Source: an uncultured bacterium (GTDB lineage Bacteria > Acidobacteriota > Vicinamibacteria > Vicinamibacterales > UBA8438). From it: a stretch of DNA of 64,000 bases. The notes below the pieces were generated by a model, which had not been told where the DNA came from, ran no database searches, and was given only the letters and a program-made list of their open reading frames with translations. Where the stretch lies: positions 15,815-79,814 of the forward strand of contig CAWWAF010000001.1 in assembly GCA_963934795.1 (NCBI GenBank). Direction: 5' to 3'. The translations under genes were made by a program, and so were the position numbers. Of this stretch, positions 1 through 64,000 are shown in pieces (positions within the stretch are counted from its first letter, which is position 1; every line of letters begins with the position of its first letter).

Positions 1-835
1 TCGGCACCATCCCCTTCGGGTGGAACCAGATACCCACATCGGTGACGCTCGTAATCTCTTCGCCGACAGAGTGATAGTGGTTGTCGAACGCGATCCGCGA
101 CCCCACTTTCAACAACTTCCCGGTATTCTCGCGGAAGATGTCACCCACCTTCCCCACCGCGAACTCCGTCAGGTAGCTACCGCGCCCCGGTATATCCACG
201 GCGGCTTCGTGGTCCCCTGGCTGCTCGTCCTGCTGCAGGTAGATGACCGCGTGATGCGTCACCCGACGCCCCTCCAGTGACGGTCGCACTTCCATGCCGG
301 CAATCCACTTGTCCTCGCTCACTCCGGTCTCGACGATCGGCTGCCACCACTGGTCTTGCCCCTCGGCTGCCTGCGTCCATGGATCCGAGGTCACGACGAG
401 ATCCGGTTCGCGGCCGTACTCGTCGGCCAGGCGCCATGCGTTATCGGCCGGCCAGTCTGGCTGCGGTGGCAGGTCGGCCGGATTCCCGCGGGGGGCGCCG
501 GCATCGACCCAACGCGCTACGGTCTCAATCTCCGCGTCGGATAGCGAGATATCGTTCTCAAAGTCCCGGATCCCAACGGTCTTGTCGAGATGCCAGGGCG
601 GCATCACACGCTCGACGACCTTGGTTCGGATTGCCCTCGCCCACGGCCGTACGTCCTCATAGGTCATGAGAGACATCGGACCCATCTGCCCGGGGCGATG
701 GCAGCCCTGACAGCTCCGCTGGAGAATCTGGGCGACATCGCGAGAGAAAGTGACCTCCACCGTCTGGGCGATCGCGGTGGCTGCGGTCAGCGTCAACGTC
801 ACGGCGATCGCGCCACTGCGAGTGGACTGTCTCAT
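1..835 (-). CDS. Exported cytochrome c domain (PSCyt1-like CxxCH) fused to a PHM/DBH-like copper monooxygenase domain. The C-terminus runs off the window.
   Basis: Absent from the ORF track because no stop lies in the window. Reverse translation from ATG at 835 reads MRQSTRSGAIAVTLTLTAATAIAQ (signal peptide), then FSRDVAQILQRSCQGCHRPG...MPPWHLD, then RRVTHHAVIY and FDNHYHSVGEE. It is collinear with the full-length paralog at 30824..32245. Confidence 0.8.
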   Translation of the reverse strand, partial: MRQSTRSGAIAVTLTLTAATAIAQTVEVTFSRDVAQILQRSCQGCHRPGQMGPMSLMTYEDVRPWARAIRTKVVERVMPPWHLDKTVGIRDFENDISLSDAEIETVARWVDAGAPRGNPADLPPQPDWPADNAWRLADEYGREPDLVVTSDPWTQAAEGQDQWWQPIVETGVSEDKWIAGMEVRPSLEGRRVTHHAVIYLQQDEQPGDHEAAVDIPGRGSYLTEFAVGKVGDIFRENTGKLLKVGSRIAFDNHYHSVGEEITSVTDVGIWFHPKGMVP

Positions 836-872
836 CGCGTCTCCTGAAGTCAAGATGTCGAATGTGGTGCGC

Positions 873-1733
873 CTACTGTACCTGAACTGAGACATACGCG
901 TTGGTCCAGCAGCAGAAGAACCCGCCAGCCATGATAGCGCTCTGGCCTCCAGAGTCATCCCAGGCTAATACGCGCAACACGTACTCGCCCGGTTGGCTGA
1001 AGGTGACCGTGGTTTCGGACCTCGACATCGAGTCGATGGCCGGCGTGGCATCGTCGAACGTCACCGTCCCCGGTCCTCGGTACTTGCTCCAGACGAGGCC
1101 GAGGCTCGGAGCGCGTTGCGCGTTCCTGGCCCTGCGAACCTCGTCATCGGTGGCCCAGACCGTCAGGGTCGCCGGCGTCAGCGCCGTCGCGGTGAGGGTC
1201 CCCCGCACACCTAGCGGACCCTGCCCCGGGTCTCCACTCGCTCCCCCGAACCTGACGACCGGCGGCGTATTGCCACTCGTCACCTCCCCCAGCGCGGTGA
1301 TCTCCCACTCGGGCCGCACGTGACCGGGAATCGCGATGGTCTCGTGGTTCGCGGTCAACGTCCAGATCAACTGGTCATCAAACCCTGGCGGCACGACCAC
1401 CGCAAACACTCCGGTCTGTCGCCTCGGAAGAAAGTGGGTCGGCTGCCCACGGTCTGCGACACCCGGACTGAACGCGTTCTCTGGCCCGACGGGAATGTCC
1501 AGGTGCTGTTCGTAGTTGCGATTGAAGTAGCCGAACACCAGACTTCGGGTGCCGTCCGAGTTGGGATACCAGCCCTCGAACGATGCAGACACACTTTGAC
1601 CACGGGCGTGTGGCATCGGAGCATCCGTCTTGGTGTCCTGCGCGTCAGCGAGTGCCGGAACCACGGCGGCTATCGCCAGCACACCGAGGCTGACGCGCAG
1701 CCGAGCCCGTCCGTTCGAGGTCAACCTGTACAC
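873..1733 (-). CDS. Secreted hypothetical protein; partner of the heme-monooxygenase gene and paralog of 29994..30797.
   Basis: 286-aa ORF with signal peptide (LGVLAIAAVVPALADAQ). The shared block FGYFNRNYEQHLDIPVGPENAFSPG..DRGQPTHFLP matches FTYFNHNRTTISVPIGEDNMFLTGEPDRGQPTTFLP in the paralog. The C-terminal part looks Ig/PKD-like (PGEYVLRVLAWDDSGG). It lies 38 nt upstream of the 1..835 gene on the same strand. Confidence 0.8.
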   Translation of the reverse strand: MYRLTSNGRARLRVSLGVLAIAAVVPALADAQDTKTDAPMPHARGQSVSASFEGWYPNSDGTRSLVFGYFNRNYEQHLDIPVGPENAFSPGVADRGQPTHFLPRRQTGVFAVVVPPGFDDQLIWTLTANHETIAIPGHVRPEWEITALGEVTSGNTPPVVRFGGASGDPGQGPLGVRGTLTATALTPATLTVWATDDEVRRARNAQRAPSLGLVWSKYRGPGTVTFDDATPAIDSMSRSETTVTFSQPGEYVLRVLAWDDSGGQSAIMAGGFFCCWTNAYVSVQVQ

Positions 1734-1811
1734 GATGCCTGGATCTTGACCAACCCACGACAGCGTGTCAACGTCGAGTGCTCGTACTGACCATCGCCTA
1801 GAGTAACAACC

Positions 1812-2903
1812 ATGAACGCGCTTATTGCTTCGGACGCCGGCCTCACCTCCGCCTGCACACAGTGGTCAACGAAAACGGTGCTGGGGCTGGACACCGAGTT
1901 CTTCCGAGAACGGACGTACTACCCGCGCCCGGCCCTCATCCAGGTGGCCGACGACGAGGGCATCGCCTTGGTGGACCCGCTTGCGGTGTCCGACTTCGCG
2001 CCGCTCGACCGGCTGCTCGCAGACCCAGCCGGTGTGATCTTGATGCACTCCTGTGGTGAAGACCTGGAGGTCTTCGAACGTCTGTTCCCAAGCCCACCAA
2101 CACGCATCTTCGATACGCAGCTGGCGGCGGCGTTCACCGGCTACGGTTTTTCGCTGGGCTACAGCGCCCTGGTGGCGGCTCTGCTCGGAGTCGAGTTGGA
2201 CAAGGGCGAAACCCGCTCGGACTGGTTGCGGCGTCCGCTCTCGGAGTCCCAACAGCGCTACGCCGCGCTCGATGTCATGTATCTCGCGCCCATGCACGAT
2301 CAGTTGTCCAAGGCGCTGGTCCGGCTGGGCCGCGCCGACTGGGTCGAGCAGGAATTCGAGTTTCGGCGGCAGTGTCGGGAGGTGGAGCGACAACCGGAGG
2401 CGGCATACCTCAAGGTCTCGGGACGCGGCGCACTCTCGCCGCCCGACCACGCGGTGCTCAGGGCGCTGACGGCCTGGCGCGAGACCGAAGCCCGGACACG
2501 GGACATGCCGCGCCGGCATCTCCTGGGCGACGACGTGCTTGTCAAGCTGGCCCGCGTGCGGGCGCCCGCGATCGACGCCCTTCGGAGTATTACGAGCCTC
2601 TCACCACGCGTCAGGACGCGCTACGGCAACACCATCGCGGCGAGCATCGACTCCGCGCGAACAGCCGGTCCGACCCCGTTGGACACACCGACGAATCTGC
2701 GGCCTCACGCGGCCACGTTGAAACGTCTCAAAGCGGCCGTGCTCGTTGAGGCAGAGACACTGATGGTGCCACCGGGTCTCCTTGCAAACCGACGCGCGCT
2801 CGAGTCTCTTGTTGTGAGTGCGGTGACAGAAAGCGCGGTGCCAGCCGAGTTTCGTGGTTGGCGGTCCGCGGTCATCACGCCCGTACTGCTGGCCTGTCTG
2901 TAA
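1812..2903 (+). CDS. rnd: Ribonuclease D (3'-5' exonuclease plus HRDC domain).
   Basis: 363 aa. Carries the DEDDy exonuclease motifs (LGLDTEFFRERTYYPRPALIQV, HSCGEDLEVF, YAALDVMYL) and a C-terminal HRDC-like region. Confidence 0.9.
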   Translation: MNALIASDAGLTSACTQWSTKTVLGLDTEFFRERTYYPRPALIQVADDEGIALVDPLAVSDFAPLDRLLADPAGVILMHSCGEDLEVFERLFPSPPTRIFDTQLAAAFTGYGFSLGYSALVAALLGVELDKGETRSDWLRRPLSESQQRYAALDVMYLAPMHDQLSKALVRLGRADWVEQEFEFRRQCREVERQPEAAYLKVSGRGALSPPDHAVLRALTAWRETEARTRDMPRRHLLGDDVLVKLARVRAPAIDALRSITSLSPRVRTRYGNTIAASIDSARTAGPTPLDTPTNLRPHAATLKRLKAAVLVEAETLMVPPGLLANRRALESLVVSAVTESAVPAEFRGWRSAVITPVLLACL

Positions 2904-3027
2904 GGTGACACAGCCACACCGGCGGCGGGGAGCCGCCGAAAACGGCCGCCGTCCGGACACACACGAGCAGGCCTCGCGGAATCCGGAACGGCAGCGCTAC
3001 TTGCGTTCGTCGTCTGTGGTCTAACGG

Positions 3028-3360
3028 TTAGACCATGTCCTTGAGCTTTTTCAGCGGAAGCACTTTCACCCGGGTGCTCGCGGGCTTCGCCTTCACGTCC
3101 ATGAGTTCGCCGGGCCGAAACGGGTTCGGCACGTTCTTCTTGGCTCTTTGGGCCGGCTTCTTGATCGTCTTGATCTTCAGCAGACCAGGGACCGTGCACG
3201 AACCAACAGAGCCCTTCGCTATGTGTCGCGCGATAATGCCTTCGAGCGCCACGAGGACGGACCCAACCTGCTTCTTGGTCAGCTCAGTACTCTCGGCAAT
3301 GTCCGCGAGCATCTGGGTCTTGGTCATCGCCGCCACGAGCTTCTTTGCCTTTGCCAACAT
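3028..3360 (-). CDS. HU/IHF-family DNA-binding protein with a short Lys/Ala-rich N-terminal extension.
   Basis: Contains MTKTQMLADIAESTELTKKQVGSVLVALEGIIARHIAKG...VPGLLKIKTIKKPA...RNPFTGE-like arm (NPFRPGE). AGGAGG lies directly upstream, so the exact start is uncertain by a few codons (3360, 3357 or 3327). Confidence 0.85.
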   Translation of the reverse strand: MLAKAKKLVAAMTKTQMLADIAESTELTKKQVGSVLVALEGIIARHIAKGSVGSCTVPGLLKIKTIKKPAQRAKKNVPNPFRPGELMDVKAKPASTRVKVLPLKKLKDMV

Positions 3361-3674
3361 CTCCTCCTAAGGGTTGCATGACACGAGAATTCTGCGTCAG
3401 AAGGACCACTGCCCACCGAGCGCAAGGCCCACTGTACACCGTCCCGCTCTTGCCAGCTAGTCTCCATTCAGCGTGTATGCCTACTGCGCTCGCGCCCGAT
3501 CATCCTGACCGACACGTTCTCTCAGCTCAGGCGAGCGGCGGACATTCACGCTAGCCGCGTCGGGAGGTCCTGATCAACACTTGACCGTTCGTCGAAGAGG
3601 ACCGGGTGACTTGCCTGCGCCTGTCGCGGTCCCGCACAAGCGATGAGCCCCGTCACCTCCACGCCATCGCACCG

Positions 3675-5282
<1,608 letters not shown>

Positions 5283-5389
5283 CGTCACCGTGCGGACGGG
5301 CGCACGGTCTTTCAGTCCAGCCACACGGCGTCGCCATACGCACCCATCGAGTCCCACTGCCGCAACCTCCGACACCGACAGGAATCCAG

Positions 5390-6562
5390 ATGACCGATGC
5401 ACCGCTCGCACACCCCGCGCTCACCCAGTTGTCGGAGGAAGAACAACTATTCCGTTCGAGCGTCCGCGCGTTCGCGGAGGCCGAGGTCGCTCCACTCGCG
5501 CGAGAGATGGATGAACAGGCCGCGATGCCACGGACGCTGATCGACCAGTTGTTCGACATCGGTGTCATGGCGATCGAAATCCCGGAGACCTTCGGCGGCG
5601 CCGGCGCGCCGTTCTTCCTCTCGGTCCTCGCGGTCGAGGAACTGTCGCGAGTGGATCCCTCCGTGGCCGTGGTCGTCGACGTCCAAAACACACTGGTCAT
5701 CAACGCGATCCTGAAGTGGGGATCGGAGGACATACAGCAACGGTTCCTCCCGGCCCTCGCGACCGGGACCATTGGCGCCTACGCGTTGTCGGAGGCTGGC
5801 TCTGGAAGTGACGCGTTTGCGCTTACAACACGCGCCACCGAGGCCGCCGACGGCGACTACATCCTGACCGGACGGAAGCTCTGGATCACCAACGCCAAAG
5901 AAGCGGGACTGTTCATCGTGTTCGCCACCGTGAACCCGGACGCCGGGCACCGCGGGATTACCGCGTTCCTGGTCGAGCATGACCGACCGGGCTTCCAGGT
6001 CGGCAAGAAGGAAGACAAGCTGGGGATCCGGGCCAGCAGTACCTGCGAGCTACTGCTCGACGAATGCCGCGTCCCGAAATCCAACATCCTCGGCGACGTG
6101 GGCCGCGGCTACAAAGTCGCCATCCAGACATTGAACGAGGGGCGTATCGGCATCGGTGCCCAAATGGTCGGGGTGGCGCAGGGCGCGCTCGACCACGCCC
6201 TCGGCTACGTCCAGGAACGTAGTCAGTTCGGGCAGCCGATCGGCGCGTTCCAGGCTGTGCAGTTCCAGCTCGCGCAGGCACAGACCGAGGTCGACATGGC
6301 CCGCCTTGGGGTCTACAACGCGGCGCGGCTCCATGACGCCGGTCGGCCGTTCCTGACCGAAGGAGCCATGGCGAAGCTGTTTTCGTCACAAGTGGCCGAA
6401 CGGGCCACCTCGCTCGCCGTGCAGTTGTTCGGCGGGATGGGGTACACAAAGGACTATCCCGTAGAGAAGCTCTTCCGCGACGCCAAGATCGGACAGATCT
6501 ACGAGGGGACGTCCAATATGCAGCTACAGACGATCGCCAAGCAGATCATGCCGAGAGCATGA
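5390..6562 (+). CDS. Acyl-CoA dehydrogenase (short or branched-chain type).
   Basis: 390 aa from ATG 5390. Contains AYALSEAGSGSDAFALTTRA, ITNA, and the C-terminal QLFGGMGYTKDYPVEKLFRDAKIGQIYEGTSNMQ. It directly follows the acyl-CoA mutase gene. Confidence 0.9.
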   Translation: MTDAPLAHPALTQLSEEEQLFRSSVRAFAEAEVAPLAREMDEQAAMPRTLIDQLFDIGVMAIEIPETFGGAGAPFFLSVLAVEELSRVDPSVAVVVDVQNTLVINAILKWGSEDIQQRFLPALATGTIGAYALSEAGSGSDAFALTTRATEAADGDYILTGRKLWITNAKEAGLFIVFATVNPDAGHRGITAFLVEHDRPGFQVGKKEDKLGIRASSTCELLLDECRVPKSNILGDVGRGYKVAIQTLNEGRIGIGAQMVGVAQGALDHALGYVQERSQFGQPIGAFQAVQFQLAQAQTEVDMARLGVYNAARLHDAGRPFLTEGAMAKLFSSQVAERATSLAVQLFGGMGYTKDYPVEKLFRDAKIGQIYEGTSNMQLQTIAKQIMPRA

Positions 6563-6614
6563 ACGACGCTACGGTCTGTTCCAAAGCCCTGACGGGTCCT
6601 CGGCGCTGGCGGGA

Positions 6615-7223
6615 CTAGCCTGCGGCGGCGACGGGCCCGCGGCGACGCGAGAACCATCGCCATGCGGTGCGTGAAATCACACCCAGGAAGCACAGGATCA
6701 GCAGAATCAGCACGCTGGCGACCGCGAACGCGGCGACCGGATAGTTGATGGCCAGCGTACCAAGCCCGACGACGAACAGATCCTCCGAGATACTGAGCAC
6801 CCAGTTCGACACCGGCTCCGGGCTGGTATTGACCGCGGCCCGCGTGCTGGCCTTGGTCAGGTGGGCGCCGGCCGCGACCGACCCGCCCAGCACGGCCATC
6901 AAGACGTCGGCCATCGGCACCCCGTCGCCCATCTCACCCAATGACGCGACGGCTACGAGCGCGCCGCCCACGGGACGAATGGCGGTGTGCACGGCGTCCC
7001 ACGCGGAGTCGACCCACGGAATCTTGTCGGCGAAGAACTCCACCACGTAGAGTGCCGACGCCACGGCAATGACGATGTTGCTGTCGAACATGGCGAACCG
7101 TTCCGGCAGGTCCACCCAGCCGAACCGGGACGCCAGCCCGAGGATCGCCACCGTGGCATAGAGGTTCACACCGGCCGCCAGCGAAAATCCGAGCGCGTGA
7201 CCGAGGGTGGCGATGAGTGTCAT
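6615..7223 (-). CDS. DUF4126-like integral membrane protein.
   Basis: 202 aa and multi-TM. Contains GVNLYATVAILGLASRFGWVDLP...FFADKIPWVDSAWDAVHTAIRPVGGA. Confidence 0.75.
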   Translation of the reverse strand: MTLIATLGHALGFSLAAGVNLYATVAILGLASRFGWVDLPERFAMFDSNIVIAVASALYVVEFFADKIPWVDSAWDAVHTAIRPVGGALVAVASLGEMGDGVPMADVLMAVLGGSVAAGAHLTKASTRAAVNTSPEPVSNWVLSISEDLFVVGLGTLAINYPVAAFAVASVLILLILCFLGVISRTAWRWFSRRRGPVAAAG

Positions 7224-7350
7224 GGGCAGTCTCTCTCATCCCATACGGAGGTGGGCCAGACAGGTTCCAGAGGAGGGAGTAGCCAGGCGAGGCGTGACGG
7301 CACTTGGCCGAGGCGCGACGTCTGCCGTCACGAACGCCTCTCTCGGGCGC

Positions 7351-8724
7351 CTACCAGCCGGCGCTCGCGTAGGCGCCGTGCGATTCAAGAAACGCGGCGA
7401 CGGTCCGTAACCCGGCGGCTCTGGCGCCATCGACCGCCGTACGTCCGTCGGCGTCAGTCGCGTGCAAGTCGGCTCCGAGCTCCACCAGCAGCTGTGCCGC
7501 CTCAAGCGCCCGCGTCTCGGCTTCGCGCCGAGGGGGCGGGAACCATCCGCGCAGGCGGCCCCCCCCCATCCCCGTCACGGCCATCAGGGCGGTCGTTTCT
7601 TCCAGTCGCGGCTGGAAGTATGTGGGTTCCTTGTAGTCTGGATGATGCACGAAGGCAGGGTCTGCCCCATGTTCGACCAGCAGTCGCATGACGGATGGCG
7701 CAGCGAAACGAGCCGCCAGCCAGAACGGTGTGGCCCCGACCAGCGGTGGAGAGAAGTTGAAGTCGCGCGACGAGCGCCGGATAGGGGTCCACGTGCGCAG
7801 CGGCGCGTTCGGGTCGGCCCCGTGGGCCAGCAGGAGCGCCACCAGCCGCTCGTCCTGTCGCATGACCGCGGGGTGAATCGCGGCAAATCCGGCCTCGGCC
7901 GCGTTCGCGTTGGCGCCAGCTTCCAGGAGTAGCTCGACAACGTCTGTGAAGCCGGCGTGGGTCGCCACGGTCGTCGCGCTGACACCCCAGGCGTCCGTGT
8001 CATCGACATTGGCGCCGGCGGCGACCAACACCCGGGCCGTCGCCAGGGCACCGCCGCGAGCCGCGAACATCAAGGCGGTGTTGCCACCGTGGGGAATCTC
8101 TCTCTTGTATTCCGGCTGGCTGTGTGGCGGCACCGCCATCACCTGACTCCACACCTCTGACTTCGCGTGGAGTTCAGCGCCTGCTGCCAACAGGACCGTC
8201 ACCACGTCAGCGTGCTGCTGCGCCGCGGCCCACATCAACGCCGTCTGCCCACGAGCAGCCCGCGTGTCGGTCCGGGCACCGCGCTCGAGCAGTAGTTCAA
8301 CCACCCCCGTCGCGCCAGCGCGTGAGCCCACCATCAAGGGCGTTTCGCCGCTCCACAGGGCCAGGTTCGGGTCGGCGCCAGCTTCCAGAAGCCGACCCAC
8401 CATCACCGCGCTCCCGTTCTGGCTCGCCGACCAGAGCGACGTCGCGCCGAGATCGTTCGCCACGTTCACGGAAGCCCCCGCATCCAGCAGCAACGCCACC
8501 GCGTCGATGTCGTCGCGATAGCTGGCCCAGTGCAGTGCGGTCGTGCCGTCCCCCTCGGCGGCATCGACCTCCGTGCCCTGTGCCAGCAGGCTCCTGACCG
8601 CGTTGGTGTCACCCTGCTTGGCGGCCGTGACCAGCGCTGGGGTGTCGGCGGCGCGAACTGCCCCTGACGCGGTGAGGCACAATGCCAGCGCGACGAGGCA
8701 CATCCGGACGGTGTGGCTAGGCAT
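7351..8724 (-). CDS. Exported ankyrin-repeat protein; third gene of module copy 1.
   Basis: Signal peptide MPSHTVRMCLVALALCLTASGAVRA. Many ANK repeats (G.TALHWA...D.V.LLL.AGA). Paralog of 51040..52677. Start trimmed to ATG 8724, which clears the upstream gene's stop at 8744. Confidence 0.85.
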   Translation of the reverse strand: MPSHTVRMCLVALALCLTASGAVRAADTPALVTAAKQGDTNAVRSLLAQGTEVDAAEGDGTTALHWASYRDDIDAVALLLDAGASVNVANDLGATSLWSASQNGSAVMVGRLLEAGADPNLALWSGETPLMVGSRAGATGVVELLLERGARTDTRAARGQTALMWAAAQQHADVVTVLLAAGAELHAKSEVWSQVMAVPPHSQPEYKREIPHGGNTALMFAARGGALATARVLVAAGANVDDTDAWGVSATTVATHAGFTDVVELLLEAGANANAAEAGFAAIHPAVMRQDERLVALLLAHGADPNAPLRTWTPIRRSSRDFNFSPPLVGATPFWLAARFAAPSVMRLLVEHGADPAFVHHPDYKEPTYFQPRLEETTALMAVTGMGGGRLRGWFPPPRREAETRALEAAQLLVELGADLHATDADGRTAVDGARAAGLRTVAAFLESHGAYASAGW

Positions 8725-8743
8725 GGCGGAAGCTGGCCTGTGT

Positions 8744-10084
8744 CTACAGGAGCCCGGGCAAGGTATCGATCGGCAGCGCCCCAGAACTGCCGCCGAGCTT
8801 CTCGACCGGCACACCCATCTTGTCCATGAGCGTCACCAGCAGGTTCGCCATCGACGGCTCGTCCGTGAACCTCAGATGCCGCCCGCTGGGCAGGCGGCCG
8901 GCGCCACCGCCGACCAGCATCAGGGGCAGATCGACGCCTGAGTGGCGTGTGCTGTTCGAAATGCCGGAGCCGTACAGGATCGTCATGTGATCGAGCAGCG
9001 ACCCGTCCCCGTCCGGTGTGGCGCGTAGCTTCGTCAGATACCGCGAGAACAGATCCGTGTGGTACGTGTTGATCTTGGACATGTGCAGGATCAACTCCGG
9101 CACGTCGTTGTGGTGCGACAGCGGGTGATGCGCCTCCGGCACCCCGATCTGCGGATACGGCCGGGCGCTCTGTTCCTTGCCGATCATGAAGGAAATGACG
9201 CGAGTCAGATCCGACTGCATGGCCAGCAGTTGCAGGTCGAGCATCAGCTCAAGGTGGTCCTCGAACACCGACGGAGCCCCCTGCGGCTGGCCAATGGTCG
9301 GCAGCTCGAGATCGCTCTGCTCCTCCGCCCGTTGGATACGTCGCTCGACGTCGCGAATCGCCTCGGTGTATTCCTCCACCTTGGTCTGGTCGCCGGGTCC
9401 GAGTTCCCGCCGCAACGCCGCCAGCTTGTCGCCGACGGAGTCGAGCAAACTCTTGTGCTGCCGCAACCGGCTCTCACGAGCGGCACGATCCGTGGTGCCG
9501 CTGTCACCGAACAGTGTTTCGAACACCGCGCGCGGATTCCACTCGGTTGGCAGCGGCTGCGTGGCGCTGCGCCACGAGAGGGTGTGGGTATAGACGCAGC
9601 TCAGGTTGCCGGTGCACGCCCCCGCGTTGTTCGGCGGATCGAGTGACAGCTCCAGCGACGGCACCTGTGTCTCCTCCGCGAAGTGCCGGGCCAGCAGCTG
9701 ATCCATCGAGACATCGGCCACGATCTCGATCTCGTTGCGGCCCCCGCGTGTGGTGCCGGTCAAGAACGACCCGGACGCCCCCGCATGGATGTAATTCCAG
9801 CTCGAGTTCAGACCGGACAGCACGATCATCTGGTCTTTGAATGCCGCAAGCGGCGCCAGAATCGGCGACAGCTCGAAGCTCGTTCCCTCCCCCTTGGGCG
9901 TCCAGTGCTCCATGGCCATGCCGTTGGGCACGTAGAAGGCCTGAAACCGGTGCGGGGCGGTGGTCGCGGCACGCGCGCGAGCCGTGAACACCGGATGCAT
10001 CGCATCGAGGAACGGCAGCGCGACGGTTGCGCCCAAGCCTCGAAGCACCGTTCGACGCGGCAACGTCTTGGTCAGGAAGGTCAT
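8744..10084 (-). CDS. DUF1552 domain protein with a Tat-like signal; module copy 1.
   Basis: Contains MTFLTKTLPRRTVLRGLGATVALPFLDAM and ...HHPLSHH... Highly similar to 52756..54099. Start trimmed to ATG 10084, 11 nt after the upstream stop. Confidence 0.9.
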   Translation of the reverse strand: MTFLTKTLPRRTVLRGLGATVALPFLDAMHPVFTARARAATTAPHRFQAFYVPNGMAMEHWTPKGEGTSFELSPILAPLAAFKDQMIVLSGLNSSWNYIHAGASGSFLTGTTRGGRNEIEIVADVSMDQLLARHFAEETQVPSLELSLDPPNNAGACTGNLSCVYTHTLSWRSATQPLPTEWNPRAVFETLFGDSGTTDRAARESRLRQHKSLLDSVGDKLAALRRELGPGDQTKVEEYTEAIRDVERRIQRAEEQSDLELPTIGQPQGAPSVFEDHLELMLDLQLLAMQSDLTRVISFMIGKEQSARPYPQIGVPEAHHPLSHHNDVPELILHMSKINTYHTDLFSRYLTKLRATPDGDGSLLDHMTILYGSGISNSTRHSGVDLPLMLVGGGAGRLPSGRHLRFTDEPSMANLLVTLMDKMGVPVEKLGGSSGALPIDTLPGLL

Positions 10085-10095
10085 TCGAGCTCTTT

Positions 10096-12660
10096 CTAGT
10101 TCGTCGCGGCCTCGGCCGCTCTCGTGAGAAACGTCGGGCTCTTCACAATACCTACGATCAGCGACGACCACCGATAATTGTCTACTTCCGCCTCACGGAC
10201 GACCCGACGAACCGTGGGACGGTCGTAATACGCCAGTGGGCGACCGAGCGCGTAGGCCAGCAACTTTTCGGTCACGGTGCGGGGGAACTGCTCCGGGTTG
10301 TCCAACAGCAAGGCCCGTAGACCCGCCAGTCCCTCCACGCGCGCTCCACTCGTCGTGGTCCCGGTCGCATCCACCGGCTGCCCCGCTTCGTCGATGTCAC
10401 GCCATCCGCCGATGACATCGAAATTCTCGAGCGCGAATCCAAGTGGGTCTATGACCGAGTGGCAGCTGGCGCACGTTGGACTGCGCCGATGCTGGGCCAG
10501 CCGCTCCCGGATGGTAAACGGCCTGAAACCTGGAATCTCCTCGAGGGTCGTATCGACACCCGGCGGCGGCGGGGGCACCGGTAGTCCGAAAATATTGTCG
10601 AGCAGCCACTTGCCGCGCAGCACCGGCGACGTGCGATCCGGATACGACGTGGTGGCTAGCAATGCACCCTGGCCGAGCAATCCGCCGCGCTCGGACGGGT
10701 TGGACAACGCAACGCGTCGGAAACGACTGCCGTACACCCCAGGAATACCGTAGTGCCGGGCCAACCGCTCGTTCACGAACGTGTAGTCGGCGTTCAGTAA
10801 CGTGGCCACGCCTCGGTCCTGGCGCAAGGTGTCGCCGACGAACAGTTCGGTTTCGCGCCTGAAAGCGTTGAGCAACGTCTCGTCGTAGTGCGGGTAGCGA
10901 CGGGGATCGACCACCACCTCCCCCACTCGTCGCAGGTTCAACCACTGCGCCGAGAAGTCATCCACCAGCGTGTCGACGGCCCGAGGGTCTGACAACAACC
11001 GGCGAGTCTGCGCCTCGAGCACCGCCGGTTCGGTCAGTCGGCCCGCCTCTGCCAGCGAGAGGAGCTCGTCGTCCGGCACGCTGCTCCAGAGGAAGAACGC
11101 GAGGCGCGACGCGACCTCCAGGTCGCTGAGCGCGTACACCCCGCCAGGCTCATTGGGAACGCCGTCGCGCTCGATACGCAACAGGAAATCAGGGTCAACC
11201 AGCAGCCGTTCCAGGGCGAACTGAATCCCAGCGTCGAAACTGCCGCCATCGCGACGGCCAGCGTCGAAGAACTCGAGGAGCGTGGCCGTATCGCCCTCGG
11301 TGACCGGTCGCCGGTACGCACGGCGAGCCAGCCGTGACGCGATCTCGCGGGCGCACGCTCGCTCGGCGGCCTCATCGACATCGACGATGGCGGCAGGGGT
11401 CGGGGGTCGACAACTGAAAATCGCCTGCCGGCTGGGAGTCACCGTGGTCGAAGCCGATTGGGTATAGGGGCCACCAATGTCGACCGCGCCGACCGCGGCG
11501 TATCCCATGTAAATCTGGTCGTTCGTCAGCACACGGCCGCGCTGCAACGGCTGCGGCAAACCCTCCGGCTCCCACAGTTCGCGGACAAACGACACGCCAA
11601 TGGTGTGCGGGCCAGCCTCGACAGGCAGACGCACTTCCAGGCCATCGTCGCCAGTAAGTTGCATGAAGGTTTCCCAGTCCGCGTCAGCCGCGAAGCCCGG
11701 CTCCCCGTCACCCGCGTAACTGGCCGCCGCCGGCGTGCCCGTGGCGTTGCCACCCACCGTGAACCGCCCGACCAGCTTCCCATCGAGCCGCACCTCAAGC
11801 TGCTGGGCCCAGCCCATGCCCATGAGATAGCGCTGGTATTGTCGGCGGAGACGAACCTTGAGCATGTACTCGCCATCGACCGGAAACTGATAGGGAATGG
11901 CCATCCCGCCGCGAGACCCGAGCGGCAAGTCCTCGCTCTGCCTGGCGTCCTGCACGACATGCAACGGAATCTCGAACGTGTCAAAGCCTGGGCTCGGCGG
12001 CACCAGTCCAACGGCAAGCCGGGTCACCTGCCGAGCCACCGAGAGATAACGCTCCAGCTGCGACCGAGAAATCGTGAGGACGTCGGCGAAGTTGTCGAAG
12101 CTGCCGTCGGCGGTCTCGTCGCCTGGCAACAGCTCGGTCACATCGATGTCCAATGCGAACAGGTCTCGCACGACGTTGCCGTACTCGGTGCGATTGATTC
12201 GATGAACGGCACTGCCTCGACCGGAACGTGGGGCCCTGGCCCACCCCGCGTCGAGCGCCTCCTCAAGGGCCGTGGCCAGCACGTTGTAGGTGGCCGCATC
12301 GGGTCGTGGACGACTCGGCGGCGGCATGGAGCCGGCACGCAACTTCGCGACCACACGCTCCCACAACTCGGGGTCCGTCTCAGGATGGCTCGCGTCTACC
12401 GTGTCCAGCGCCAGGTCCGCCGTGCGGAGCCGCTCGTTGTGGCAGGCGATGCAGTATTGGTCCAGCGCCGCTCGCAGAGCTGGCGTCGATGCGGGGGCCT
12501 GAGTAGACTCGGCCGCCGTGGTCTCGACCTCGATCAGCGCGGCCCCACCGACTGCTCCGCACAGCAGCGCGATCGCCGCGGTGCGGCCTCGGCGACGGCG
12601 CCAAAGGCCCGAACGCGGGTGTCGCTCGGGGTCGGCCGTGTGTGAAACAAGATTTGACAC
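10096..12660 (-). CDS. DUF1592/DUF1595/DUF1587/DUF1588/DUF1585-family protein (PSD-type) with two CxxCH heme motifs; module copy 1.
   Basis: Contains YCIACHN near the N-terminus and CASCHSVIDPLGFALENFD near the C-terminus. Paralog of 54096..56555. The ORF is open to 12792, but that start would overlap the divergent gene at 12759, so GTG 12660 is preferred (uncertain). Confidence 0.85.
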   Translation of the reverse strand: MSNLVSHTADPERHPRSGLWRRRRGRTAAIALLCGAVGGAALIEVETTAAESTQAPASTPALRAALDQYCIACHNERLRTADLALDTVDASHPETDPELWERVVAKLRAGSMPPPSRPRPDAATYNVLATALEEALDAGWARAPRSGRGSAVHRINRTEYGNVVRDLFALDIDVTELLPGDETADGSFDNFADVLTISRSQLERYLSVARQVTRLAVGLVPPSPGFDTFEIPLHVVQDARQSEDLPLGSRGGMAIPYQFPVDGEYMLKVRLRRQYQRYLMGMGWAQQLEVRLDGKLVGRFTVGGNATGTPAAASYAGDGEPGFAADADWETFMQLTGDDGLEVRLPVEAGPHTIGVSFVRELWEPEGLPQPLQRGRVLTNDQIYMGYAAVGAVDIGGPYTQSASTTVTPSRQAIFSCRPPTPAAIVDVDEAAERACAREIASRLARRAYRRPVTEGDTATLLEFFDAGRRDGGSFDAGIQFALERLLVDPDFLLRIERDGVPNEPGGVYALSDLEVASRLAFFLWSSVPDDELLSLAEAGRLTEPAVLEAQTRRLLSDPRAVDTLVDDFSAQWLNLRRVGEVVVDPRRYPHYDETLLNAFRRETELFVGDTLRQDRGVATLLNADYTFVNERLARHYGIPGVYGSRFRRVALSNPSERGGLLGQGALLATTSYPDRTSPVLRGKWLLDNIFGLPVPPPPPGVDTTLEEIPGFRPFTIRERLAQHRRSPTCASCHSVIDPLGFALENFDVIGGWRDIDEAGQPVDATGTTTSGARVEGLAGLRALLLDNPEQFPRTVTEKLLAYALGRPLAYYDRPTVRRVVREAEVDNYRWSSLIVGIVKSPTFLTRAAEAATN

Positions 12661-12758
12661 AGGAAACCACCCCAATTGTGCCTGATCCTCGACGCGCCGG
12701 TAAAGGCGCAAACTGCCCACCCGCCGCACGGTAACGAGAACTGTGTGATCATGTTGTT

Positions 12759-14357
12759 GTGGTTCGCCGTTGGTTCTACGGGTGCTCGACACTCCTCCTG
12801 ATCGGAATCCTCGCGGCGTCTGCCGTCATCCCTGCCATTCTCTGGGCACTGCTGATCGTCGGTCCGCTCATGCTGGTCGGTGTGTACGACGTCACACAGC
12901 GCCAGCACACCATCCTGCGGAACTTTCCGATCATCGGGCACGGTCGCTACCTCTTCGAACTCGTGCGGCCCGAGATTCAGCAGTACTTCATCGAGTCCAA
13001 CACCGACGCCTTTCCCATTGAGCGGGAGTTTCGAGACCTCGTGTACCAGCGGTCGAAGGGCGACCTGGAGACCCAGCCGTTCGGCACGCAGCGAGACGTC
13101 TACCGCCTGGGTTATGAGTGGGCCGCGCATTCGCTGGCCCCGGTCGTGCCGCTCGAGACCCCACCGCGTATCCCGATTGGCGGCGCCGACTGTCGCCAGC
13201 CCTACGACAGTGCGCTGCTCAATATTTCCGCCATGAGCTTTGGCTCGCTGTCCAGTCACGCCATCATGGCCCTCAATGGCGGGGCCAAGGCGGGCGGCTT
13301 CGCGCACAACACCGGCGAGGGTGGCATCTCGCCGTATCACCTGGAGCAGGGCGGTGACCTGATTTGGCAGGTCGGCACCGGGTACTTCGGGTGCCGCACA
13401 TCGGACGGACGGTTTGACCCCGATCGCTTCGCGGACCAAGCGGCGCACAATACGGTGCGAATGATCGAGCTCAAACTGTCGCAAGGCGCCAAACCTGGGC
13501 ACGGCGGCGTCCTGCCAGGCCGCAAAGTCTCGGCGGAGATCGCCGCGATTCGCGGCGTGCCGATAGGGGAAACGGTGCTCTCCCCACCGGGGCACCCGGG
13601 GTTCACCACCCCGACCGGTCTGCTGGAGTTCGTAGCGCGGCTACGGGCGCTGTCAGGCGGAAAGCCGGTCGGTTTCAAGCTGTGCATCGGGCAGCGGACC
13701 GAATTCCTGAGGCTGTGTAAGGCGATGCTCGACACCGGTATCCTCCCCGACTTCATCACGGTCGATGGGAGTGAGGGCGGCACCGGCGCAGCGCCACTGG
13801 AGTTCGCCAATTCGGTCGGGATGCCAGCGCGCGATGGGTGGATGCTCGCGCACAACGCGCTCAGAGGGGTACGGCTCCGAGACCGCATCACGATCATCGC
13901 GTCCGGCAAAATACTGACCGGATTTGATATGGCGCGGGCGCTCGCGCTCGGCGCCGACGTGTGTCTCTCCGCGCGAGGAATGATGCTGGCGCTGGGCTGT
14001 ATTCAGGCGTTGCGCTGTCACTCGGACCATTGCCCTACCGGGATCGCAACACAGAACCCGGCGTTGGTGCACGGTCTCGATGTCGACGCCAAAACGCCAC
14101 GCGTCACCAGGTTTCAGGAGGCGACGGTGAGGAGCTTGTTGGAGCTGCTGGGAGCGATGGGACTCTCGCACCCCAATGCGCTGGGCCCCCAGCACATCTT
14201 TCGTCGCATCAGCGACAGCCGCGTGCGCACCCTTCAGGACCTCCACGAGTTTATCCCTGAGGGCGCGCTGCTCGACGGCGGCGGCGAGGGGCCGTGGCAC
14301 GAGGATTGGCGGACGGCCTGTGATTGCACCCTGTGGCGAGAGGCGGAGCAAATATGA
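12759..14357 (+). CDS. FMN-binding glutamate synthase family protein (GltB domain-2-like) with an N-terminal membrane anchor.
   Basis: 532 aa. Contains TILRNFPIIGHGRYLFE..., ISAMSFGSLS, KLSQGAKPGHGGVLPG and VDGSEGGTGAAP. Confidence 0.9.
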   Translation: MVRRWFYGCSTLLLIGILAASAVIPAILWALLIVGPLMLVGVYDVTQRQHTILRNFPIIGHGRYLFELVRPEIQQYFIESNTDAFPIEREFRDLVYQRSKGDLETQPFGTQRDVYRLGYEWAAHSLAPVVPLETPPRIPIGGADCRQPYDSALLNISAMSFGSLSSHAIMALNGGAKAGGFAHNTGEGGISPYHLEQGGDLIWQVGTGYFGCRTSDGRFDPDRFADQAAHNTVRMIELKLSQGAKPGHGGVLPGRKVSAEIAAIRGVPIGETVLSPPGHPGFTTPTGLLEFVARLRALSGGKPVGFKLCIGQRTEFLRLCKAMLDTGILPDFITVDGSEGGTGAAPLEFANSVGMPARDGWMLAHNALRGVRLRDRITIIASGKILTGFDMARALALGADVCLSARGMMLALGCIQALRCHSDHCPTGIATQNPALVHGLDVDAKTPRVTRFQEATVRSLLELLGAMGLSHPNALGPQHIFRRISDSRVRTLQDLHEFIPEGALLDGGGEGPWHEDWRTACDCTLWREAEQI

Positions 14358-15024
14358 CCACTGTGATCGAACGTCTGGACATGGTCCAACTGTTGACCCA
14401 GATCATCGAGTAATTGCCGAAACTGTTCGCGGCACTCGTGGTCATCGTGCTCTTCTGGTTGGGGTACCGGCTGACACGACTACCGTTCTCGGGGTTGCTG
14501 GAGCGCGGCGCTGGCCGGCCTCGGCGTAGTCGGCATTGCGGTTGGATTCGCTGTGCAGGACTCGATTGCCAATGTCATCTCCGGCATCATGATCTTCATG
14601 GATAAGCCGTTCGAGGTAGGCGACTGGATCACGGTCGTCGACCGGTCTGGCGAGGTGAACGACATCACCATGCGGTCGACGCGTATTCGGACGCAACGCA
14701 ACACCTACGTGGTCATCCCGAACAAGACGATCATCGACGCGGTATTGGTCAATCACCCCCAAAAGGGCATCACACGCGTGGACGTTCCGGTCGGCATCGC
14801 CTACAAAGCATCGGTCCCGAGCGCCCGCGAGGTGATGCGGACCTCCGCACGCGGCGGCGAGGGGGTCATGACCGATCCGGCCCCGGACGTTGTCGTGATG
14901 GAGCTGGGCGACTCGCGTGTCAACCTCAGTCTACGGGTGTGGATCGAGCGAGCCACTAATGCGGAACCGGTGTACTCTGCGGTCATGGAGGCGGCCAAGC
15001 TCGCGCTGGATGAGGCCTTCGCTC
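14354..15024 (+). pseudogene. Small-conductance mechanosensitive channel (MscS family), disrupted by an in-frame TAA, a frame change with an apparently missing TM2, and a 3' truncation.
   Basis: MTTVIERLDMVQLLTQIIE is followed by TAA (14411..14413), then LPKLFAALVVIVLFWLGYRL in the same frame. Between about 14475 and 14512 the homology moves to another frame (LAGLGVVGIAVGFAVQDSIANVISGIMIFMDKPFEVGDWI...). After ...AAKLALDEA the usual C-terminal IEIPFPQ-type segment is absent. Confidence 0.65.
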
Positions 15025-15119
15025 CGCTCGACAAGGGCGCGAGCCTCCGGCCGCGGCGAACCGTCCGCCAGAAACAGCTCGTCGTGGAACCCCTCGGTCC
15101 TATACCCGTCGAATCGCAA
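15005..15119 (-). pseudogene. 5' stub of a circularly permuted type-2 ATP-grasp gene; only about 35 codons remain.
   Basis: MRFDGYRTEGFHDELFLADGSPRPEARALVER resembles, from memory, the conserved N-terminus of COG2308-type ATP-grasp proteins. It then runs antisense into the mscS remnant and loses similarity. Confidence 0.35.
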
Positions 15120-15145
15120 CGCGGTCGTCTCCTGTTCCGAGCCGA

Positions 15146-16231
15146 CTATCGGGCCTCGCGAGCATCCGCCTCGAGGACGCGGGCTCCCCGAAGAATGCCG
15201 CCGAATGAGTAATTCGCCTCATGGCACGCGTACTCGTAGACCTTGTTGTCAGTGGCCGGCCAGACATATTCACCGCTCCACGACGCCGCCCAGACCGTGG
15301 GGTCCTCCACGGTGAAGCCGTACAGGAGGGTGTCGGCGTCGATCCGGCTGAATCGTTCCACAACATGCAGGTTCCGCGAGGCCTGACCCAGCGATGGGGA
15401 ATCGCGAAAATTCGTCGTGTCAACGACCAGGGTGTCGCCGTCCCAGTGTCCGATTGAATCACCCAGCCACGTTCGAATCTCCGGCGACACGTGCTCCTGA
15501 TTCATCCGCACAATACGCGCGTCATGCACCATCTCGACCAGGACCATCACGGTGTCGTCGGTCTGCACGATCCGCTTCAGATTGTTGTAAAGCACGGGCA
15601 GCATCGGCGGCCCCGCAGTGGACCCGAAACCCATAAGGCAGCGTTCGGCGTGTGGGCGCCGCTCGGGGTGGTCATAGGGTCCAGGCGCGTCAAGGTCGTC
15701 GTCGAGCCACCATGCGGTGCCCGTGTTGGGCCGGCCCGCGAAAGCAGGCGTCGATGCGCGCGCCGCCGGTGTCAGTGGCGGACGCCGCCCGTTCGGCGGG
15801 TCGGTGATGATCGACGTGCGGAACTGACCGTCGATCCGGAACCCCGACTGGCCAAAGTCCATCCAGAACGAGTTGTAACCACCGACGTTGCCAGCGGCGC
15901 CGCTCGACCCGTCGCCTCCAACCGGCGGGGCCTCTCTCGGCGCTCCGCCTTCCACGTTCCGTTCGTCCGGGATGTTGAAGAGCCCTTCGAGCGAACTGGC
16001 GCCGGCAGCCAGGGTCGCGGCCTCCTCCTCGGTCAACACCAGCTGGTCAGCCAGCTCGACTGGTCGCTGCAACGGCGTCAGCGTCGCAATGTCATACATC
16101 CCCGACAAGTCCGGCCGACCGTCCGGCCGCCTCGGAATGTCCGAGGTGGGCGCCTGTGCGAAGGCAGTGGACACCGAGACCACAGCCGTAACCGCCAACG
16201 CCCCGAACCGTAACCTTCGTCGACTCCGCAT
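15146..16231 (-). CDS. Secreted hypothetical protein; paralog of 45722..46726.
   Basis: GGAGG lies 5 nt before ATG 16231. Signal peptide MRSRRRLRFGALAVTAVVSVSTAFAQA. Blocks shared with the paralog: PDLSGMYDIATLTPLQRP, RTSIITDPPNGRRP, and the C-terminal YEYACHEANYSFGGILRGAR. Confidence 0.8.
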   Translation of the reverse strand: MRSRRRLRFGALAVTAVVSVSTAFAQAPTSDIPRRPDGRPDLSGMYDIATLTPLQRPVELADQLVLTEEEAATLAAGASSLEGLFNIPDERNVEGGAPREAPPVGGDGSSGAAGNVGGYNSFWMDFGQSGFRIDGQFRTSIITDPPNGRRPPLTPAARASTPAFAGRPNTGTAWWLDDDLDAPGPYDHPERRPHAERCLMGFGSTAGPPMLPVLYNNLKRIVQTDDTVMVLVEMVHDARIVRMNQEHVSPEIRTWLGDSIGHWDGDTLVVDTTNFRDSPSLGQASRNLHVVERFSRIDADTLLYGFTVEDPTVWAASWSGEYVWPATDNKVYEYACHEANYSFGGILRGARVLEADAREAR

Positions 16232-16554
16232 ACACACCTCCATCTGGCACTCGCGTCAACCGCATCAGTCCGTCAACTCTCCACGCGGCGCGGACCGCGA
16301 AGCCACTCCCGCTAGTGTATCGCTGGCCGGGAGGCCGCCACCACTCTACCGGGGTCCTGCGGCCGTCCCCAGCAGGCCCAAGGGCCACCAGCCCCGCGGT
16401 TGGAGCCGACTACACGCGTGGCGCCGCGACGCGCGGTATCCGGGGTGGAGACGTGTCACCACGCCGCCGCGTCATCGCGAAGAAGCGCGGTGACTGGTTC
16501 GACGGCCCCCGCTTGACATGGAGCCAACGGAGTCTGCATCGTCAAAATCGTCAC

Positions 16555-16896
16555 ATGTTCTGGATCCGCGCCCATCTCACCGTCGCGACCGCAATTATCG
16601 CCTCCACCCACGTGACGGCGATTGCGGCGACCTCGATCGCGCTCTGCTGCGCGCCGCATCATCATGCGACCGAGGCGCCGGAGAACACCGACGAGACCGG
16701 GACGTCAGCGGCCGCGACATGCCCGCTCCATCGGGCCGCGGAAGAGACCTGCTCGATGCCACAGTGCCCGATTCATTCGCGATCCACAGAAGTCTCGGAC
16801 CATCTCGGCCATGTGACCGCGACCGCGCACCAGCACCACGCTGAGCGGACGACGGTAGCCGACGACGACGGCGCCTTCCACGGGCGCACCGTCTGA
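16555..16896 (+). CDS. Possible small membrane-anchored His/Cys-rich protein (putative metal binding).
   Basis: 113 aa: MFWIRAHLTVATAIIASTHVTAIAATSIALCCAPHHH...CPLH...CSMPQCPIH...HLGH...HQHH. By my hand count, third-position G/C is clearly higher than in the overlapping antisense ORF 16705..16995. I recognise no homolog. Confidence 0.4.
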   Translation: MFWIRAHLTVATAIIASTHVTAIAATSIALCCAPHHHATEAPENTDETGTSAAATCPLHRAAEETCSMPQCPIHSRSTEVSDHLGHVTATAHQHHAERTTVADDDGAFHGRTV

Positions 16897-17294
16897 ACCG
16901 TTAAATCTGAAGGAACCAAGGCACTGCCCAACACCCAGCAGTGCCAGCTCGTGTGCGACGAGGATGAGTTGTCGCCACTCGTCGTGCTCGGCCACCCTGG
17001 GGTACTACCTCGGGCCAGCGCCGTACCGACCCCAGACCGGCTAAGCATGCGCCTCCCGGCACGTGCCCTGTCGCTTCCGACCCCGCCCCGCCCGGTGTTC
17101 GTTCCTCCTCCGCGCTCCCAGTCGTCACTGTCAAGACGAAGTCGTTCGCACGGCGGTTCCATAGCCGGCGCGTGCTCGCCATCGTGGCGTCATGTCGCCG
17201 GTCGCTGTGCACAGACGAACAGACCGTCCCAGCCAGGTCGGAGACTGCGCACGCGCAGCCCGACGACGCGGGCCGGCCCTCGCGAGGAGCACGA

Positions 17295-18536
17295 ATGATG
17301 ACCGCACGACCCCGGACCCTTACTGCACTGTTAGTGGTTTTGCTGTGGACCAGCTGGCCAGCCCAGTCCCCAGGCCGTGCCGCGGTGGCTGACGGTGGAC
17401 CACCGCCCGCGCATGGGGCGTTTCCCTCTGGAGCGTTCGACGACACCGGCCGACTCTGGGTGGCGTGGGTAGATGGACCACGCGTCGTCGTCGCGAGTTC
17501 GACCGACCGCGGCCGGTCATTCGGTGACCCGGTGGAGGTCACCGACGCCCCTGAAGAGATCGACGCAAACGGTGATGCTCGACCGAAGGTGGCGGTCGGC
17601 CGCGATGGAGAGGTGTTCGTTGCCTGGACGCGCCGCGGCGTCAAGCCCTACACCGGAGATATCCGTTTCGCGCGCTCGACGAACGGTGGCCTCAGCTTCT
17701 CGCGCCCCCGAACCATCAACGACGACGGCCTCGCCACCGGACACCGGTTCGAATCGATCGGGGTGAACCAACGAGGCGAGCTGTTCATGGTCTGGATCGA
17801 TAAGCGGGACCTTGAGGTGGCGGTGGACGCGGGTGATTCCTGCGACGGGGCGGCGCTCTACTACACCTGGAGCACCGACAGCGGCGCGACGTTCGCTCCC
17901 AATTGAAAACTCAAGGACCAGGTGTGCGAGTGCTGCCGGATTGCACTCAGCTTCAATGCACGGGGCTGGCCGGTCATCGTCTGGCGCGAGGTGCTCGAGG
18001 GGAGCATTCGCGACCACGGGGTAGTGCAGTTCCTCGACCGCGATCGATTCACCGCCATTGGTCGAGTCGCGGTGGACGGCTGGAAGCTGGATGGATGCCC
18101 GCACCATGGCCCGGCGCTCACGCGCGATGCGGATGGCGCGTACCACACGGTGTGGCTCACGGGGGCTGGCCCGCAGGGCGGCGGCGCTTTCTATGCCCGG
18201 TCCGCCGGTGGCCACGGCGACGCCCCGCTCACCTTCTCCGAGCCGATGCGAGTGGGTACGCCCAAGACGCTTGGGCATGCCGACATCGAAGCCGTGGGCC
18301 GCCAGGTGGTCATCGTCTGGAAAGAACGGGTGCAACCCAACGCCACCGCAATCTTTGCCATGACCTCGGACGACGCCGGACGCAGTTGGGCGGAGCCGCA
18401 CGAGGTCACCCGCACCACGGGCATCTCGGATCATCCGCTGCTGCTCGCGGACGGCAGCAACCTGCTCGTCGCGTGGCACACAGCCGCCGAGGGCTACCGC
18501 CTCCTCACGGTGGACAGTAGTCGAGCCAGTTACTAG
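17295..18536 (+). pseudogene. BNR/sialidase-like beta-propeller protein with CECC and CPHHGP motifs, interrupted by an in-frame TGA at 17904..17906.
   Basis: GAGGAG precedes ATG 17295. Signal peptide MMTARPRTLTALLVVLLWTSWPAQS. Repeated S-x-D-x-G-x-[ST]-[FW] BNR motifs (SSTDRGRSFG, STNGGLSFS, STDSGATFA, SDDAGRSWA). ORFs 17172..17906 and 17922..18536 are in the same frame, separated only by TGA plus 5 codons. Confidence 0.7.
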
Positions 18537-18624
18537 TTGCGCCCCGGACACCACCGGAGGTCTTAAGTAATCTTGTGCGGTAACCTGCATCGTAACGACG
18601 CAACGCGTTCATCTCAGGAGCAAC

Positions 18625-18999
18625 ATGATGACCATTCGACCTTACACATTGGCTGCCTCCACCCTGATCATCGCGCTGGCCGCGGCGGCCACATTGTCGG
18701 CGCATATGGCCTACTCGAAGAGCATGCCCGCCAAGGACGCGACGTTGAGCGAGTCGCCCGGTCACGTGCAGGTGTGGTTTACCCAGGACCCTGAACCGGC
18801 CGTGAGTCAGCTCTCGCTGGAGGGACCGAATGGCGAGATCGCGCTAGGCGAGACAACGGTCGGCGACGAGAAGTCGCTTGTCGCGACTGTGCCAGCCGCT
18901 CTCGCGCCTGGCAGCTACACCGTCAAATGGCGCTCCGCTGGTGACGACGGTCATGTGCTTCGAGGCGACATCGCATTTTCGGTCCGCGCGGCCGAGTAG
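18625..18999 (+). CDS. copC: Copper resistance protein CopC (periplasmic Cu-binding).
   Basis: 124 aa. The signal peptide ends ..ATLSA|HMAYSKS, which would leave His as the mature N-terminus. Typical CopC core: PGSYTVKWRSAGDDGHVLRGDIAFSV. Confidence 0.85.
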   Translation: MMTIRPYTLAASTLIIALAAAATLSAHMAYSKSMPAKDATLSESPGHVQVWFTQDPEPAVSQLSLEGPNGEIALGETTVGDEKSLVATVPAALAPGSYTVKWRSAGDDGHVLRGDIAFSVRAAE

Positions 19000-19050
19000 C
19001 GGCGGTGGAATCCGCGAAGCGGACCTGACGGCCCCACGGGCACAACGTTC

Positions 19051-19452
19051 TCACCGTGGCGGACGTTGCACGGTGAAGGTGACGGTGCCAGACTGTTTCT
19101 CGCTGTCGGCGCGGTCAACGGTCCAGGTCATCGTCCACTCGCCATTGGGCATGGGTCCGGTGACCCGACCCATAAGATCATTCTCCCCCATGGTGTGGAG
19201 GCCCTCGATCCTGGCGCGGTTGCCCGGCCCGGAGATCTCGAGCGTGCTCCCCTCAACGGGCGGGGCGAGGTCGAACCAGACCCGTACCGTTCGGACCGGC
19301 CCGTCGAGCGCGGCACCATCCTCCGGCGTGCTGCCAGCCAGCGTGATCTGAGCGGACACCGGTGTCGCCAATAGGGCGAACAGGGCGACCGCCGCGAACG
19401 CCCGAGCCATACGGGCAAGCGGTCTGCGCCGCTCCGAAAGTACATCCGTCAT
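19051..19452 (-). CDS. CopC-domain-like periplasmic protein lacking the N-terminal His.
   Basis: 133 aa with signal peptide ..LATPVSA|QITLAGSTPEDGAALDGPVRTVRVWFD. It has a CopC-like beta-sandwich pattern (NGEWTMTWTV) and is convergent with copC. Confidence 0.65.
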   Translation of the reverse strand: MTDVLSERRRPLARMARAFAAVALFALLATPVSAQITLAGSTPEDGAALDGPVRTVRVWFDLAPPVEGSTLEISGPGNRARIEGLHTMGENDLMGRVTGPMPNGEWTMTWTVDRADSEKQSGTVTFTVQRPPR

Positions 19453-19505
19453 GTCAGCTTCCTTTCCGATGCGAAGCGCGTCCGCGATCCGGTCCTGCCG
19501 ACTTC

Positions 19506-21146
19506 CTACCGCTCTTGCATGTGCGGATAGCGATAGTCACGCGCCGGCGTGAACGTCTCTTTGGTCGTTCGGGTGCTGACCCACCGCAACAAATTCTGGG
19601 CGCTGCCAGCCTTGTCGTTGGTACCTGACGCGCGTGAACCGCCGAACGGCTGCTGCCCGACGACGGCGCCCGTCGGCTTGTCGTTGATATAGAAGTTGCC
19701 CGCGGCGTGGCGCAGCCTGGACGAGGCCACATTGATGGCCGCGCGGTCCCGCGCGAACACGGCCCCGGTCAACGCATAGGGCGATGTGCGATCGCACAAC
19801 TCAAGTGCCTGCTCGTAGTCGGCGTCCTGGTACACGTAGACGGTCAGGATCGGACCGAATAACTCGGTCTCCATCGTCGCATAGCGCGGGGCATGGGCCT
19901 GGATGATCGTGGGCGCGATGAAGTAGCCGACGCTGTCGTCACACACTCCGCCGCAGATGACATCGGCATCCGTATCAGTCTTCGCCCGGTCAATGTAGCC
20001 CTTGAGTGTGTCGAACGCGGACTTGTCGATGACCGCGCCCATGAAGTTCCTGAAGTCGGCGACATCGCCGTAGGGTATCGCTTCGACCTCACTCACCAGC
20101 CGATCACGTAGATCGGTCCACAGACTTGCGGGAATATAGGCACGACTGGCGGCGCTACATTTCTGGCCCTGGTACTCAAACGCGCCGCGAATCAGATTCG
20201 CCGCCAGTTCCTCCGGGTCCGCCGACGAGTGGGCGAACACAAAGTCCTTGCCGCCGGTCTCACCGACGATGCGGGGATAGCTCTTGTATCCGGCGATGTT
20301 GGTGCCCACCGTGCGCCACATGCCTTGAAATACCGGGGTACTGCCGGTGAAATGAACTCCAGCCAGGTCCGGGTGCGCCATCGCCGGGTCGCCAATCTGC
20401 GCGCCCCCCCCCGGAACCAGATTGATGACACCAGGCGGAAGACCGGCCTCTTCGAGCAGTTGCATCAACCAGTAGGCTGAAAAGACGGCGGTCGAGGCTG
20501 GTTTCCACACCACGGTGTTCCCCATCAGCGCTGGGCTCGTCGGCAGATTGCCCGCGATCGACGTGAAATTGAACGGTGTGACCGCGAAGACGAATCCTTC
20601 AAGCGCGCGGTACTCGACGACATTCCATATCCCAGGCGCGCTCTGCGGCTGCTGCTCGTAGATCTCAGGCAGATACGACACATTGAACCGCCAGAAATCG
20701 ATCAGCTCGCAGGCGGCGTCGATCTCGGCCTGAAACGCGGTCTTGCTCTGATTGAGCATGGTCGCCGCGTTCAACACCTGGCGATACCGGCCGGCCAGCA
20801 GTTCCGCAGCTTTCAGGAAAATTGCCGCCCGAGACTCCCACGGCATGGCGCTCCATTCGGGGCGCGCCGCCGCGGCGGCCGCGGTCGCCTGGTGCACGGT
20901 CTCGGCATTCCCACGGTGATATGTGGCCAGCTGCCGCTGATGGTCGTGCGGCACGATGCAGGTGCCGACGTCACCGGTCGCCACGTCCCGACCACCGATG
21001 ACGAGCGGAATCTCTACCGAGGACGTGCCGAACGCGTCGAGCTGCGCCTTGATAGCCGTCTTCTCCGAAGATCCTGGCGCATAGCTCAGGACCGGTTCAT
21101 TGAGGGGAGTCGGGACTGTGACGCGGGCGTTGTGCATCGGGGACAC
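19506..21146 (-). CDS. pruA: L-glutamate gamma-semialdehyde (1-pyrroline-5-carboxylate) dehydrogenase.
   Basis: 546 aa in the aldehyde dehydrogenase superfamily. N-terminus PTPLNEPVLSYAPGSSEK. Contains ETGGKDF, EYQGQKCSAASR and FGGSRASGTNDKAG. Confidence 0.9.
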   Translation of the reverse strand: MSPMHNARVTVPTPLNEPVLSYAPGSSEKTAIKAQLDAFGTSSVEIPLVIGGRDVATGDVGTCIVPHDHQRQLATYHRGNAETVHQATAAAAAARPEWSAMPWESRAAIFLKAAELLAGRYRQVLNAATMLNQSKTAFQAEIDAACELIDFWRFNVSYLPEIYEQQPQSAPGIWNVVEYRALEGFVFAVTPFNFTSIAGNLPTSPALMGNTVVWKPASTAVFSAYWLMQLLEEAGLPPGVINLVPGGGAQIGDPAMAHPDLAGVHFTGSTPVFQGMWRTVGTNIAGYKSYPRIVGETGGKDFVFAHSSADPEELAANLIRGAFEYQGQKCSAASRAYIPASLWTDLRDRLVSEVEAIPYGDVADFRNFMGAVIDKSAFDTLKGYIDRAKTDTDADVICGGVCDDSVGYFIAPTIIQAHAPRYATMETELFGPILTVYVYQDADYEQALELCDRTSPYALTGAVFARDRAAINVASSRLRHAAGNFYINDKPTGAVVGQQPFGGSRASGTNDKAGSAQNLLRWVSTRTTKETFTPARDYRYPHMQER

Positions 21147-21252
21147 TCACCCGTATTCTCCCACAGCCTGCATCGCTGAGGCCCGTGTACAGCGGGCGGT
21201 TACAATCAAGCAGCGCGCTGCCGCGCCGCACCTTCCCTGCCAGAGATCCTGA

Positions 21253-23700
21253 TTGTTCTCGACTGTGTCTTCGACTGCCCGTGCTCTCGCTCTTCTGTTG
21301 GGCGCGGTGCTGCTCACGCCGGCATCCACCACAGCCCAACCGCCGTCCAGCGTGACGGGCCAGGTCATCGATGGTGTCACTGAGGCGCCGTTGGAGGACG
21401 CGCGTGTCGAAGGCGCCACCGACACGGTCGTCACCGAGTCTGGCGGTCGTTTCTCCATCGACGTAGGAGCGGCCGAGACCACCTTGCGGGTTCGGGCGAC
21501 CGGCTACCTGGACACGGTCGTGCCCGTCGACAGCCTAGAGCTGGTCATTCGGTTGTTTCCCAACAGGTTCGCAGAGACCGTCGAGGTGGTCTCTGCACCC
21601 GATGCGCAGGAGCGGCCCTCGTCGACACCGGTGAGTCCAGCCGAGGTCTTTCGCGCCCCCGGGAGTATCGACAATGTCTTTCGGACGCTCAACACCCTCC
21701 CGGGGGTCGCCTCCACGGACGACTTCGGTAGCCGGCTCGCGGTACGCGGCGGCACCCCGGACCAGAACTTGACGGTGATGGACGGCATCGAGGTGCACAA
21801 TCCGTATCGCCTCTTCGGCATTGCCAGCGCATTCAACCCAGAAACCGTCGAAGGTTTTCAACTCAGCGCCGGCGGCTTTGGGGCTGCTTACGGCGACCGG
21901 CTGTCGTCGCTGCTGATCGTCGAGAACCGTCCGGGGCGTCCGACATTCGCGGGGGCCGGATCGGCGAGTGTGACGGACGCCAACGTCGTGCTGGAAGGAG
22001 CCACGCCGGGCGGACACAACGGCACCTGGCTTGTCAGCGCCCGCCGCACCTACTACGACCTCGTCGCGGGGCGCCTGCAAGATCAGAATTTTCCATCGTT
22101 CGCGGACCTCCAACTGCGGGCGGGCTGGGAGTTTGGGCCGGGCCACCGTCTGACCCTGACCGGACTTCGCAGCGTGGAGGACGCCGACCTGGACATAGAC
22201 GGCGACCGGGACGACGAGCGGGCGGCGCTCGGGTCAGACGTGACGAACGGGCTTGCCTCGGCCCGGTTGGACGCGGTGCTCGGGGCGCGCGCCACGTCGA
22301 CGACCATCGTGTCCTGGTATCGCAACCGGGAGCAGCTCAACTTCGACGGCCTCGTGCGCGCGGACGCGAGACGTTCGAATGCACCGGACAACGATGTCGC
22401 GTTCGAGCTCAGCACGATTCTGTTCGACCGCTCGCTCGATATCGGCGACGTCTCAGCCCGGCAAGAGCTTGGCGTACAGGTGTCTCCCCGTCATCTGCTC
22501 GGCGCCGGCATCGAGGTGCACCGCCTTGATACGCGCGTTGGATTCACCCTCAGGGGCGACAGGAACGACACGCAGGCCAACGGATCGAGCATTCAGGGCG
22601 GCGCCGGACTCCCGGACGACCTGCAGTCTGCACTCCGCGGGACTCGCGGCGGCCTCTGGCTCAAGGACACGTACACGCCGTCATCCCGCGTGTCGTTCGA
22701 ACCGGGCCTGCGTCTGGACTGGAGCACCATCAACGGCGACATGGCACTGTCCCCCCGGATCGCGCTGAGCTACGCCCTGGGCCGCGGCGCCCGTGTGCGC
22801 GCCGCGGGCGGGTTATACACGCAGAGCCCCGGCTACGAGAAGCTCACACAGTCGGACTACTTCATCGACCTGTCCGGGGCCCATGACGGTGGTCTGCTCC
22901 ACGAGAAAGCCACGCACGTCGTGGTTGGCCTGGAGCAGGCGCTGGGTCGGGACCTGACTGCGCGGATCGAGGGCTACTATAAGGGTTTCAATGATCTACT
23001 CTTGGGCCGCCTCGAGAACGAGTCTGAACGACTCGAGCGAGTGTCTCAGTACGATTTTCCGGAGCCCTTGCGCGACGACGTGCCCACGGCGCCGCTGATT
23101 TTGAGCGCCCCGACGAACGACGCCGGTGGCATCGCCTACGGCCTGGACCTGTTCTTCAGCCACAGCAACGACGCGGCGCCACTCACCGGATGGCTCTCGT
23201 ACGCCTGGGGACGGGCCACGCGCGAGAGTTACGGTCGACGGTACGCCTTCGAGTACGACCGCCGCCACGCATTCAACGCGGTCGGCCGATACCGGCTCAC
23301 CCGTCGGTGGGACGTGGCCACGACGTTCCGCGTCGCCAGCGGCTTTCCGCACACCGCGCCACTCGGGGTCCGGGTTTCGGCGGTCGAGGACGACCGGGGC
23401 CGGCTCGTGCCAGGGACCGACTCTGTCGGGAATTTGATCTACACCGTGGACTACGGCGGCCTCGACAACCTGAACGCGGCCAGACTGCCCCACTATGCCC
23501 GAGTCGATGTCCGGGGAACCTATCGGAGAGGCCGCTGGTCGTTCTACGTTGAGGTGCTCAATCTGTTGGGTCGAGACAACGCGGTTGTCCTGGAGCCACG
23601 ACTCCGACACAACCCGGACGCGGCCCTGCCGCAGGTCTTTGAGACGGCGTCTCAAGGGTTCCCGCGCATACCGACATTCGGGCTGCGCGCACGCTTCTGA
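21253..23700 (+). CDS. TonB-dependent receptor with an N-terminal carboxypeptidase-regulatory-like domain.
   Basis: 815 aa. Signal peptide, then VTGQVIDGVTEAPLEDARVE. Plug region (PGVASTDDFGSRLAVRGGTPDQNLTVMDGIEVHNPYR). Ends in a beta-barrel terminal ..GLRARF. Confidence 0.9.
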   Translation: MFSTVSSTARALALLLGAVLLTPASTTAQPPSSVTGQVIDGVTEAPLEDARVEGATDTVVTESGGRFSIDVGAAETTLRVRATGYLDTVVPVDSLELVIRLFPNRFAETVEVVSAPDAQERPSSTPVSPAEVFRAPGSIDNVFRTLNTLPGVASTDDFGSRLAVRGGTPDQNLTVMDGIEVHNPYRLFGIASAFNPETVEGFQLSAGGFGAAYGDRLSSLLIVENRPGRPTFAGAGSASVTDANVVLEGATPGGHNGTWLVSARRTYYDLVAGRLQDQNFPSFADLQLRAGWEFGPGHRLTLTGLRSVEDADLDIDGDRDDERAALGSDVTNGLASARLDAVLGARATSTTIVSWYRNREQLNFDGLVRADARRSNAPDNDVAFELSTILFDRSLDIGDVSARQELGVQVSPRHLLGAGIEVHRLDTRVGFTLRGDRNDTQANGSSIQGGAGLPDDLQSALRGTRGGLWLKDTYTPSSRVSFEPGLRLDWSTINGDMALSPRIALSYALGRGARVRAAGGLYTQSPGYEKLTQSDYFIDLSGAHDGGLLHEKATHVVVGLEQALGRDLTARIEGYYKGFNDLLLGRLENESERLERVSQYDFPEPLRDDVPTAPLILSAPTNDAGGIAYGLDLFFSHSNDAAPLTGWLSYAWGRATRESYGRRYAFEYDRRHAFNAVGRYRLTRRWDVATTFRVASGFPHTAPLGVRVSAVEDDRGRLVPGTDSVGNLIYTVDYGGLDNLNAARLPHYARVDVRGTYRRGRWSFYVEVLNLLGRDNAVVLEPRLRHNPDAALPQVFETASQGFPRIPTFGLRARF
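23640..23654. promoter_or_regulatory. Candidate distal operator site TGAGACGGCGTCTCA, a perfect palindrome, inside the 3' end of the TonB-receptor CDS.
   Basis: Same TGAGAC-N3-GTCTCA pattern as the site at 23798..23812. Lies about 100 nt upstream of the predicted feo -35 element. Confidence 0.35.
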
Positions 23701-23755
23701 AAAGAGGTCGCCGTCGACCAGCTCCGAGAGCCCTTCTCGTGACGTCCCGGACCTG

Positions 23756-23783
23756 TTGACCGACCAAATTGGCGCGATATAAA
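23756..23783 (+). promoter_or_regulatory. Predicted sigma70-type promoter of feoAB (TTGACC-N16-TATAAA).
   Basis: TTGACC at 23756..23761 and TATAAA at 23778..23783, in a locally AT-rich stretch. The -35 context TTGACCGACCAAATTGG resembles TTGACGACCAAAGTGG in the promoter at 60456..60484. Confidence 0.45.
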
Positions 23784-23797
23784 ATGAGCTCCGAAAC

Positions 23798-23812
23798 TGA
23801 GACTGAGTCTCA
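23798..23812. promoter_or_regulatory. Palindromic operator TGAGACTGAGTCTCA just downstream of the predicted feoAB -10 element.
   Basis: Perfect inverted repeat TGAGAC/GTCTCA, 14 nt after the -10 and 22 to 37 nt before the feoAB start. Related sites lie at 23640, 60428 and 60492. Confidence 0.55.
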
Positions 23813-23848
23813 CTTCTTGGATCCGCACGGTGGGTGGCCTCGCCACCG

Positions 23849-26383
23849 ATGCGAGGAGCATTTCGCCCCGTGCATCAGGGTCTCCGCACGCTCGACCAGC
23901 TTCCGATTGGCACCCACGCGGTGGTCCACCACGTGGGGTGCGACCGCCCCGTCGCGCGCCGCCTCATGGAAATGGGGCTGCTGCCAGGCACCGCCATCGA
24001 AACGGTCCGCCGCGCGCCACTTGGCGATCCGCTTGAGATTCGTCTCCGCGGCTATCTGCTCTCACTGCGACTCGCCGACGCCGCACTGATCCAGCTGATT
24101 CCTGAGGGCCGAGCGGATCTCGTTGATGAGGTCGATGCAACCGATCGCGACCAGCTCTTGCAGTTTGGCGCCTACCCAAGCAAACCCAGGGCCGCGACCG
24201 ACCGGGTCCAGACGGTGCTCCTGGCGGGGAATGCCAACTCCGGCAAGACCACAATCTTCAATGCGCTGACCGGCGCCCGGGCCCAGGTCAGCAACTATCC
24301 AGGGGTCACCGTGACCCGCTCATCCCGACGCATCACCCTGCCAGAAGGCTCGCCGGTCGAAGTGGTGGACCTGCCCGGCACCTACAGTTTGAGCGCGAAT
24401 TCACCCGACGAGCAGGTGGCGGCCGACGAGGTGCTCGGGCGTCGAGGCGACCCGCCTGACGCCGTCGTGGTGGTGGTTGACGCCGGCGCGGTCGAACGCG
24501 GCCTCTACCTGGTGCTCCAAATCGTCGAAACGGGGGTACCCGTCGTCGTCGCCCTCAATATGATCGACGAGGCGAGCGCCGGGGGTACCGACTTCGACAC
24601 GAAGCGACTGGGCCAGTGGCTCGGGGCCACTGTTGTCCCGACCGTCGCCTCGCGAGGCCGCGGCCTGGAGGAGTTGCGCGAGGCCATCGACGCCACTCTC
24701 ACGCGCGGCCCAAGGACCGACTCGTCCAGGCCGGGATTGCCTGCCGACGCGGAACAGGACGTAGCCGCGGTGACCAAGGCGCTGGCCGACGCCAACTTTG
24801 GCCAGACCCCGGCGGTGCAACGCGCGTGGGCGGTGTGGTCGCTGTTGTCGTTGGAGCACGACGACGACGCCTCGGGGCTTCCCGAGCCGGTTCGCCGCCA
24901 GGTGCAGGCGATCCAAGACCGTGCGACACAGACACAGCGCAATCTCCACCAGGAACTCATTACCGCCCGTTACCGGTGGATTGAGACGGTGGCGGCCGAC
25001 GTTCGCACACAAGCGCGCGAAGATACGCGACAGTGGACCGAACGACTCGATGGGATCCTCATCCACCGTTTCTACGGCGTGGCGGCCTTCGCTGTGGTCA
25101 TGGCGGTACTGTTCGAAGCCTTGTTCAGCTGGTCTGAGCCTTTCATCGGCGCCATCGAGGGCGCGACCGGCTGGCTGCAAACCATGGTGGCCACAAGCCT
25201 TCCGCCGGGGGTATTGAACGACCTCTTGATTGACGGCGTCATCGCGGGTGTCGGCAATGTGGTGGTGTTCGTGCCGCAGATCGCGATGCTGTTTTTCTTC
25301 ATCGCGCTGCTCGAAGATCTGGGCTATCTGGCCCGCGTCGCTTTCGTCATCGATCGGCTGATGGGACGGGTCGGTCTGCATGGCAAGGCGTTCGTGCCGA
25401 TGTTGTCCGGGTTCGCATGCGCGATCCCTGCGGTCATGGCGACACGCACGATCGAGAGCCGGCGAGACCGATTGATCACGATGCTGACGCTGCCGATGGT
25501 CTCCTGCAGCGCGCGACTCCCGGTCTACGCCCTGGTGACCGCCGTCGTGTTCGCGGGTGAGCCCCGCGTCTTTGGCTTGCTCAGCGTCGGGGCGCTCGTC
25601 CTATTTTCCATGTACACGCTCTCGGTCGTCGCCACCTTGGGCGCGGCGGCCGTCCTCCGGCGCACCGTGCTCACGGGCCCGCGGCTGCCGTTGGTGCTCG
25701 AACTCCCCCCCTATCGGGTACCGGTGTGGCGGAACGTCGCGCTGGTCACGTGGCGACGCGTGCGCAAGTTCCTCGAAGACGCCGGCACGATCATCCTCAC
25801 GATGACGATAATTCTGTGGGCGCTTCTCTCATTCCCGCACAGCGCGGAGATCGATACCCTGCATGACGCGTCGCGCGCGCAGGTGCTGGCGACGACGCCT
25901 GCGGCCGACCAGGAGGCCGCGCTGGCCGAGCTCGATGGCCGCCTCGCCAGCGACCAGCTACGCTACAGCGTGGGGGGCCGAATGGGCCGCCTTATCGAAC
26001 CGGTGCTCGAGCCACTGGGCTTCGACTGGCGAATCGGCGTGGGCATTCTCGGCGCATTCGCGGCCCGAGAGGTGTTTGTCTCGACCCTCGGCATCGTCTT
26101 CGGCATCGAAGCGGCGGACGAAGAAAGCGTCAGCCTGCGATCATCGCTACAAAACGCGACCCGTGTCGACGGATCCCCCTTGATGACCCCGCTGGCCGGT
26201 GTGTCTCTGATGGTGTTCTTTGTCCTCGCTTGCCAGTGCATGAGCACCATCGTAGTTGTGCGCAAGGAGGCGGGGGGCTGGGGCTGGCCTGTCTTCATGT
26301 TTAGCTATATGTCGGTGCTCGCCTACGTCGCCTCACTCGCGGTGTATCAAATTGGCTCCCTCATGGGATGGGGGACCGCATGA
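23849..26383 (+). CDS. feoB: Ferrous iron transporter: FeoA domain fused to FeoB.
   Basis: The N-terminal 80 to 90 aa match FeoA (LDQLPIGTHAVVHHVG...ARRLMEMGLLPGTAIETVRRAPLGDPLEIRLRGYLLSLR). Next comes the FeoB G-domain (VLLAGNANSGKTTIFNALTG...NYPGVTV...VVDLPGTYSL) and then a polytopic membrane domain. The ORF opens at 23834; ATG 23849 is preferred. Confidence 0.9.
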   Translation: MRGAFRPVHQGLRTLDQLPIGTHAVVHHVGCDRPVARRLMEMGLLPGTAIETVRRAPLGDPLEIRLRGYLLSLRLADAALIQLIPEGRADLVDEVDATDRDQLLQFGAYPSKPRAATDRVQTVLLAGNANSGKTTIFNALTGARAQVSNYPGVTVTRSSRRITLPEGSPVEVVDLPGTYSLSANSPDEQVAADEVLGRRGDPPDAVVVVVDAGAVERGLYLVLQIVETGVPVVVALNMIDEASAGGTDFDTKRLGQWLGATVVPTVASRGRGLEELREAIDATLTRGPRTDSSRPGLPADAEQDVAAVTKALADANFGQTPAVQRAWAVWSLLSLEHDDDASGLPEPVRRQVQAIQDRATQTQRNLHQELITARYRWIETVAADVRTQAREDTRQWTERLDGILIHRFYGVAAFAVVMAVLFEALFSWSEPFIGAIEGATGWLQTMVATSLPPGVLNDLLIDGVIAGVGNVVVFVPQIAMLFFFIALLEDLGYLARVAFVIDRLMGRVGLHGKAFVPMLSGFACAIPAVMATRTIESRRDRLITMLTLPMVSCSARLPVYALVTAVVFAGEPRVFGLLSVGALVLFSMYTLSVVATLGAAAVLRRTVLTGPRLPLVLELPPYRVPVWRNVALVTWRRVRKFLEDAGTIILTMTIILWALLSFPHSAEIDTLHDASRAQVLATTPAADQEAALAELDGRLASDQLRYSVGGRMGRLIEPVLEPLGFDWRIGVGILGAFAAREVFVSTLGIVFGIEAADEESVSLRSSLQNATRVDGSPLMTPLAGVSLMVFFVLACQCMSTIVVVRKEAGGWGWPVFMFSYMSVLAYVASLAVYQIGSLMGWGTA

Positions 26384-26574
26384 GTTGGCAGGAACCGATC
26401 GCGGCTCTCATCGTAGGGTTGGCGGTGGTGTCCCTGGTCCGGCATTTCCGTGGGCTGTTCGGCAGCTCGACACCAGACTCGCAGGCCTCCTGCCACGGGT
26501 GCGACAACTGCGACACCGACGCGGGACCCGAGCCGAACCCTCCCCCATTTCCGCCGAGTGCGCACACGCACTGA
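26380..26574 (+). CDS. FeoB-associated Cys-rich small membrane protein.
   Basis: The ATG overlaps the feoB stop (ATGA). Has one TM (MSWQEPIAALIVGLAVVSLVRHF) followed by CHGCDNC. This matches, from memory, the short FeoB-associated Cys-rich family. Confidence 0.65.
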   Translation: MSWQEPIAALIVGLAVVSLVRHFRGLFGSSTPDSQASCHGCDNCDTDAGPEPNPPPFPPSAHTH

Positions 26575-26590
26575 CAGCACGGGCCACGAC

Positions 26591-27094
26591 ATGCCCACTG
26601 CACATCTGATCTGCGGACTCCCGTGTTCCGGAAAGACCACCTATGCCGGTGGTCTGCATGCAGACGGAGACAGCGTGCTGTTTTCACTCGACCGGTGGCT
26701 GATCACGGCATTCGGACGCTATACGCTGTCCGACGTCGGTCAAGACGAGCATGTCAGACGTGTCCTCGCCTGCCGGGAACTCATCTGGGAGCAGTGCGTC
26801 GAGCTGTTGAGACGCTCCGTCGACGTGATTCTCGACGACGGCTTCTTTCTCCGGGAGAACAGAATCCAGTGCATTGAGGCGGCAAGGGCGGCCGGGGCCC
26901 AGGCCACGATTCATCTCGTTGAGACGCCAGTGGCCGTGATTCAGTCCCGACTGACATCGCGAAATGCGGCCCTGCCGCGCCACAACTTCGCGATTGACCC
27001 GGCCACTCTGCTGAGCTTTGTAGGGCTCTTCGAGCGCCCTTCCTCCGACGAAGGCGCCACACTCCTGGTGCCCCCCGTCTCCGGGACCGGCTAG
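26591..27094 (+). CDS. P-loop ATP-binding protein (AAA_33 / small kinase-like).
   Basis: 168 aa from ATG 26591. Walker A motif in MPTAHLICGLPCSGKTTYA; Walker B-like VILDDGF. Confidence 0.7.
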   Translation: MPTAHLICGLPCSGKTTYAGGLHADGDSVLFSLDRWLITAFGRYTLSDVGQDEHVRRVLACRELIWEQCVELLRRSVDVILDDGFFLRENRIQCIEAARAAGAQATIHLVETPVAVIQSRLTSRNAALPRHNFAIDPATLLSFVGLFERPSSDEGATLLVPPVSGTG

Positions 27095-27118
27095 CAGCCC
27101 ATGGCACACGTGCGTGGA

Positions 27119-27871
27119 TCAGTCTCGGCTCTGCAACTTGGCCAGCAGCCGCAAGATTTCGAGATACAACCACACCAGAGTGACCAGCAGGCCGAATGCC
27201 CCGTACCACTCCATGTACTTCGGCGCGCCACGCTCGGCGCCCTGCTCGATGAAGTCAAAGTCCAGAACCAGATTGAGCGCCGCGATCACCACAACGAACA
27301 CGCTGAAGAGAATGCCGAACGTGCCGCTCGAGTGAATCAAGGGAACGCTGATACCAAAGAACCCGAGCACGAAGCTCAGCAGGTAGACGAGACCGATACC
27401 GCCGGTCGCCGCGAACACCCCAAGCTTGAAGTTCTCTGTGGCGCGGATGATCCCGCTCCGATACGCGAAGAGGAGTGCACCGAGGGTGCCGAACGTCAGA
27501 AAGACCGCCTGCGCCACGATGCCGGGGTACATCTGCTCGAAGACATAGGAGATGCCGCCAAGGGCCAGCCCTTCGAGCGCCGCGTAGAGGGGGGTCGTGT
27601 ACGGCGCCCAGACCGGCTTGAAGGTGGTGACCATGGCGACAGCGAAGCCACCAATCACCCCGCCCCACATCCAGAACATCGGCAGCTGCCCCTGGGCGCC
27701 CTTGCCCCACACATACATCGCGGCCACGAGCAGCACGATCAGCGACATCGCCGTCTTGTTGACGGTGCCGGTGATCGTCATGGACTCATGACCAGCGAGC
27801 GGGGGCACCCGGGTGAATGTGTCTGCCGTAAGCGCGGGATTACCTGACCGTAGAGCGAGATGGGCTGACAT
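27119..27871 (-). CDS. Bax inhibitor-1/YccA-family membrane protein.
   Basis: 250 aa with 7 predicted TMs. GGAGA lies 7 nt before ATG 27871. Ends in the charged tail typical of this family, ...EILRLLAKLQSRD. Confidence 0.8.
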   Translation of the reverse strand: MSAHLALRSGNPALTADTFTRVPPLAGHESMTITGTVNKTAMSLIVLLVAAMYVWGKGAQGQLPMFWMWGGVIGGFAVAMVTTFKPVWAPYTTPLYAALEGLALGGISYVFEQMYPGIVAQAVFLTFGTLGALLFAYRSGIIRATENFKLGVFAATGGIGLVYLLSFVLGFFGISVPLIHSSGTFGILFSVFVVVIAALNLVLDFDFIEQGAERGAPKYMEWYGAFGLLVTLVWLYLEILRLLAKLQSRD

Positions 27872-28030
27872 GCGATTCTCCGTACCGAATCTTGATAAGC
27901 GAACCGAACGCGCGCAGGGCGCGAACAGGGCTCTCGCCCGCCATAATAGACACGACGGCGATCGGTAGCCTCTGGTTCCACTGTACAGAGCGGTACGCCC
28001 CTCGGCAACCGTCGACTTGACACGAGACCT

Positions 28031-29983
28031 ATGGATCCACACGCGCACCCGGAACTCACGGTAGCCCTGGCCTTGGCCGCCGGTATTCTGGCCCAATCCG
28101 TCTCACGCCTGCTTCGGCTACCGGGCATCGTGCTCCTCCTGGCCTGCGGTGCGCTGCTCGGGCCCGAAGGGATGGGCTGGATTCAGCCGCGGTCACTTGG
28201 CGAGGGCCTGTTCGGCATTGTCGATTTCGGCGTCGCCATCATTCTGTTCGAGGGCGGACTCAACCTGCAGTGGTCGCGCCTCAAGCGCCAGGAAGCAGCG
28301 ATCCGGCGGTTGATTAGCGTGGGCGCGCTGGCCACGTGGGGCGGCGCCACGTTGCTGGCCACGTTCTTGCTCGGCTGGCGCCTCGAGCTGGCGACGCTCT
28401 TCGGGGCACTCGTCGTGGTGACCGGCCCCACGGTGATTCAACCGTTGCTGAGGGACATGCGACTGCGCCCGCGGGTCAAGACGATTCTGGAGGCTGAAGG
28501 GGTGCTCATCGACCCGGTCGGCGCGCTGCTCGCTGGTTTCCTCCTGCAGTTGGTCATCGCGCCTCGGCTGACCACGTTCGCATCGGAAACGCTCGGGGTC
28601 GTCGTCAGTATCGGCTTTGGGGTCGTCGCGGGTCTGGCGACAGGGTTCGCGCTGGCCGGCGCGTTGCGGTATCGCGTGCTGGTCGCGCGCAACTACGAAA
28701 ATGTCTTTGCCTTGGCCAGCGTCGTATTGCTGTTCGAAGCCTGTAACGCCGTCATGGAGCCGAGCGGCCTGGTGGCGGTCACGGTGGCCGGTGTGGTGAT
28801 CGGCAATCTCGACACCCGGGTGGGACACGAGTTGCGTGAGTTCAAGGACCAACTCACGGTCTTGCTGGTCGGCATGCTCTTCGTACTGCTCTCGGCCGAT
28901 GTCGCACTCGACGATGTGCGCGCGCTGGGCTGGGGCGGACTCGCGGTCGTCGCCGCCCTGATCCTGGTCGTCAGACCGGTCGGTGTGTGGTGGTCCACCC
29001 GCGGCTTGAAGCTGACCCGCCAAGAACGAATCTTCATCGGCGGCGTGGCGCCGCGCGGGATTGTGGCGGCCGCCATCGCCTCCATCACAGCCGCGACACT
29101 TGAGGCGCAGGGCGTCGCCGGCGGTGCCGCCCTGCGCGCCCTCGTGTTTTCGACCATTGCCGGCACTGTCGTGCTGTCCGGGATGTTCGCCTACCCACTC
29201 GCCTGGGTCCTCAACCTACGGCTTCCCGAGCGGGACCGCGTCGCCATCTTTGGCACCGACGGTCTCGCACTCTCGTTAGCCGGTGCGCTCCGCACCGGCG
29301 GTGCCTCGGTGTTGTTCATCGAATCCGATCCCAAGCGTTGCCACGTCGCCGAACAGGCCGGCCATGACGTGGTCTTCGGTGACCCGCTCGACGAGCGCAC
29401 CATGCAGCGCGCGCGGATGGAGTTGGTCGGCACGGTGGTAGGCCTGACGTTCAACGAACACGCCAACGGTCTGTTCGTGCGCGAGGCGCGAGAGTCATAC
29501 GGTGTCGAGCGAGGATATGTTGCCATCGAAGAAATGGACGACTCGCGCACAGCGCACTTGATCCAGCGGTCCGGCCTCGACGTGCTGTTTGACGGACCAC
29601 ACGACCAGGCTCGCTGGGATGTCCGCTGCAGACATGGCGAGATCGACGTCCAGCTCTTCGAGTTCGGTCAGCCAGATCCGCCCCTACCGGCTGCGCCCGA
29701 CGACGGAACAGAGCAACCCGCGCCACCGCCGTCGCCGAGCCCAGGCCCAAACCCGGATCCGGATCCGACGGACTGCTACGCACTGCTCACGCGGCAACGG
29801 CGAGGCCGCGCGTGGCCGTTCCATCTCGGCTTCGTGCCCAAGCCCGGCGACGTAGCCAGTGTCGCGCTGTATCGCCCCGAGCGCGAGGCCGCTATCGCCC
29901 AACTCAATCTGGTGGGCTGGCGCCCGACTTCGGCCGAGATTGTCAGCGTGAGCTGCAAGCCCAACGACACGCGGACACTATAA
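28031..29983 (+). CDS. Cation:proton antiporter (CPA1 Na+/H+ exchanger family) with a C-terminal RCK/TrkA-N-like domain and a Pro-rich tail.
   Basis: 650 aa with a polytopic N-terminal domain (LLACGALLGPEGMGWI, ILFEGGL, EGVLIDPVGA). Followed by RVAIFGTDGLALSLAGALRTGGASVLFIESD. Confidence 0.9.
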   Translation: MDPHAHPELTVALALAAGILAQSVSRLLRLPGIVLLLACGALLGPEGMGWIQPRSLGEGLFGIVDFGVAIILFEGGLNLQWSRLKRQEAAIRRLISVGALATWGGATLLATFLLGWRLELATLFGALVVVTGPTVIQPLLRDMRLRPRVKTILEAEGVLIDPVGALLAGFLLQLVIAPRLTTFASETLGVVVSIGFGVVAGLATGFALAGALRYRVLVARNYENVFALASVVLLFEACNAVMEPSGLVAVTVAGVVIGNLDTRVGHELREFKDQLTVLLVGMLFVLLSADVALDDVRALGWGGLAVVAALILVVRPVGVWWSTRGLKLTRQERIFIGGVAPRGIVAAAIASITAATLEAQGVAGGAALRALVFSTIAGTVVLSGMFAYPLAWVLNLRLPERDRVAIFGTDGLALSLAGALRTGGASVLFIESDPKRCHVAEQAGHDVVFGDPLDERTMQRARMELVGTVVGLTFNEHANGLFVREARESYGVERGYVAIEEMDDSRTAHLIQRSGLDVLFDGPHDQARWDVRCRHGEIDVQLFEFGQPDPPLPAAPDDGTEQPAPPPSPSPGPNPDPDPTDCYALLTRQRRGRAWPFHLGFVPKPGDVASVALYRPEREAAIAQLNLVGWRPTSAEIVSVSCKPNDTRTL

Positions 29984-29993
29984 TTGCGCCAAC

Positions 29994-30797
29994 ATGCATC
30001 GCATCGACACACGGACCGGCACACGCAGCGCAGCAACCCAGACAGCGCTGGTCGTGGTGGTGTCCATCGTAGTCGGGCTGGTGGTCACGGCCTTCTTGGT
30101 GGTGGCACCACCACTCTCCGCCCGGCAGACCACCACGTCGCTCTTTCCGGCCTACGACGGCTTCGCCTACAACGACGATGGGTCTTTGCTCTTGGCGTTC
30201 ACCTACTTCAATCACAACCGCACGACGATTTCGGTGCCCATCGGCGAGGACAACATGTTCCTGACGGGTGAACCCGACCGGGGCCAACCGACGACCTTCC
30301 TCCCGGGACACCACCGGTTTCAATGCATGATGGTCGTCGACGGCGATTTCGACGGGGTGCTCCGCTGGCGCCTCTCCTTGGGCGACGAGACCCACCTCAC
30401 CAGTGATTCGATGCTGCAATACAGCTGGGAATTCGATGCCAACAGCGAACGACAGGCCCGCCGAGACGTCGACCCCACGACCGCGCCACGCAATGTCTGT
30501 TTGAATCGGTCACCGATCGTGCGAGTCCTCGGTCCGACCGAATTGACAGGGACGGTGGGTGAGGGCGTGAAGCTCTTCGGCAGCGTGCGAGACGAGGGCC
30601 TCCCACGCGACGTGCCGGTGACAGCGGCGTGGCAGCAAACCAGTGGACCAGGCACCGCCACGTTTGACGTACCCGACACCCCGAGAACCCTCGCCTTTTT
30701 TGACAGGCCGGGCTCCTACACGGTCGAGCTGAGAGGTAGCGACGGCGTGTTCGAACGCACCGCCTCCGTCACCGTCGACATCCAACCCGCCCGCTAG
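29994..30797 (+). CDS. Exported hypothetical protein; partner of the heme-monooxygenase gene and paralog of 873..1733.
   Basis: 267 aa with an N-terminal TM/signal (ALVVVVSIVVGLVVTAFLVVA). Shares blocks with 873..1733 and has a C-terminal Ig-like part (PGSYTVELRGSDGVFERTASVTVDIQ). Convergent with 30824..32245, gap 26 nt. Confidence 0.8.
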   Translation: MHRIDTRTGTRSAATQTALVVVVSIVVGLVVTAFLVVAPPLSARQTTTSLFPAYDGFAYNDDGSLLLAFTYFNHNRTTISVPIGEDNMFLTGEPDRGQPTTFLPGHHRFQCMMVVDGDFDGVLRWRLSLGDETHLTSDSMLQYSWEFDANSERQARRDVDPTTAPRNVCLNRSPIVRVLGPTELTGTVGEGVKLFGSVRDEGLPRDVPVTAAWQQTSGPGTATFDVPDTPRTLAFFDRPGSYTVELRGSDGVFERTASVTVDIQPAR

Positions 30798-30823
30798 CGA
30801 CGAGACCGGGTTCAACCGTTCCG

Positions 30824-32245
30824 CTACTGCTCGTTATTCGTACGCTGGGGATTGGCGAGTCGGTCCATCTGTTCCGCGCGGCGCTCCTCATACTGCTCGT
30901 CGGTCATGAAAGCGATGTCGGTCCAGGCGTTGCCCATGTCATCCATGGTGCGGGCACCCCATCCGATCCAGGCGGACGGGTCAGGATTGTGCTTGTTGGC
31001 AGCGGTGTTGTCGTGCCACGCCACCGAGTGCAGGATCGTGCCAGCGGGGAACAGGTGGGGTTCCGCATAGGTATACGTCAACTGCCAGACCTGCTCGTAA
31101 TTCGGCACGTCCGTCAGCAGCTGGCGCCGCCCGTCCGCGTGAATCGCTTCGAGCAGCATGCGGCTTCCCCTGAAGTGCATGTGGGGCTGAAAGTTGATGA
31201 CAATCGCCGGTTGCTCAAGCCGAAGGAAACGCTCTGAGCGGGCGACGGTGTGCGGCGGAATGCTGAGCTGCGCCAGGCTGTTGACGTTGCCCTCGGTCAA
31301 AAAGGGCTCCAGCGGCGTCTCGCCATCGAGCGGTAGGTCGACGCCCTGCTTGAGCAACAGGTCTTCGACTTTCTCTCGGTTCAACGTCCAGTCGTCGCCG
31401 ATGCCGGTCCTGATACGGTGCGACGTGACCTCGAGGTCAGGCACCTCGCCGCGCGGATAGAACTTGATACCGACGCGTGAGATGTCGTGAACCTCTTCGC
31501 CCCAGGGATGGTAGTGGGGCGCAAACCGGAACTTGGACCCGGCGTACAACATCTTGCCAGTCCCCTCCGGAAAGTAGTCACCTTTGTTTCCCATGACGTA
31601 CTCGGTGACGTGCACGGGATCAATGTCCTCGGTGTCGTCGGGGTTCTCCTCGGTAAAGGCGTAGACGTGTTCGTGATGCACGCAGCAGTTCGCGGTCGTG
31701 AGCAGCTGGACCCACTGCATGTGTCGGTCTTCGGTGAGTCCGGACTCGACCGTCTCCGACGGGAACATGTCGGCACCCTCCGCAGAGATGGTGAAACCTT
31801 TCTCCATCGAGACGATCATGTCTGGCTCGCCCCAGGCCCACTCGTCGAGCGAGGCGAGATCCAATGGCGGCGGTGCGTCCTCCGGATTTCCTTGCGGTGC
31901 GCCGGCCTCGACCCACCCGACGATGGTCGCAATCTCAGCGTCGCTAAGCGAGGGGTCGTCGCGGTAGACGCCAATGGCCCGGTCAAGGTGCCACGGCGGC
32001 ATCTGCCGCGCACTCACGCGGTCTTTGATGGCTCGCGCCCACGGCCGAACCTGGCCATACGTAAGCAATGACATTGGTGCCGCGGTGCCAGGACGATGGC
32101 AACTCTGGCAGGAGCGCTGGAGCAACGGCAGCACATCTTTCGTGAACGTCGGCGCCTCTGCCTCGGTCGCCGCGGCTACGGGCGCGGGACTACCGATGAC
32201 ACACGCCAGCGCAAGCAGACCGACAACGGTGATGACTCGCTTCAC
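30824..32245 (-). CDS. Exported cytochrome c domain (PSCyt1-like CxxCH) fused to a PHM/DBH-like two-copper monooxygenase domain.
   Basis: 473 aa. Signal peptide, then FTKDVLPLLQRSCQSCHRPG...RQMPPWHLD. Followed by CCVHHEHVY, FAPHYHPWG, FQPHMHFRG and TMDDMGNAW, in the order of the CuH (H,H,H) and CuM (H,H,M) ligands of peptidylglycine alpha-hydroxylating monooxygenase. Confidence 0.85.
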   Translation of the reverse strand: MKRVITVVGLLALACVIGSPAPVAAATEAEAPTFTKDVLPLLQRSCQSCHRPGTAAPMSLLTYGQVRPWARAIKDRVSARQMPPWHLDRAIGVYRDDPSLSDAEIATIVGWVEAGAPQGNPEDAPPPLDLASLDEWAWGEPDMIVSMEKGFTISAEGADMFPSETVESGLTEDRHMQWVQLLTTANCCVHHEHVYAFTEENPDDTEDIDPVHVTEYVMGNKGDYFPEGTGKMLYAGSKFRFAPHYHPWGEEVHDISRVGIKFYPRGEVPDLEVTSHRIRTGIGDDWTLNREKVEDLLLKQGVDLPLDGETPLEPFLTEGNVNSLAQLSIPPHTVARSERFLRLEQPAIVINFQPHMHFRGSRMLLEAIHADGRRQLLTDVPNYEQVWQLTYTYAEPHLFPAGTILHSVAWHDNTAANKHNPDPSAWIGWGARTMDDMGNAWTDIAFMTDEQYEERRAEQMDRLANPQRTNNEQ

Positions 32246-32389
32246 AACTGCCTCCGGTATCTCGCCAGGGTCCTGCGAACGCGGGGGGCCATACTGGACG
32301 AGTGAAATTGGGCAAGGTCAGCATAGCGTCCGGTGCCGGTGCCACGCAACAGGATTCGCCTGGGCTGGCGGGTATACTGCGTGGTCATC

Positions 32390-33704
32390 ATGCAGATCAC
32401 ATTTCACGGCGCCGCGCGCGGGGTCACGGGATCTTGCCACTTGGTCGAGTGCGGCGGCACACGCATCCTCCTCGACTGCGGCTTGATCCAAGGGGGACGT
32501 GAGCGGCACGAGCGCAATCGAACGCCGTTCCCGTTCGACCCCGCGACCATCGACGCCGTCGTTCTCAGTCACGCGCACATCGATCACTCGGGGCGGCCTC
32601 CGCTGCTGCGGAAACACGGATACCGAGGCCCTATCTTCACCACGGCCACGACCGCGCGTCTGCTTGAGATCATGCTGGCCGACTCGGGCCACATCCAGGA
32701 AGAAGACGCCCGCTGGAAGATCAAGCGGCTCAAGAAACAAAAGCAGGACGCGAGCTGGGTCACGCCGCTCTACACGGAGCAAGATGCCCTCGCCCTCCTC
32801 GGGCAGCTGGTGCCGGTTGGGCTGGGTTACACCGAGTCGCTGCCGGGGGGCGCTCAGGTCACGTTCGTGCCAGCTGGCCACATTTTGGGCGCGGCCATCA
32901 TTGAGCTGCGACTGGACGATGACGGCACCACACGCCGCCTGGTCTTCTCAGGCGACCTCGGGGTCCAGGGCTCCCGGCTGCTGCCACCGCCCCGGACGGT
33001 CGAGCGGCCGGACTACCTCATCATGGAGTCGACATACGGTGACCGAGAGCGGGAAGACGAGGACGACCGGACGGAGATGCTCTTCGACATCATTCGCGAC
33101 ACGACGGCGCGAGGCGGGAAGGTCATCATCCCGTCCTTCGCGGTCGGTCGGACGCAGGAGATACTCACCCGCCTGAACGACCTCGTAGAAACGGGCCGGC
33201 TGCCGGGCCTACGAGTGTTCGTCGACAGCCCCATGGCGGTCGCCGCCACCAAGGCGTTCGCTCTTCATCCCGAGTCATACTCCGGTCCGGTAAGGGAACT
33301 CCTGGCCAGCGGTGATCATCTCCGCGTCTGGCATGTGTACGGCGGGACGAGTGAAGCATCATCTGAAACACACGATAGCCGATGCCAAGAACACGATCGT
33401 CTTCGTGGGCTACCAGGCCGCCAGGTCGCTCGGCCGGATCATTCAGTCCGGCGTCTCGCCGGTGCGGATCTTCGGCCATTCGTATCCGCTGAACGCCCGG
33501 GTCGAGACCATCGAGGGCTTCTCTGCGCACGCGGACCGCACGGAGCTGCTGGACTGGTTCGAAGGGCTGGGCGGTACACCAGAGCGGACATTCTTGGTGC
33601 ACGGCGAGGAAACGGCCGCGCTCGCCTTCGCCACCTCGCTCGTCGACCGGTTCGCCGCCACGGTCACCGTGCCCACGCTCGGCGAGTGCGTCGATCTGTC
33701 GTGA
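32390..33704 (+). pseudogene. MBL-fold beta-CASP metallo-hydrolase (RNA-metabolising type), disrupted by an internal out-of-frame deletion near 33290..33315.
   Basis: Frame A reads MQITFHGAARGVTGSCHLVE...LSHAHIDHSG...AGHILGAA...ESTYGDR...FALHPESYSGPVRELLASG. Homology then resumes in another frame as VIISASGMCTAGRVKHHLK...GFSAHADRTELLDW...FLVHGE (ORF 33312..33704). About 25 aa normally found between these blocks is missing. Confidence 0.7.
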
Positions 33705-33791
33705 CCATGCACACCGAGTCTCCGAGAACACGGACAGACGGGCACTAAAACGCGCCGCGTCTGGACGCACCCCCGGGGACCGATTCAGTGC

Positions 33792-34400
33792 CTAGCCAAC
33801 CGTGAAGTCGGCAACGTGAACGTCGAGCTGGTGACTGAACCGGACGCCAGCAATACCGTCGACGCTCAGGCCCGATTTCGGCACGCTCGCCACCGCCGTG
33901 CCATTCGACAGAAAGCGCACGTTGCTTGCGCCCACCTCGACACTGAGCGTGTTCCGCGCCTGGCCGTTGTCGAGTCCGTTGACCGCGGCATGCCGCGCCC
34001 AGCCATCGGTGACGTTCTCGGTAACAGCGCCCATCCGCTTCTTGATGAGGAATTCTCCCGTTTCACGGATCAAGAAGTAGGTGTAGGTCTGACCTTCGCC
34101 ATCGAGGTCCGTCCCCCCCACGAACAACCCGTAGGAATTGGGGTGCGAGGACGGCTTGGTCTGCATGAGCGTGACGCTCGCGGTGAACGTGCCCGACCCC
34201 GAGTTGGCGGCATTCCAGAAAATCGCGTGGGGCCCCGTGGTCACGTGGAACCCATCACCCATCGACCGGAAGCTGAGCTCCTCGACGTTGGTGCCTCGAT
34301 CGAGGCGCGTCTTCCAACCGTCTGCCGTCACCCCGCCGCCCTGACCCAAGACCGGAAGGGTCATACAAAGGACCGCCGCCGCTACAAGACTGGTTCGCAT
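33792..34400 (-). CDS. Secreted protein, possibly a DUF1080/LamG-like jelly-roll.
   Basis: 202 aa with signal peptide MRTSLVAAAVLCMTLPVLGQ. The family call is weak and rests only on the pattern ADGWK...FTASVTL...NSYGLFVGG.... Confidence 0.7.
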   Translation of the reverse strand: MRTSLVAAAVLCMTLPVLGQGGGVTADGWKTRLDRGTNVEELSFRSMGDGFHVTTGPHAIFWNAANSGSGTFTASVTLMQTKPSSHPNSYGLFVGGTDLDGEGQTYTYFLIRETGEFLIKKRMGAVTENVTDGWARHAAVNGLDNGQARNTLSVEVGASNVRFLSNGTAVASVPKSGLSVDGIAGVRFSHQLDVHVADFTVG

Positions 34401-34523
34401 AGTGCCTCCTTCAGGCTGCCGTGAAGTCTGCTCTGTAATACGCCACTGGCGCCTCGGGCATTTCGCTGGTCACGAGACAGGGTGCGACCCGAGGCCCGGC
34501 GCGGCGCGCGTAGTCGCGCGCCG

Positions 34524-35969
34524 TTATGCCAGTTCCGAGAGTGTGGCGGCCACCAGGGTGTAGAAACGGGCGACGGACGCGACGTGCACCCGTTCGTCTG
34601 GAGAGTGCGGAAATTCGATTTGCGGGCCAAAGGAAATCATGTCGATGCCGGGAATCTTCTTGCCAAGAATGCCGCACTCGAGCCCGGCATGGATCGCCTT
34701 GATCTCTGGGTCGGCGCCAAGCTCGCGCTTGTGTACCGCCTTGACCACCTCAAGCAGCCGAGACTCGAGGTCCGGTTTCCACCCGGGATACGCGGCGTCC
34801 TCTTCCACCTCCGCACCGGCCAATAGACCCACCGCGCGGACCCGCCGACGCAGCGCCTCGAGCGCTGAATCAATCGACGACCGACTGCTCACGCCGATCC
34901 GCAGAGTCCCGTCCTCCTCCCCGACGGTCGCCAGGTTCACGCTCGTCTCAACCAGATCTGGGATGTCGTAGCTCATGGCCTCGACGCCATGAGGCAGTGC
35001 ATTGAGCAACGCGAGCACGCGCTCGGTCGTCGCATCGTCCCAGACGGCGGACGGCGGCGTCACGTCATCCACCGTGAGCTCCATGCCGGGGTCGGCCGGA
35101 CCATACTCGCGCTGAATCGCCTCCAGCTCCCGCTCGAGGGACGCCATCATGGCGCTGCGCTCCCCGGTCGATACCAGGAGCGTCGCGAACGCCTCTCTGG
35201 GGATCGCGTTGTGCGCGCTCCCACCGTCGATCCCGGCTAGCCGAAACCGGCAACCCGCGTAAGAGGCCCAGAGCGCCCGTGCGAGCAACTGCACCGCGTT
35301 TCCTCGCTGCAGATGGATATCGCATCCGGAGTGCCCACCCTTGAGCCCCCGCAGCGAGACCGACAACGCGGTACCCGCCGCGGGCGCTGACGTCACCGGC
35401 ACGGTGAGCTGCGTGTCGCCCCCACCGGCACAGCCGACGTAGACGATGCCATCCTCCTCGGAGTCCAGATTGAGCAGCTGACGCCCCCGCAACAGGCTCG
35501 CGTCGAGCTCCGCGGCTCCGGTCAGGCCGGTCTCCTCATCTATCGTGAACAACAGTTCCAGTGGACCGTGCGCGAACCCCGTGTCACCCATGAGCGCAAG
35601 CATGGTGGCCACGCCCATGCCGTTGTCGGAGCCGAGGGTCGTGCCGGTGGCGGTGAGGTATTGGCCATCAAGTTGGGGAACGATCGCGTCGGTCGCGAAA
35701 TCGAACACCACGTCGGAATTCTTCTCCTGCACCATGTCGAGGTGTGACTGGAGAATTGTCACGGCCGCGCCCTCGCTACCCGGGGTCCCAGGTTTTCGGA
35801 CCACGACGTTGCCTGCGGCGTCGATCTGGTGGGGCAACCCGTGCCGGTCAGCGACCGCGAGGACGTGGGTGCGCATCCGCCCCTCATCTTTTGAGGCCCG
35901 GGGAATTGTCAAAATCGTGTCGAAATGCTGCCAGACGGCGGTCGGTTCAAGCTCTGCGACGAACGTCAT
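34524..35969 (-). CDS. pepD: Aminoacyl-histidine dipeptidase (Xaa-His dipeptidase, peptidase M20C).
   Basis: AGGAGG precedes ATG 35969. Contains LEPTAVWQHFDTILTIPRASKDE, LQSHLDMV, TTLGSDNGMGVA and EETGLTGA. Confidence 0.9.
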   Translation of the reverse strand: MTFVAELEPTAVWQHFDTILTIPRASKDEGRMRTHVLAVADRHGLPHQIDAAGNVVVRKPGTPGSEGAAVTILQSHLDMVQEKNSDVVFDFATDAIVPQLDGQYLTATGTTLGSDNGMGVATMLALMGDTGFAHGPLELLFTIDEETGLTGAAELDASLLRGRQLLNLDSEEDGIVYVGCAGGGDTQLTVPVTSAPAAGTALSVSLRGLKGGHSGCDIHLQRGNAVQLLARALWASYAGCRFRLAGIDGGSAHNAIPREAFATLLVSTGERSAMMASLERELEAIQREYGPADPGMELTVDDVTPPSAVWDDATTERVLALLNALPHGVEAMSYDIPDLVETSVNLATVGEEDGTLRIGVSSRSSIDSALEALRRRVRAVGLLAGAEVEEDAAYPGWKPDLESRLLEVVKAVHKRELGADPEIKAIHAGLECGILGKKIPGIDMISFGPQIEFPHSPDERVHVASVARFYTLVAATLSELA

Positions 35970-36142
35970 GCATCCTCCTGGTACGGAATCCAGATTGCAC
36001 GGACACCATCGACACTCCGGCGGGTCGGCCCGAACGTGCGGGCGACGGCGATGCCAGCGGCGCTCATCGGACGTGCACCCGACGTGCACCCGACGTGCAG
36101 ATGACCCGCCGAGAGGGCGGGGTGTATCATCAAATCTACACC

Positions 36143-37045
36143 ATGACTGCGATACGAGCAGTGGGGACGACAGTCCCGAGGCCGGGCCGGCCAACCTCGA
36201 GGCCACGCCTCGCCTGGTATCTCGGCGCGCTTATCGTCACCGCCAGCGCGACTTCGGCGGAGGCACAGCCGGCGGCGTCTGGCGAGCCTCCCGCTCAATC
36301 TGCGCCTCAGGCGGACGCGCCTGCGGCCACCGCGTCACCGGCATCGCTCGAACGCATCAAACGCGCGCTGGACCTTCGTCGAACGGACAGGGCTCGGGCG
36401 AGCGGCCTCGAATTCCGCGAAGAAATCCTGCTACGCGACGAGCGACCGGAAACCGAGCCACTGCGTAACCTCGGCGTGGTGGCCGGGGTCGACTACGACC
36501 AATTCAGCCGCATACGTCCGGCGACGCCAGGGGCACTCCCCGGCCACTGGGACATGGTGGCGGCCATGACCCCGCGGGAGGCGACCGAGGCCGGGTCGGC
36601 CGACGTGATGGGTATCGCGACGGCGTCTGCCTTCAGCGCGGCCGCGTTCACGTTGGTCCCCGCGGCCATCAGGGCCATCGGCGGCTGGTTCGACGCCGAT
36701 GACGCCCGCGAGCCGACGACTCCGCCTGTACTCACCCGCGGGGAAGCATCCATCGCACTCGCCGGCGTATCCAACAGCGATTCGGTCATCAACGCGGACA
36801 TCGACCAACGTGGACGCACGGTCGCGTTGTCCCTCACGGTGAGGGCCGATACAGGACCCACTGCGGCGCGTGCGCTTGGGGAGGAGTTTGTTCGACTGGT
36901 CAAGACGATGGCCGCCACCGAACCGACACCCGGAGACGACCTGGGCATCGGTGCGTTCGACTATGTCGTCCACATCAGGACGCCCAGTAACGGGCTTCTC
37001 GCCCGCGGCGGCAAGTCCACGGCCGACCGAACGATTCATTGGTAA
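36143..37045 (+). CDS. Hypothetical exported protein.
   Basis: 300 aa from ATG 36143. Hydrophobic N-terminal segment (AWYLGALIVTASATSAEA). Codon position 3 is G/C-rich. No recognisable family. Confidence 0.5.
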   Translation: MTAIRAVGTTVPRPGRPTSRPRLAWYLGALIVTASATSAEAQPAASGEPPAQSAPQADAPAATASPASLERIKRALDLRRTDRARASGLEFREEILLRDERPETEPLRNLGVVAGVDYDQFSRIRPATPGALPGHWDMVAAMTPREATEAGSADVMGIATASAFSAAAFTLVPAAIRAIGGWFDADDAREPTTPPVLTRGEASIALAGVSNSDSVINADIDQRGRTVALSLTVRADTGPTAARALGEEFVRLVKTMAATEPTPGDDLGIGAFDYVVHIRTPSNGLLARGGKSTADRTIHW

Positions 37046-37064
37046 CCCGTCTGGCGGTGCGACC

Positions 37065-38552
37065 TCAGAGATCCATGATGGCCTCGATGTCTGGGTCGAT
37101 CTCTGGAGCTGGAGACGCCAGCGAGATGCCGAAGAACAGCGTCAACGACAGCAGCAGTGCCACGAACCCGCCGGTAATACCGTAGGGGATCGCAAGACCG
37201 AACACTTCAATACCGAAGTTCACGACCAGACTGGTGACGATGGCGACGTTGGCCGCGGTCGCGGTCGCCCGCTTCCAGTTGAAGCCAATGGCCACGGCCG
37301 GCACCAGCGCGGCCGCAAAGGTGCCCCACCCGAAGGCGCCGAGCAGGGCCACCAAGTCCTGCCGGGAGTAGAGCACGAAAATCGCGGATCCCACGGCCAG
37401 GACCACCGTCGCGACCCGGGCCCAGAACAGCTCGTTTGACAGTGACCGTCCGTACAAGGCGCGCGGGATGTCGTGCACGACGGCGGCGGCCCCGAGATTG
37501 AGAAAACTGTCGGCGGTGGACATGATGGCGGCAAAGAGCCCCGCGAAAACGATGCCAGCCAACATCGGACTCGCATGAAATTGCAGAAACTGCGGCGCCG
37601 CCTCGTCCGGGCTCGCCAGCTCCGGGTGGCCCCCCTGGATGACCAGTGCCCGCATCGCCAACCCGATGCTGAGCCACAGCAACGAACACAACATGTACCC
37701 GCCAGCGCTCACCGGCAAGGTGCGACGCGCGTCCTCGACCCGTCGGTTCATCATGAACTTGGTAATCACGTGCGGCTGGCCCGCCGAGCCCAGCACAAAG
37801 ACCACGAGCCAGGACAGTGACCCCATCATGCCGAGCGTGCCCCACGGGCTGACCACTTCCGGATCGTCCTCCATCAAGGCCGTGACCATCCCAGTCAACC
37901 CTCCGTCCACCGCACCCAACGCCGCGAAAAAGACAAACACCGCGGCGACGATCATGATGGCGCCCTGGACCAGGTCCGTGTAGACGGACGCCACGATACC
38001 CCCGGTGACGCAGTAGAAGACCAGCACGGCGCAGGCGATCACCATGCACGTCAGAATGGAGACCTCCGGAATGAACGACACGTTGTTCAACACATCGCGC
38101 AATACCGTGGCCATCGCGAGTATCTGCGTCCCCAGATAGCCGACGACCCCTAGCAGGATAGCCACCGCCGTCAGCAGACGCGCGCGCTCGCTGTTGTAGC
38201 GCGCCGCCACCGCGTCCGGCAGCGAGATGGTGTCCCGCAGCTCGGCGATCATGCGCAACCGGGAGGCGAGCAGGTAGAAGCTGCAGCAGAACGCCAGTGG
38301 ACCAACCACCGTCATCCAGGACGAACTCAGCCCCATCCGGTAGACCAGGCCTGGTCCACCGACGAATCCAAACCCGCTCATCTGGCTCGAGAACAACGCG
38401 AGCCCGGTCACCATCACGCCCAGGTCCCGGCCCGCCATGAAGAAATCGCGTGGAGACTTGGTGCGACGGAGGGCCCAGAGGCCGACGCCTATGCACATCA
38501 CCAGATAGACCACGACGAAGGCGAGCGTAATGACCGACCGCGAGTCGTCCAT
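37065..38552 (-). CDS. Sodium:solute symporter family transporter.
   Basis: 495 aa with about 13 TMs. Contains FFMAGRDLGVMVTGLALFSSQMSGFGFVGGPG. Confidence 0.9.
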   Translation of the reverse strand: MDDSRSVITLAFVVVYLVMCIGVGLWALRRTKSPRDFFMAGRDLGVMVTGLALFSSQMSGFGFVGGPGLVYRMGLSSSWMTVVGPLAFCCSFYLLASRLRMIAELRDTISLPDAVAARYNSERARLLTAVAILLGVVGYLGTQILAMATVLRDVLNNVSFIPEVSILTCMVIACAVLVFYCVTGGIVASVYTDLVQGAIMIVAAVFVFFAALGAVDGGLTGMVTALMEDDPEVVSPWGTLGMMGSLSWLVVFVLGSAGQPHVITKFMMNRRVEDARRTLPVSAGGYMLCSLLWLSIGLAMRALVIQGGHPELASPDEAAPQFLQFHASPMLAGIVFAGLFAAIMSTADSFLNLGAAAVVHDIPRALYGRSLSNELFWARVATVVLAVGSAIFVLYSRQDLVALLGAFGWGTFAAALVPAVAIGFNWKRATATAANVAIVTSLVVNFGIEVFGLAIPYGITGGFVALLLSLTLFFGISLASPAPEIDPDIEAIMDL

Positions 38553-39145
38553 CAGTGGGAGCCCGTCTGCCCAGACTGCGGCGAGTGACCGGCGGCAGCC
38601 TGGCGGGACGCCACGATTTCTCGAAATCGGCGCATGTCAGTCGGCGTCACAATCGACCGACTGAACAGCACGACATAGACCAGGACCACCAGGAACTCGG
38701 CCGGCCACAGCCCGTAGAGAAACCATGCGGTCGGAGCGGGGAGCCCGAAGAAGAGGGAAGGGGCCGCGTCTGTCAGGTAGCCCCGATACGACAGCACCAT
38801 CATGGTGAACAGACCACCGAGGAGCAGTCCCGAGAGGCCGAGCCACAGGCGGGTGACTCCCGCTCGCTTCACCCCAAGCATGAGACAACCAATGACGATG
38901 GCGAGTTGCAACAGACCAAACGCCCAGCCGAGCCACAGAATCGGGCTGTGGCGGACACGCCCGTCCCCGCCGTGATTCATCGATGGAAACCCCTCGTGGA
39001 TCACGCCGTGCCCGGTATAGACGCGCTGGATGGCCCCGTCCGCGGCTGCGACGTCTTCGAACGGGACCTCCTCGAGCAGAAACGCCACGTTCGTGACGAC
39101 ACACAACGCGACGAGCAACCCGAACAGGACGACTGGCAGTTTCAT
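38552..39145 (-). CDS. Small polytopic membrane protein translationally coupled to the symporter.
   Basis: 197 aa from ATG 39145 with 4 to 5 TMs. Its stop overlaps the symporter start (ATGA-type overlap at 38552). This arrangement is common for SSS accessory subunits. Confidence 0.65.
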   Translation of the reverse strand: MKLPVVLFGLLVALCVVTNVAFLLEEVPFEDVAAADGAIQRVYTGHGVIHEGFPSMNHGGDGRVRHSPILWLGWAFGLLQLAIVIGCLMLGVKRAGVTRLWLGLSGLLLGGLFTMMVLSYRGYLTDAAPSLFFGLPAPTAWFLYGLWPAEFLVVLVYVVLFSRSIVTPTDMRRFREIVASRQAAAGHSPQSGQTGSH

Positions 39146-39237
39146 CGCGGGGGTGAGGGTCTCGGTCCGGGCAGTGTAGCCCGTCCGTCCTCGGAGGTAC
39201 AATCGAAATACGTCGCTGGGCTTCACAGCTCGACGGC

Positions 39238-40494
39238 ATGGGGGACGATATGAGATACCGGTCACTGGCCTGCCTGACCGCCGTAGTGCTGACGGGATCC
39301 GCGCTGACCGCGCAGGCCCAGGACGGCGCGCTCGACTATCCGCAATGGCGCGGTGCGCAGCGAGATGGGGTGGCGGCGGCATTCGCGGAGCCCGCGAGCT
39401 GGCCGGTCGGGTTGACCCGTCAGTGGCAAGCGGAAACCGGTCTTGGCTACGCCACGCCGATTCTGGTCGGTGACCGCGTCTACACGTTTGGGCGCCTGGG
39501 CACGGACGAGGTGATCATGGCCCTCGACGCCGATACCGGCGCCATCGTCTGGCGCACGACCTACGCCGCGCCCTTCCGCGACAATGCCGGCGTGTCGCGA
39601 CATGGACCCGGCCCGAAGTCGACCCCGTTGTTCTACAACGGGGCGTTGTACACCCTGGGTATCAACGGTGTCGTCTTGGCCGTCGACGCCGCCGACGGAG
39701 CGCTCCTGTGGCGGAAACCGGCCGAAACAGTCGAACCGCTCTACGCCACAGCGCTGTCGCCGGTCGCCGATGACGGGCGGGTCATCTTTCATCTCGGCGG
39801 CCAGAACGACGGAGCGCTGACGGCGTTCGACGCCACGAGCGGCGACGTGGTCTGGAGCTGGGATGGTGACGGTCCCGCGTATGCCTCTCCGATGGTGGCT
39901 GAACTCGGCGGTGTGCGACAGATCGTCACCGTCACCCAAGCGCACGTGGTGGGGGTCGCCGCCGACAGCGGTGAGTTGCTGTGGGAGCGGCCGTTCGTCT
40001 CCCGGTCAACCAACAACTCCATCACCCCGATCGTGGATGGAGACGACGTGATCGTCACGGGGCACGACCTCGGGGTGACGAGATTCCGACCTCGGCGCAA
40101 CTCGGACCAAGGAGGCTGGACGACCGACACGCTCTGGGAAACGGCCGAGGTGTCCATGTTCATGAGCAACCCGGTGCTGTCCGGCAACACGCTGTTCGGC
40201 ATGTCGCACCTCCGCAGCGGCCAGTTCTTTGCGATTGACGCCGGCAGCGGCGCAACGCTGTGGCGCACGGAGGGGCGGGAGGCGACCAACTCCGCGGTCG
40301 TGCTAGCCGGCGACCTGCTGTTCCTCCTCAACAACGACGGCGATCTGGTGGTCGCGCGCACCACCCGATCTGGCTTCAGTCAAGTCGCCCGGTACGAGGT
40401 GTCCCCCACCGCCACATGGGCCCAGCCAGCCATCTCCGGCAACCGGGTGTTCATCAAAGACGAGTCGAACGTGACGCTCTGGACGGTGCCATGA
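39238..40494 (+). CDS. PQQ-like (BamB-type) beta-propeller repeat protein, exported.
   Basis: Signal peptide (LACLTAVVLTGSALTAQAQ), then YPQWRGAQRDG and repeated G..LW blades. The start may be 39238 or 39250. Confidence 0.85.
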   Translation: MGDDMRYRSLACLTAVVLTGSALTAQAQDGALDYPQWRGAQRDGVAAAFAEPASWPVGLTRQWQAETGLGYATPILVGDRVYTFGRLGTDEVIMALDADTGAIVWRTTYAAPFRDNAGVSRHGPGPKSTPLFYNGALYTLGINGVVLAVDAADGALLWRKPAETVEPLYATALSPVADDGRVIFHLGGQNDGALTAFDATSGDVVWSWDGDGPAYASPMVAELGGVRQIVTVTQAHVVGVAADSGELLWERPFVSRSTNNSITPIVDGDDVIVTGHDLGVTRFRPRRNSDQGGWTTDTLWETAEVSMFMSNPVLSGNTLFGMSHLRSGQFFAIDAGSGATLWRTEGREATNSAVVLAGDLLFLLNNDGDLVVARTTRSGFSQVARYEVSPTATWAQPAISGNRVFIKDESNVTLWTVP

Positions 40495-41831
40495 TCGTGC
40501 AGCCTCGGCCGGGTGGGACTGGACAGATGCGACGCACGCTGCGTGGGGCCGTCGGGCTTGTGGCCGTCGTACTCGTGGCCCTGGTGAGCGTCACGACTGT
40601 CAATGGGCAACGGGGCGGTGTGTTTCGCGAATCACGTGATCACCCCGCGATTCGCTATTCGACGGGCGAGACCACAGACGCGGTGACGGTCCTCGATAGT
40701 GCGGTCAAGGCCGGTGACGTAGCACTCGCCTTTGACCCCGCGACCGGGTACCTCCACTCGATACTCGCGGCGCTCAATGTGCCGATCGAGTCGCAGGTCA
40801 CCGTCTTCTCACAAACCAGTTTTCAGGCGAACCTCATCAATCCAGAGAACCCACGGGCGATCTTCTTCAACGACACGGTGGCCGTCGGGTGGGTCCGCGG
40901 GGGCGACGTCTTGGAGATCGCGTCGCTCGACCCGCGTCAGGGTGTGCTGTTCTATTCGATCGACCAGACGCCGGCCGAACGCCCGGAGATTCAGCGCAAC
41001 GATCGGTGCCTCGCGTGCCATCTTTCCTGGGACACGCTGGGCGTGCCCGGACTCACGACGATCAACACGTTGCCAATGCCGGACGACCCGAACGCATACG
41101 CGGTCGGGTGGACCACAGATCACCGCAGCCCACTCGAGGACCGCTGGGGCAGCTGGTATATCACCGGCGCACCGCCGGCGCTGAGCCATCTGGGCAACAT
41201 GACCGAGCCTATGGAGTACCTCCCTGGCGGACCGTCCGTGCCGGCGCCGGAACTAGCGACACTGGAGGGGCTCTTCGATCTAGCTGGGTACCCAACCCCC
41301 TACAGCGACATCGTCGCCATGCTGGTACTTGAGCACCGCAACCATATGACCAACTTGTTGGTCCGGATCGGGTGGGAGGCCAGGGTCGCCAGCCATCCGC
41401 AATCATCAGCTGAGAGAACGCGGGAAGGCCCCGAGGTCGACCTGGAGGACACGGCCGAGGAACTGGTGGACTACCTGTTATTCGTCGACGAAGCACCGCT
41501 GCCAGCCGGTCTCACGAGCACGTCTGGATTTGCGGAGCGATTCTCGTCCGAGGGGCCATTCGACGAAGAGGACCGCTCGCTTCATCAGCTGAGCCTCGAT
41601 GGTCGCTTGCTGCGTTATCCGTGCAGCCCCCTCATCTACGCTGCCGCGTTCGACGCTCTCCCGGCCGACGCGCTCGAGGTGGTGTACGCGCGCCTGTGGA
41701 ATGTCCTGTCGGGCGCCGCCGCAGAACCTCGCTATGAGGTGCTCAGTCGGCAGGATCGACTCGCGATCGTCGAGATTCTGCGGGAGACAAAGACCAATCT
41801 GCCGGACTACTTTCTGGGCGACGTGCTGTAG
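40491..41831 (+). CDS. Exported hypothetical protein with a single CxxCH heme-binding motif.
   Basis: ATG 40491 overlaps the upstream stop (ATGA). Signal peptide (AVGLVAVVLVALVSVTTVNG). Contains NDRCLACHLSWD. No named family recognised. Confidence 0.7.
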   Translation: MIVQPRPGGTGQMRRTLRGAVGLVAVVLVALVSVTTVNGQRGGVFRESRDHPAIRYSTGETTDAVTVLDSAVKAGDVALAFDPATGYLHSILAALNVPIESQVTVFSQTSFQANLINPENPRAIFFNDTVAVGWVRGGDVLEIASLDPRQGVLFYSIDQTPAERPEIQRNDRCLACHLSWDTLGVPGLTTINTLPMPDDPNAYAVGWTTDHRSPLEDRWGSWYITGAPPALSHLGNMTEPMEYLPGGPSVPAPELATLEGLFDLAGYPTPYSDIVAMLVLEHRNHMTNLLVRIGWEARVASHPQSSAERTREGPEVDLEDTAEELVDYLLFVDEAPLPAGLTSTSGFAERFSSEGPFDEEDRSLHQLSLDGRLLRYPCSPLIYAAAFDALPADALEVVYARLWNVLSGAAAEPRYEVLSRQDRLAIVEILRETKTNLPDYFLGDVL

Positions 41832-41892
41832 TCTGGCCCTGCGGATCCGCTCCGAGACACGCGCGTGGGTCGGAAGTGGCGACGAGCCCGGC

Positions 41893-42609
41893 TCAGAGGT
41901 CCGCCAGGTCGATCTCATTCCGACCCGCAACAATCTCCACCTCGTGCGTTCGTCGCTCTTTCGCGATGATCACGGTCGCCGTGTACTGCCCGGGGACCAC
42001 ATCAGATACCGTAAAGCTCCCGTCCCGTTCGGCCACAACCGCATACGGCGACTCCACCACCATGATGTCGGCGGACATCTCAGTATGGGTGTTGCATTCG
42101 ACCGTGAACTCGTCGCCCACCTCGAAGGTGTGGGTGTAGGAATTGCCGTTGATCGACGCAACGTTGAATATGGACTCGCCAGCGCTGTCTTTCACGTGCA
42201 CCGTGTGGAGATCGTCCTCGCTATTCGTAAAGTCGATGGTCTGGCCAGCTCGAACGAGGATAAATCGGGGCACGAACTGACGGCCGATCTGGTCCATCAC
42301 CGGCAGTGCCACCGGAAGCGGGACGTCCACGTCGTGTTGCGGATCGAGCAACACGATGGCTCGGATGATCGCGTCCCCCTCAGGAGCCGCGCCAACGACC
42401 TGACCCAACGCCAGATCTTGAGCCGTGGGCGCTTCGGCTTCCGGGACCGGTTCCGGCTCAACCTCTGGGGCACCGCCGCCACAGCCGCCGACCATGAGCG
42501 CCGCGGCGACCGCCGCCGCACCACTCAGTCGCCGCGCGTGGCCGGGCGACCGCCACGCAGCAAGACGCCTGGGCGCCTGAGACACGTCAGCGGAACACAC
42601 AGTCAACAT
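41893..42609 (-). CDS. Lipoprotein with a cupredoxin (type-1 copper, amicyanin-like) domain and a C-terminal carboxypeptidase-regulatory-like domain.
   Basis: Lipobox ALMVGGC. Contains VRAGQTIDFTNSEDDLHTVHV...FTVECNTHTEMSADIMV, giving His, Cys-x2-His-x2-Met. Followed by DGSFTVSDVVPGQYTATVI. Confidence 0.7.
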   Translation of the reverse strand: MLTVCSADVSQAPRRLAAWRSPGHARRLSGAAAVAAALMVGGCGGGAPEVEPEPVPEAEAPTAQDLALGQVVGAAPEGDAIIRAIVLLDPQHDVDVPLPVALPVMDQIGRQFVPRFILVRAGQTIDFTNSEDDLHTVHVKDSAGESIFNVASINGNSYTHTFEVGDEFTVECNTHTEMSADIMVVESPYAVVAERDGSFTVSDVVPGQYTATVIIAKERRTHEVEIVAGRNEIDLADL

Positions 42610-42767
42610 TGCAAGAGATCGTACCAGAACTTGCGGACCGAGGCAGGGTGGACCGGGTGGATCAGCGTCTGAGCAACGACGCGTGCCGCCGTCGCTGGAC
42701 GTGTGCGGAGATATACTGCGCACAGTTTCCGAAACAGGTGTAGCCGTTCCAGAACGGGTGAATACTG

Positions 42768-43811
42768 ATGATCTTGTGGGCGCAACGTCTTGGTCGGGTC
42801 TTCCAGCGTGGCGAATTCCTCCTTGCGCTGGTCGTGCCACTGGTGTTGGCGATCACAGTGGCCTCTGCACGACAGCAGGAACGGCCGGTCCTTCGGACTG
42901 AAGCGGACTTCCACCGCGCGATGCAAGAGCTGTCCAACTGGGGGCGGTGGGGCAACGACGACGAACTGGGGGCGGCAAACTTCATCACACCCGCTACGCG
43001 CAAGGCGGCTGCAGCCCTGGTCACCGAAGGTATCAGCGTCTCGCTCGCGCATGACGTGATCCAGGAAGACGCCGTCGACGGTGGCACCTACCTGGACCGC
43101 GAGGTGCTTCGCGTCAGCGAAACTGGCGCCGCCGACCGATACCAATACACCGGCACCTATCACGGCACGATTCACAGTCACCTGGACTCGGTAGCCTGTC
43201 ACGTCATGTACCAAGGCAAGGGCTACAACGGCGTCACGCAAGAGTCGATCGAGGCGACTGGCGGCTGTCCGCAAGGCAGTATCCATGCACTGCGGGACGG
43301 CATCTTCACGCGCGGCATCTTGTTCGACGCCACGCTGCTGCCGGGTCGCGCCACGCCTGAAGGATGGATGCCACCAGGTGACGAGATCAGTTGGGCCGAC
43401 TTGGAGCAACTGGAGGCGATCGAAGGCGTCCGTGTGGCCGAAGGCGACGTCATTCTGCTCTACACCGGCCGCTGGAAGCGGAGGGCGGCGCTGGGCGCGT
43501 GGCCGACTTCGGAAGGCGTCTCTGGATATCAGGCGGAAGTGGCCTACTTCCTGAAAGAGCGTGGCGTGTCGTTCATCGGGCACGATATGTTCAACGACGT
43601 CTCGCCCCATGGATTCCCGCCAGACGTCGGTCTCCCCCTCCATCGGCTCGCGCTCGTCTCGCTGGGTGTATCGATCTTCGACAACCTGGACTTCGAAGCC
43701 TTGGCCGAAGAAGCACGGCGGCAGAATCGGTACGAATTCCTGTTCACAGCCGCTCCACTGCGGATCGAGCAGGGAATGGGTTCGCCGTTGAACCCGATCG
43801 CCACGTTCTAG
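42768..43811 (+). CDS. Cyclase-family protein (kynurenine formamidase-like fold).
   Basis: 347 aa. Contains SNWGRWGNDDELGAANFITP and YHGTIHSHLDSVACH, which is HxGTHxD-like. Confidence 0.8.
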   Translation: MILWAQRLGRVFQRGEFLLALVVPLVLAITVASARQQERPVLRTEADFHRAMQELSNWGRWGNDDELGAANFITPATRKAAAALVTEGISVSLAHDVIQEDAVDGGTYLDREVLRVSETGAADRYQYTGTYHGTIHSHLDSVACHVMYQGKGYNGVTQESIEATGGCPQGSIHALRDGIFTRGILFDATLLPGRATPEGWMPPGDEISWADLEQLEAIEGVRVAEGDVILLYTGRWKRRAALGAWPTSEGVSGYQAEVAYFLKERGVSFIGHDMFNDVSPHGFPPDVGLPLHRLALVSLGVSIFDNLDFEALAEEARRQNRYEFLFTAAPLRIEQGMGSPLNPIATF

Positions 43812-43890
43812 GTGGACGCCCCGACGCTACGTCCGGACGCAATGCAAGCTACGCAGGGATTCCCGGCTTGGGCCGGCAAGGAGGTAATGG

Positions 43891-45108
43891 ATGTCGTTTC
43901 TGAACAGATGCGGTCTCATGGCAACGCTGACGCTGGTGGCCGTCGCGACCGCGTGTAGCGGCGACTCGGGGATGACCGATGCCGTCGACGCGCCGGCGAC
44001 CAGCCAGGCGGCGGCGGCGCCTGACGCGAGCGGCCCGCAAGCGCCGATGTTCGAAGTCGACCCGCTGTGGCCCAAACCGCTGCCCAACCACTGGCTGCTC
44101 GGTTCCACCATCGGGGTCGACGTCGACGCCCAGGACCACGTCTGGATTGTCCACCGCGCATCGACGCTGGCCGGCAACGAGACATCGGCCATGGGAGACC
44201 CGCCGACGGCGGAAGAATGCTGCTTTCCCGCCCCGCCAGTGCTCGAGTTTGACCCGGCGGGGAACCTGGTGAACAGCTGGGGCGGACCCGGTGAGGGCTA
44301 CACCTGGCCGTCCTCCAATCACGGCATCACCGTGGACCACATGGACAATGTTTGGGTCGGCGGCAACGGCGGCGCCGACTCACACGCGGTCAAATTCACA
44401 CGGAGCGGGGACTTCTTGTTGGAGGTGGGTGTACCCGGTCGTGGCCGCGACAGTCTCAGCCTCGACAGTTTCAGCCGCATCGCCAAGATCGCGTTCGACG
44501 GACCGGCGAACGAGATGTATTTCGCCGACGGCTATGGCAATCGTCGGGTGGCCGTGGTCGACGCCGACACCGGCGAGCTGAAGCGGTTCTGGGGCGCGTA
44601 CGGGAACGAGCCGGACGATGCCTATGACGAGCGCTACGTACCGGGCGGCCCGAATCTGCAGCAGTTTCTCAGTCCGGTCCACTGCGCCGAGGTGTCCAGC
44701 AGCGGTTTGATCTACGTCTGCGACCGTGCGCACGATCGGATTCAGGTCTTCCAGAAAGATGGCACGTTCGTCGACGAGATGCTCGTCATGCCAAACACCA
44801 CGGGATCCGGAGCCGCGTGGGACCTCGACTTCTCACGCGACCCGGACCAGACCTACATCTATCTGGCGGACGGTGTGAACCAACGGGTGCATATCATCGA
44901 CCGCGTGAGCCTCACGCATCTGACCAGCTTCGGCGACGGCGGCCGGCAGCCCGGTCAGTTCTTCGGCACCCACAGCATCGCCACTGACTCTGCCGGCAAC
45001 ATTTATACGACCGAGACCTACGAAGGGAAGCGGCTGCAGAAATTCGTCTACAAGGGTCTCGGTCCGGTCACGACGAACAACCAGGGCGTGGTCTGGCCCC
45101 AGCCGTAA
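43891..45108 (+). CDS. Lipoprotein; NHL-repeat beta-propeller resembling peptidyl-alpha-hydroxyglycine alpha-amidating lyase (PAL).
   Basis: AGGAGG precedes the ATG. Lipobox LVAVATAC. Contains NHGITVD, FADGYGNRRVAVVD, VCDRAHDRIQVF, PGQFFGTHSIATD. Confidence 0.85.
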   Translation: MSFLNRCGLMATLTLVAVATACSGDSGMTDAVDAPATSQAAAAPDASGPQAPMFEVDPLWPKPLPNHWLLGSTIGVDVDAQDHVWIVHRASTLAGNETSAMGDPPTAEECCFPAPPVLEFDPAGNLVNSWGGPGEGYTWPSSNHGITVDHMDNVWVGGNGGADSHAVKFTRSGDFLLEVGVPGRGRDSLSLDSFSRIAKIAFDGPANEMYFADGYGNRRVAVVDADTGELKRFWGAYGNEPDDAYDERYVPGGPNLQQFLSPVHCAEVSSSGLIYVCDRAHDRIQVFQKDGTFVDEMLVMPNTTGSGAAWDLDFSRDPDQTYIYLADGVNQRVHIIDRVSLTHLTSFGDGGRQPGQFFGTHSIATDSAGNIYTTETYEGKRLQKFVYKGLGPVTTNNQGVVWPQP

Positions 45109-45124
45109 CGGCAAGGAGGTGCGT

Positions 45125-45667
45125 GTGCGACTGCTCGCAACGCTCAGTCTGGTCACGATACTCACCACTGTCGGACCGGCGGACGGCCAGTCACGCCGAA
45201 CCGCCGCCGCCGATGAACCGGCACCGGTCCGTGGATGTCTGGACCGAGACATGATTCTAGTGGCGAACGACGTCACCCATCAGGCTCGCGGCGCCCCATT
45301 CTGGGTCGACGCAGGGCACGAGTTCGAGCTGCTGGGCGAGCGTGAGATGCTCTTCGACCTCGAGCAACACATCGGCCACGAGGTGGAGATCACGTTGCTA
45401 CTGGAGTGGGAGTCGAACGCCGGGCCGCGACCGATACCGGAACCAACGGCGCCTGGCCCTGGTCTTCCCGGGCTGCCTGGCGGGGTCGGCGGCCGTGGCG
45501 GATTCGGTGGCCAACCCAGCGGGCCCACCGGACGGCCTCAAGGGGGCTTCGGGCAGCCGTCCCAGCCCCGGCGTAGCGGTGCGGTGCGAGCTGAAGCCAT
45601 CCCGGGTATCATGACCGACTTCAGGGTCGTCAGCCTGGCATGCCGCAGTGACCGCTGGGACCGCTAG
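45125..45667 (+). CDS. Hypothetical exported protein with a Gly/Pro-rich linker.
   Basis: AAGGAGG lies 5 nt before GTG 45125 (the ORF opens at 45119). Signal peptide RLLATLSLVTILTTVGPADG. Contains PGPGLPGLPGGVGGRGGFGGQPSGP. Confidence 0.5.
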   Translation: MRLLATLSLVTILTTVGPADGQSRRTAAADEPAPVRGCLDRDMILVANDVTHQARGAPFWVDAGHEFELLGEREMLFDLEQHIGHEVEITLLLEWESNAGPRPIPEPTAPGPGLPGLPGGVGGRGGFGGQPSGPTGRPQGGFGQPSQPRRSGAVRAEAIPGIMTDFRVVSLACRSDRWDR

Positions 45668-45721
45668 CAGCCGCGCGTCAGCTCCTCCCGGGCGCGCCGT
45701 GACGAGTGCTCGACGACAGCC

Positions 45722-46726
45722 CTAGCGCTCCTGTGCCCGGGCGCCCGCAAGCAGATTGGTCATCCCGTAATTGCCTTCGTGGCAGGCGTATTCGAACAAC
45801 GGCGCGTCGGTACGCTGCATCGGGATGACGGCGGTGAACGGCGCGCTGAAAGTCGAGGGGTCGTCCACGGTGAACTCGTAGCGCAGCGTGTCGTCAGAGA
45901 CGCGCGTAAAACGCTCGATCAGGTGTAGCGACTCGCCGGACCCGTACGTGCTGACAATCGTATAGAAGCTGCCGGTCTTGTCGGTGTAGTTGTCGCTCTC
46001 GACGACCAGTGTGTCACCGTCCCACCAACCGCGTGCGTCACCCATCCACTGTCGCATCCCCTCCGGCAACGGAGGACGACCGTCCAGCGGCACCACCCTG
46101 ACCTCGTGGATCATCTCGCTGAGGATCACCACGTGACCTGGCGTCTGAAAGATCTGCACGTTGTTGTTGTACGCGCTAGGAAGCATCGGCGGCCCGGAGT
46201 TGAACCCGAGCATGCAGCGCTCCGACAGCCCAAGGTCTTCCGGCCCGGTCGCGGGGGAACCGATGAGCACTCGTGCTCGTACGGGACGGATCCCATCCTG
46301 CTTGGCGGCCCCTTGGCTCTCGGTGGCGGGTAGGCGATCGGGGATACGCCCGTCCGAGGGATCCACAATCAGCGATGTACGACGATCAGCGGTCAGGCTG
46401 TTGCCCCAGTCCCACCAGAAGTCGTTATAGGCGCGCTCGACGTCGCGCTGTGAGCCGCCGTCACGGCGGTCGGCGTTTCGCCCTTCCGCTGACTGGCGTG
46501 CAAACTCCGCCGCTTCTTCGGCCGTCAGCACTGGCTTGTCCTTCAGCGCGGCGGGTCGCTCCAACGGCGTGACCGTACGAAAGTCCCAGACGCCGCCCAG
46601 GTCGGGTGCACCCCATGCGGTGCGGGGTGCTTCCCCGCTCTGGCCGGCGGCCGCCGAGGACCCGCCGCTGAGCACGGCGACAACGACAACGATGAGGAGA
46701 CGACCTCCGGTCGAGAGCATATTCAC
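45722..46726 (-). CDS. Secreted hypothetical protein; paralog of 15146..16231.
   Basis: AAGGAGG lies 5 nt before GTG 46726. Has a signal peptide and the shared C-terminal motif FEYACHEGNYGMTNLLAGAR. Confidence 0.8.
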   Translation of the reverse strand: MNMLSTGGRLLIVVVVAVLSGGSSAAAGQSGEAPRTAWGAPDLGGVWDFRTVTPLERPAALKDKPVLTAEEAAEFARQSAEGRNADRRDGGSQRDVERAYNDFWWDWGNSLTADRRTSLIVDPSDGRIPDRLPATESQGAAKQDGIRPVRARVLIGSPATGPEDLGLSERCMLGFNSGPPMLPSAYNNNVQIFQTPGHVVILSEMIHEVRVVPLDGRPPLPEGMRQWMGDARGWWDGDTLVVESDNYTDKTGSFYTIVSTYGSGESLHLIERFTRVSDDTLRYEFTVDDPSTFSAPFTAVIPMQRTDAPLFEYACHEGNYGMTNLLAGARAQER

Positions 46727-46772
46727 GACAACCTCCTTCAGGTCAGACCCGCGCACGATGAGGACGACGCCG

Positions 46773-48107
46773 CTACCGATCGAACAACGTCAGATCAATG
46801 GCGTGGGCCATGGCGCGATAGCCGATGTCGCTTGGATGGAGCCAGTCCCCCGACTGATAGTCTTCGCGAATCTTGCTCGGGTTCGTCGTATCCCGCACGG
46901 CGGCGTCGAAATCGATGACCGCGTCGTAGGCTCCCGATGTTCGCATCCACTGGTTGAACGCTTGACGTTTCACCTCGCCGATGTCGCGGAAGTAGAACGC
47001 TCCTTCAAATGGCGCCAGCGTGGCGCCGTAGATCTTGAGCCCTCGTGCATGGACCCGTGCGACCAGTTCGAGGTGGCCCGCGATGATCTCTTCCACGGTG
47101 GGCGTTTCGGACTCGAACGCCATCCCGATGTCATTGGTCGATTCGAGCACGATCACATGCGTCACACCGGGTTGGGACAGCACGTCGCGGTCCAACCTCG
47201 ACAGCGCGCTCGGGCCAAAGAGGGCGTTGGGGTTCGGCGGCGGCGGCGCCGGCCCATCCGCGCCGCGTCGCAAAATGCCGAGACCGGCATTGTGACCAAG
47301 CACTCGGTTGCCGCCAATGCCGACATTCAGTACGCCGGGCGGCGTGCGCCCTGGCCGCTGGACGAGTCGACGAGCAAGGAAATCTGGCCACCGGCTGTGG
47401 GTGTCTGGGGTGGAGGCGGTCCCGTCTGTGATGGAATCGCCGAGGGTCACGACGACCGGGGTGCCCTCCGGGGCCAGCACCTCGACACGCGACAGATAGA
47501 ACCACGACTGAAAGGTCTGCTCGACCGGCAGGTCGGCCACACCGGTGTGATCGCCGGTTGGCGACAGATAGTTCGTGGTGAGTCCCGTCCCGTGCACGGT
47601 GGCACCGGTGCCGGACGCCGAATCGCCCTGGACGTACAGATCAATGACCAGGTCGGCAAGTGCTGGCACGCCCAACTCGACCGCATCGCTGACGACCATC
47701 GCGCCGGGCGCTACCGTGACCGATGACATGCCTGCGAACCGAAGCGCCGCTCCAGCGCTGGTGTCGATGGCGGCGTCACCGTCCCGCAACGCGACGTGGG
47801 CCGCACCGATTTCGAGCGGCTCGCTACCGAATAGGTTGGTCAGTGCCACGCGAACGGACGAGCCACCGATGCTGGTGTGAATGATCTGCCGCACGGTCTG
47901 ATCCGCAATGCGAACCGAATCAGCTCCGGGCCCGCCCTGGGCACCATCGCCTGGCGGAGGCAGCAGTACCGGGGCCGTGGCCCACGTCCCCACCCAGGCG
48001 CCCTGTTCTTGCGCCCGGGCACTGCCGGACAACGAGAACAACACGAGCAGCGCCACAGGAACGACGTGAAGCCGACCCGTGCGAAATCCGAATATGCCAA
48101 GTGTCAT
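46773..48107 (-). CDS. SGNH/GDSL hydrolase family protein, exported.
   Basis: GAAGGAG precedes ATG 48107, followed by a signal peptide. Contains VVVTLGDSITDG, GIGGNRV and, near the C-terminus, DWLHP. Confidence 0.85.
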   Translation of the reverse strand: MTLGIFGFRTGRLHVVPVALLVLFSLSGSARAQEQGAWVGTWATAPVLLPPPGDGAQGGPGADSVRIADQTVRQIIHTSIGGSSVRVALTNLFGSEPLEIGAAHVALRDGDAAIDTSAGAALRFAGMSSVTVAPGAMVVSDAVELGVPALADLVIDLYVQGDSASGTGATVHGTGLTTNYLSPTGDHTGVADLPVEQTFQSWFYLSRVEVLAPEGTPVVVTLGDSITDGTASTPDTHSRWPDFLARRLVQRPGRTPPGVLNVGIGGNRVLGHNAGLGILRRGADGPAPPPPNPNALFGPSALSRLDRDVLSQPGVTHVIVLESTNDIGMAFESETPTVEEIIAGHLELVARVHARGLKIYGATLAPFEGAFYFRDIGEVKRQAFNQWMRTSGAYDAVIDFDAAVRDTTNPSKIREDYQSGDWLHPSDIGYRAMAHAIDLTLFDR

Positions 48108-48197
48108 GGTGACTCCTTCTCCGATGCCAGGAGCATAGCCGTCCAGACTCCGTGTGACAACGCCCTCGGGCGTCCCTGCTGGTACACACTAGGCCGC

Positions 48198-48973
48198 ATG
48201 ATGCCCACAGAACACACCGTGTCTGTCAACGGATTCGAGCTGCGCTACCAACTCAGCGGGCACGGTGACCCGCTGCTGCTCCTGCACGGGTTTCTCGGGT
48301 CCGGTGACACCTGTCCACCATCCTCGGCGGCCTCGATCGGTTCGACCAGCATTACCAGTTGATCGTGCCAGACCTGCGTGGCCACGGGGGCTCGACCAAC
48401 CCCAGCGGCGAATTCAGCATGCGTCAGTCCGCGCTCGACATCTTTGCGTTACTCGATCATCTCCATATCGAGCGCTGCAGGGCGATCGGGATGAGCGGGG
48501 GCGGCATGACCCTGTTGCACATGGCCACCCAGGCCCCCCACCGGGTGCAAGCGGCGGTGTTGATCAGCGCCACGACCCACTTTCCTGAGCAGGCTCGGAC
48601 CCTGATGCGGGGTACGACGGAAGAAGCCCAGACGGAGGACAGTTGGACCATGATGCGCACCTCGCATCATCACGGGGACGAACAGATTCGGGCGATCTGG
48701 CGAGTGGCACAAGGGTTTGCCCAGAGCAAGGACGACATGGCGTTCACCGCAAAGACCTTGGCGTCCATCACGGCTCCGACGCTAGTCGTGCACGGTGACC
48801 GCGACCCCTTCTTCCCCTTGGACATCGCGCTCTCGATACACGACGCCATTCCGGCGTCCTGGCTCTGGGTCGTGCCGAACGGTGGACATCTGAGCCTGGT
48901 CGCTGAGGGCTTGTCGGATCAATTCGTGGTCACGGCCACGGCGTTTCTCCGGGGTGACTGGCCGTCGACCTAG
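48198..48973 (+). pseudogene. Alpha/beta hydrolase, frameshifted by an apparent 1-nt deletion near 48312..48313.
   Basis: Frame A gives MMPTEHTVSVNGFELRYQLSGHGDPLLLLHGFLGSGDT. Homology continues in the next frame as STILGGLDRFDQHYQLIVPDLRGHGGS...GMSGGG...GDRDP...GGH. Restoring one G in acc-tg-tcc (to acc tgg tcc) gives GSGDTWSTILGG. Confidence 0.7.
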
Positions 48974-49016
48974 TCTCCAGGACCTCTGCGTCCGCCTCGT
49001 GTGGCACACTCTACCC

Positions 49017-51014
49017 ATGTTCCACAGACACACGACACGTGCGGTCCACACCCTGTTTGCCGTGCTCCTGGTGACAGCGGCCCAGGCATCGGCCCAACAG
49101 GGCGCTCCGAACGGCGAGTGGCCGACCTACGGCGGCGACCTCGGACACACGCGGTACTCGGCACTCGACCAGATCGACGCCGGCACGTTCAATGATCTGG
49201 AATTGGCGTGGCGATTCAACACCGCGAATCTGGGGCCCGGACCGGAGTACATCTTCCAGTCGACGCCGCTGATGGTGAACGGCGTGCTCTACACGACGGC
49301 CGGCACCCGACGGGCCGCGGTGGCCCTGGACGCCACGACCGGCGAGATGCTGTGGATCCACCGACTCAACGAAGGTGAACGGGGCGCTGGCGCACCGCGC
49401 CGGTTGTCTGGTCGCGGGCTGACCTACTGGAACGACGGCGACGACGGCGTCATCTTCTACGTGACGCCCGGCTACCGCTTGATTGCCCTCAACGCCCTTA
49501 CCGGACGGCGCATGGCTGACTTCGCTGACGAGGGCATGTTGGACCTGAAACAAGGGCTGGATCAGGACCTCGCGTCGGACGCCGAGATCGGTCTGCACGC
49601 GGCCCCGGTGATCTCGAACGGGGTCATCATGATCGGCGCGGCCCATCTGGCAGGCGTTGCGCCCGCCACGAAAGAAAAACCGAAAGGCTATGTGCGCGGC
49701 TTCGATGCGCGGTCCGGTGAGCGGAAATGGATCTTCCACACGATCCCGACCGCCGACGAGCTGGGCAACGACAGCTGGGGCAACGACTCGTGGCGCTACA
49801 CCGGGAACACGGGCGTCTGGGGCCAGATGACCATCGACGAAGAGCTCGGCTACGTCTATCTCCCGGTGGAGATGCCGACCGGCGACCTCTACGGTGGGCA
49901 TCGTCCAGGCGACAACCTGTTTGCCGACAGCATTGTGGCGATCGAGATCGCCACCGGCAACCGGGTGTGGCACTTCCAGACCGTGCACCACGACGTCTGG
50001 GACTTCGACCTGCCAAGCGCTCCCATTCTGGTCGACATCACGGTGGAGGGTCTGGCGATCAAGGCGGTCGCACAGCCCACCAAGATGGGTTTTCTGTTTG
50101 TGCTCGACCGAACCAACGGCGAGCCGGTGTGGCCGATCGAAGAACGCCCGGTTCCACAATCGGACGTCCCTGGCGAGATCACCTCCGCCACCCAGCCCTT
50201 CCCCACCAAGCCACCGCCGTTCGACCGCCAAGGTGTCACAGTCGACGACTTGATCGACTTCACGCCGGAGCTACGGCGACGGGCCGAGGAAGTCGTGACA
50301 CGTTACCGGATGGGACCGCTCTTCTCCCCGCCGTCCGTGGCGACATTGGACGGCACGCTGGGAACGCTCCACCTGCCTGGCCTGACCGGGGGCTCGAACT
50401 GGCCAGGTGGCTCGTTCGACCCCGAGACCGGCATCTTCTACCAGTACTCGAAGACCGAGGTCCACGGTTTGGGGCTGGTCAACAATCCCGAGCGCTCGAA
50501 CATGGACTACATCATGGGGCGACCGCGACCACCGGCCGGGGCCGCCGGAGGACGCGGGGGTCGAGGCGGGGGCGGGTTCGTGGGTACTAACATCGAGGGC
50601 ATCACGATCGTCAAACCACCATGGGGGCGGATCACCGCCATCGACCTGAACCGGGGGGAAATCGCGTGGCAGGTGGCGCACGGCGAAACCCCGGACAACA
50701 TCCGAAATCACCCACTGCTGGAGGGCATCGATGTCCCGCGTACCGGGGTCGCGAACGCCCGCATCGGCACGCTGGTTACCAGGACGCTCGTCATCGCCGG
50801 CGACGGCGGCTTGTTCACGAACGCGGAGGGAGTCCGAGGCTCCGCGCTCCGCGCGTACGACAAGGCTACCGGCGCGGAAGTGGGCACCGTGGCGTTGCCG
50901 GTACCGGCCACCGGGTCGCCGATGACCTACATGGCCGACGACGAGCAGTATCTGGTGGTGGCGATCGCCGGTGGTGGATTCGCGGGCGAGCTGTGGGCGT
51001 TCAAAGCCCCGTAG
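49017..51014 (+). CDS. PQQ-dependent dehydrogenase (quinoprotein glucose/alcohol dehydrogenase superfamily), exported.
   Basis: Signal peptide, then GEWPTYGGDLGHTRYSALDQI. Eight-blade propeller W-motifs. Contains VHHDVWDFDLPSAP. Confidence 0.9.
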   Translation: MFHRHTTRAVHTLFAVLLVTAAQASAQQGAPNGEWPTYGGDLGHTRYSALDQIDAGTFNDLELAWRFNTANLGPGPEYIFQSTPLMVNGVLYTTAGTRRAAVALDATTGEMLWIHRLNEGERGAGAPRRLSGRGLTYWNDGDDGVIFYVTPGYRLIALNALTGRRMADFADEGMLDLKQGLDQDLASDAEIGLHAAPVISNGVIMIGAAHLAGVAPATKEKPKGYVRGFDARSGERKWIFHTIPTADELGNDSWGNDSWRYTGNTGVWGQMTIDEELGYVYLPVEMPTGDLYGGHRPGDNLFADSIVAIEIATGNRVWHFQTVHHDVWDFDLPSAPILVDITVEGLAIKAVAQPTKMGFLFVLDRTNGEPVWPIEERPVPQSDVPGEITSATQPFPTKPPPFDRQGVTVDDLIDFTPELRRRAEEVVTRYRMGPLFSPPSVATLDGTLGTLHLPGLTGGSNWPGGSFDPETGIFYQYSKTEVHGLGLVNNPERSNMDYIMGRPRPPAGAAGGRGGRGGGGFVGTNIEGITIVKPPWGRITAIDLNRGEIAWQVAHGETPDNIRNHPLLEGIDVPRTGVANARIGTLVTRTLVIAGDGGLFTNAEGVRGSALRAYDKATGAEVGTVALPVPATGSPMTYMADDEQYLVVAIAGGGFAGELWAFKAP

Positions 51015-51039
51015 GCATGCCGCAGCCCGGCGGTCCGCG

Positions 51040-52677
51040 CTACGGCCCAACCGTTGGCATCTGGATGCCACGGTCCGTCGGGTCAAACACCGCTTCCATC
51101 TTGGCGTCGCGATCGGCCACGAACTGAATCTGGTCTCGCCGCGTTTGCAGACAGTCGTGGCAGACCGATCCGGGCACCGTGTGCCCATCGCCCTCGGCAC
51201 TGATACCCCGCTCAGCCATGAGCGCCTCCAGGTGGGCTGCCGTGAGCACCTGCGCCTTGTAGAAATCGGAATAGCTCAGGCCGCGGGCAATGGCCAGTGG
51301 CGACCACCCATCCACGGTGCGCGCGTCGAGATCGGCGCCCTGAGCGACCAGGTAGTCAACCACTTCGTTGGCTCCCCGGAAGGCAACCCCATGAAGCGCG
51401 GTCTCGCCACGATAGTTCGCGGCGTTCACGTCGTTCCCGACCTCGACGAGCATGCTAACGGCTTCGAGCACCTCATCCTCCTGACCCGGAAGAGACCCCC
51501 CGTCCTCGCCAGGATTCCAGAGAGCCAGGCCGGCCGCCACCATCAACGGCGTCGTGCCGTCGGCGCTGGGCATCAGCGGATCAGCACCAGCGTCAAGCAG
51601 GACCCGCATCGCCTCGACATCGGTCACCTTCGACGCCAGCATGAACGGGGTGGCGCCGAGCCGATTGAATCGGTTCCGCTGACCGTCCCGCATCCCATTG
51701 CGGGTCATTCGTGTATTGACCTCGACCCCGTCCGCCAACAGCCTTCGGATGAAATCGATGCTATCGAGGGTGCCCGAGGCAAACGGCCCAGGGGTGCCAA
51801 ATCCGACATTCATGCGGCGGGTGCGCACCGCTTGATGCAACGCGTTCCAGCCCGCCCCGGCATGGTTCGGGTCGGCGCCACGGTCGAGCAAGTAGGCGGC
51901 CAGCTCCCAATTGGCGTTGGCGGCCGCAATCACTAGCGCGCTCTGGCCGTCCGATACGGCGTCGTTGATATCGGCCCCGGCGTCCAACAGCACCGTGGTC
52001 GTCTCGAAATGCCCACTCCGCACGGCGAAGAGTAGCGGCGTGAAACCGGTGGCTGGCAGGCTCGCGAAGGTCCGGCCGCGCCCTGGCGGAGGATTGTCGG
52101 TCCGGGCATTGATGTCAGCCCCCAGCTCGGCCAGCGCGTGAACCACGGCCGCGTTGTTCTTCGCGGCCGCCCACATCAGTGCCGTCTGGCCGCGCAGCGC
52201 CTCGCGCGCGTTCGGGTCCGCACCACGCAGGAGCAGCACGCGGACCGCATCCGGGTCTCCAGTACGCGCGGCGGTCATCAGTACCGTCTCGCCTCCCGGC
52301 ATCGTGCGGTTCGCGTCCGCACCCGCATCGAGGAGCCGTTGCAACATCGGCGCGTCGCCATTTTCAGCCGCCAACCACACCGGGCTGACACCGTGTCTGT
52401 TCGCGGAGGTGACGTCGGCACCGGCCTCCAGCAGCAGATCGACCATCTCGGGTCGCTGCTCGTGCACCGCCCACTGCAACGCCGTCGACCCGTCGCCCAT
52501 GCGAACGTCGACGTTATCCGTCTCGTCGAGGATGCCACGCACGGCGTCGAGAGCACCACGACGCACCGCATCGATGAGCGGCGAATCAGCTGGGGCCAGG
52601 GCCACCAGTGAGGTCGACCCTGCCAGCCCCACGGCGACAACCAACAGCCCGACCGGCGCGATTCGCAGTAGTCTCAT
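51040..52677 (-). CDS. Exported ankyrin-repeat protein; third gene of module copy 2.
   Basis: Signal peptide MRLLRIAPVGLLVVAVGLAGS. Many ANK repeats. Long collinear similarity to 7351..8724 (for example RGQTALMWAAA in both). Confidence 0.85.
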   Translation of the reverse strand: MRLLRIAPVGLLVVAVGLAGSTSLVALAPADSPLIDAVRRGALDAVRGILDETDNVDVRMGDGSTALQWAVHEQRPEMVDLLLEAGADVTSANRHGVSPVWLAAENGDAPMLQRLLDAGADANRTMPGGETVLMTAARTGDPDAVRVLLLRGADPNAREALRGQTALMWAAAKNNAAVVHALAELGADINARTDNPPPGRGRTFASLPATGFTPLLFAVRSGHFETTTVLLDAGADINDAVSDGQSALVIAAANANWELAAYLLDRGADPNHAGAGWNALHQAVRTRRMNVGFGTPGPFASGTLDSIDFIRRLLADGVEVNTRMTRNGMRDGQRNRFNRLGATPFMLASKVTDVEAMRVLLDAGADPLMPSADGTTPLMVAAGLALWNPGEDGGSLPGQEDEVLEAVSMLVEVGNDVNAANYRGETALHGVAFRGANEVVDYLVAQGADLDARTVDGWSPLAIARGLSYSDFYKAQVLTAAHLEALMAERGISAEGDGHTVPGSVCHDCLQTRRDQIQFVADRDAKMEAVFDPTDRGIQMPTVGP

Positions 52678-52755
52678 CTCGATCTCCCAGTGCCCGCAGA
52701 TGCGGGTGCGACGAACCAGCACAGCCGCTCCCCATGTCTGGCGGCCGCCACTGTC

Positions 52756-54099
52756 CTACAGATCCGCTAGTCGCCCCGTACTGTCCGACACACGGTCGAC
52801 ACGTGCGCCCACCTTGTCGAGCAGGCTCACCCCCAAGTTCATGAACGGGGTGTCGAGCTCGTATTGCAGATGGCGTCCGCCGACGAGCTGTCCGTTGCCA
52901 CCACCAACCAGCGTGACGGGCAGGTTGTAGGGCGTGTGATGATCGCCATCCCCCATGCCCGTGCCATACAGCAGAATCGTGTGGTCGAGCAGCGTGCCGT
53001 CGCCGTCCGGCGTGTTGTGCATTTTCTCGACCATCTGTGCGAAGAGCGACATCTGGTGCGTGTTGATCTTCGTGTACTGCTCGATATTGTGCGGATCGAG
53101 TTGATGGTGCGACACGCTGTGGTGTGCCTCGGGCACGCCAATCTTCGGGTAGGTGCGCCCGCTCAGCTCGCGAGCCATCTGGGTGCAACTCACCCGGGTG
53201 ACGTCTGCCTGGTAGGCCAGCACCAGCATGTCGAACAGCAACAACACATGTTCGTCGTACTCTTCGGGCACGCCGCCTGGCTGCTCGACCGCGGGCAAAG
53301 GTGTCGCCGCATTGCCCTGCTCGGCCCGCTGAATCCGCCGTTCGATCTCCCGCACGGCGTCGAGATATTCCTCGACCGACGATCGGTCCCGCAGACCCAA
53401 GCGACGCTCGAGACGGGCAATACTCTCGGTCACGGAGTCGAGAATGCTGCGGTCGGTCTGCATCTGCGCCAGACGCGCTTCCATGCTGCCGCCATCGCCG
53501 AACAGACGCTGAAACACCACGCGCGGATCACGCTCGTGCGGTAGTGGCGTGGTCGCGGTGCGCCAGGACGTCGAATTCTGATAGGTGCAGCTGTAGCCGT
53601 TCTCGCAGTTCCCTACCGTGAAGTTCGATTCAGTCGTCAGCTCAAGCGACCGCAGCGAGGTGTCGGCACCCAGCGTGTCGGCGGCGTACTGGTCAATGGT
53701 CTTGCCGGCCTCGATATCCGCGCCTTCCGTCCGTTTGGGAAGCACACCGCTCAGCCAACCCCCGTGGGCGCGGGTGTGTACCCCGCCGCCTTCATTCGTG
53801 CTCACGAGACCACGGTTGCTCAGACCGCTCACCACCACCAACTGATCACGGTAGGGCTCGAGCGGCTTGAGAATCGGAGACATCTCGAAATCCCGCCCTC
53901 CGCCGCCGGCCGGGTGGAAGTTCGGCAGGAACATGCCGTTGGGCGCATACACGAACCCGAGCCGTGGAATGGGGTTCGCCGCGGTGCGCGCCGTGGCCGT
54001 CAGTGCGGGCGCCATGGCGTCGAGGAACGGCAGGGCGACGGTGGCACCGATGCCTCTGAGCACGGTCCGGCGCGGCAGCGCCTTCTTGGTGACAATCAT
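52756..54099 (-). CDS. DUF1552 domain protein with a Tat-like signal; module copy 2.
   Basis: Contains MIVTKKALPRRTVLRGIGATVALPFLDAM and HHSVSHH. The start overlaps the upstream stop by 4 nt. Confidence 0.9.
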   Translation of the reverse strand: MIVTKKALPRRTVLRGIGATVALPFLDAMAPALTATARTAANPIPRLGFVYAPNGMFLPNFHPAGGGGRDFEMSPILKPLEPYRDQLVVVSGLSNRGLVSTNEGGGVHTRAHGGWLSGVLPKRTEGADIEAGKTIDQYAADTLGADTSLRSLELTTESNFTVGNCENGYSCTYQNSTSWRTATTPLPHERDPRVVFQRLFGDGGSMEARLAQMQTDRSILDSVTESIARLERRLGLRDRSSVEEYLDAVREIERRIQRAEQGNAATPLPAVEQPGGVPEEYDEHVLLLFDMLVLAYQADVTRVSCTQMARELSGRTYPKIGVPEAHHSVSHHQLDPHNIEQYTKINTHQMSLFAQMVEKMHNTPDGDGTLLDHTILLYGTGMGDGDHHTPYNLPVTLVGGGNGQLVGGRHLQYELDTPFMNLGVSLLDKVGARVDRVSDSTGRLADL

Positions 54100-56555
54100 G
54101 ACTCGCTTCTCCTGTGCAAGAACGGATAGCTGTTCACGATGCCGATCACGATGGCATGCATCCCGTGGTCGTCCTCCGACGCCTCACGCACGATGCGCCG
54201 CACCGCCGGCATGTCGTAGTAGTCCAGGCCGCGGCCCAACGCATAGGTCAGCAGCTTCTCGGTCACGGTCGTGGCGAAACGATCGGGGCGCTCAACGAGC
54301 GCCGCCCGCAGTTCGGCCACGCCATCGAACGCCGTCCCATCCGGCAACACTCCGGATGTGTCCAGCACGTTGAACGACTCGTCCACCACGCGCGAGCGAC
54401 CGATGGCGTCGAACCGCTCCAGCGCGAATCCGGCCGGATCGATCATCGAATGACAGGCGGCGCAGGCGGGATTCGCCCTATGCGCCGACATCCGCTCGCG
54501 CATCGTCGCCACTTTGGCCTGGGTCTTCTTGTCGTTCAGCGCAGGAATCCCTGGCGGCGGATCGGGAGGTGGGGTGCCCAGAATGTTGTTGAGAATCCAC
54601 TTCCCACGGAGCACCGGCGAGGTTCGGATGGCGTGCGACGTCAGGGTCAGGATGCTGCCGTGACCCAGCAAACCACCACGAGCGCTGTCGGCCGGCAGGG
54701 CAACCCGGCGAAAGTGGCTGCCCTGCACGTTGGGAATGTCGTAGTGGTCGGCGAGGCGCTCGTTGAGGAACGTGTAGTCGGCCGTCAACAGATCGAATAC
54801 CCCACGATCCTCACGGACGACACTGTCGAAGAACAACTCGGTTTCGCGCAGCATGGCCTGGCGCAGGGTCTCGTCGAACGCCAGCGCATACGGGTCACCC
54901 GGCCGAACCACCTGCTCGAGGTTGCGAAGCTGCAACCACTGTCCGGCAAAGTTACGCGTGACAGACTCCGACCGAGCATCCGCAATCATCCGACGTGTCT
55001 GTTGCTCAAGAACCGCCGGGTCGCTCAGTGCGCCGCGCTCGGCCAACGAGAGCAGCTCGTCGTCAGGGATGCTGCTCCAGAGGAAGAAGGAAAGCCGGGA
55101 GGCCAGCTCGAGGTCGGTCACTTGATAGGACGCGCCCGGGGGCGAGTCTGCCGGGTCTCCTTCGATGCGCAGGAGGAATTCGGGGCTCACCAGCAGGCGC
55201 CGTAGCCCCATTTCGATACCCGCTTCGAAAGTGGCCCCGTCGCCACGACCCATCTCGTAGAAGCGGAGCAGTACATCGAGATCGGTACCGGACACCGGCG
55301 CCCGATAGGCGCGTCGCGCCAGCGTCGACAAGATGGTTCGCGCGCAGGCTAGCTCGTCAGCCGGAGTGGCCGGACGGCAGGAAAAAATGCGGTCACGGCT
55401 CGGCGTCTGCCCCGGCCCTCTGGCGTCGTGCGGCCCGGAGATACTCACGGTGCTGACGAATGGCAGGCTCCCACCCGGACCACCAGCGTTCCCGGACGTG
55501 CGGGGATTCTGGAAACGCTCTCGAACCTGTTCGACCAGCACCGGAGGATTCCGCGAAAAGGCCAGGGCCAGCTCGTGCCGCCCGGCACCGACGGGCACGC
55601 GCAAGTCGAGCCTGCCACCGGTGAGATACGGATTCGGCTCGCCCTCGCTGGGCGCGGGCCCCAACGTGTAGTGTTCGACCGGCTCCCCATCCAGGGTCAC
55701 CTCCAGCCGATGTTCTTCGCGCAGTCCTCGGTTGCCGTTCAATTGAACATGAACGTCATAGGCGGCATCGAGCGGAAAGAGATAGTCAACCAGCATTCCA
55801 CCCCGGGTGCCGAACGGCAGGCCTTGTGCGCGTTGATGCTGCTGCTCGTCCTGCGCCGCACGAAACGTCTCGGATACCACCCCCGGCGGTGGACTACCGA
55901 CGGCCAGCCGGCTAATCGATCGACTTGCGGCCAGATACCGCTCCAGCAGCGACTGCGACATCCGCAGCACGCCGCCGATGTTGTCGAAACCGAAACTCGC
56001 GTCGTCGGCCGGCAGCAGGTCGTCAACATCAACCTCAAGCGCCAGCAGATCCCGAACGGCATTGCGGTACTCGGTGCGGTTCAACCGGTGTAGAGCCACG
56101 GTTCGGCCGGGGTCCGGTGCCGCCATCCAGTTGCTGTCCAGTTGCGCTTCCAGCCACGACCGGAACCCGTCCAGCGTGGCCTCATCCGGCCGTGGGCGCC
56201 CGGCGGGCGGCATCAGCCCCGCGCGGAGCTTGCGTACCACCTGTTCCCAATGCTGTGCCGCATCGCCAACGCGGGACAGGTCGAGCGTATCGAGGCTCAG
56301 CCCGACCGCGCGCAGCTGAGACACCATGGGCGTGCGAGGAGCGTCGGTGCCGTCCACCACCGCCTCGCTGTGGCAGGTGACGCAGTACTGATCCAGCATC
56401 GCGGCGTAGGCGTTCACAGGCTCGTCGGCGGCCGTCGGCTGGGCTGCCGCCGCGCCGCCATACAGCAAGGCGGCAGTCAGCAAAGCCGCCGCGACCGCCC
56501 GGGCGCCGTGGATGCTTGTCAATTGCACTCCAGAAACGTCAACAGTGCTTTCCAT
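54096..56555 (-). CDS. DUF1592/DUF1595/DUF1587/DUF1588/DUF1585-family protein with two CxxCH motifs; module copy 2.
   Basis: 819 aa. Contains YCVTCHS near the N-terminus and CAACHSMIDPAGFALERFD near the C-terminus. Collinear with 10096..12660. Confidence 0.9.
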   Translation of the reverse strand: MESTVDVSGVQLTSIHGARAVAAALLTAALLYGGAAAAQPTAADEPVNAYAAMLDQYCVTCHSEAVVDGTDAPRTPMVSQLRAVGLSLDTLDLSRVGDAAQHWEQVVRKLRAGLMPPAGRPRPDEATLDGFRSWLEAQLDSNWMAAPDPGRTVALHRLNRTEYRNAVRDLLALEVDVDDLLPADDASFGFDNIGGVLRMSQSLLERYLAASRSISRLAVGSPPPGVVSETFRAAQDEQQHQRAQGLPFGTRGGMLVDYLFPLDAAYDVHVQLNGNRGLREEHRLEVTLDGEPVEHYTLGPAPSEGEPNPYLTGGRLDLRVPVGAGRHELALAFSRNPPVLVEQVRERFQNPRTSGNAGGPGGSLPFVSTVSISGPHDARGPGQTPSRDRIFSCRPATPADELACARTILSTLARRAYRAPVSGTDLDVLLRFYEMGRGDGATFEAGIEMGLRRLLVSPEFLLRIEGDPADSPPGASYQVTDLELASRLSFFLWSSIPDDELLSLAERGALSDPAVLEQQTRRMIADARSESVTRNFAGQWLQLRNLEQVVRPGDPYALAFDETLRQAMLRETELFFDSVVREDRGVFDLLTADYTFLNERLADHYDIPNVQGSHFRRVALPADSARGGLLGHGSILTLTSHAIRTSPVLRGKWILNNILGTPPPDPPPGIPALNDKKTQAKVATMRERMSAHRANPACAACHSMIDPAGFALERFDAIGRSRVVDESFNVLDTSGVLPDGTAFDGVAELRAALVERPDRFATTVTEKLLTYALGRGLDYYDMPAVRRIVREASEDDHGMHAIVIGIVNSYPFLHRRSES

Positions 56556-56640
56556 CTAAAACGGGCGCAACGGACCGCGTGACGTTATCGGACCATGCTA
56601 GACCGGCCGCAGGATGGCTGACAAGCGTAAAACAAGCCTA

Positions 56641-57711
56641 CTAGTTAGGGCCGCGTTGGACGGGCATCCCGAGCCGGTCGTTGACCTGTTCGGTGGCCCG
56701 TGGAAACCGACGCTCAAACGCCACGGTGGCGCGGGCCGTCAGACCATTGCCGGTGGCCTCGGTGGACGGCGCCAGAAAGAGCGCGGCCAAATCGCGGGCC
56801 TCGGCGAAGTGCACCCCGTCTTCGGGCCCCAGAACATACAGCGCCGTCGACAGCAGGTCCGCGACGAGGGGGTCCTGGTGCCAGACTGTCACTGATTCCG
56901 GGCGGTAGAGCGCGTCGCCCGATCGCGGATCCAGGATATGGGCGATTCGTTCACCGTCCACGCTGAAAGAGCGTTCCGATGCTCCGCTGGTAGCGAGCGA
57001 CCCCTCGATCAGCACAATGTCCATGGCAGGCTGGCTCCTGCGGGCCGGATCGGCAATGGCAAACGGCCAGCCCTCGGAATGTCTCGTGGCCGCCGACACA
57101 GCGACCTGACCGCCGAGATCTACCCACCACGGGAAATTGCTCTCGCCGTCGGCTTGCAAACGGCGCAAAGCCTCGCCCTTCCCGAAAGCCCCGGCATCGA
57201 GCGTGACGTCTGCCAGCCGCGTCACCCGGCACGCTCCTGTTTCGGAGTTAAACGCGAAGTGGTGAAATCCAGACACCGCGCGCGCTGTTAGAAGTTCGGC
57301 CTCGGATGGGCGTCGCCCCCCGTCCCGTAGCCCCCAGGCCTCGATCAGGGCACCCACGGCTGGGTCGAAAGCGCCGTCTGTTTCCACATGCCACCGGGTC
57401 AATATTGCCCAGAGCGCGCAGACGTCCTGCCCGACCTCAAACGGGTCGCCCACGGGTTGACGATTGAGGCGGCCGAGCTCGGTGTTCTCACGCCACGTGC
57501 TGAGCGTGGCCTCGCTCTGCTCCAGGCGCCGAACCATGCGGTCTAGCTGATTCAGCGCGGCGACCCGGTCCGGCGCGTGGACCGCGAGCGTCGCGCGCGT
57601 CCCCATCAGGTAAAGCGTGCGCTCGACTTCAACCGGACCGGCAGCCAGGAGCGAATACAGGAGCAATGGAGAGAGCGTGCCGAGCGCGACGAGGCTCGGC
57701 ACGCGGCTCAC
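56641..57711 (-). CDS. apbE: FAD:protein FMN transferase (ApbE family).
   Basis: 356 aa. Contains LMGTRATL, DGAFDPAVG, LDAGAFGKGEA, VDLGGQV and LATSGASERSF. Confidence 0.9.
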   Translation of the reverse strand: MSRVPSLVALGTLSPLLLYSLLAAGPVEVERTLYLMGTRATLAVHAPDRVAALNQLDRMVRRLEQSEATLSTWRENTELGRLNRQPVGDPFEVGQDVCALWAILTRWHVETDGAFDPAVGALIEAWGLRDGGRRPSEAELLTARAVSGFHHFAFNSETGACRVTRLADVTLDAGAFGKGEALRRLQADGESNFPWWVDLGGQVAVSAATRHSEGWPFAIADPARRSQPAMDIVLIEGSLATSGASERSFSVDGERIAHILDPRSGDALYRPESVTVWHQDPLVADLLSTALYVLGPEDGVHFAEARDLAALFLAPSTEATGNGLTARATVAFERRFPRATEQVNDRLGMPVQRGPN

Positions 57712-58184
57712 GCCGAGATGCCGACCTTGCTGGGAAACATGCTGGTGGAGTCTGACGACGCTCGACCAAGACGCCAGCTGATGAAGAGGTGCGCGCTGTA
57801 GCCGACGACGAACATGACACTGGTCGACACATGGGCCCAGACCATGGCCGTCACGAATTCAGGTGTCGATGCCACCTGCAGCAAGTAGCCGGACAGGGCC
57901 ATTGCCGAAAAACTAAGCAGTGACATCCAACCGGACCGCCGGTTCCTTGCACTCGGCGAGATGAGCTTCTTCAATGTGTGCGAACGAAACACCATGCCGA
58001 AAAAGGCAATGAAGACCGGCGCGGCAAGCAGATGCAGGGAGAGCATGGCCGGCTGCCACGGATGATTGATGACCGCGAACGGGTCAACCGCGGTCACGGC
58101 GTACTTCATGTAGAAATACGCGAGGCCGGTCACGGTCACGACGCCGTGCAAACCATTGAACGCCCACTGTTCCCACCACTTCAT
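57708..58184 (-). CDS. Small 4-TM membrane protein with intramembrane histidines (possible b-type heme carrier).
   Basis: 158 aa. His residues sit in predicted TM1 (NGLHGV), TM2 (LSLHLL) and TM4 (WAHVS, YSAHLF). It has 4-nt overlaps with both neighbouring genes. Confidence 0.7.
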   Translation of the reverse strand: MKWWEQWAFNGLHGVVTVTGLAYFYMKYAVTAVDPFAVINHPWQPAMLSLHLLAAPVFIAFFGMVFRSHTLKKLISPSARNRRSGWMSLLSFSAMALSGYLLQVASTPEFVTAMVWAHVSTSVMFVVGYSAHLFISWRLGRASSDSTSMFPSKVGISA

Positions 58185-58744
58185 CGGGCTACCGCTCCAC
58201 CTTCTTCTCGGCCGCGTTCCAACACCTGGTCCATCGCCAACACCCGTCGCACAGCGGCGTTTGCCGCACCCGTCGTCAGCGTGCCGCCGAGAATGGGCTG
58301 TATCGCCCGCTGCACGGCCAGATCGTCGGTCAGAAGCTGTTTGTAGTACTGCTGCAACCAGTTCTGCGCCGGTTGATACTCGGGCGGCTCCTGAAAGGCC
58401 GTCACTTCGATCCGCTTCACGCTACCGTCAGGCTCGAGTGAAATCAGCAAGCTCTCCATTTTGGTTCGGACGACGTGGGTGTCGATGTAGGCGCGTCCCA
58501 CGGTCCGTCCACCCTGCGTCGCGACGTAGCGAGCCACGAGCGCGCTTCTCACCTCGCCCCCCGCCAGCTCGCCGATCCGAACCATCTGCTGCTCGGTCAA
58601 GAACACGCGTTCCGCTTCAATCCCCGCGTGCGGAAACACGGCGGCCAGAGCCTCCTCCCGAGTCATCTGGCCGCCCTGGGCAACTACGACCACCGTGGTC
58701 GTCACAAGCATCAACGACGCGCACATTAAGGCCACTCGGATCAT
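58181..58744 (-). CDS. Exported FMN-binding domain protein, a likely ApbE flavinylation substrate.
   Basis: 187 aa with a signal/anchor (ALMCASLMLVTTTVVVVA). FMN_bind-like core. ILGGTLTTGAAN resembles the [S/T]GA[T/S] flavinylation motif. Confidence 0.75.
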   Translation of the reverse strand: MIRVALMCASLMLVTTTVVVVAQGGQMTREEALAAVFPHAGIEAERVFLTEQQMVRIGELAGGEVRSALVARYVATQGGRTVGRAYIDTHVVRTKMESLLISLEPDGSVKRIEVTAFQEPPEYQPAQNWLQQYYKQLLTDDLAVQRAIQPILGGTLTTGAANAAVRRVLAMDQVLERGREEGGAVAR

Positions 58745-58756
58745 GCCAACCTCGCC

Positions 58757-60235
58757 CTAGAAGGCGTACCCCATGCTCACGTTGAACTGGTTGACGCCGG
58801 TCTCTGCGTCGTTGCTGACCCAGGCGTGGTCCACCTTCACTACGATTTGGGAAATTGGCTTCAACTCAATACCCACCGTAAGAAACGTGTTATCTGTCGA
58901 GAGGCTGCGGGACAGGCCGTCCGGCACTCGGTCCTGAGTATCCACCTGCTCGTAGCGAACATACGGCGTCAGCGCGACTCCAGCGGAATCCGTCTGCGAG
59001 AGCACGTTGTAACCCACTTGAATGTAGGCCCCCTGCATCCGTTCACCAACACCGTTACCGAGCAGCTGATTAAGCTGAGCCGCGTCGTCGAGGTGGGCCC
59101 TGGCGAAAAGCCCCCGCACGTCCAGTCCGCGCACTTGCGCGGCACCATGCAGGTCGAAAATGGTCGTTCGAACGCCATACTCAGCGCCATCAACCACCAC
59201 CTGACCCTGTCCTGAATCACCGGTATACAAGCTAGCTCCCACAAACACTCCGGGGGTCGGCGTAACGTCGACGCGTCCGGTGAACGCCATACTCGTGGCC
59301 TTGGCCTTGTTGCCTTTCTGGCGGCCGCCGCGTACCCCCTTCGAGGAAAAGTCGAGACCGTCAAATCCGTTCATGACATAGGCCCGGAACGACACGCGGT
59401 CGAACGCTCCGTATATGCCGGCTCCATTTTCTCGCCACGTCGACGGGATAATCCGTTGTTCGGTCACCGGACGCTCGGCACCGAGGAAGACGGTCGGCTC
59501 ATGGAACTCGTTGACCAGTCCCATGGGCGCCAGCAACATACCGCCGCGCACCCCCATGTTGTCAGTCGCCTGGTAGTCCAGGTATGCGAACTCCACGTAA
59601 ATCTCATCGGCGTGCTCAATCTCGATTTCCGAGTTGAACAGAAACTTGTCGTTGAAGCGGTACCCCGCGTAGATGATGGCGCGAAGAAAATCGGCCTTGG
59701 TCGTTTGCCCTGTTGCGGCCCCGCCTTCGTTCTCGTCTGCGTAATTTTCGAAGAGCATCTCACCATACCCGGCAATGGAGACCCCTTGACCTCGGCTGTA
59801 GGTGGACGCCGCCGACGGAGCGAGTCCCAACCGGCGGGCATCGTCCACACTGACCGGCTGTACCCCTTCTCCTTCTCCACTACGGAGGCGCTCGACCTCA
59901 TCGGCCAACAGGTCAACACGGCGCTGTAACTCCTCAACATCCGATGGTTGCTGCTCCGTTTCGGCAGCGCCGCACGCAGCGGGTGCAATATCCACCTCAA
60001 CCTCGGCCGATGTGCGCTCGGTGACCTCTTCGGAAGCGCCGACTGGAGCTCCGTCCGTGTTGCCGACAATGCCGCACGTAGCGGGTGCGATATCCGCCTC
60101 AGTCTCGGCCGATGTGGGCTCGGTGACCTCTCTAATCTGCGTTTGCGCGGTCGCGCTCGTGGCGAGGGCGCACAGCGCCAACGCCGGAATCATCTGATTG
60201 CGCCAGAAATAGCCCTGGTGTGTCTTTGTCGTCAA
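58757..60235 (-). CDS. Outer-membrane beta-barrel porin (porin O/P-like) with an N-terminal repeat and a coiled-coil segment.
   Basis: Signal peptide MIPALALCALATSATAQ. Coiled-coil ELQRRVDLLADEVERLR. Alternating beta-strand pattern ending in ..NVSMGYAF. Start is either TTG 60235 or ATG 60193. Confidence 0.8.
   Translation of the reverse strand: MTTKTHQGYFWRNQMIPALALCALATSATAQTQIREVTEPTSAETEADIAPATCGIVGNTDGAPVGASEEVTERTSAEVEVDIAPAACGAAETEQQPSDVEELQRRVDLLADEVERLRSGEGEGVQPVSVDDARRLGLAPSAASTYSRGQGVSIAGYGEMLFENYADENEGGAATGQTTKADFLRAIIYAGYRFNDKFLFNSEIEIEHADEIYVEFAYLDYQATDNMGVRGGMLLAPMGLVNEFHEPTVFLGAERPVTEQRIIPSTWRENGAGIYGAFDRVSFRAYVMNGFDGLDFSSKGVRGGRQKGNKAKATSMAFTGRVDVTPTPGVFVGASLYTGDSGQGQVVVDGAEYGVRTTIFDLHGAAQVRGLDVRGLFARAHLDDAAQLNQLLGNGVGERMQGAYIQVGYNVLSQTDSAGVALTPYVRYEQVDTQDRVPDGLSRSLSTDNTFLTVGIELKPISQIVVKVDHAWVSNDAETGVNQFNVSMGYAF
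59969..60131. repeat. Two copies of a 61-nt direct repeat (period 102 nt) inside the porin gene.
   Basis: 59969..60029 and 60071..60131 align with few mismatches (gccgcacg[c/t]agcgggtgc[a/g]atatcc[a/g]cctca..ctcggccgatgtg.gctcggtgacctct). They encode VTE[P/R]TSAE[T/V]E[A/V]DIAPA[T/A]CG twice. Confidence 0.75.
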
Positions 60236-60427
60236 GGGTTTGTCTCTCGGTTGCGGTTGCGCGCCCTGACGATCATCTCTACAATAAGCACCACTGATGT
60301 CATCAGCTCACGCGACCTGGTTCCAAACTGCGTCTTAAGGGAAGCGGCGAGTGACCGCTCAGTTGGCCCGCCGGGTGTGACAGCACCCGCGGGCCATTTT
60401 TGCTACACACTCAAACTGAATCAATAA

Positions 60428-60442
60428 TGAGACTCGATCTCA
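60428..60442. promoter_or_regulatory. Operator site TGAGACTCGATCTCA, just downstream of the predicted -10 of the porin operon.
   Basis: Inverted repeat TGAGA-N5-TCTCA. Read on the minus strand, it starts 13 nt after the TATAGT -10. This is the same relative position as the feoAB site. Confidence 0.55.
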
Positions 60443-60455
60443 ATTTGATATCGCA

Positions 60456-60484
60456 ACTATATATCCGACCACTTTGGTCGTCAA
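60456..60484 (-). promoter_or_regulatory. Predicted sigma70-type promoter of the porin/FMN/4-TM/apbE operon (TTGACG-N17-TATAGT on the minus strand).
   Basis: On the forward strand, cgtcaa lies at 60479..60484 and actata at 60456..60461. This is the most AT-rich stretch in the window. The -35 context matches the feoAB promoter. Confidence 0.45.
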
Positions 60485-60491
60485 TAGAAAA

Positions 60492-60506
60492 TGAGACTGG
60501 ATCTCA
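60492..60506. promoter_or_regulatory. Operator site TGAGACTGGATCTCA, immediately upstream of the predicted -35.
   Basis: Second copy, 64 nt from the first. Both copies are preceded by tcaata..aatgagact. Confidence 0.5.
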
Positions 60507-60586
60507 AAAAGATCGCCTGACCGTGCAGGGGTGCGCAGCGGTCCTCGGGTCGATCAGTCCCGGCAGGAGACGCGATAGGGAGTAGT

Positions 60587-60616
60587 GAAGCGCCGGCGCG
60601 GGTGCGCCGGCGCTTC
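60587..60616 (-). terminator. Perfect 13-bp GC-rich stem-loop downstream of the 60664..61737 gene; candidate terminator.
   Basis: gaagcgccggcgc-gggt-gcgccggcgcttc, 48 nt after the stop. No clear U-tract on the minus strand, so the intrinsic-terminator call is tentative. Confidence 0.45.
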
Positions 60617-60663
60617 GGTGTGTTCAAGCCATCGCCCCAGGGACCTGGAGCGTTGGCTGCCTG

Positions 60664-61737
60664 CTACTGCTCGTTTGATGTCTGTGCGGTCTGGTTCAGC
60701 AGCAGTTTCTGCACGCGCCAGTTGTTCATGTCGGCCACGAACAAGGTGTTCTCATCGCGGCACGACAGACCGTGAATCCAGTTGAACTGTCCCGGGCCCC
60801 GGCCAGACTCACCCAGGTAGCCCAACATCTCGCCCTCCAGCGTCATCTTGTAGATGCGGCCGGGATCTTCGTCGGACGCGAACAGGTACTGTGTGTCACC
60901 ACCGGAAATACACAGGGTCCACGGCGCGTGCGCGTCCGGTCGACCCGGGTTCCGGTTGCCAAGCACCGGCTGATAGTTCTTGTCGAAGGGGACGGCCATG
61001 ACGATCGACTTCAGGAGATTGCCATCACTGTCGAACTTCTGAATCCGCCGGTTGGAGCGGTCGGCTACATAGACGTTGCCGGCTCGATCCACCTGCAGGC
61101 TGTGCGGCAGACGGAACTGACCGGGTTCGTTGCCGTACCCCCCCCAGGACTTGAGCCAGTTGCCCCACTTGTCCATCTTGCCCACGCGTGAGTTGATGTA
61201 CCCGTCGCTGACGTAGATGTTGCCTTCCGCGTCCCACCCGACATCTGTCGGTCCACCAAAGTACCCGTCGACAGCCCGCGCTTCGCTAGCTGGCGGATGG
61301 TGGTATTCGTCGAACCCTTCGGGCCGACGCCCCAGATTCAGGGTGACGTAGCCGTCGGGGTTGATCTTGGTCACCGCGTTGGTCCCCTTGTCGACAATCC
61401 AGAGGTTGTCCTCGTTATCGAAACGGACCGAGTGGCCGTAGCCGAAGCCGTAGACGTTCTGACCAATCTCGCGGACGAAGTTACCGCGATCGTCGAACTC
61501 GAGCAGGTTGGTCGTGGCATTGCCGAACAACGGACCGCTGGTCGACGAGCCCGGATGGTTCAGCACAATCAGGTGGCCCTTGGAGTTCTCCGCCACCCCC
61601 AGCGTCTCGCCCAGATTCATCGTGGGCGGGTATTTCAGGTAGTCCGGCACAGATACGTACGGGATTTCTGGCACAGTCTGCGCGAACGCGGGCGCGGCAA
61701 ACGCTATAAGCGCCACGGCGGCAATGAGACGTTTCAC
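60664..61737 (-). CDS. Exported NHL-repeat beta-propeller resembling peptidyl-alpha-hydroxyglycine alpha-amidating lyase (PAL).
   Basis: AGGAGG lies 6 nt before GTG 61737. Signal peptide VKRLIAAVALIAFAAPAFAQ. Contains GHSVRFD, SDGYINSRVGKMD, PGQFRLPHSLQVD and VADRSNRRIQKFD, which parallel, from memory, the PAL blocks SDGYCNSRIVQF, PGQFSVPHSLAL and VADRENGRIQCF. Confidence 0.85.
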   Translation of the reverse strand: MKRLIAAVALIAFAAPAFAQTVPEIPYVSVPDYLKYPPTMNLGETLGVAENSKGHLIVLNHPGSSTSGPLFGNATTNLLEFDDRGNFVREIGQNVYGFGYGHSVRFDNEDNLWIVDKGTNAVTKINPDGYVTLNLGRRPEGFDEYHHPPASEARAVDGYFGGPTDVGWDAEGNIYVSDGYINSRVGKMDKWGNWLKSWGGYGNEPGQFRLPHSLQVDRAGNVYVADRSNRRIQKFDSDGNLLKSIVMAVPFDKNYQPVLGNRNPGRPDAHAPWTLCISGGDTQYLFASDEDPGRIYKMTLEGEMLGYLGESGRGPGQFNWIHGLSCRDENTLFVADMNNWRVQKLLLNQTAQTSNEQ

Positions 61738-62171
61738 GGGAACCTCCTTGAGACCGGTCGGAGACCGGGAGCGGATCACGAACAGATAGTGCCCAATCAT
61801 AGCGCAGACAACGCCCACTGGCGTTGTCTGGTTGTTCGGGCACACCACTATGATAAGGTGAGGAATTGACCATCTCCCGTCTCTGGTGGGTGTTGCCACG
61901 CTCACATGTGGCCGTCAGTAGATGGAAGGACCCAAGCCGATGCGCTTTCAGATTATCGTCCGTCACTCGTAAGCGCTCCGACCTCCGGTTAGGTCTGCCA
62001 GATCCGCACCCGGGACCGCAAGTCCCTCACTACAAACGCTGATTTGTCGCTGTCCCCGCCCCGGGCGGTCGAGCGACCCGTGTTCTTGCTCGTGCTGTGG
62101 GACTCCCCATAGACGAGGCTTTGCCATCGTGTCTTACAGACGGGCTGGGTAGCCCGTCCCGAGGGTGTGCC

Positions 62172-63593
62172 ATGTCATCGATCAGCGCCAGCACAGACGG
62201 GGCGCCGCGTACCGGACTCTGGACCGACGTCCGCGACTCCATCCGCGGGGTGCCGCGCGACTACACGGTCGGCAACATCGGGCGCGCGGTCATGCTGTTG
62301 GCCATCCCGATGGTGCTTGAAATGTCGATGCAATCGCTCTTTGCGGTGGTCGACGTCTTTTTCGTGGCCCGGCTCGGCCCTGAAGCCGTTGCGATTCTCG
62401 GCCTGTCCGATTCGCTGCTCGCGCTTGTGTTCTCGGTCGCCATCGGTCTCTGCATGGGCACGACCGCGATGGTCTCGCGACGCATCGGCGAAGGTTCGCC
62501 TGAACAGGCGTCCCTGACGGCGGTGCAGGCCATTGCCACCGGCGTGGCGGTGTCCATTGTCCTCGGGACGATCGGCGTGGTGTGGGCCCAGGACCTGTTG
62601 CAGATGCTCGGTGCGACGCCCGAGCTGGCTGCCAACGGGCGCCCGTTCACGTCGATCATGCTCGGCGGCAGCGTGACCGTCATGCTGCTATTCCTGATCA
62701 ACGCGATCTTTCGAGGCGCCGGAGATGCGGCGCTGGCCATGCGGTCACTCTGGCTGGCCAACCTGATCAACATGGCGCTCGACCCCGTGCTGATCTTTGG
62801 ACTCGGGCCAATCCCGGCCATGGGTCTGGAAGGCGCCGCCATCGCCACCACCTTCGGTCGGGCCGTGGGTGTGCTGTATCAGCTCCACCACCTCACCAAT
62901 GGGCGGGGTGTCATCCAGATCGACTGGCGTCGTGTCAGGATCAGCGTCGGCGTGATGGCGCGACTGCTGCGGGTCAGCGGGATTGGCGTCGTGCAATACC
63001 TGATCAGCACGGCCAGTTTCCTGGGTCTGATCCGGATCCTGGCGCCGTTCGGTGAAACCGCGTTGGCCGGCTACACCATCGCCATCCGGATCATCATCTT
63101 TATCCTGCTGCCGGCGTGGGGCATGGGCAACGCAGCGGCGACCTTGGTGGGACAGAACCTCGGCGCAGGGAATCCGGAGCGGGCAGAGCGGTCGGTATGG
63201 TTCACGGCCCGATGCAGTTCGGCGTTCCTGGGCTCGGTCGGGCTCTTGCTGTTCATGCTCGCGACCCCGATCGTCGCGTTGTTCACCACCGAACCGAACG
63301 CGGCGGCGACCGCAATCGCCTGTCTACGGACGATCAGCTTCAGCTATGTGTTTTGGGGCTTCGGATTGGTGACGGTCCAGGCGTTCAACGGCTCCGGTGA
63401 CACGACGACGCCCACCTGGATCAACTTTGTCGTTTTCTGGGTGGTCCAGCTCCCCTTGGCGTGGACGCTGTCAAACCCGGTCGGATTAGGGCCGACCGGG
63501 ATCTTTGTCGCCATCGCCGTCTGCCAGAGTCTGCTCGCCGTGGTCGGCGTGACCGTGTTCCGGCGCGGCACGTGGAAGCGCCGCGAGATTTAG
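62172..63593 (+). CDS. MATE-family efflux transporter.
   Basis: 473 aa from ATG 62172 with 12 TMs. Contains LAIPMVLEMSMQSLFAVVDVFFVARLG. Confidence 0.9.
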   Translation: MSSISASTDGAPRTGLWTDVRDSIRGVPRDYTVGNIGRAVMLLAIPMVLEMSMQSLFAVVDVFFVARLGPEAVAILGLSDSLLALVFSVAIGLCMGTTAMVSRRIGEGSPEQASLTAVQAIATGVAVSIVLGTIGVVWAQDLLQMLGATPELAANGRPFTSIMLGGSVTVMLLFLINAIFRGAGDAALAMRSLWLANLINMALDPVLIFGLGPIPAMGLEGAAIATTFGRAVGVLYQLHHLTNGRGVIQIDWRRVRISVGVMARLLRVSGIGVVQYLISTASFLGLIRILAPFGETALAGYTIAIRIIIFILLPAWGMGNAAATLVGQNLGAGNPERAERSVWFTARCSSAFLGSVGLLLFMLATPIVALFTTEPNAAATAIACLRTISFSYVFWGFGLVTVQAFNGSGDTTTPTWINFVVFWVVQLPLAWTLSNPVGLGPTGIFVAIAVCQSLLAVVGVTVFRRGTWKRREI

Positions 63594-63751
63594 TGTCGTG
63601 TCCCAGAAATTCGCTGGTAGTTTTTTGGGGCGCGGCATCCCGGCTGGCAAGGCGCGACGAGGGAGCATACGGGCAGTATGTGACCGAGGAGCAACGCCGG
63701 CAGGCGGGATGCCCCGCCCGAAAAATGCCAGCGAACTTCTGGGACACGGCA
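63594..63751. repeat. Long imperfect palindrome (about 55-nt arms, about 47-nt spacer) between the convergent MATE and typA genes.
   Basis: The left arm gtgtcgtgtcccagaaattcgctggtag..ggcatcccggctggc pairs with the right arm gccggcaggcgggatgcc..gccagcgaacttctgggacacggcac. It also produces the mirror-image ORFs 63598..63786 (+) and 63421..63747 (-), both beginning MSQKFAG. Confidence 0.7.
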
Positions 63752-63754
63752 CTG

Positions 63755-64000
63755 CTACGCGGTCTCTTTCTTCGGTCGCTGGTTAAAGGCGAGCACCCGC
63801 TTGCGCAGGCGGATGCTATGCGGCGTCACCTCGACCAGTTCGTCATCGTTGATGAACTCGATCGATTGCTCGAGATTGAGCAGCCGGGGCGGCACCAGAC
63901 GCAACGCATCATCGGCGGTCGACTGACGCATGTTCGTCAGCTTCTTTTCCTTGGTAACGTTGACGTCCATGTCCGACGGCCGGGCGTTCTCACCGATGAC
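63755..64000 (-). CDS. typA: Translational GTPase TypA/BipA, C-terminal end only; the gene continues beyond the window.
   Basis: ...[67 protein letters not shown] matches the conserved BipA C-terminus. Confidence 0.85.

Follow-up and report, generated by a model that had tools for sequence, protein, structure and literature searches.

The promoter of the ferrous-iron transporter gene feoAB in an uncultured member of the Vicinamibacterales (Acidobacteriota) is followed by a short palindromic box, and this locus raises the question of what reads the box, in which form and in response to which signal. The window analyzed here is the whole stretch of 64,000 nucleotides that carries this gene, and it was compared with 166 related loci, which yielded 91 non-redundant promoter-plus-box modules. 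The box is probably a DNA operator for a symmetric-dimer transcription factor that acts on Fe(II)-uptake promoters and represses them when iron is replete. Judged by its sequence, it appears to match no published consensus, though its format is that of known operators.

Copies of the palindromic box in the window

The palindrome TGAGACNNNGTCTCA occurs exactly twice in the window, at 23640-23654 and 23798-23812 (0.00 copies expected), and TGAGANNNNNTCTCA occurs four times, at 23640, 23798, 60428-60442, and 60492-60506 (0.01 expected), a number that none of 100 shuffled sequences reached. The initial annotation had listed these four sites as not due to chance, and both the coordinates and that judgment were right. 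Sites with three mismatches are found at the chance level (19 seen vs. 28 expected), the window scan gave none with two mismatches, and the format TGA-N9-TCA fits all sites of the window. In a scan with a 23-nt PWM (listing threshold, 6 bits), the sites at 23798, 60428, and 60492 scored 32–37 bits, and these three are clearly predicted to be functional operators. The sites at 60428 and 60492 had been described as copies of a looser form; they are instead of full strength, score highest in the window, and bracket a minus-strand promoter that had been missed (Table 1).

The remaining site, in the TonB-receptor gene, fits solely the 12 positions that were fixed when the motif was first described. 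The exact copy claimed at 23640 is indeed there, but its centre (G7/C9) and its flanks, which are G/C rather than A/T, are atypical, and it is absent from the one orthologue (L003), which encodes AEVPS in place of FETAS. Its PWM score of ∼5.6 bits (hand calculation) falls below the threshold, and, within a gene whose GC3 is 0.80, it is written in the codons TTT, TCT, and CAA, which end in A or T. A function of this site as an auxiliary operator is doubtful. The own promoter of this TonB-dependent receptor gene, which adjoins feoAB, showed no box in either the window scan or the PWM scan.

Table 1. Predicted regulatory elements and genes of the feoAB and porin-operon regions (window coordinates).
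Feature	Position	Strand	Details
Core-only palindrome TGAGACGGCGTCTCA	23640..23654		3' end of TonB-receptor gene, 158 bp upstream of feoAB box
feoAB promoter	23756..23785	+	-35 TTGACC 23756-23761, 18-nt spacer, -10 TAAAAT 23780-23785; 10/12 match
Predicted feoAB operator box TGAGACTGAGTCTCA	23798..23812	+	∼+7..+21 of inferred transcript start; PWM 34.1 bits
Fused feoA-feoB, Fe2+ transporter	23870..26383	+	Pfam FeoA, FeoB_N, Gate, FeoB_C
Predicted regulated operon, four genes	56641..60235	-	Conserved order
ApbE flavin transferase	56641-57711	-	
4-TM His-rich membrane protein	57708-58184	-	
FMN-binding-like secreted protein	58181-58744	-	
Porin-like outer-membrane protein	58757-60235	-	
Putative antisense sRNA gene in porin leader	60257..60401	+	∼110-nt transcript; unannotated
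Predicted downstream porin operator TGAGATCGAGTCTCA (minus-strand reading)	60428..60442	-	13 nt past -10; PWM 37.0 bits
Porin-operon promoter	60456..60484	-	-35 TTGACG 60484-60479, 17-nt spacer, -10 TATAGT 60461-60456; 10/12 match
Predicted upstream porin operator TGAGATCCAGTCTCA (minus-strand reading)	60492..60506	-	Ends 7 nt before -35, centre ∼-50

The feoAB and porin-operon promoters

The feoAB box starts 12 nt past the -10 element TAAAAT, and the promoter aligns with the TTGACC-17/18-TAGACT of relatives. An earlier reading of this promoter as TTGACC-N16-TATAAA holds for the -35 element at 23756; a -10 element TATAAA with a 16-nt spacer is possible, but the promoter scan and the relatives favour TAAAAT with a spacer of 18. 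The spacer contains a degenerate copy of a further palindrome, CCGACCA-N3-TGGTCGG. The true start of feoAB is predicted to be the GTG at 23870 and not position 23834, because leaderless relatives carry TAGACT-6nt-GTGCACCAGGG and encode proteins beginning VHQGL. In some clades, feoAB is leaderless and without a box. A second hairpin in the feoAB leader was noticed from inspection alone and was missed by RNAalifold, probably through misalignment.

The promoter of the porin operon is conserved in all porin loci and contains the palindrome CGACCAAAGTGGTCG inside its spacer (60480-60466), and the two boxes on either side of it lie 64 bp apart, centre to centre. The gene order of the operon is identical in L081, L083, and L084. 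The porin belongs to a family of 3982 homologues for which Pfam has no domain, and the two small proteins of the operon gave no matches in a PDB sequence search or in NCBIfam. The class of ApbE-linked extracytosolic flavoproteins has been connected with iron reduction and assimilation (PMC8238504).

In the porin leader, a putative antisense sRNA gene is predicted from a promoter (TTGCGC-17-TACAAT at 60257-60285) and a terminator composed of a hairpin at 60365-60395 followed by TTTTT. RNAalifold folded this RNA with 23 pairs, of which seven are compensatory, and with strand-specific G-U pairs; no Rfam family matched it.

Conservation of the box across relatives

The general form of the 91 modules is a -35 element TTGACC/G, 17–18 nt, a -10 element TAGACT/TATAGT, 12–14 nt, and the box, the last distance being kept in 79 of them. 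The half-site TGAGA never varies across modules, and Y7/R9 is found in 186 of 190 real half-sites. The box is present at feoAB in ∼50 relatives and at the porin-flavoprotein-ApbE operon in ∼60, and in L084 it is also found at the iron-transport gene P19 (PF10634), 10 nt past the -10 element of that gene. The 80 feoAB loci contain 30 exact sites, of which 29 precede feoAB by no more than 100 nt and one (L038) falls 11 nt into the matched coding sequence, with none found elsewhere; a box at the place seen in the window is kept in 53 feoAB loci, with the left half TGAGA in all 53. Similarly, 779 kb of porin loci contain 103 exact sites with the half-site spacing N5 against 0–2 for every other spacing from N1 to N10 (one each for N4 and N6), and all but one of the 103 immediately precede the porin gene. 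Rare N4-spaced variants are the downstream box of L081 and the upstream box of L083.

Thirty non-redundant porin promoters carry two boxes, with the second 6–8 nt before the -35 element and 62–66 bp from the first, and sequence preferences are shared by the upstream and the transcribed box. In Phycisphaerae, which belong to a different phylum (Planctomycetota), feoAB promoters carry TGCGACTNAGTCGCA 6–7 nt upstream of the -35 element, where the box takes the variant form TGCGAC-N3-GTCGCA. When feoAB and porin promoters were paired by genome (L015/L081, L019/L083, and L063/L084), their box variants showed no clear co-variation. The spacer palindrome CCGACCA-N3-TGGTCGG occurs in 54 of the 91 promoters, and at least one further factor therefore probably acts on such promoters.

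The matrix scan of relatives that the initial annotation had proposed confined the box, degenerate sites included, to these same promoters, with none outside iron-related promoter contexts in ∼1.7 Mb of loci. The suggestion of a lineage-specific box is supported in part, in that the 91 modules reveal a genuine cis-regulatory element at near-consensus promoters of iron-uptake genes across Vicinamibacterales; the iron-responsive repressor named in that suggestion is a prediction from the target genes and the site position.

Comparison with known operator systems

The Fur box has the 7-1-7 consensus TGATAAT-N-ATTATCA (GATAATGATAATCATTATC), and the present box fits 10 of its 14 specified positions (T1, G2, A3, A5, T7, A9, T11, T13, C14, and A15). 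Both are 15-bp odd palindromes framed by TG...CA and flanked by A/T-rich sequence, and both occupy a repressor-type position at iron-uptake promoters including feoAB; the present box is located at the iron-acquisition promoters of feoAB, P19 (PF10634), and the ApbE-linked porin operon. It differs at G4, C/T6, G/A10, and C12, which give a GC-containing core (GAGAC/GTCTC) where Fur has T/A, and its sites are discrete, 64 bp apart at the porin promoter, whereas Fur boxes form overlapping arrays. The Zur box of delta-proteobacteria, ATGCAAC-N3-GTTGCAT, shares the 6-3-6 layout TGnnAC-N3-GTnnCA, and the Phycisphaerae form TGCGAC-N3-GTCGCA is off by one position per half-site. The targets of Zur are zinc uptake genes, however, and the resemblance is a lead for membership of the Fur family, not a test of it. 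The porin promoter also resembles the gal system, in which the operators OE and OI bracket the promoter and form a 113-bp loop, since two operators flank the stretch covered by RNA polymerase and face the same side of the helix (here 62–66 bp apart), although the putative loop would be far shorter than 113 bp.

The format TG-N11-CA or TGA-N9-TCA is common to the Fur, RirA, and IscR boxes (PMC1698941), and the RirA-box, the Iron-Rhodo-box, and the IscR boxes have the same TGA-N9-TCA upstream of iron-uptake genes (PMC1698941, PMC4618611). An earlier remark that the box has the format of Fur and Rrf2 boxes and the consensus of neither is therefore borne out by the comparison. The Rrf2 boxes of alpha-proteobacteria are lineage-specific replacements of the classical Fur box that were found through comparative genomics (PMC1698941, PMC4618611). 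RirA is limited to the Rhizobiales and the Iron-Rhodo-box to the Rhodobacteraceae, whereas the present host is an acidobacterium and not a member of the Rhizobiales with a RirA orthologue. In addition, the inner GAGAY is invariant in the present box, while the RirA-box is defined chiefly by its outer triplets, and the RirA, Iron-Rhodo, and IscR sites mostly overlap the -35 and -10 elements, in contrast to the present positions at +7..+21 and -50.

Operator model and alternative explanations

The operator would consist of a core TGAGAYY-S-RRTCTCA with A/T-rich flanks, ∼21–23 bp overall, bound by a factor that acts as a symmetric dimer, or as a dimer of dimers, and whose gene would lie in another part of the genome. 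Dyad symmetry, the fixed N5 spacing, and overlap with the RNA-polymerase footprint are all found, as in operators of homodimeric repressors generally, and the palindrome is very probably the docking site on DNA of a regulator, predicted to be a repressor. At feoAB, a protein bound at ∼+7 to +21 would keep the open complex from forming or hinder the polymerase in leaving the promoter, and repression is predicted from this position of the box. At the porin operon, the second operator at ∼-50 would fall within the A/T-rich zone of the UP element. The two operators are about six helical turns apart (62–66 bp) and would therefore bracket the promoter, probably with cooperative binding or looping, or the sites could instead act singly, one by blocking the UP-element zone and the other by blocking escape. 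Since all identified targets serve ferrous-iron acquisition, Fe2+ or an Fe-S cluster is the likeliest effector; the target genes likewise make an iron-sensing regulator most likely, and iron-replete cells would repress these promoters while iron limitation would de-repress them.

The strong inference that the active form is DNA has to be weighed against a role for the palindrome in the mRNAs of feoAB and the porin operon, where it would fold as a stem-loop at the 5' end and affect stability or translation or bind a protein; such a role is quite improbable. The promoter-proximal copy always lies at ∼+7..+22 of the inferred transcript, its stem can be extended by A-rich and U-rich flanks (to 11 bp in L084), the commonest substitutions (C6 to T and C12 to T) are compatible with G-U wobble in the sense RNA, one N4 variant changes the loop and keeps the stem, and the feoAB and porin leaders each have further conserved hairpins. 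With this position and wobble-compatible variation, the transcribed copy may also act in the RNA in addition to its function as an operator. The 30 dual-box porin promoters and the Phycisphaerae feoAB promoters, however, have this box ahead of the -35 element, outside the transcript, which therefore points to a DNA operator and not to an RNA hairpin. It is the stem that is invariant in sequence while the loop is free, the opposite of usual RNA-protein recognition. The right-half changes TTTCA and TCGCA have no compensation on the left side, and within the GTCGCA clade 16 of 19 loci have an A3/G13 mismatch that is uncompensated. RNAalifold gave no covariation for the box (term -0.14), its hairpin is weak (-4.8 to -6 kcal/mol), and N5 exceeds N4 and N6 by 103 to 1 each. 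As neither compensatory pairs nor transcription of every copy is found, the box differs from a structured cis-regulatory RNA, and Rfam gave no meaningful match for the whole window at the gathering score or for both leaders at E-value thresholds. The N4-spaced box of L081, at one point taken as evidence for an RNA hairpin, was dropped as such after the spacing census.

A DNA operator that responds to a signal other than iron, either oxygen/redox or another metal such as Mn or Zn, is unlikely, but carries more weight than an RNA element. Every target is related to Fe(II) and not to siderophore or Fe(III) uptake, low oxygen is the main condition in which Fe(II) uptake and extracytosolic reduction are important, and feo operons of other bacteria are co-regulated by oxygen sensors; the TonB-dependent receptor adjoining feoAB lacks a box, and the spacer palindrome indicates at least one more factor on the same promoters. 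Against this, P19 and FeoAB are iron-specific transporters, the format of the box is that of metal- and Fe-S-sensing families, and the location at +7..+21 suits a classical metal-loaded repressor. Chance palindromes, or remnants of a REP/MITE-like element carrying a promoter, are scarcely credible as the source of the copies, even though every box is palindromic, the dual-box module, ∼80 bp long, has inverted identical repeats at its ends, and L024 and L132 have local duplications of promoter modules. Such an element would be dispersed in many copies in unrelated contexts, whereas the window has just the four sites (0.01 expected by chance) and ∼1.7 Mb of loci hold no copy beyond three or four iron-related promoter contexts; the position relative to the -35 and -10 elements is fixed, and conservation of the box extends through an order and, in variant form, to a second phylum.

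Candidate regulators

With an iron-responsive DNA operator as the preferred reading, the Fur family is the leading candidate for the regulator at somewhat below even chances, a family other than Fur and Rrf2 is less likely, and Rrf2 is less likely still. Searches with tblastn for homologues of Fur, Zur, PerR, IscR, and IdeR gave no match in the window or the 166 loci (queries were Escherichia coli Fur, Zur, and IscR, Bacillus subtilis PerR, and Mycobacterium tuberculosis IdeR). Similarly, Pfam or NCBIfam searches of 39 window ORFs revealed no DNA-binding domain of a regulator and only an HU-like protein (3028-3366), and no transcription factor was found among conserved neighbours clustered across loci. 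Most small unannotated ORFs of the window resemble non-coding frames. The conserved neighbours include, as identified by eye, an HD-domain protein, a CopC-like protein, and a FeoB-associated Cys-rich peptide. A literature search on an acidobacterial Fur box and on the motif strings gave nothing relevant.

A more far-reaching proposal, which is tentative, is that a new regulator, either not of the Fur family or a paralogue of Fur or Rrf2 whose specificity is new, is common to Vicinamibacterales and Phycisphaerae and has a dedicated Fe(II) regulon. Its core might, just as tentatively, combine FeoAB with an outer-membrane porin, flavinylated-protein, and ApbE system resembling a ferric reductase, and it is a possibility of the same modest weight that control is layered further by the conserved cis-antisense sRNA and by a second operator within the spacer of the promoter.

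Significance for Vicinamibacterales

Palindromic operators at iron-uptake promoters are expected, and no principle is overturned on present evidence. Soils and the deep ocean harbour abundant Vicinamibacterales, whose genetics is almost unstudied. A defined operator would offer a handle for reconstructing the iron regulon in hundreds of MAGs and a route to the regulator through phylogenetic profiling or DAP-seq. The operator could also assign a role in iron acquisition to the porin family, with its 3982 homologues, and to its flavoprotein and ApbE partners, and the dual-operator promoter with its embedded antisense sRNA gene may represent a compact system for layered control of metal uptake.

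Box copies and the feoAB promoter

The initial annotation had described four palindromic sites, one of them at the feoAB promoter, and had suggested that they may be the box of an iron-responsive repressor. All four are present in the window (G+C 64.8%), where an exact search places TGAGACNNNGTCTCA at 23640 and 23798 (0.00 copies expected) and two more copies of the form TGAGA-N5-TCTCA, hereafter the box, at 60428 and 60492, so that four sites are present where 0.01 would be expected; the window contains no two-mismatch sites, and those with three mismatches are about as common as chance predicts. The promoter ahead of feoAB was also recovered, with TTGACC at 23756 followed by TATAAA at 16 nt or TAAAAT at 18 nt.

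The window FeoAB shares 65–86% identity with proteins of Vicinamibacterales MAGs (Acidobacteriota), and 80 feoAB loci of 10 kb each were fetched for footprinting. The exact box pattern occurs in 30 of the 80, as a single copy per locus and nowhere else in the 10 kb, lying <100 nt upstream of feoAB in 29 and 11 nt inside the matched start in L038. With mismatches allowed, the box is found at the same place in 53 loci (window counted), 12–14 nt after a conserved −10 TAGACT. Its left half, TGAGA, is unchanged in 53/53, its right half varies by clade (TCTCA, TTTCA or TCGCA), and the broader consensus is AAAyTGAGAYYSRRTCTCAyTTT. Because several relatives have leaderless transcripts beginning TAGACT-6 nt-GTGCACCAGGG, GTG is taken as the real feoAB start. 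Leaderless feoAB (TAGACT, 6 nt, GTG) without any box is found in some Vicinamibacterales clades, represented by five loci (L025, L028, L029, L030, and L066). In L024, the −10 and box upstream of feoAB are locally duplicated in tandem. A second hairpin, CGGTGG...CCACCG, is located in the feoAB 5′ UTR just upstream of the Shine-Dalgarno sequence (23828–23848, +); its versions in relatives (CCATGG...CCATGG and CCCTGG...CCAGTGG) carry changes that, judged by eye, look compensatory, and RNAalifold did not recover it.

The copy at 23640, inside the TonB-receptor gene, had been counted as a second operator copy. In its favor is the exact match at 12/12 positions, with a chance of ∼0.002 per window by our own calculation from base composition (0.00 by the search); further points are its longer symmetric form, TTGAGAC-GGC-GTCTCAA, its three AT-ending codons where the gene as a whole has a GC3 of 0.80, and its distance of 158 bp (about 15 helical turns) to the main feoAB box. 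Against it, agreement is confined to the 12 positions fixed in the initial annotation, and the GGC center and G/C flanks contradict near-invariant positions of a matrix built on 95 unique sites, so that its score of ∼5.6 bits (hand calculation) falls below the 6-bit listing threshold, compared with 32–37 bits for the other three sites. L003, the only relative sharing this TonB-receptor gene (83% identity), has other residues there and no site. A role as an auxiliary site is doubtful.

Porin operon and the promoter module

The boxes at 60428 and 60492 are found in A/T-rich intergenic DNA ahead of a conserved four-gene operon (56641–60235, −), which lacks annotation and may form an extracytosolic ferric-reductase or iron-uptake system. 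None of the 3982 porin homologues is named, a GAT-L-T flavinylation-type motif can be seen by eye in a protein closely homologous to the 187-aa one, and three Vicinamibacterales chromosomes keep the order porin/∼185 aa/∼185 aa/ApbE. The gene directly downstream of ApbE (54096–56555, −) encodes a protein of 819 aa that contains a CxxCH haem motif and for which Pfam and NCBIfam gave no match at the thresholds used.

Coordinates of features in the window and in related loci
Feature	Position	Strand	Remarks
TonB-dependent receptor gene	21253–23700		directly before feoA-feoB
Fused FeoA-FeoB gene	start GTG 23870		next after TonB-dependent receptor gene
Porin-like beta-barrel protein	first gene of porin operon		492 aa; no Pfam or NCBIfam hit
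Secreted FMN-binding-like protein	second gene		187 aa
4-TM His-rich protein	third gene		158 aa
ApbE	fourth gene		
Porin-operon promoter	60484..60456	−	TTGACG-17-TATAGT; bracketed by 60428 and 60492 boxes
Putative antisense sRNA gene	60257–60401	+	promoter TTGCGC-17-TACAAT 60257–60285; roughly 110 nt conserved
Its intrinsic terminator	60365–60395		GC hairpin, then TTTTT
Spacer palindrome, intact	60466–60480		CCGACCA-N3-TGGTCGG
Spacer palindrome, degenerate	23760–23776		feoAB promoter
Phycisphaerae variant box TGCGACTNAGTCGCA	L068 3746–3762; L069 about 1418		upstream of feoAB −35

Across 80 metagenomic porin loci (779 kb in total), all TGAGA-N5-TCTCA sites but one are located a short way ahead of the porin gene, and a census of half-site spacing gave 103 sites for N5, one each for N4 and N6, and 0–2 for each of the remaining spacings in the range N1–N10. 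Rare N4-spaced boxes also occur at L081 3817–3830 and in the upstream box of L083 (TGAGATTGATCTCA, TGAGACCAGTCGCA). In 30 non-redundant dual-box promoters, of which the window pair is a typical member, the upstream box ends 6–8 nt before the −35, the downstream box begins ∼13 nt after the −10, and the centers are 62–66 bp apart (mode 64); 29 further porin promoters have the downstream box alone.

Together, the feoAB and porin sets provide 91 non-redundant modules consisting of a −35 TTGACC/G, a 17–18 nt spacer, a −10 TAGACT or TATAGT, and the box, with a gap of 12–14 nt between −10 and box in 79/91. A second palindrome fills the −35/−10 spacer in 54 of these promoters; it probably marks a second factor, of which it may be the operator, and its geometry is reminiscent of MerR-type sites, with a spacer here of 17–18 nt. 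In L132, the −35 and spacer palindrome upstream of the porin gene are locally duplicated in tandem.

In L084, a P19-type iron-transport gene (PF10634) and a small membrane-protein operon diverge from an intervening region that holds two more boxes; a TAGAAT −10 precedes one of them by 10 nt, and a TATACT −10 precedes the other by 16 nt. The P19 promoter does not contain the spacer palindrome, and its leader carries (1814–1845, roughly 45 nt after the box) the GC-rich hairpin of the terminator tabulated above, GGCCCGCSGGGTG-N6-CACCCGSCGGGCC, which follows the box by 30–55 nt in porin leaders (L081–L108) and is absent from the rest of the fetched DNA. When all loci (∼1.7 Mb) were scanned with the matrix, weaker sites appeared at the same promoters only; the scan also returned, in a second phylum, perfect palindromes ahead of feoAB in two Phycisphaerae MAGs, 6–7 nt before a −35 TTGACC/TTGACT, which is the geometry of the porin upstream box. 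In L068, an HU/IHF-like gene (3344–3673) is immediately upstream.

The 213-nt porin leader has a conserved gene-like unit on its opposite strand, the putative antisense sRNA gene of the table, through which the iron-box transcript must pass in antisense. Among 18 non-redundant homologues of this unit, hexamers and spacing are kept while the spacer drifts, and the consensus fold contains seven compensatory pairs and many G-U pairs fitting this strand only; Rfam gave no match.

DNA operator or RNA hairpin

A transcribed copy of the box could fold into a 5′ hairpin and act in RNA; the substitutions seen most often in it are wobble-compatible. However, the same box is also conserved upstream of the −35, outside the transcript, its stem sequence is invariant with a free loop, and right-half changes are never compensated in the left half. 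RNAalifold found no covariation in the hairpin, which is weak (−4.8 to −6 kcal/mol), and half-site spacing is essentially fixed. For these reasons, the box is read as an operator, with predicted binding of a dimeric DNA-binding protein, and a secondary RNA effect may exist besides.

Proposed mechanism and regulator

At +7 to +21, the box would occupy a repressor position. A further box at about −50 means that the porin promoter is bracketed, the two sites being six helical turns apart, which makes cooperative binding or a short loop plausible. Since the targets all belong to ferrous-iron acquisition (FeoAB, P19, and a flavoprotein system that is extracytosolic and ApbE-dependent, of a type that PMC8238504 connects with iron reduction and assimilation), iron is the likeliest signal, with oxygen or redox as its main rival. 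The box shares the TGA-N9-TCA/TG-N11-CA format noted by Rodionov et al. (PMC1698941) for Fur, RirA, Iron-Rhodo, and IscR boxes; it matches the Fur 7-1-7 consensus at 10/14 positions and differs consistently at four symmetric positions. Literature searches found no published description of the motif, and the operator consensus appears to be new. Of the initial proposal, the lineage-wide box on iron-uptake promoters and its Fur/Rrf2-like format are borne out, with an iron-responsive repressor as a prediction; no regulator gene was found in the window or any fetched locus, and the five box-free leaderless loci are natural negative controls toward finding it. As judged from sequence comparison, the core reading holds up well, and the box appears to be a lineage-wide operator on iron-uptake promoters.

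Follow-up and report, generated by a model that had tools for sequence, protein, structure and literature searches.

Does an uncultured bacterium of the Vicinamibacterales (Acidobacteriota) encode a copper oxygenase of the peptidylglycine alpha-hydroxylating monooxygenase (PHM) and dopamine beta-hydroxylase (DBH) type that carries its own electron donor as a covalently attached heme c? PHM, DBH and tyramine beta-monooxygenase (TBM) are the textbook examples of non-coupled binuclear copper monooxygenases and are treated as eukaryotic, ascorbate-dependent enzymes. The question was raised by a first-pass annotation of the window, i.e. the whole stretch of 64,000 nucleotides that was analyzed, in which one ORF (30824..32245) was read as encoding an exported protein that joins a c-type heme domain to a two-copper module like that of PHM/DBH. 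In a 2022 PNAS paper, PHM was described as widespread in eukaryotes and contrasted with the bacterial PNGase F (PMC8812541). No publication or solved structure of a bacterial heme-PHM protein family was found in our search, the literature coverage of which was incomplete. The features of the locus are collected in Table 1.

Domain layout of the exported protein

According to the ORF list, the gene encodes 473 amino acids from a GTG start. Our results support a fusion of three parts, i.e. a Sec signal peptide, a domain with a single heme c, and a module of two beta-sandwiches homologous to PHM/DBH. In the N-terminus, MKRVITVVGLLALACVIGSPAPVAAA, the n, h, and c regions of a Sec signal peptide can be recognized, by inspection only, which agrees with the export proposed in the first-pass annotation and is consistent with the export required for heme c maturation. 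This stretch varies in sequence and length among homologues and was modelled with low pLDDT. A lipoprotein reading based on C15 was rejected, as the lipobox deviates from the canonical form and homologues do not conserve C15. The only cysteines of the mature protein are C46 and C49, assigned to the heme, together with C187 and C188. Scanning of positions 29800-32500 revealed neither promoter nor terminator.

All motifs quoted in the first-pass annotation were recovered from the ORF in the order given, namely FTKDVLPLLQRSCQSCHRPG (residues 34-53, including the CxxCH of C46/C49/H50), MPPWHLD (82-88), CCVHHEHVY (187-195, containing H190/H191), APHYHPWG (242-249, H244/H246), QPHMHFRG (353-360, H355/H357), and TMDDMGNAW (433-441, M434/M437). 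Among 43 homologues of 58-85% identity, no variation is seen at C46, C49, H50, M82, H190, H191, H244, H246, H355, H357, and M437, and the six putative copper ligands among them are conserved in 76 or 77 of 77 divergent relatives (27-43% identity, the set to which all counts out of 77 refer). The motif pattern is thus not a product of chance.

Table 1. Features of the heme c/PHM-like locus and its paralogous pair (window positions)
Feature	Position	Strand	Basis
Complete CDS, heme c/PHM-like fusion (473 aa + stop)	30824..32245	-	ORF list; >5,900 homologues; structure model
Shine-Dalgarno GGAGG, 5 nt 5' of GTG start	32251..32255	-	Sequence read
Sec-type signal peptide, residues 1-26 (MKR / hydrophobic core / PVAAA)	32168..32245	-	By inspection
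Mono-heme c-type cytochrome domain, residues 33-125, three helices	31871..32149	-	Sub-threshold Pfam matches; model helices
Predicted heme attachment CQSCH (C46, C49, proximal His50)	32096..32110	-	Conservation 74/77, 3 gaps
MPPW motif	31991..32002	-	M82/P83/P84 invariant 77/77; fixed 36-residue spacing from CxxCH
N-terminal beta-sandwich, PHM CuH-domain equivalent, residues 140-281	31403..31828	-	Foldseek; hhalign
H190-H191, aligned with PHM CuH ligands H107-H108	31673..31678	-	hhalign; 76/77 each
H244, aligned with PHM CuH ligand H172; HY motif common to both families	31514..31516	-	hhalign; 76/77
Interdomain-linker insertion, about 40 residues (282-322), clade-specific, partly helical	31280..31402	-	hhalign; model; spacing
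C-terminal beta-sandwich, PHM CuM-domain equivalent, residues 328-447	30905..31264	-	Foldseek; hhalign; Pfam in relatives
H355-M-H357, aligned with PHM CuM ligands H242 and H244	31175..31183	-	hhalign; 77/77 each
M437, aligned with PHM CuM ligand M314; D-E/D-M motif common	30935..30937	-	hhalign; 76/77
Partner gene, 267-aa secreted protein, two tandem Ig-like domains	29994..30797	+	Linkage; PF22352; AF2 and fold matches
Second heme/PHM-like paralogue, partial (window edge), keeps CxxCH, MPPWH, HH, HYH	2..832	-	tblastn 42% identity, E 3e-63; pairwise alignment
Second paralogue of partner (286 aa), immediately upstream of partial paralogue, same strand	873..1733	-	tblastn 29% identity, E 1e-15; ORF

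The heme domain comprises helices at residues 34-47, 63-78, and 102-113 of the AF2 model. In Pfam, the window protein remained below the gathering threshold of every cytochrome c family; the best scores were obtained with Cytochrome_CBB3 (16.9 bits, cut-off 27), Haem_bd (14.1, cut-off 27), and Cytochrom_C (13, cut-off 21.3), the first two of which were matched in 27 and 8 of the 77 relatives, respectively. The first-pass label "PSCyt1-type" was not confirmed: the protein does resemble PSCyt1 (PF07635) and the heme domain of hydrazine synthase alpha in the pattern F-x-x-D-[VI]-x-P-I-L-x-x-x-C-x-x-CH ... MPP ... L-[ST]-x-x-[ED] ... W-[VI]-x-x-GA, but no PF07635 match was obtained for it at E<=10, nor for any of the 77 relatives at E<=0.001. 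A weak, non-significant match was seen to hydrazine synthase alpha (E 0.63).

Among 81 full-length representatives, CxxCH is present in 78 and occurs exactly once in 77. Judged from this and from the rigid spacing to MPPW, the heme module is obligatory across the superfamily. M82 of the MPPW motif is the probable sixth (distal) heme ligand, an assignment inferred from conservation, as the model contains no heme. The CuH domain follows the heme domain directly in the fusion, and the linker between them was confidently modelled (pLDDT 82-95, residues 110-140).

The PHM/DBH-like module and its putative copper sites

The AF2 model (pTM 0.75) was compared with the PDB by Foldseek, a check on the PHM fold that the first-pass annotation had itself proposed. 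The top 31 matches were PHM or DBH only (E 2e-10 to 2e-8, probability 1.0), with alignments of about 330-350 columns covering both domains of targets of about 285-312 residues. Target-normalised TM scores for the PHM chains were 0.50-0.60, while DBH (PDB 4ZEL) ranked 9 and 17 (E 5e-10 and 1.6e-9). The next tier consisted of bicupins with rmsd >20 Å. When an alignment of the 77 diverse relatives was run against a PHM alignment in hhalign, a probability of 96.5% was reached (E 1e-9, 242 columns) and each of the six putative ligands was matched to the corresponding PHM residue; the reversed control reached 0.2%. The N-domain alone aligned with PHM columns 39-178 (93%, E 3e-7) and the C-domain alone with columns 192-306 (57%, E 1e-4). 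This success depended on divergent relatives gathered by an exhaustive representative search; with the shallow alignment of 43 sequences (Neff about 2), hhalign gave 4% probability and a mis-registered alignment.

Direct sequence searches were less informative. No copper-monooxygenase family of Pfam matched the window protein, even at E<=10, and no direct match was found in NCBIfam or, by single-sequence and profile search, in the PDB. However, Cu2_monoox_C (PF03712) was matched in the C-domain region by 25 of the 77 divergent relatives at E<=1e-3, and at least one of them exceeds the gathering score (relative P0307, 25.9 bits, cut-off 23), so that a Pfam match of the kind to be searched for according to the first-pass annotation is found in some relatives and not in the protein itself. 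PF01082 (Cu2_monooxygen), the other Pfam family of the PHM/DBH superfamily (clan CL0612), was matched by none of the 77. The assignment of the C-terminal module as a PHM/DBH-like two-copper module is thus supported by three independent tests, i.e. fold, profile-profile comparison, and the Pfam bridge through relatives, copper binding being inferred.

PHM, the catalytic core of PAM (PDB 1PHM, 1OPM, 1SDW), shares with the window protein the two tandem beta-sandwich domains, CuH and CuM ligands that align one-to-one, and the local motifs VHH, (Q)xHY, HxHxxG, and D-E-M, at an identity of only about 10-14%. Based on this alignment, the full non-coupled binuclear ligand set is retained, with H190/H191/H244 as putative CuH ligands and H355/H357/M437 as putative CuM ligands; copper occupancy is inferred. 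The ligands named in the first-pass annotation hold up with one correction: in HYH only H244 is a ligand equivalent, whereas H246 is conserved in the close clade only. H246 is one of several additional His and Met residues close to the two sites (H193, H246, M363, H411, M434) that are invariant in the close clade and not superfamily-wide.

The bacterial, periplasmic window protein differs from PHM in several respects. PHM relies on soluble ascorbate, whereas the window protein has an N-terminal covalent heme c domain. It also has a C-terminal helix and the interdomain insertion, which was unaligned in hhalign and modelled with low pLDDT around a helix at residues 284-299; the distance from CxxCH to HxH is accordingly 309 residues, compared with a superfamily median of 267. 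The intradomain disulfide cysteines, which form invariant columns in the PHM family, are lacking in the mature protein. Arg240, the carboxylate clamp of PHM, is replaced by Q353, a Gln that does not vary within the clade but does across the superfamily, and since this clamp is absent, peptidylglycine is an unlikely substrate as far as can be read from the alignment. The equivalent of Asn316, N439, is variable across the superfamily, and Tyr318 corresponds to W441 with aromatic character kept. Since the residues by which PHM binds its substrate are not conserved, a chemistry other than hydroxylation is possible.

DBH, TBM, and MOXD1 have the same catalytic core fold and ligand set as the window protein. 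DBH also resembles it in having an accessory domain N-terminal to the CuH domain, but in DBH this is a DOMON domain, accompanied by a dimerisation domain, while the window protein has a class-I-like heme c domain in this place. Evidence of a catecholamine-type substrate is lacking for the window protein. A functional analogy only is provided by the cytochrome domains of cellobiose dehydrogenase (CDH) and CYBDOM proteins, which deliver single electrons to the mononuclear copper oxygenase site of LPMOs and so replace a small-molecule reductant. Those systems use heme b, unrelated folds, separate polypeptides, and a histidine-brace copper, whereas the window protein combines heme c and a PHM-type two-copper core in one polypeptide.

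A large bacterial superfamily and a linked Ig-like partner

The first-pass annotation had suggested a survey of how often the heme fusion occurs. The arrangement is not rare: the window protein has more than 5,900 homologues, and heme c plus the PHM-like module forms the constant core of a bacterial superfamily of very large size (4,823 representatives at 50% identity). The family is abundant in marine and freshwater metagenomes as well as in soil Acidobacteriota, often in several copies. In 36 of the 77 divergent relatives an N-terminal AhpC/TSA-redoxin domain resembling ResA and PrxQ is fused to this core. These uncharacterised redoxin-cytochrome c-Cu2_monoox_C proteins (PF00578/PF08534, PF13442, and PF03712; 27-43% identity) share the ligand columns and the CxxCH-36-MPPW spacing of the window protein. 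The latter represents a "minimal" form with a signal peptide and without a redoxin or EF-hand module, and it differs further in its 40-residue insertion, its extra invariant His/Met residues, and its dedicated Ig-like partner gene.

Metagenomes were scanned with a 17-sequence redoxin-type subset as query. Neighbour clustering of the 80 redoxin-type loci obtained revealed no strongly recurrent neighbour and no conserved substrate-related operon, and a general inference of substrate from operon content was therefore dropped. Several clusters of seemingly conserved neighbours in high-GC loci were discarded as Arg/Pro-rich antisense artefacts. The Ig-like partner gene was not seen beside the redoxin-type genes.

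Not recognized before this follow-up were the linkage to a secreted partner with two Ig-like domains and a second, partial pair in the window. The partner gene is convergent with the heme/PHM-like gene, with 26 bp between the stop codons. Its product contains an N-domain and a K319L-like PKD domain (AF2 pLDDT 83) with Ig/PKD fold matches, none of them enzyme-like, and PF22352 was matched by 40 of 45 homologues. In 66 of 81 related loci, a partner gene lies within 600 bp of the heme/PHM-like gene, in three different orientations. The pairing is near one-to-one and is kept through inversions and tandem duplications, tandem paralogues each having their own partner; one related locus (L056) contains three pairs, and the window contains two. 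Y54, H74, H106, H107, W125, Y143, W145, C111, and C169 are invariant in the partner, although the second paralogue in the window lacks H106/H107, with PRRQ in place of GHHR.

No copper-homeostasis genes were found next to the heme/PHM-like gene. A gene of the PQQ-ADH family without a heme of its own directly adjoins it in 9 of the 81 loci, and PQQ-repeat propellers adjoin two distant family members; PQQ adjacency is a minority pattern only. The PQQ dehydrogenase gene of the window lies 17 kb away, and by NCBIfam its product falls near the "acido-empty-quinoprotein" group, which may lack PQQ.

Proposed electron path and alternative readings

We favour, with a probability of roughly 0.6, a periplasmic copper oxygenase that contains heme c and two coppers, is fed by cytochromes, and acts together with the Ig-like partner. 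Heme would be attached at C46/C49 with His50 as proximal and Met82 as distal ligand, and would take up single electrons from periplasmic redox partners such as soluble cytochromes, or in some loci from the neighbouring cytochrome-less PQQ dehydrogenase. Electrons may then pass from the heme to the adjacent CuH domain and on to CuM, where O2 would be activated and a C-H bond of the substrate oxygenated. Heme c would thereby take the place of ascorbate; its role as a built-in electron donor is a reasonable inference. In the Vicinamibacterales branch, the dedicated partner would most likely serve as a substrate-binding or substrate-presenting subunit. The ORF with its motifs, the fold, the alignment and conservation of the ligands, the size of the family, and the linkage to the partner are established by the analysis, whereas heme and copper occupancy, the direction of electron flow, reductant-dependent oxygenase chemistry, and the role of the partner are all inferred. 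Experimental evidence for heme, copper, or any activity is lacking, and copper-site geometry and the heme-CuH distance are unmeasured. The redoxin domain fused to many relatives could moreover point to thiol or peroxide chemistry in the family instead of oxygenation.

The same cofactors could instead belong to a small-molecule oxidase or reductase passing electrons from heme via copper to O2, H2O2, nitrite, or NO, comparable to cytochrome-c-fused copper nitrite reductases or to a periplasmic peroxide or oxygen scavenger. This is the alternative that survives best, although we consider it unlikely. The frequent redoxin fusion suggests redox-stress or thiol chemistry, conserved equivalents of PHM Arg240 and Asn316 are missing, the redoxin-type loci hold no conserved substrate-related operon, and the CuM site of PHM can bind nitrite, azide, and CO, as seen from the titles of PDB matches. 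To our knowledge, however, the complete His3 plus His2Met set in a two-domain cleft is found among characterised proteins only in the substrate-hydroxylating enzymes PHM, DBH, and TBM, and the expansion of paralogues with paired partners resembles substrate diversification more than a housekeeping scavenger.

Less probable still is an oxygenase that modifies a protein, namely its own two-Ig-domain partner, in which a residue would be hydroxylated or oxidised. Models for such a reaction are MbnH acting on MbnP and MauG acting on pre-methylamine dehydrogenase. The persistent near one-to-one pairing would fit, as would a partner without enzyme-like fold that bears invariant Tyr, Trp, His, and Cys residues; the insertion and the extra invariant His/Met of the heme/PHM-like protein also occur in the partner-bearing branch. 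Yet evidence for an interaction or a modification is lacking, H106/H107 are lost in the second partner paralogue of the window, the comparison with MbnH/MbnP is by analogy only, and a structural or substrate-binding subunit is equally possible.

Non-catalytic copper handling, in which a periplasmic buffer, sensor, or chaperone has merely retained the PHM-like fold, appears very doubtful. Extra His/Met residues like those of the close clade are common in copper-trafficking proteins, but they are not superfamily-wide as the six catalytic-type ligands are, a buffer or chaperone would hardly account for an obligatory covalent redox heme, and adjoining copper-homeostasis genes are lacking. That the motif order is a chance resemblance in a C-terminal region unrelated to PHM/DBH, for which the missing direct matches and the 4% of the shallow hhalign run might speak, is refuted by the exclusive PHM/DBH top of the Foldseek results, by 96.5% versus 0.2% in hhalign, and by the PF03712 matches in relatives, and deserves next to no credence.

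A wider reading built on the cytochrome-fed oxygenase can be offered only tentatively. The window protein would represent, in minimal form, a vast and unrecognised class of bacterial copper oxygenases of the PHM/DBH type that are driven by cytochrome c and do not depend on ascorbate. In the Vicinamibacterales it would operate as a dedicated two-protein system with an Ig-like partner that is either a substrate-presenting subunit or a protein substrate. At some loci, electrons might come from an adjacent cytochrome-less PQQ alcohol dehydrogenase, so that Cu/O2 hydroxylation and the subsequent PQQ dehydrogenation would be linked electronically within the periplasm.

This bacterial superfamily, which comprises thousands of clusters at 50% identity, keeps the full ligand set, with heme c in cis near-universal. 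If the cytochrome-fed oxygenase reading is true, the family would provide an expressible, spectroscopically addressable bacterial model for two long-standing problems: how electrons cross from CuH to CuM in PHM, and whether open/closed domain motion gates this transfer. It would also connect the chemistry of copper oxygenases directly with the cytochrome pool of respiration, and an unknown, environmentally relevant oxidative reaction may be hidden in the family.

Heme c domain and PHM/DBH fold of the fusion protein

All motifs quoted in the first-pass annotation were found, in the stated order, in the ORF of the 473-aa heme c/PHM-like fusion protein (window G+C content ~65%), and none of their Cys, His and Met residues varies across 43 homologues (58–85% identity). 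The search scored over 5,900 homologues at E ≤ 1e-3, and the closest genomic relatives were all Vicinamibacterales or Acidobacteriota MAGs. The ORF is a genuine gene under selection.

Features of the fusion protein and its surroundings (window coordinates, or residues of the fusion protein)
Feature	Position	Strand	Remarks
Fusion protein ORF, 473 codons	32245 -> 30824	-	GTG start
Shine-Dalgarno GGAGG	32251-32255	-	5 nt 5' of GTG
Signal-peptide-like N-terminus			first quoted motif
Three-helix N-terminal domain	residues ~33-125		AlphaFold2 model
CQSCH	residues 46-50
MPPWH	residues 82-86
First beta-sandwich	residues ~140-281		AlphaFold2 model
VHH	residues 189-191		H190, H191 each conserved in 76/77 relatives
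HYH	residues 244-246		H244 conserved in 76/77
Insertion	residues 282-326		AlphaFold2 model; partly helical, poorly modelled
Clade-specific interdomain insertion, ~40 residues	31280-31402	-	Vicinamibacterales clade
Second beta-sandwich	residues ~328-447		AlphaFold2 model
HMH	residues 355-357		H355, H357 each conserved in 77/77
DDM	residues 435-437		M437 conserved in 76/77
C-terminal helix	after second beta-sandwich		AlphaFold2 model
Partner ORF, 267 aa	29994-30797	+	secreted, two Ig-like (PKD-like) domains
Second fusion paralogue	832..2	-	42% identity; cut by window start
Second partner paralogue	1733..873	-	29% identity; directly upstream of truncated paralogue, same strand
PQQ-ADH-family beta-propeller	48954-51014	+	Pfam PQQ, E 2e-182; 17 kb from fusion gene
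MBL/beta-CASP gene (RNase J/CPSF-like), first ORF	32333-33748	+	Beta-Casp profile positions 1-60
MBL/beta-CASP gene, second ORF	33312-33704	+	profile positions 78-119 and RMMBL domain

A Pfam scan of the fusion protein at E ≤ 10 returned none of Cu2_monooxygen, Cu2_monoox_C and PSCyt1, NCBIfam gave no match, and a PDB sequence search with the protein alone or the 43-sequence profile gave no significant match; in public sources, members go under the names 'hypothetical protein' or 'cytochrome c'. Cu2_monoox_C was recovered in relatives, on the C-terminal domain of 25 of 77 and in some above the gathering threshold, which supports the assignment independently of the profile-profile comparison below. 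Residues 34–113 matched only cytochrome c families, all sub-threshold; the nearest are Cytochrome_CBB3 and Haem_bd, and the PSCyt1 label first given to the heme module is unsupported.

The AlphaFold2 model, computed from the alignment of 43 sequences (mean pLDDT 76.8, pTM 0.75), shows the heme domain joined directly to the CuH-type domain by a linker modelled with confidence. When the model was compared with the PDB using Foldseek, the best 31 matches were without exception rat PHM or human DBH, at probability 1.0 and E values of 2e-10 to 2e-8, over ~330–350 aligned columns and with TM, normalised to the target structure, up to 0.60; the following tier consisted of bicupins with rmsd >20 Å. 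No bacterial homologue was among the PDB matches, and a family member with solved structure thus seems to be absent.

The protein is exported and contains a site for covalent attachment of heme c. CxxCH is present in 74 of 77 aligned relatives, the remaining three being gapped there, and M82-P83-P84 is kept in all 77; from its invariance, Met82 is inferred to be the sixth heme ligand. Of the 81 representatives with a length of 400 aa or more, 78 contain CxxCH (exactly one in 77); its spacing to MPPW is a rigid 36 residues, and the HxH motif follows at a distance of ~267. The pairing is thus the fixed core of the superfamily and not an occasional fusion.

Copper ligands and differences from PHM

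The reference PHM sequence was checked against PDB 1SDW chain A and proved identical; its ligands were confirmed as H107, H108, H172, H242, H244 and M314. A first profile-profile comparison with a shallow alignment failed (4% probability). Residues 128–473 were then searched exhaustively against 1.84 billion cluster representatives, giving 4,823 at E ≤ 1e-3, of which 2,134 passed E ≤ 1e-10. From these, 77 sequences (27–43% identity to the fusion protein) went into a deep alignment, which was matched to an alignment of 34 PHM sequences. The match (96.5% probability, E 1e-9) spanned 242 columns across both domains and paired H190/H191 with PHM H107/H108, H244 with H172 (family-level context Q-x-H-Y on both sides), H355/H357 with H242/H244, and M437 with M314 (D-E-M common to both). 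The CuH (His,His,His) and CuM (His,His,Met) order read from the sequence at first pass is borne out, and the PHM/DBH-fold module has all six copper ligands conserved. In control comparisons, the isolated N-domain matched the CuH half of PHM (93%, E 3e-7) and the isolated C-domain matched the CuM half (57%, E 1e-4). The heme domain gave no match to the PHM alignment, and reversing that alignment reduced the probability to 0.2%; together with the Foldseek result, the deep match and the reversed control exclude chance resemblance to PHM/DBH.

Identity to PHM is only ~10–14%, and the PHM disulfide cysteines are missing. Arg240 of PHM clamps the peptidyl-glycine carboxylate; the corresponding residue is Gln353, at a position variable across the superfamily, as is that of Asn316, whereas the equivalent of Tyr318 is still aromatic. 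The protein is a relative that has the PHM/DBH fold and the metal-site layout of these enzymes, and is not a peptidylglycine hydroxylase orthologue. Unlike PHM, its clade carries a ~40-residue insertion at the interdomain linker. Five further residues near the two copper-site motifs (H193, H246, M363, H411 and M434) are invariant solely in this close Vicinamibacterales clade; neither they nor the insertion are conserved in the wider superfamily, and they could provide a surface for docking the partner or a further metal site.

Genomic neighbourhood

The fusion gene appears monocistronic, divergent from the beta-CASP gene and convergent with the partner ORF (26 bp between stops). The beta-CASP gene is split over two frames, indicating a frameshift near 33.30–33.33 kb that either stems from misassembly or marks a pseudogene. 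A partner homologue was found by tblastn in 77 of 81 related loci, in 66 less than 600 bp away, in three arrangements (downstream convergent, downstream co-directional and upstream divergent), and tandem paralogues each have their own. The 267-aa ORF is a conserved partner genomically locked to the fusion gene, its role unknown. It carries a signal peptide, invariant Y54, H74, H106, H107, W125, W145, C111 and C169, and, in 40 of 45 homologues, a K319L-like PKD domain. Its confident model (pLDDT 83) shows two tandem Ig-like sandwiches matching generic Ig/PKD proteins only. In the second partner paralogue, PRRQ replaces the GHHR motif. The family tends to form tandem arrays (loci are numbered with L): L056 has three fusion paralogues, a partner with each, L081 has three, and L084 and L085 (one assembly, GCA_054033915.1) have several consecutive paralogues with an additional AhpC/TSA-redoxin domain (redoxin-type), one of which is 1,251 aa long and has two such domains.

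The other recurrent neighbour is a PQQ-dependent alcohol-dehydrogenase-family gene (L050, L063, L070–L079, L080, L085), directly downstream in 9 of 81 loci (Vicinamibacterales); in the PDB it is most similar to quinohemoprotein ADH (E 2e-36), but it lacks a heme domain. The window's copy matches 'acido-empty-quinoprotein group A' of NCBIfam below threshold, leaving its PQQ occupancy uncertain. Two distant redoxin-type members, and the family gene in 2 of 80 divergent redoxin-type metagenomic loci, are likewise flanked by PQQ-repeat propellers; those 80 have no strongly recurring neighbour, so the partner and PQQ links are branch-specific. L071, L072 and L073, from MAGs labelled 'uncultured Bifidobacterium sp.' and 'Acidimicrobiia bacterium', carry the fusion gene at 57–60% identity and share partner and PQQ-ADH neighbours with the loci from Acidobacteriota; the names probably reflect mistakes in binning or labelling. 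Redoxin-type relatives in metagenomic and NCBI loci (L086/L087, L110, L114, L124, L125) often lie among sulfatases, DUF1501 and PSCyt/DUF1549-DUF1553-type genes, a context typical of Planctomycetota and Verrucomicrobiota (taxonomy of these loci unchecked).

Proposed mechanism and relevance

Every functional statement is still inference. The heme c (His50/Met82) would take single electrons from periplasmic donors and reduce CuH, which would relay them to CuM; CuM may then activate O2 and oxygenate an unknown, non-peptidylglycine substrate, with the Ig-like partner binding or presenting the substrate, or being it. The same cofactors could instead serve a small-molecule oxidase or reductase, as the redoxin fusions suggest: the superfamily varies at its N-terminus, which is either a signal peptide only (30–60 residues before CxxCH, as here) or has 180–320 extra residues, an AhpC/TSA-redoxin domain (Pfam) in 36 of 77 relatives, ResA- or PrxQ-like by NCBIfam, in some preceded by EF-hands (18 of 77). 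A partner-modifying enzyme and a copper-handling protein are further readings of these cofactors.

A literature search of limited coverage found no paper on a bacterial heme c/PHM-like fusion protein, and PHM was described as a eukaryotic family in 2022 (PMC8812541). The sequences are not unseen, since part of the superfamily already carries a Cu2_monoox_C tag in domain databases. To our knowledge, several of its traits are so far undescribed and uncharacterised: the obligatory heme c fusion, the conservation of all ligands, the architecture in its minimal form, the insertion specific to the clade and the dedicated partner. The heme c/PHM-like family is of potential relevance to copper bioinorganic chemistry and environmental microbiology.

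Follow-up and report, generated by a model that had tools for sequence, protein, structure and literature searches.

A PAL-family NHL propeller protein with a recurrent cyclase-family neighbour in a Vicinamibacterales genome

Results and Discussion

Gene, protein and locus

The gene at 43891..45108 (plus strand) of the window, by which we mean the whole 64,000-nucleotide stretch of DNA analysed, starts with ATG and encodes a protein of 405 residues. It is a real gene, because at least 8000 homologues (every scored candidate at E ≤ 0.001) and 21126 similar cluster representatives at E ≤ 0.001 were found, 957 of the latter at E ≤ 1e-30. The sole Pfam match of the protein is PF01436 (NHL), with 34.9 bits against a gathering cut-off of 20. 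The nearest ESM Atlas clusters (0.99 and 0.98) bear the automatic name peptidylamidoglycolate lyase, and the protein thus belongs to a large bacterial family that has already been named; the Atlas contains a structure neither for this protein nor for the PHM-like protein described below. The sequence blocks quoted in the first-pass annotation as resembling peptidyl-alpha-hydroxyglycine alpha-amidating lyase (PAL) are all found in the translation: NHGITVD (residues 143–149), ADGYGNRRV (212–220), CDRAHDRIQVF (277–287) and GTHSIATD (359–366). Conservation was assessed in two alignments, A1, with 20 orthologues at 62–89% identity, and A4, with 55 diverse relatives down to 35% identity.

The N-terminus (43891..43956, plus strand) consists of a hydrophobic stretch that runs into a lipobox-like VATAC motif, with Cys22 as its last residue and Ser-Gly following, after which a low-confidence and apparently disordered linker extends to approximately residue 48. 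A cysteine occupies the lipobox place in 13 of the 20 orthologues when alignment A1 is read by eye. These features fit a lipoprotein signal, and the protein is probably exported and lipid-anchored.

A gene for a predicted exported hydrolase of the cyclase/formamidase family (PF04199, Pfam E 1.1e-9; 42768..43811, plus strand) is located 80 bp upstream. The sole PDB relative of this hydrolase, 5ibz, is uncharacterised. Neighbours were counted across loci by tblastn and HMM scans, since spurious long ORFs in the G+C-rich DNA made clustering of stop-to-stop ORFs unreliable. Among the best 80 of at least 589 orthologous loci, a PF04199 gene adjoins the PAL-like gene in 25, lying directly upstream on the same strand in 21 and convergently downstream in 4 further loci. 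A cyclase-family gene lies no more than 4 kb from four of the eight close PAL-like ORFs in the own genome, compared with an expectation of 0.146, and none of 20000 shuffles reaches four. Of the 21 PAL-like genes in three complete genomes from this family, 5 have a cyclase gene within about 3 kb (about 0.4 expected, by hand arithmetic). The exported cyclase/formamidase-family hydrolase is therefore a recurrent, statistically supported neighbour. The pairing is limited to Vicinamibacterales-type loci and is absent in the other 55 of these best 80 loci, as well as in 79 of 80 loci of a paralogous subfamily (the C46 type, see below); two complete genomes from this family carry the best PAL-like orthologue far from the best cyclase orthologue.

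Contigs that are 90–97% alike, from four seawater RNA libraries, cover parts of both the cyclase and the PAL-like genes, and one contig of 207 nt bridges the gap between them (43714–43920). These contigs may include DNA, derive from relatives rather than from the source strain, and leave 45124–45700 outside their cover. Scans for promoters and terminators between 42400 and 46900 found none. A Gly/Pro-rich ORF of 182 residues (45119..45667, plus strand), 10 bp downstream of the PAL-like gene, is a doubtful candidate for a third gene of the unit; it has no Pfam or NCBIfam match and is conserved in just 3 of the best 80 of at least 589 loci. The 344-residue gene at 45722..46756 was considered as a recurrent neighbour and rejected, because it has 73 ORF matches in the own genome and its proximity is expected by chance.

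Modelled fold and relation to other NHL propellers

An AF2 model computed from the single sequence was unusable (pLDDT 35), and the 55-sequence alignment was used instead. The resulting model, with a pLDDT of 91, is a six-bladed NHL propeller with four strands in each blade; pLDDT falls below 60 at residues 1–40. Rat PAL (PDB code 3FVZ; also 3FW0), the lyase domain of PAM, is the top VIA match to the model, with a Z score of 33.7 and an rmsd of 2.6 for 294 of 329 aligned residues, and residues 45–394 of the model superpose end to end on residues 492–820 of the 3fvz chain. In Foldseek, 3fvz ranks second (E 1.6e-16). HMMER profiles of the protein match 3fvz_A in one collinear stretch (E 1.2e-9, 2.6e-15 and 4.9e-24), with rat PAL ranked seventh in two of these searches; the alignments end at about residue 290, so that blades 5 and 6 are outside. 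Single-sequence phmmer searches of the PDB did not retrieve rat PAL, whether run with the complete protein (E ≤ 1) or with residues 50–270 (E ≤ 10).

The bacterial and rat proteins differ considerably in detail. They share about 20% sequence identity, and the bacterial protein is free-standing, without PHM fusion or membrane anchor, and probably a lipoprotein. The model has an additional N-terminal closing strand, an insert at residues 90–116 in which a Cys-Cys pair is invariant, and extended loops at 181–198 and 240–262.

TRIM-NHL domains, such as those of Drosophila Thin (6D69/6XG7), TRIM71, TRIM2/3 and Brat, share the repeat family and the fold. They are cytosolic modules that bind RNA or protein. 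Their Z scores range from 30 to 33, the highest (32.8) being less than one unit from that of PAL, and they rank first in Foldseek and in every HMMER search (E 1e-15 to 6.9e-42). The modelled fold therefore does not discriminate between PAL and TRIM-NHL, and these first-ranking sequence matches and the structural tie are what would favour a non-catalytic propeller with a role in ligand or partner binding, as in the TRIM-NHL proteins. However, the TRIM-NHL matches run repeat to repeat, in several short stretches that are not collinear, whereas PAL is matched over more than 200 residues in one collinear run. Moreover, the histidine, tyrosine and arginine residues found at PAL positions are invariant among the 20 orthologues at 62–89% identity, as would be expected of an enzyme. 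A purely binding role is accordingly highly improbable.

A further exported bacterial NHL propeller, the scytonemin biosynthesis protein ScyF (NCBIfam NF035926), is the best NCBIfam match and covers residues 169–386. The score of 82.7 bits is far below the cut-off of 350, so the protein is not a member of that family.

Catalytic and metal-site positions

Residue pairs were taken from the printed HMMER profile alignment to 3fvz_A. The functional roles of the rat PAL residues are those reportedly assigned by Chufan et al. in 2009, cross-checked against the description of the bacterial enzyme ExiPAL. Five of the six PAL catalytic positions align directly. His144 of the NHGITVD block (44320..44322, plus strand), located on the first strand of blade 2 (residues 143–148) in the model, corresponds to the zinc ligand His585, and is kept in 20/20 sequences of A1 and 52/55 of A4. 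His264 of a PVHC motif (44680..44682, plus strand), on the first strand of blade 4, corresponds to the zinc ligand His690 (19/20 and 49/55). The catalytic Tyr654 of rat PAL is matched by Tyr215 in ADGYGN (44533..44535, plus strand; 20/20 and 47/55). The two arginines are Arg89 (44155..44157, plus strand; 20/20 and 44/55), aligned with Arg533, and Arg279 in CDRAHDR (44725..44727, plus strand; 20/20 and 54/55), aligned with Arg706; the latter also falls inside the generic NHL repeat motif and therefore discriminates little. The sixth position is assigned from the structural register, rather than from a residue alignment: His361-Ser362 in GTHSI (44971..44976, plus strand), on the first strand of blade 6, would correspond to His786-Asp787, with His361 kept in 20/20 and 50/55 sequences. 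The spacing of the three histidines is also similar, with 105 residues between the first and second in rat and 120 here, and 96 and 97, respectively, between the second and third. The description of the protein as PAL-like thus holds in the strict sense, and the profile alignment reveals no loss of a catalytic residue, His361 being paired by register. A bound metal and the chemistry itself are predictions from these correspondences.

The calcium site is less well preserved. Val76 and Ile146 align with Val520 and Leu587, which occupy backbone-ligand positions of that site. By register, the equivalent of Asp787 is Ser362 and that of Met784 is a glycine; position 362 is serine in all 20 orthologues, and aspartate is absent from its five commonest residues among the 55 sequences of A4. 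For the invariant vicinal pair Cys110-Cys111 and for Cys265, the printed alignment shows no equivalent in PAL.

A bacterial homologue from Exiguobacterium sp., ExiPAL, has measured PAL activity according to PMC10900485 and PMC9155641. Also described for it are a predicted zinc triad (His95/His210/His309), Tyr178, Arg225 and an aspartate (Asp310) after the third histidine. Compared through these described residues, ExiPAL is likewise a free-standing, six-bladed bacterial propeller with a similar residue order: the second histidine and the arginine are 15 residues apart in both proteins, and the second and third histidines are separated by 99 residues in ExiPAL and 97 here. They differ in the residue after the third histidine, which is Asp310 in ExiPAL and serine in the present protein. 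Bacterial PALs serve as tools for peptide amidation, and the natural role of bacterial PALs, ExiPAL included, is stated as unclear in PMC10900485.

Several of these observations would also suit a different chemistry at the conserved His3/Tyr/Arg site, such as the hydrolysis of a substrate other than a glycine derivative or a different lyase reaction on it, the protein then being a PAL by homology only. Besides the low identity to rat PAL, the altered equivalents of the calcium-site aspartate and of Met784, the unpaired cysteines and the ranking of ScyF as best NCBIfam match, relatives of the protein are fused to cupins and to hydrolases of small molecules (the domains being metallo-beta-lactamase-fold hydrolase, cupin, FAA hydrolase and SGL lactonase), and the neighbouring gene product is itself an uncharacterised hydrolase of the cyclase family. 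Nevertheless, all PAL catalytic residues are kept across the family down to 35% identity, and the sole bacterial homologue described as assayed in the sources available is a true PAL. We regard a departure from PAL chemistry as rather unlikely, and PAL-type activity as the better account of the site.

PHM-like genes in the window and in related genomes

Two genes resembling PHM, a copper monooxygenase, had been reported in the window, and both ORFs are present. One (30824..32245, minus strand) encodes a haem-c-fused PHM-like protein of 473 residues; the other (2..958, minus strand) is cut by the start of the window and probably begins at 835, the second methionine, its full gene being G000:C1:15336-16778. 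They lie 11.6 kb and about 43 kb, respectively, from the PAL-like gene, instead of the 12 to 30 kb given previously. Alignment A2 of PHM-like proteins keeps a CxxCH motif and the columns HH..H, HxH and M without variation. At E ≤ 1, the C-terminal domain Cu2_monoox_C (PF03712) was detected in 14 of 20 orthologues, with 2.3e-4 as the lowest E value, and the protein of 30824..32245 itself has no match at this threshold; the own genome contains three PF03712 matches, with one paralogue over the Pfam cut-off. PF01082, the N-terminal copper domain, matched none of the PHM-like proteins, although the same search was silent in control genomes too, and PHM is absent from the PDB matches of the PHM-like protein and of its profile. 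On these sequence features, the two proteins appear to resemble PHM weakly. The papers listed by literature searches include none on bacterial haem-fused PHM-like proteins.

The presence of both families raises the question of whether the PAL-like protein completes a periplasmic two-step pathway, in which haem-c-fused PHM-like copper monooxygenases hydroxylate glycine-like conjugates and the PAL-like protein splits the product. Conservation of the PAL residues, the weak Cu2_monoox_C matches and the predicted export of both proteins are consistent with such a pathway. Across 251 Acidobacteriota genomes, 24 contain both families, 10 PAL-like genes only, 13 PHM-like genes only and 204 neither. 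PHM-like genes stand beside orthologues of the present gene at three loci (L040, L042 and L074). A PAL-like paralogue on contig C46 lies in a same-strand run with a PHM-like gene, and clusters of both are also found in L187, L193 and 7 of 80 metagenome loci.

Quantitatively, however, proximity does not exceed expectation. Both families are heavily expanded in the own genome, which carries 22 genes of the PHM-like type alongside 26 NHL ORFs, and shuffles with all 26 NHL ORFs gave 0.87 expected against 1 observed within 2 kb, and 2.81 against 3 within 15 kb. A PHM-like gene is present within 10 kb in only 3 of the best 80 of at least 589 orthologous loci, and the six PHM-like ORFs in the 1.51 Mb of these loci amount to about 4 per Mb, compared with 5.7 per Mb genome-wide here. 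In three complete relatives, five PHM-like ORFs were counted in 20 regions, against approximately 3.0 expected by hand arithmetic from 42, 31 and 28 copies. At E ≤ 1e-20, PHM-like matches are absent from two genomes with orthologues of the PAL-like protein (G254 and G255). No PHM fusion was found among 270 relatives of the protein or 103 longer forms, and the fused relatives carry neither PHM nor cytochrome c. Nor does co-occurrence by genome rise above a lineage effect, because an unrelated control family of 523-residue proteins co-occurs with PHM-like genes equally strongly (13 of the 15 genomes having it, compared with 24 of the 34 PAL-positive genomes). The earlier interpretation therefore stands for the PAL-likeness of the protein and for the weak PHM-likeness of its neighbours, and fails for a specific PHM/PAL neighbourhood. 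A specific tie of the gene at 43891..45108 to PHM-like genes is not supported; what looks like a neighbourhood holding both halves of PAM arises because one lineage carries two very large paralogous families. The two-step pathway for this protein is correspondingly improbable.

Proposed function

We consider it probable, with moderate confidence, that the protein is an exported, lipid-anchored and Zn-dependent enzyme of the PAL family that is co-expressed with the cyclase and has no dedicated PHM-like partner. In the proposed mechanism, zinc would be held at the propeller mouth by His144, His264 and His361, each on the first strand of its blade (2, 4 and 6, respectively). The alpha-hydroxyl of the substrate would bind the metal and lose its proton to Tyr215, while Arg279 and Arg89 would hold the carboxylate, and cleavage of the N–C(alpha) bond would yield a primary amide and glyoxylate. 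The substrate is probably a small carbinolamide of the N-acyl- or ureido-alpha-hydroxyglycine type, rather than a peptide hormone precursor, and is probably encountered in the periplasm when organic nitrogen and carbon are scavenged. The gene would act as one among several paralogues, most likely expressed together with the gene for the exported cyclase/formamidase-family hydrolase directly upstream.

The C46-type paralogues differ in setting, in that they sometimes cluster with PHM-like genes. Their cluster comprises a PHM-like gene, a gene of a 345-residue family and a PAL-like gene, and occurs in the own genome, in two sister genomes and on several metagenome contigs of marine, lake and soil origin. 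A speculative wider reading is that some bacterial PAL-like lyases and haem-c-fused PHM-like monooxygenases form a periplasmic pathway of oxidative N-dealkylation ('amidation-like'), coupled in cis for the C46-type and in trans for most paralogues, including that at 43891..45108, with the cyclase handling the amide product or making the precursor. We hold this to be a minor possibility.

Significance

The protein encoded at 43891..45108 is a further member of the known PAL family, not a new kind, because public clusters already carry the name peptidylamidoglycolate lyase and ExiPAL has been assayed. A US patent is also said to cover prokaryotic PALs besides ExiPAL. The present analysis places a well-conserved member of marine Vicinamibacterales type in the PAL family residue by residue. 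Its cyclase/formamidase-family neighbour indicates where the physiological substrate may be sought, and the C46-type clusters provide a concrete lead for a real bacterial pairing of PHM and PAL.

Family, fold and N-terminus of the PAL-like protein

The 405-residue ORF at 43891..45108 (+) is a real gene; all four motifs quoted in the first-pass annotation are present in its translation in the ORF listing. At least 8000 candidates were retrieved at E <= 0.001 from a 90%-clustered collection, the best 120 being 54–97% identical, and a HMMER search of 1.84 billion representatives gave 21126 matches to the family at E <= 0.001. The closest public loci are Vicinamibacterales (Acidobacteriota) MAGs, and relatives of 55–69% identity occur in MAGs of Gemmatimonadota, Longimicrobiales, Gammaproteobacteria and Rhodospirillaceae. 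Across twenty orthologues (62–89% identical), His, Tyr, Arg and Cys are invariant at many positions, which reads as an enzyme-type pattern. The N-terminus consists of a hydrophobic stretch, Cys22 and a linker of low confidence in the AF2 model, and a cysteine is found at the Cys22 place in 13/20 orthologues in an alignment read by eye; the proposed lipoprotein nature is therefore plausible. A vicinal pair, Cys110-Cys111 (44218..44223), is invariant in 20/20 orthologues and present in 39–40 of 55 relatives, and Cys265 (44683..44685) adjoins the putative zinc ligand H264; the printed alignment of the residue 55–294 profile to peptidyl-alpha-hydroxyglycine alpha-amidating lyase (PAL) shows no counterpart of either.

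Pfam recognized only NHL repeats, and the best NCBIfam match, ScyF, was far under its cut-off. The AF2 model, calculated with a 55-sequence alignment, is a six-bladed propeller (pLDDT 91). Foldseek placed the Drosophila Thin NHL domain first (E 1.2e-16) and the rat PAL catalytic core (PDB code 3fvz) second (E 1.6e-16). VIA-align ranked 3fvz first (Z 33.7, rmsd 2.6, 294/329 residues, model 45..394 on chain 492..820), with TRIM-NHL domains tied at Z 32.8 and lower, so the fold alone does not choose between PAL and TRIM-NHL. The single sequence did not reach PAL in a PDB search. Family profiles reached 3fvz with E-values of 1.2e-9, 2.6e-15 and 4.9e-24, each time in a single long collinear stretch; their TRIM-NHL matches were repeat-to-repeat.

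Catalytic residues

Residues were paired with a profile of residues 55–294 built from the window protein and five paralogues in its own genome, with which 3fvz_A ranked third (3fvz numbering is chain index + 491, chain range 492..820). In the printed profile alignment, PAL H585 (LPHGLSID), Y654 (DGYCN), H690 (VPHSL), R706 (ADRENGR) and R533 (FHRG) pair with H144, Y215, H264, R279 and R89, respectively, and V520 and L587 with V76 and I146. These paired rat residues are reported to be the zinc ligands, catalytic Tyr, substrate Arg residues and calcium ligands of PAL (Chufan et al. 2009). H361 (GTHSI) is a putative equivalent of PAL H786 (MPHDI), assigned by full-length structural register, strand position and spacing. 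In the AF2 model the first strands of blades 2, 4 and 6 carry H144, H264 and H361, respectively, and the spacing of 97 between H264 and H361 compares with 96 between the second and third His in rat PAL and 99 in the Exiguobacterium enzyme (ExiPAL); on these grounds H361 would fit the third PAL His. PMC10900485 gives the same pattern for ExiPAL as for rat PAL (H95, H210, H309; Y178; R225; V43, I97, D310).

Among the 55 relatives, H144 is kept in 52, Y215 in 47, H264 in 49, R279 in 54, H361 in 50 and R89 in 44. The residue following H361 is Ser in 20/20 orthologues, and Asp is absent from the residues listed at this position for the 55-sequence set; the PAL calcium-site side chain therefore appears to be lost, unlike in rat PAL, where the calcium-site Asp is next to the third His, and in ExiPAL, where D310 follows H309.

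The alignment to rat PAL suggested as a check bore out the PAL-like part of the earlier reading: equivalents of H585, H690, Y654, R706 and R533 are present, with that of H786 assigned by register. The PAL-like reading holds residue by residue, but it is not new. The closest clusters in the ESM Atlas, scoring 0.99 and 0.98, carry the automatic name 'peptidylamidoglycolate lyase'. According to PMC10900485, experiments have identified PAL activity in several bacterial proteins (US patent 9,096,843 is cited there), whose natural functions are still unclear; PMC9155641 describes amidation of all 20 DLSYXG peptides by Exiguobacterium PAL with rat PHM. Since the PAL-likeness of the family is already on record in these names and activities, the protein is a new member of a known PAL-like family.

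PAL-like paralogues

The window contains another PAL-like NHL gene, 60667..61914 (-), a more distant one that scores 79 bits against the orthologue HMM; at the PAL positions its product shows His, Tyr, His, Arg and His, with His for Arg89. A second group of NHL paralogues in the own genome (C33:28905-29948, C39:2120-3331, C148:2605-3951, C2:15527-17137, C42:15523-16986 and C63:13075-14175, by contig) keeps H144, and H264 except in the C63 copy (Gly); His replaces Tyr215 and Glu replaces His361, which suggests a different metal site. Tandem propellers were also observed among the relatives, as were fusions of PAL-like propellers to other domains (proteins P0424-P0427, P0422-P0423, P0251, P0250 and P0265). 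In these the partner is a metallo-beta-lactamase-fold hydrolase, a cupin, an FAA hydrolase, an SGL lactonase or a periplasmic binding protein, a hint of small-molecule catabolism.

Linkage to PHM-like genes

The co-location of a PAL-like NHL protein with PHM-like genes in one window was confirmed by ORFs and motifs, and both PHM-like ORFs, 30824..32245 (-) and 2..958 (-), are in the ORF listing. Their distances from the PAL-like gene are 11.6 kb and about 43 kb, not 12 to 30 kb as first described. The 473-residue product of 30824..32245 has invariant CxxCH and CC-HH-H, HYH, HMH and Met columns. Its only Pfam matches are weak ones to cytochrome c; Cu2_monoox_C was found in 14/20 orthologues at E <= 1 (best 2.3e-4), one own-genome paralogue passed the Cu2_monoox_C cut-off, and PF03712 is annotated on 26% and 15% of the members of its Atlas neighbours. 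PF01082 gave no match, here or in any control genome, and PDB searches with the protein or its profile found no PHM. The same partner gene was seen next to each of the two window copies.

PHM-like genes number 22 in the genome and occupy 23 ORFs, since G000:C49:18547-19962 is split, which could reflect a frameshift or assembly error; of the 26 NHL ORFs, eight are close PAL-like. When PHM-like positions were shuffled against the NHL ORFs, a PHM-like gene was observed near 1, 1 and 3 of the 26 within 2, 5 and 15 kb, versus 0.87, 1.45 and 2.81 expected. For the eight close PAL-like ORFs the values were 1 versus 0.27 (P 0.25), 1 versus 0.45 and 2 versus 0.93. PHM-like ORFs (six in total) were present in 3/80 orthologous loci (the best 80 of at least 589; up to 10 kb flank, 1.51 Mb in all), about the genome-wide density; the genomes of two of these loci, L042 and L074, also have expanded PHM-like families (41 and 28 match pieces). 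In three complete genomes from the same taxonomic family, which have 42, 31 and 28 PHM-like copies, five PHM-like ORFs fell in four of 20 regions around 21 PAL-like genes, where about 3.0 are expected by arithmetic.

Across 251 Acidobacteriota genomes (E <= 1e-40; 5–7 candidates scored per genome, so misses are possible), 34 were PAL-positive and 37 PHM-positive: 24 had both, 10 PAL only, 13 PHM only (including genome G024) and 204 neither. This raw association is strong, yet it is equalled by an unrelated 523-residue family that the window also encodes: of the 15 genomes with this family, 13 are PHM-positive and 12 PAL-positive; the PAL/PHM association therefore follows lineage. Genomes G254 and G255 carry the orthologue, and no PHM-like match was found in them at E <= 1e-20. 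The PHM-like HMM matched none of 270 relatives, and 103 longer forms of PAL-like relatives contained no copper-monooxygenase or cytochrome domain. With shuffles near expectation, 3/80 loci and no fusions, the proposed PHM/PAL neighbourhood fails for this gene.

A paralogous subfamily differs in arrangement. On contig C46, a PHM-like gene (8315..9751), a gene (7245..8306) for a 353-residue member of the 45722..46756 family and a gene (5076..7217) for a 713-residue double-propeller PAL-like protein with the full residue set lie on one strand. Similar clusters occur in complete genomes (loci L187 and L193) and metagenome loci (L120, L141 and L145). PHM-like ORFs were found in 7/80 metagenome loci retrieved with the C46 protein (0.54 Mb in total), a density about two to three times that of PHM-rich genomes; the metagenome hosts may have a different background, so for the hydroxylation/lyase idea this clustering is a lead, not a result.

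The cyclase-family neighbour and proposed role

An exported PF04199 cyclase-family gene, 42768..43811 (+), lies 80 bp upstream; the sole solved relative of its product, 5ibz, is uncharacterised. A close copy is directly upstream on the same strand in 21/80 orthologous loci (best 80 of at least 589), and a 39–42% identical, convergent copy is directly downstream in four more. In the own genome, with eight cyclase paralogues, four of the eight close PAL-like ORFs (contigs C1, C13, C36 and C46) are within 4 kb of one, versus 0.146 expected (0/20000 shuffles reached 4), and in the three complete relatives a cyclase gene is within about 3 kb of 5/21 PAL-like genes. Counting against tight coupling, the cyclase gene is missing from 55/80 orthologous loci, the best PAL-like and cyclase orthologues are far apart in genomes G044 and G072, and only 1/80 C46-type loci has a cyclase gene. 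Pairwise identities in the two families are congruent only in part, and establish neither simple co-duplication nor repeated recruitment. Both genes are covered in part by RNA-library contigs from four seawater studies (90–97% alike), and one contig crosses the gap between them; this is weak support for co-transcription, as the contigs derive from relatives and may include carried-over DNA. At locus L177 (G108:C1:5783175-5784163) the cyclase gene beside the orthologue matches as two pieces that overlap but differ in frame, and is possibly frameshifted.

Downstream, 45722..46756 (-) encodes a 344-residue exported protein without Pfam or NCBIfam match; with 73 ORF matches in the 3.87-Mb genome, its family is among the largest paralogous families there. 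The region 34524..51014, whose upstream part is syntenic in about 24/80 loci, also encodes an M20 peptidase, a sodium:solute symporter, a PQQ-type propeller, a cupredoxin-like protein, a GDSL hydrolase and a PQQ dehydrogenase, and is a periplasmic scavenging neighbourhood. The product of 43891..45108 is most likely a putative periplasmic zinc lyase of alpha-hydroxyglycine-type carbinolamides, which would probably act with the adjacent cyclase-family hydrolase.
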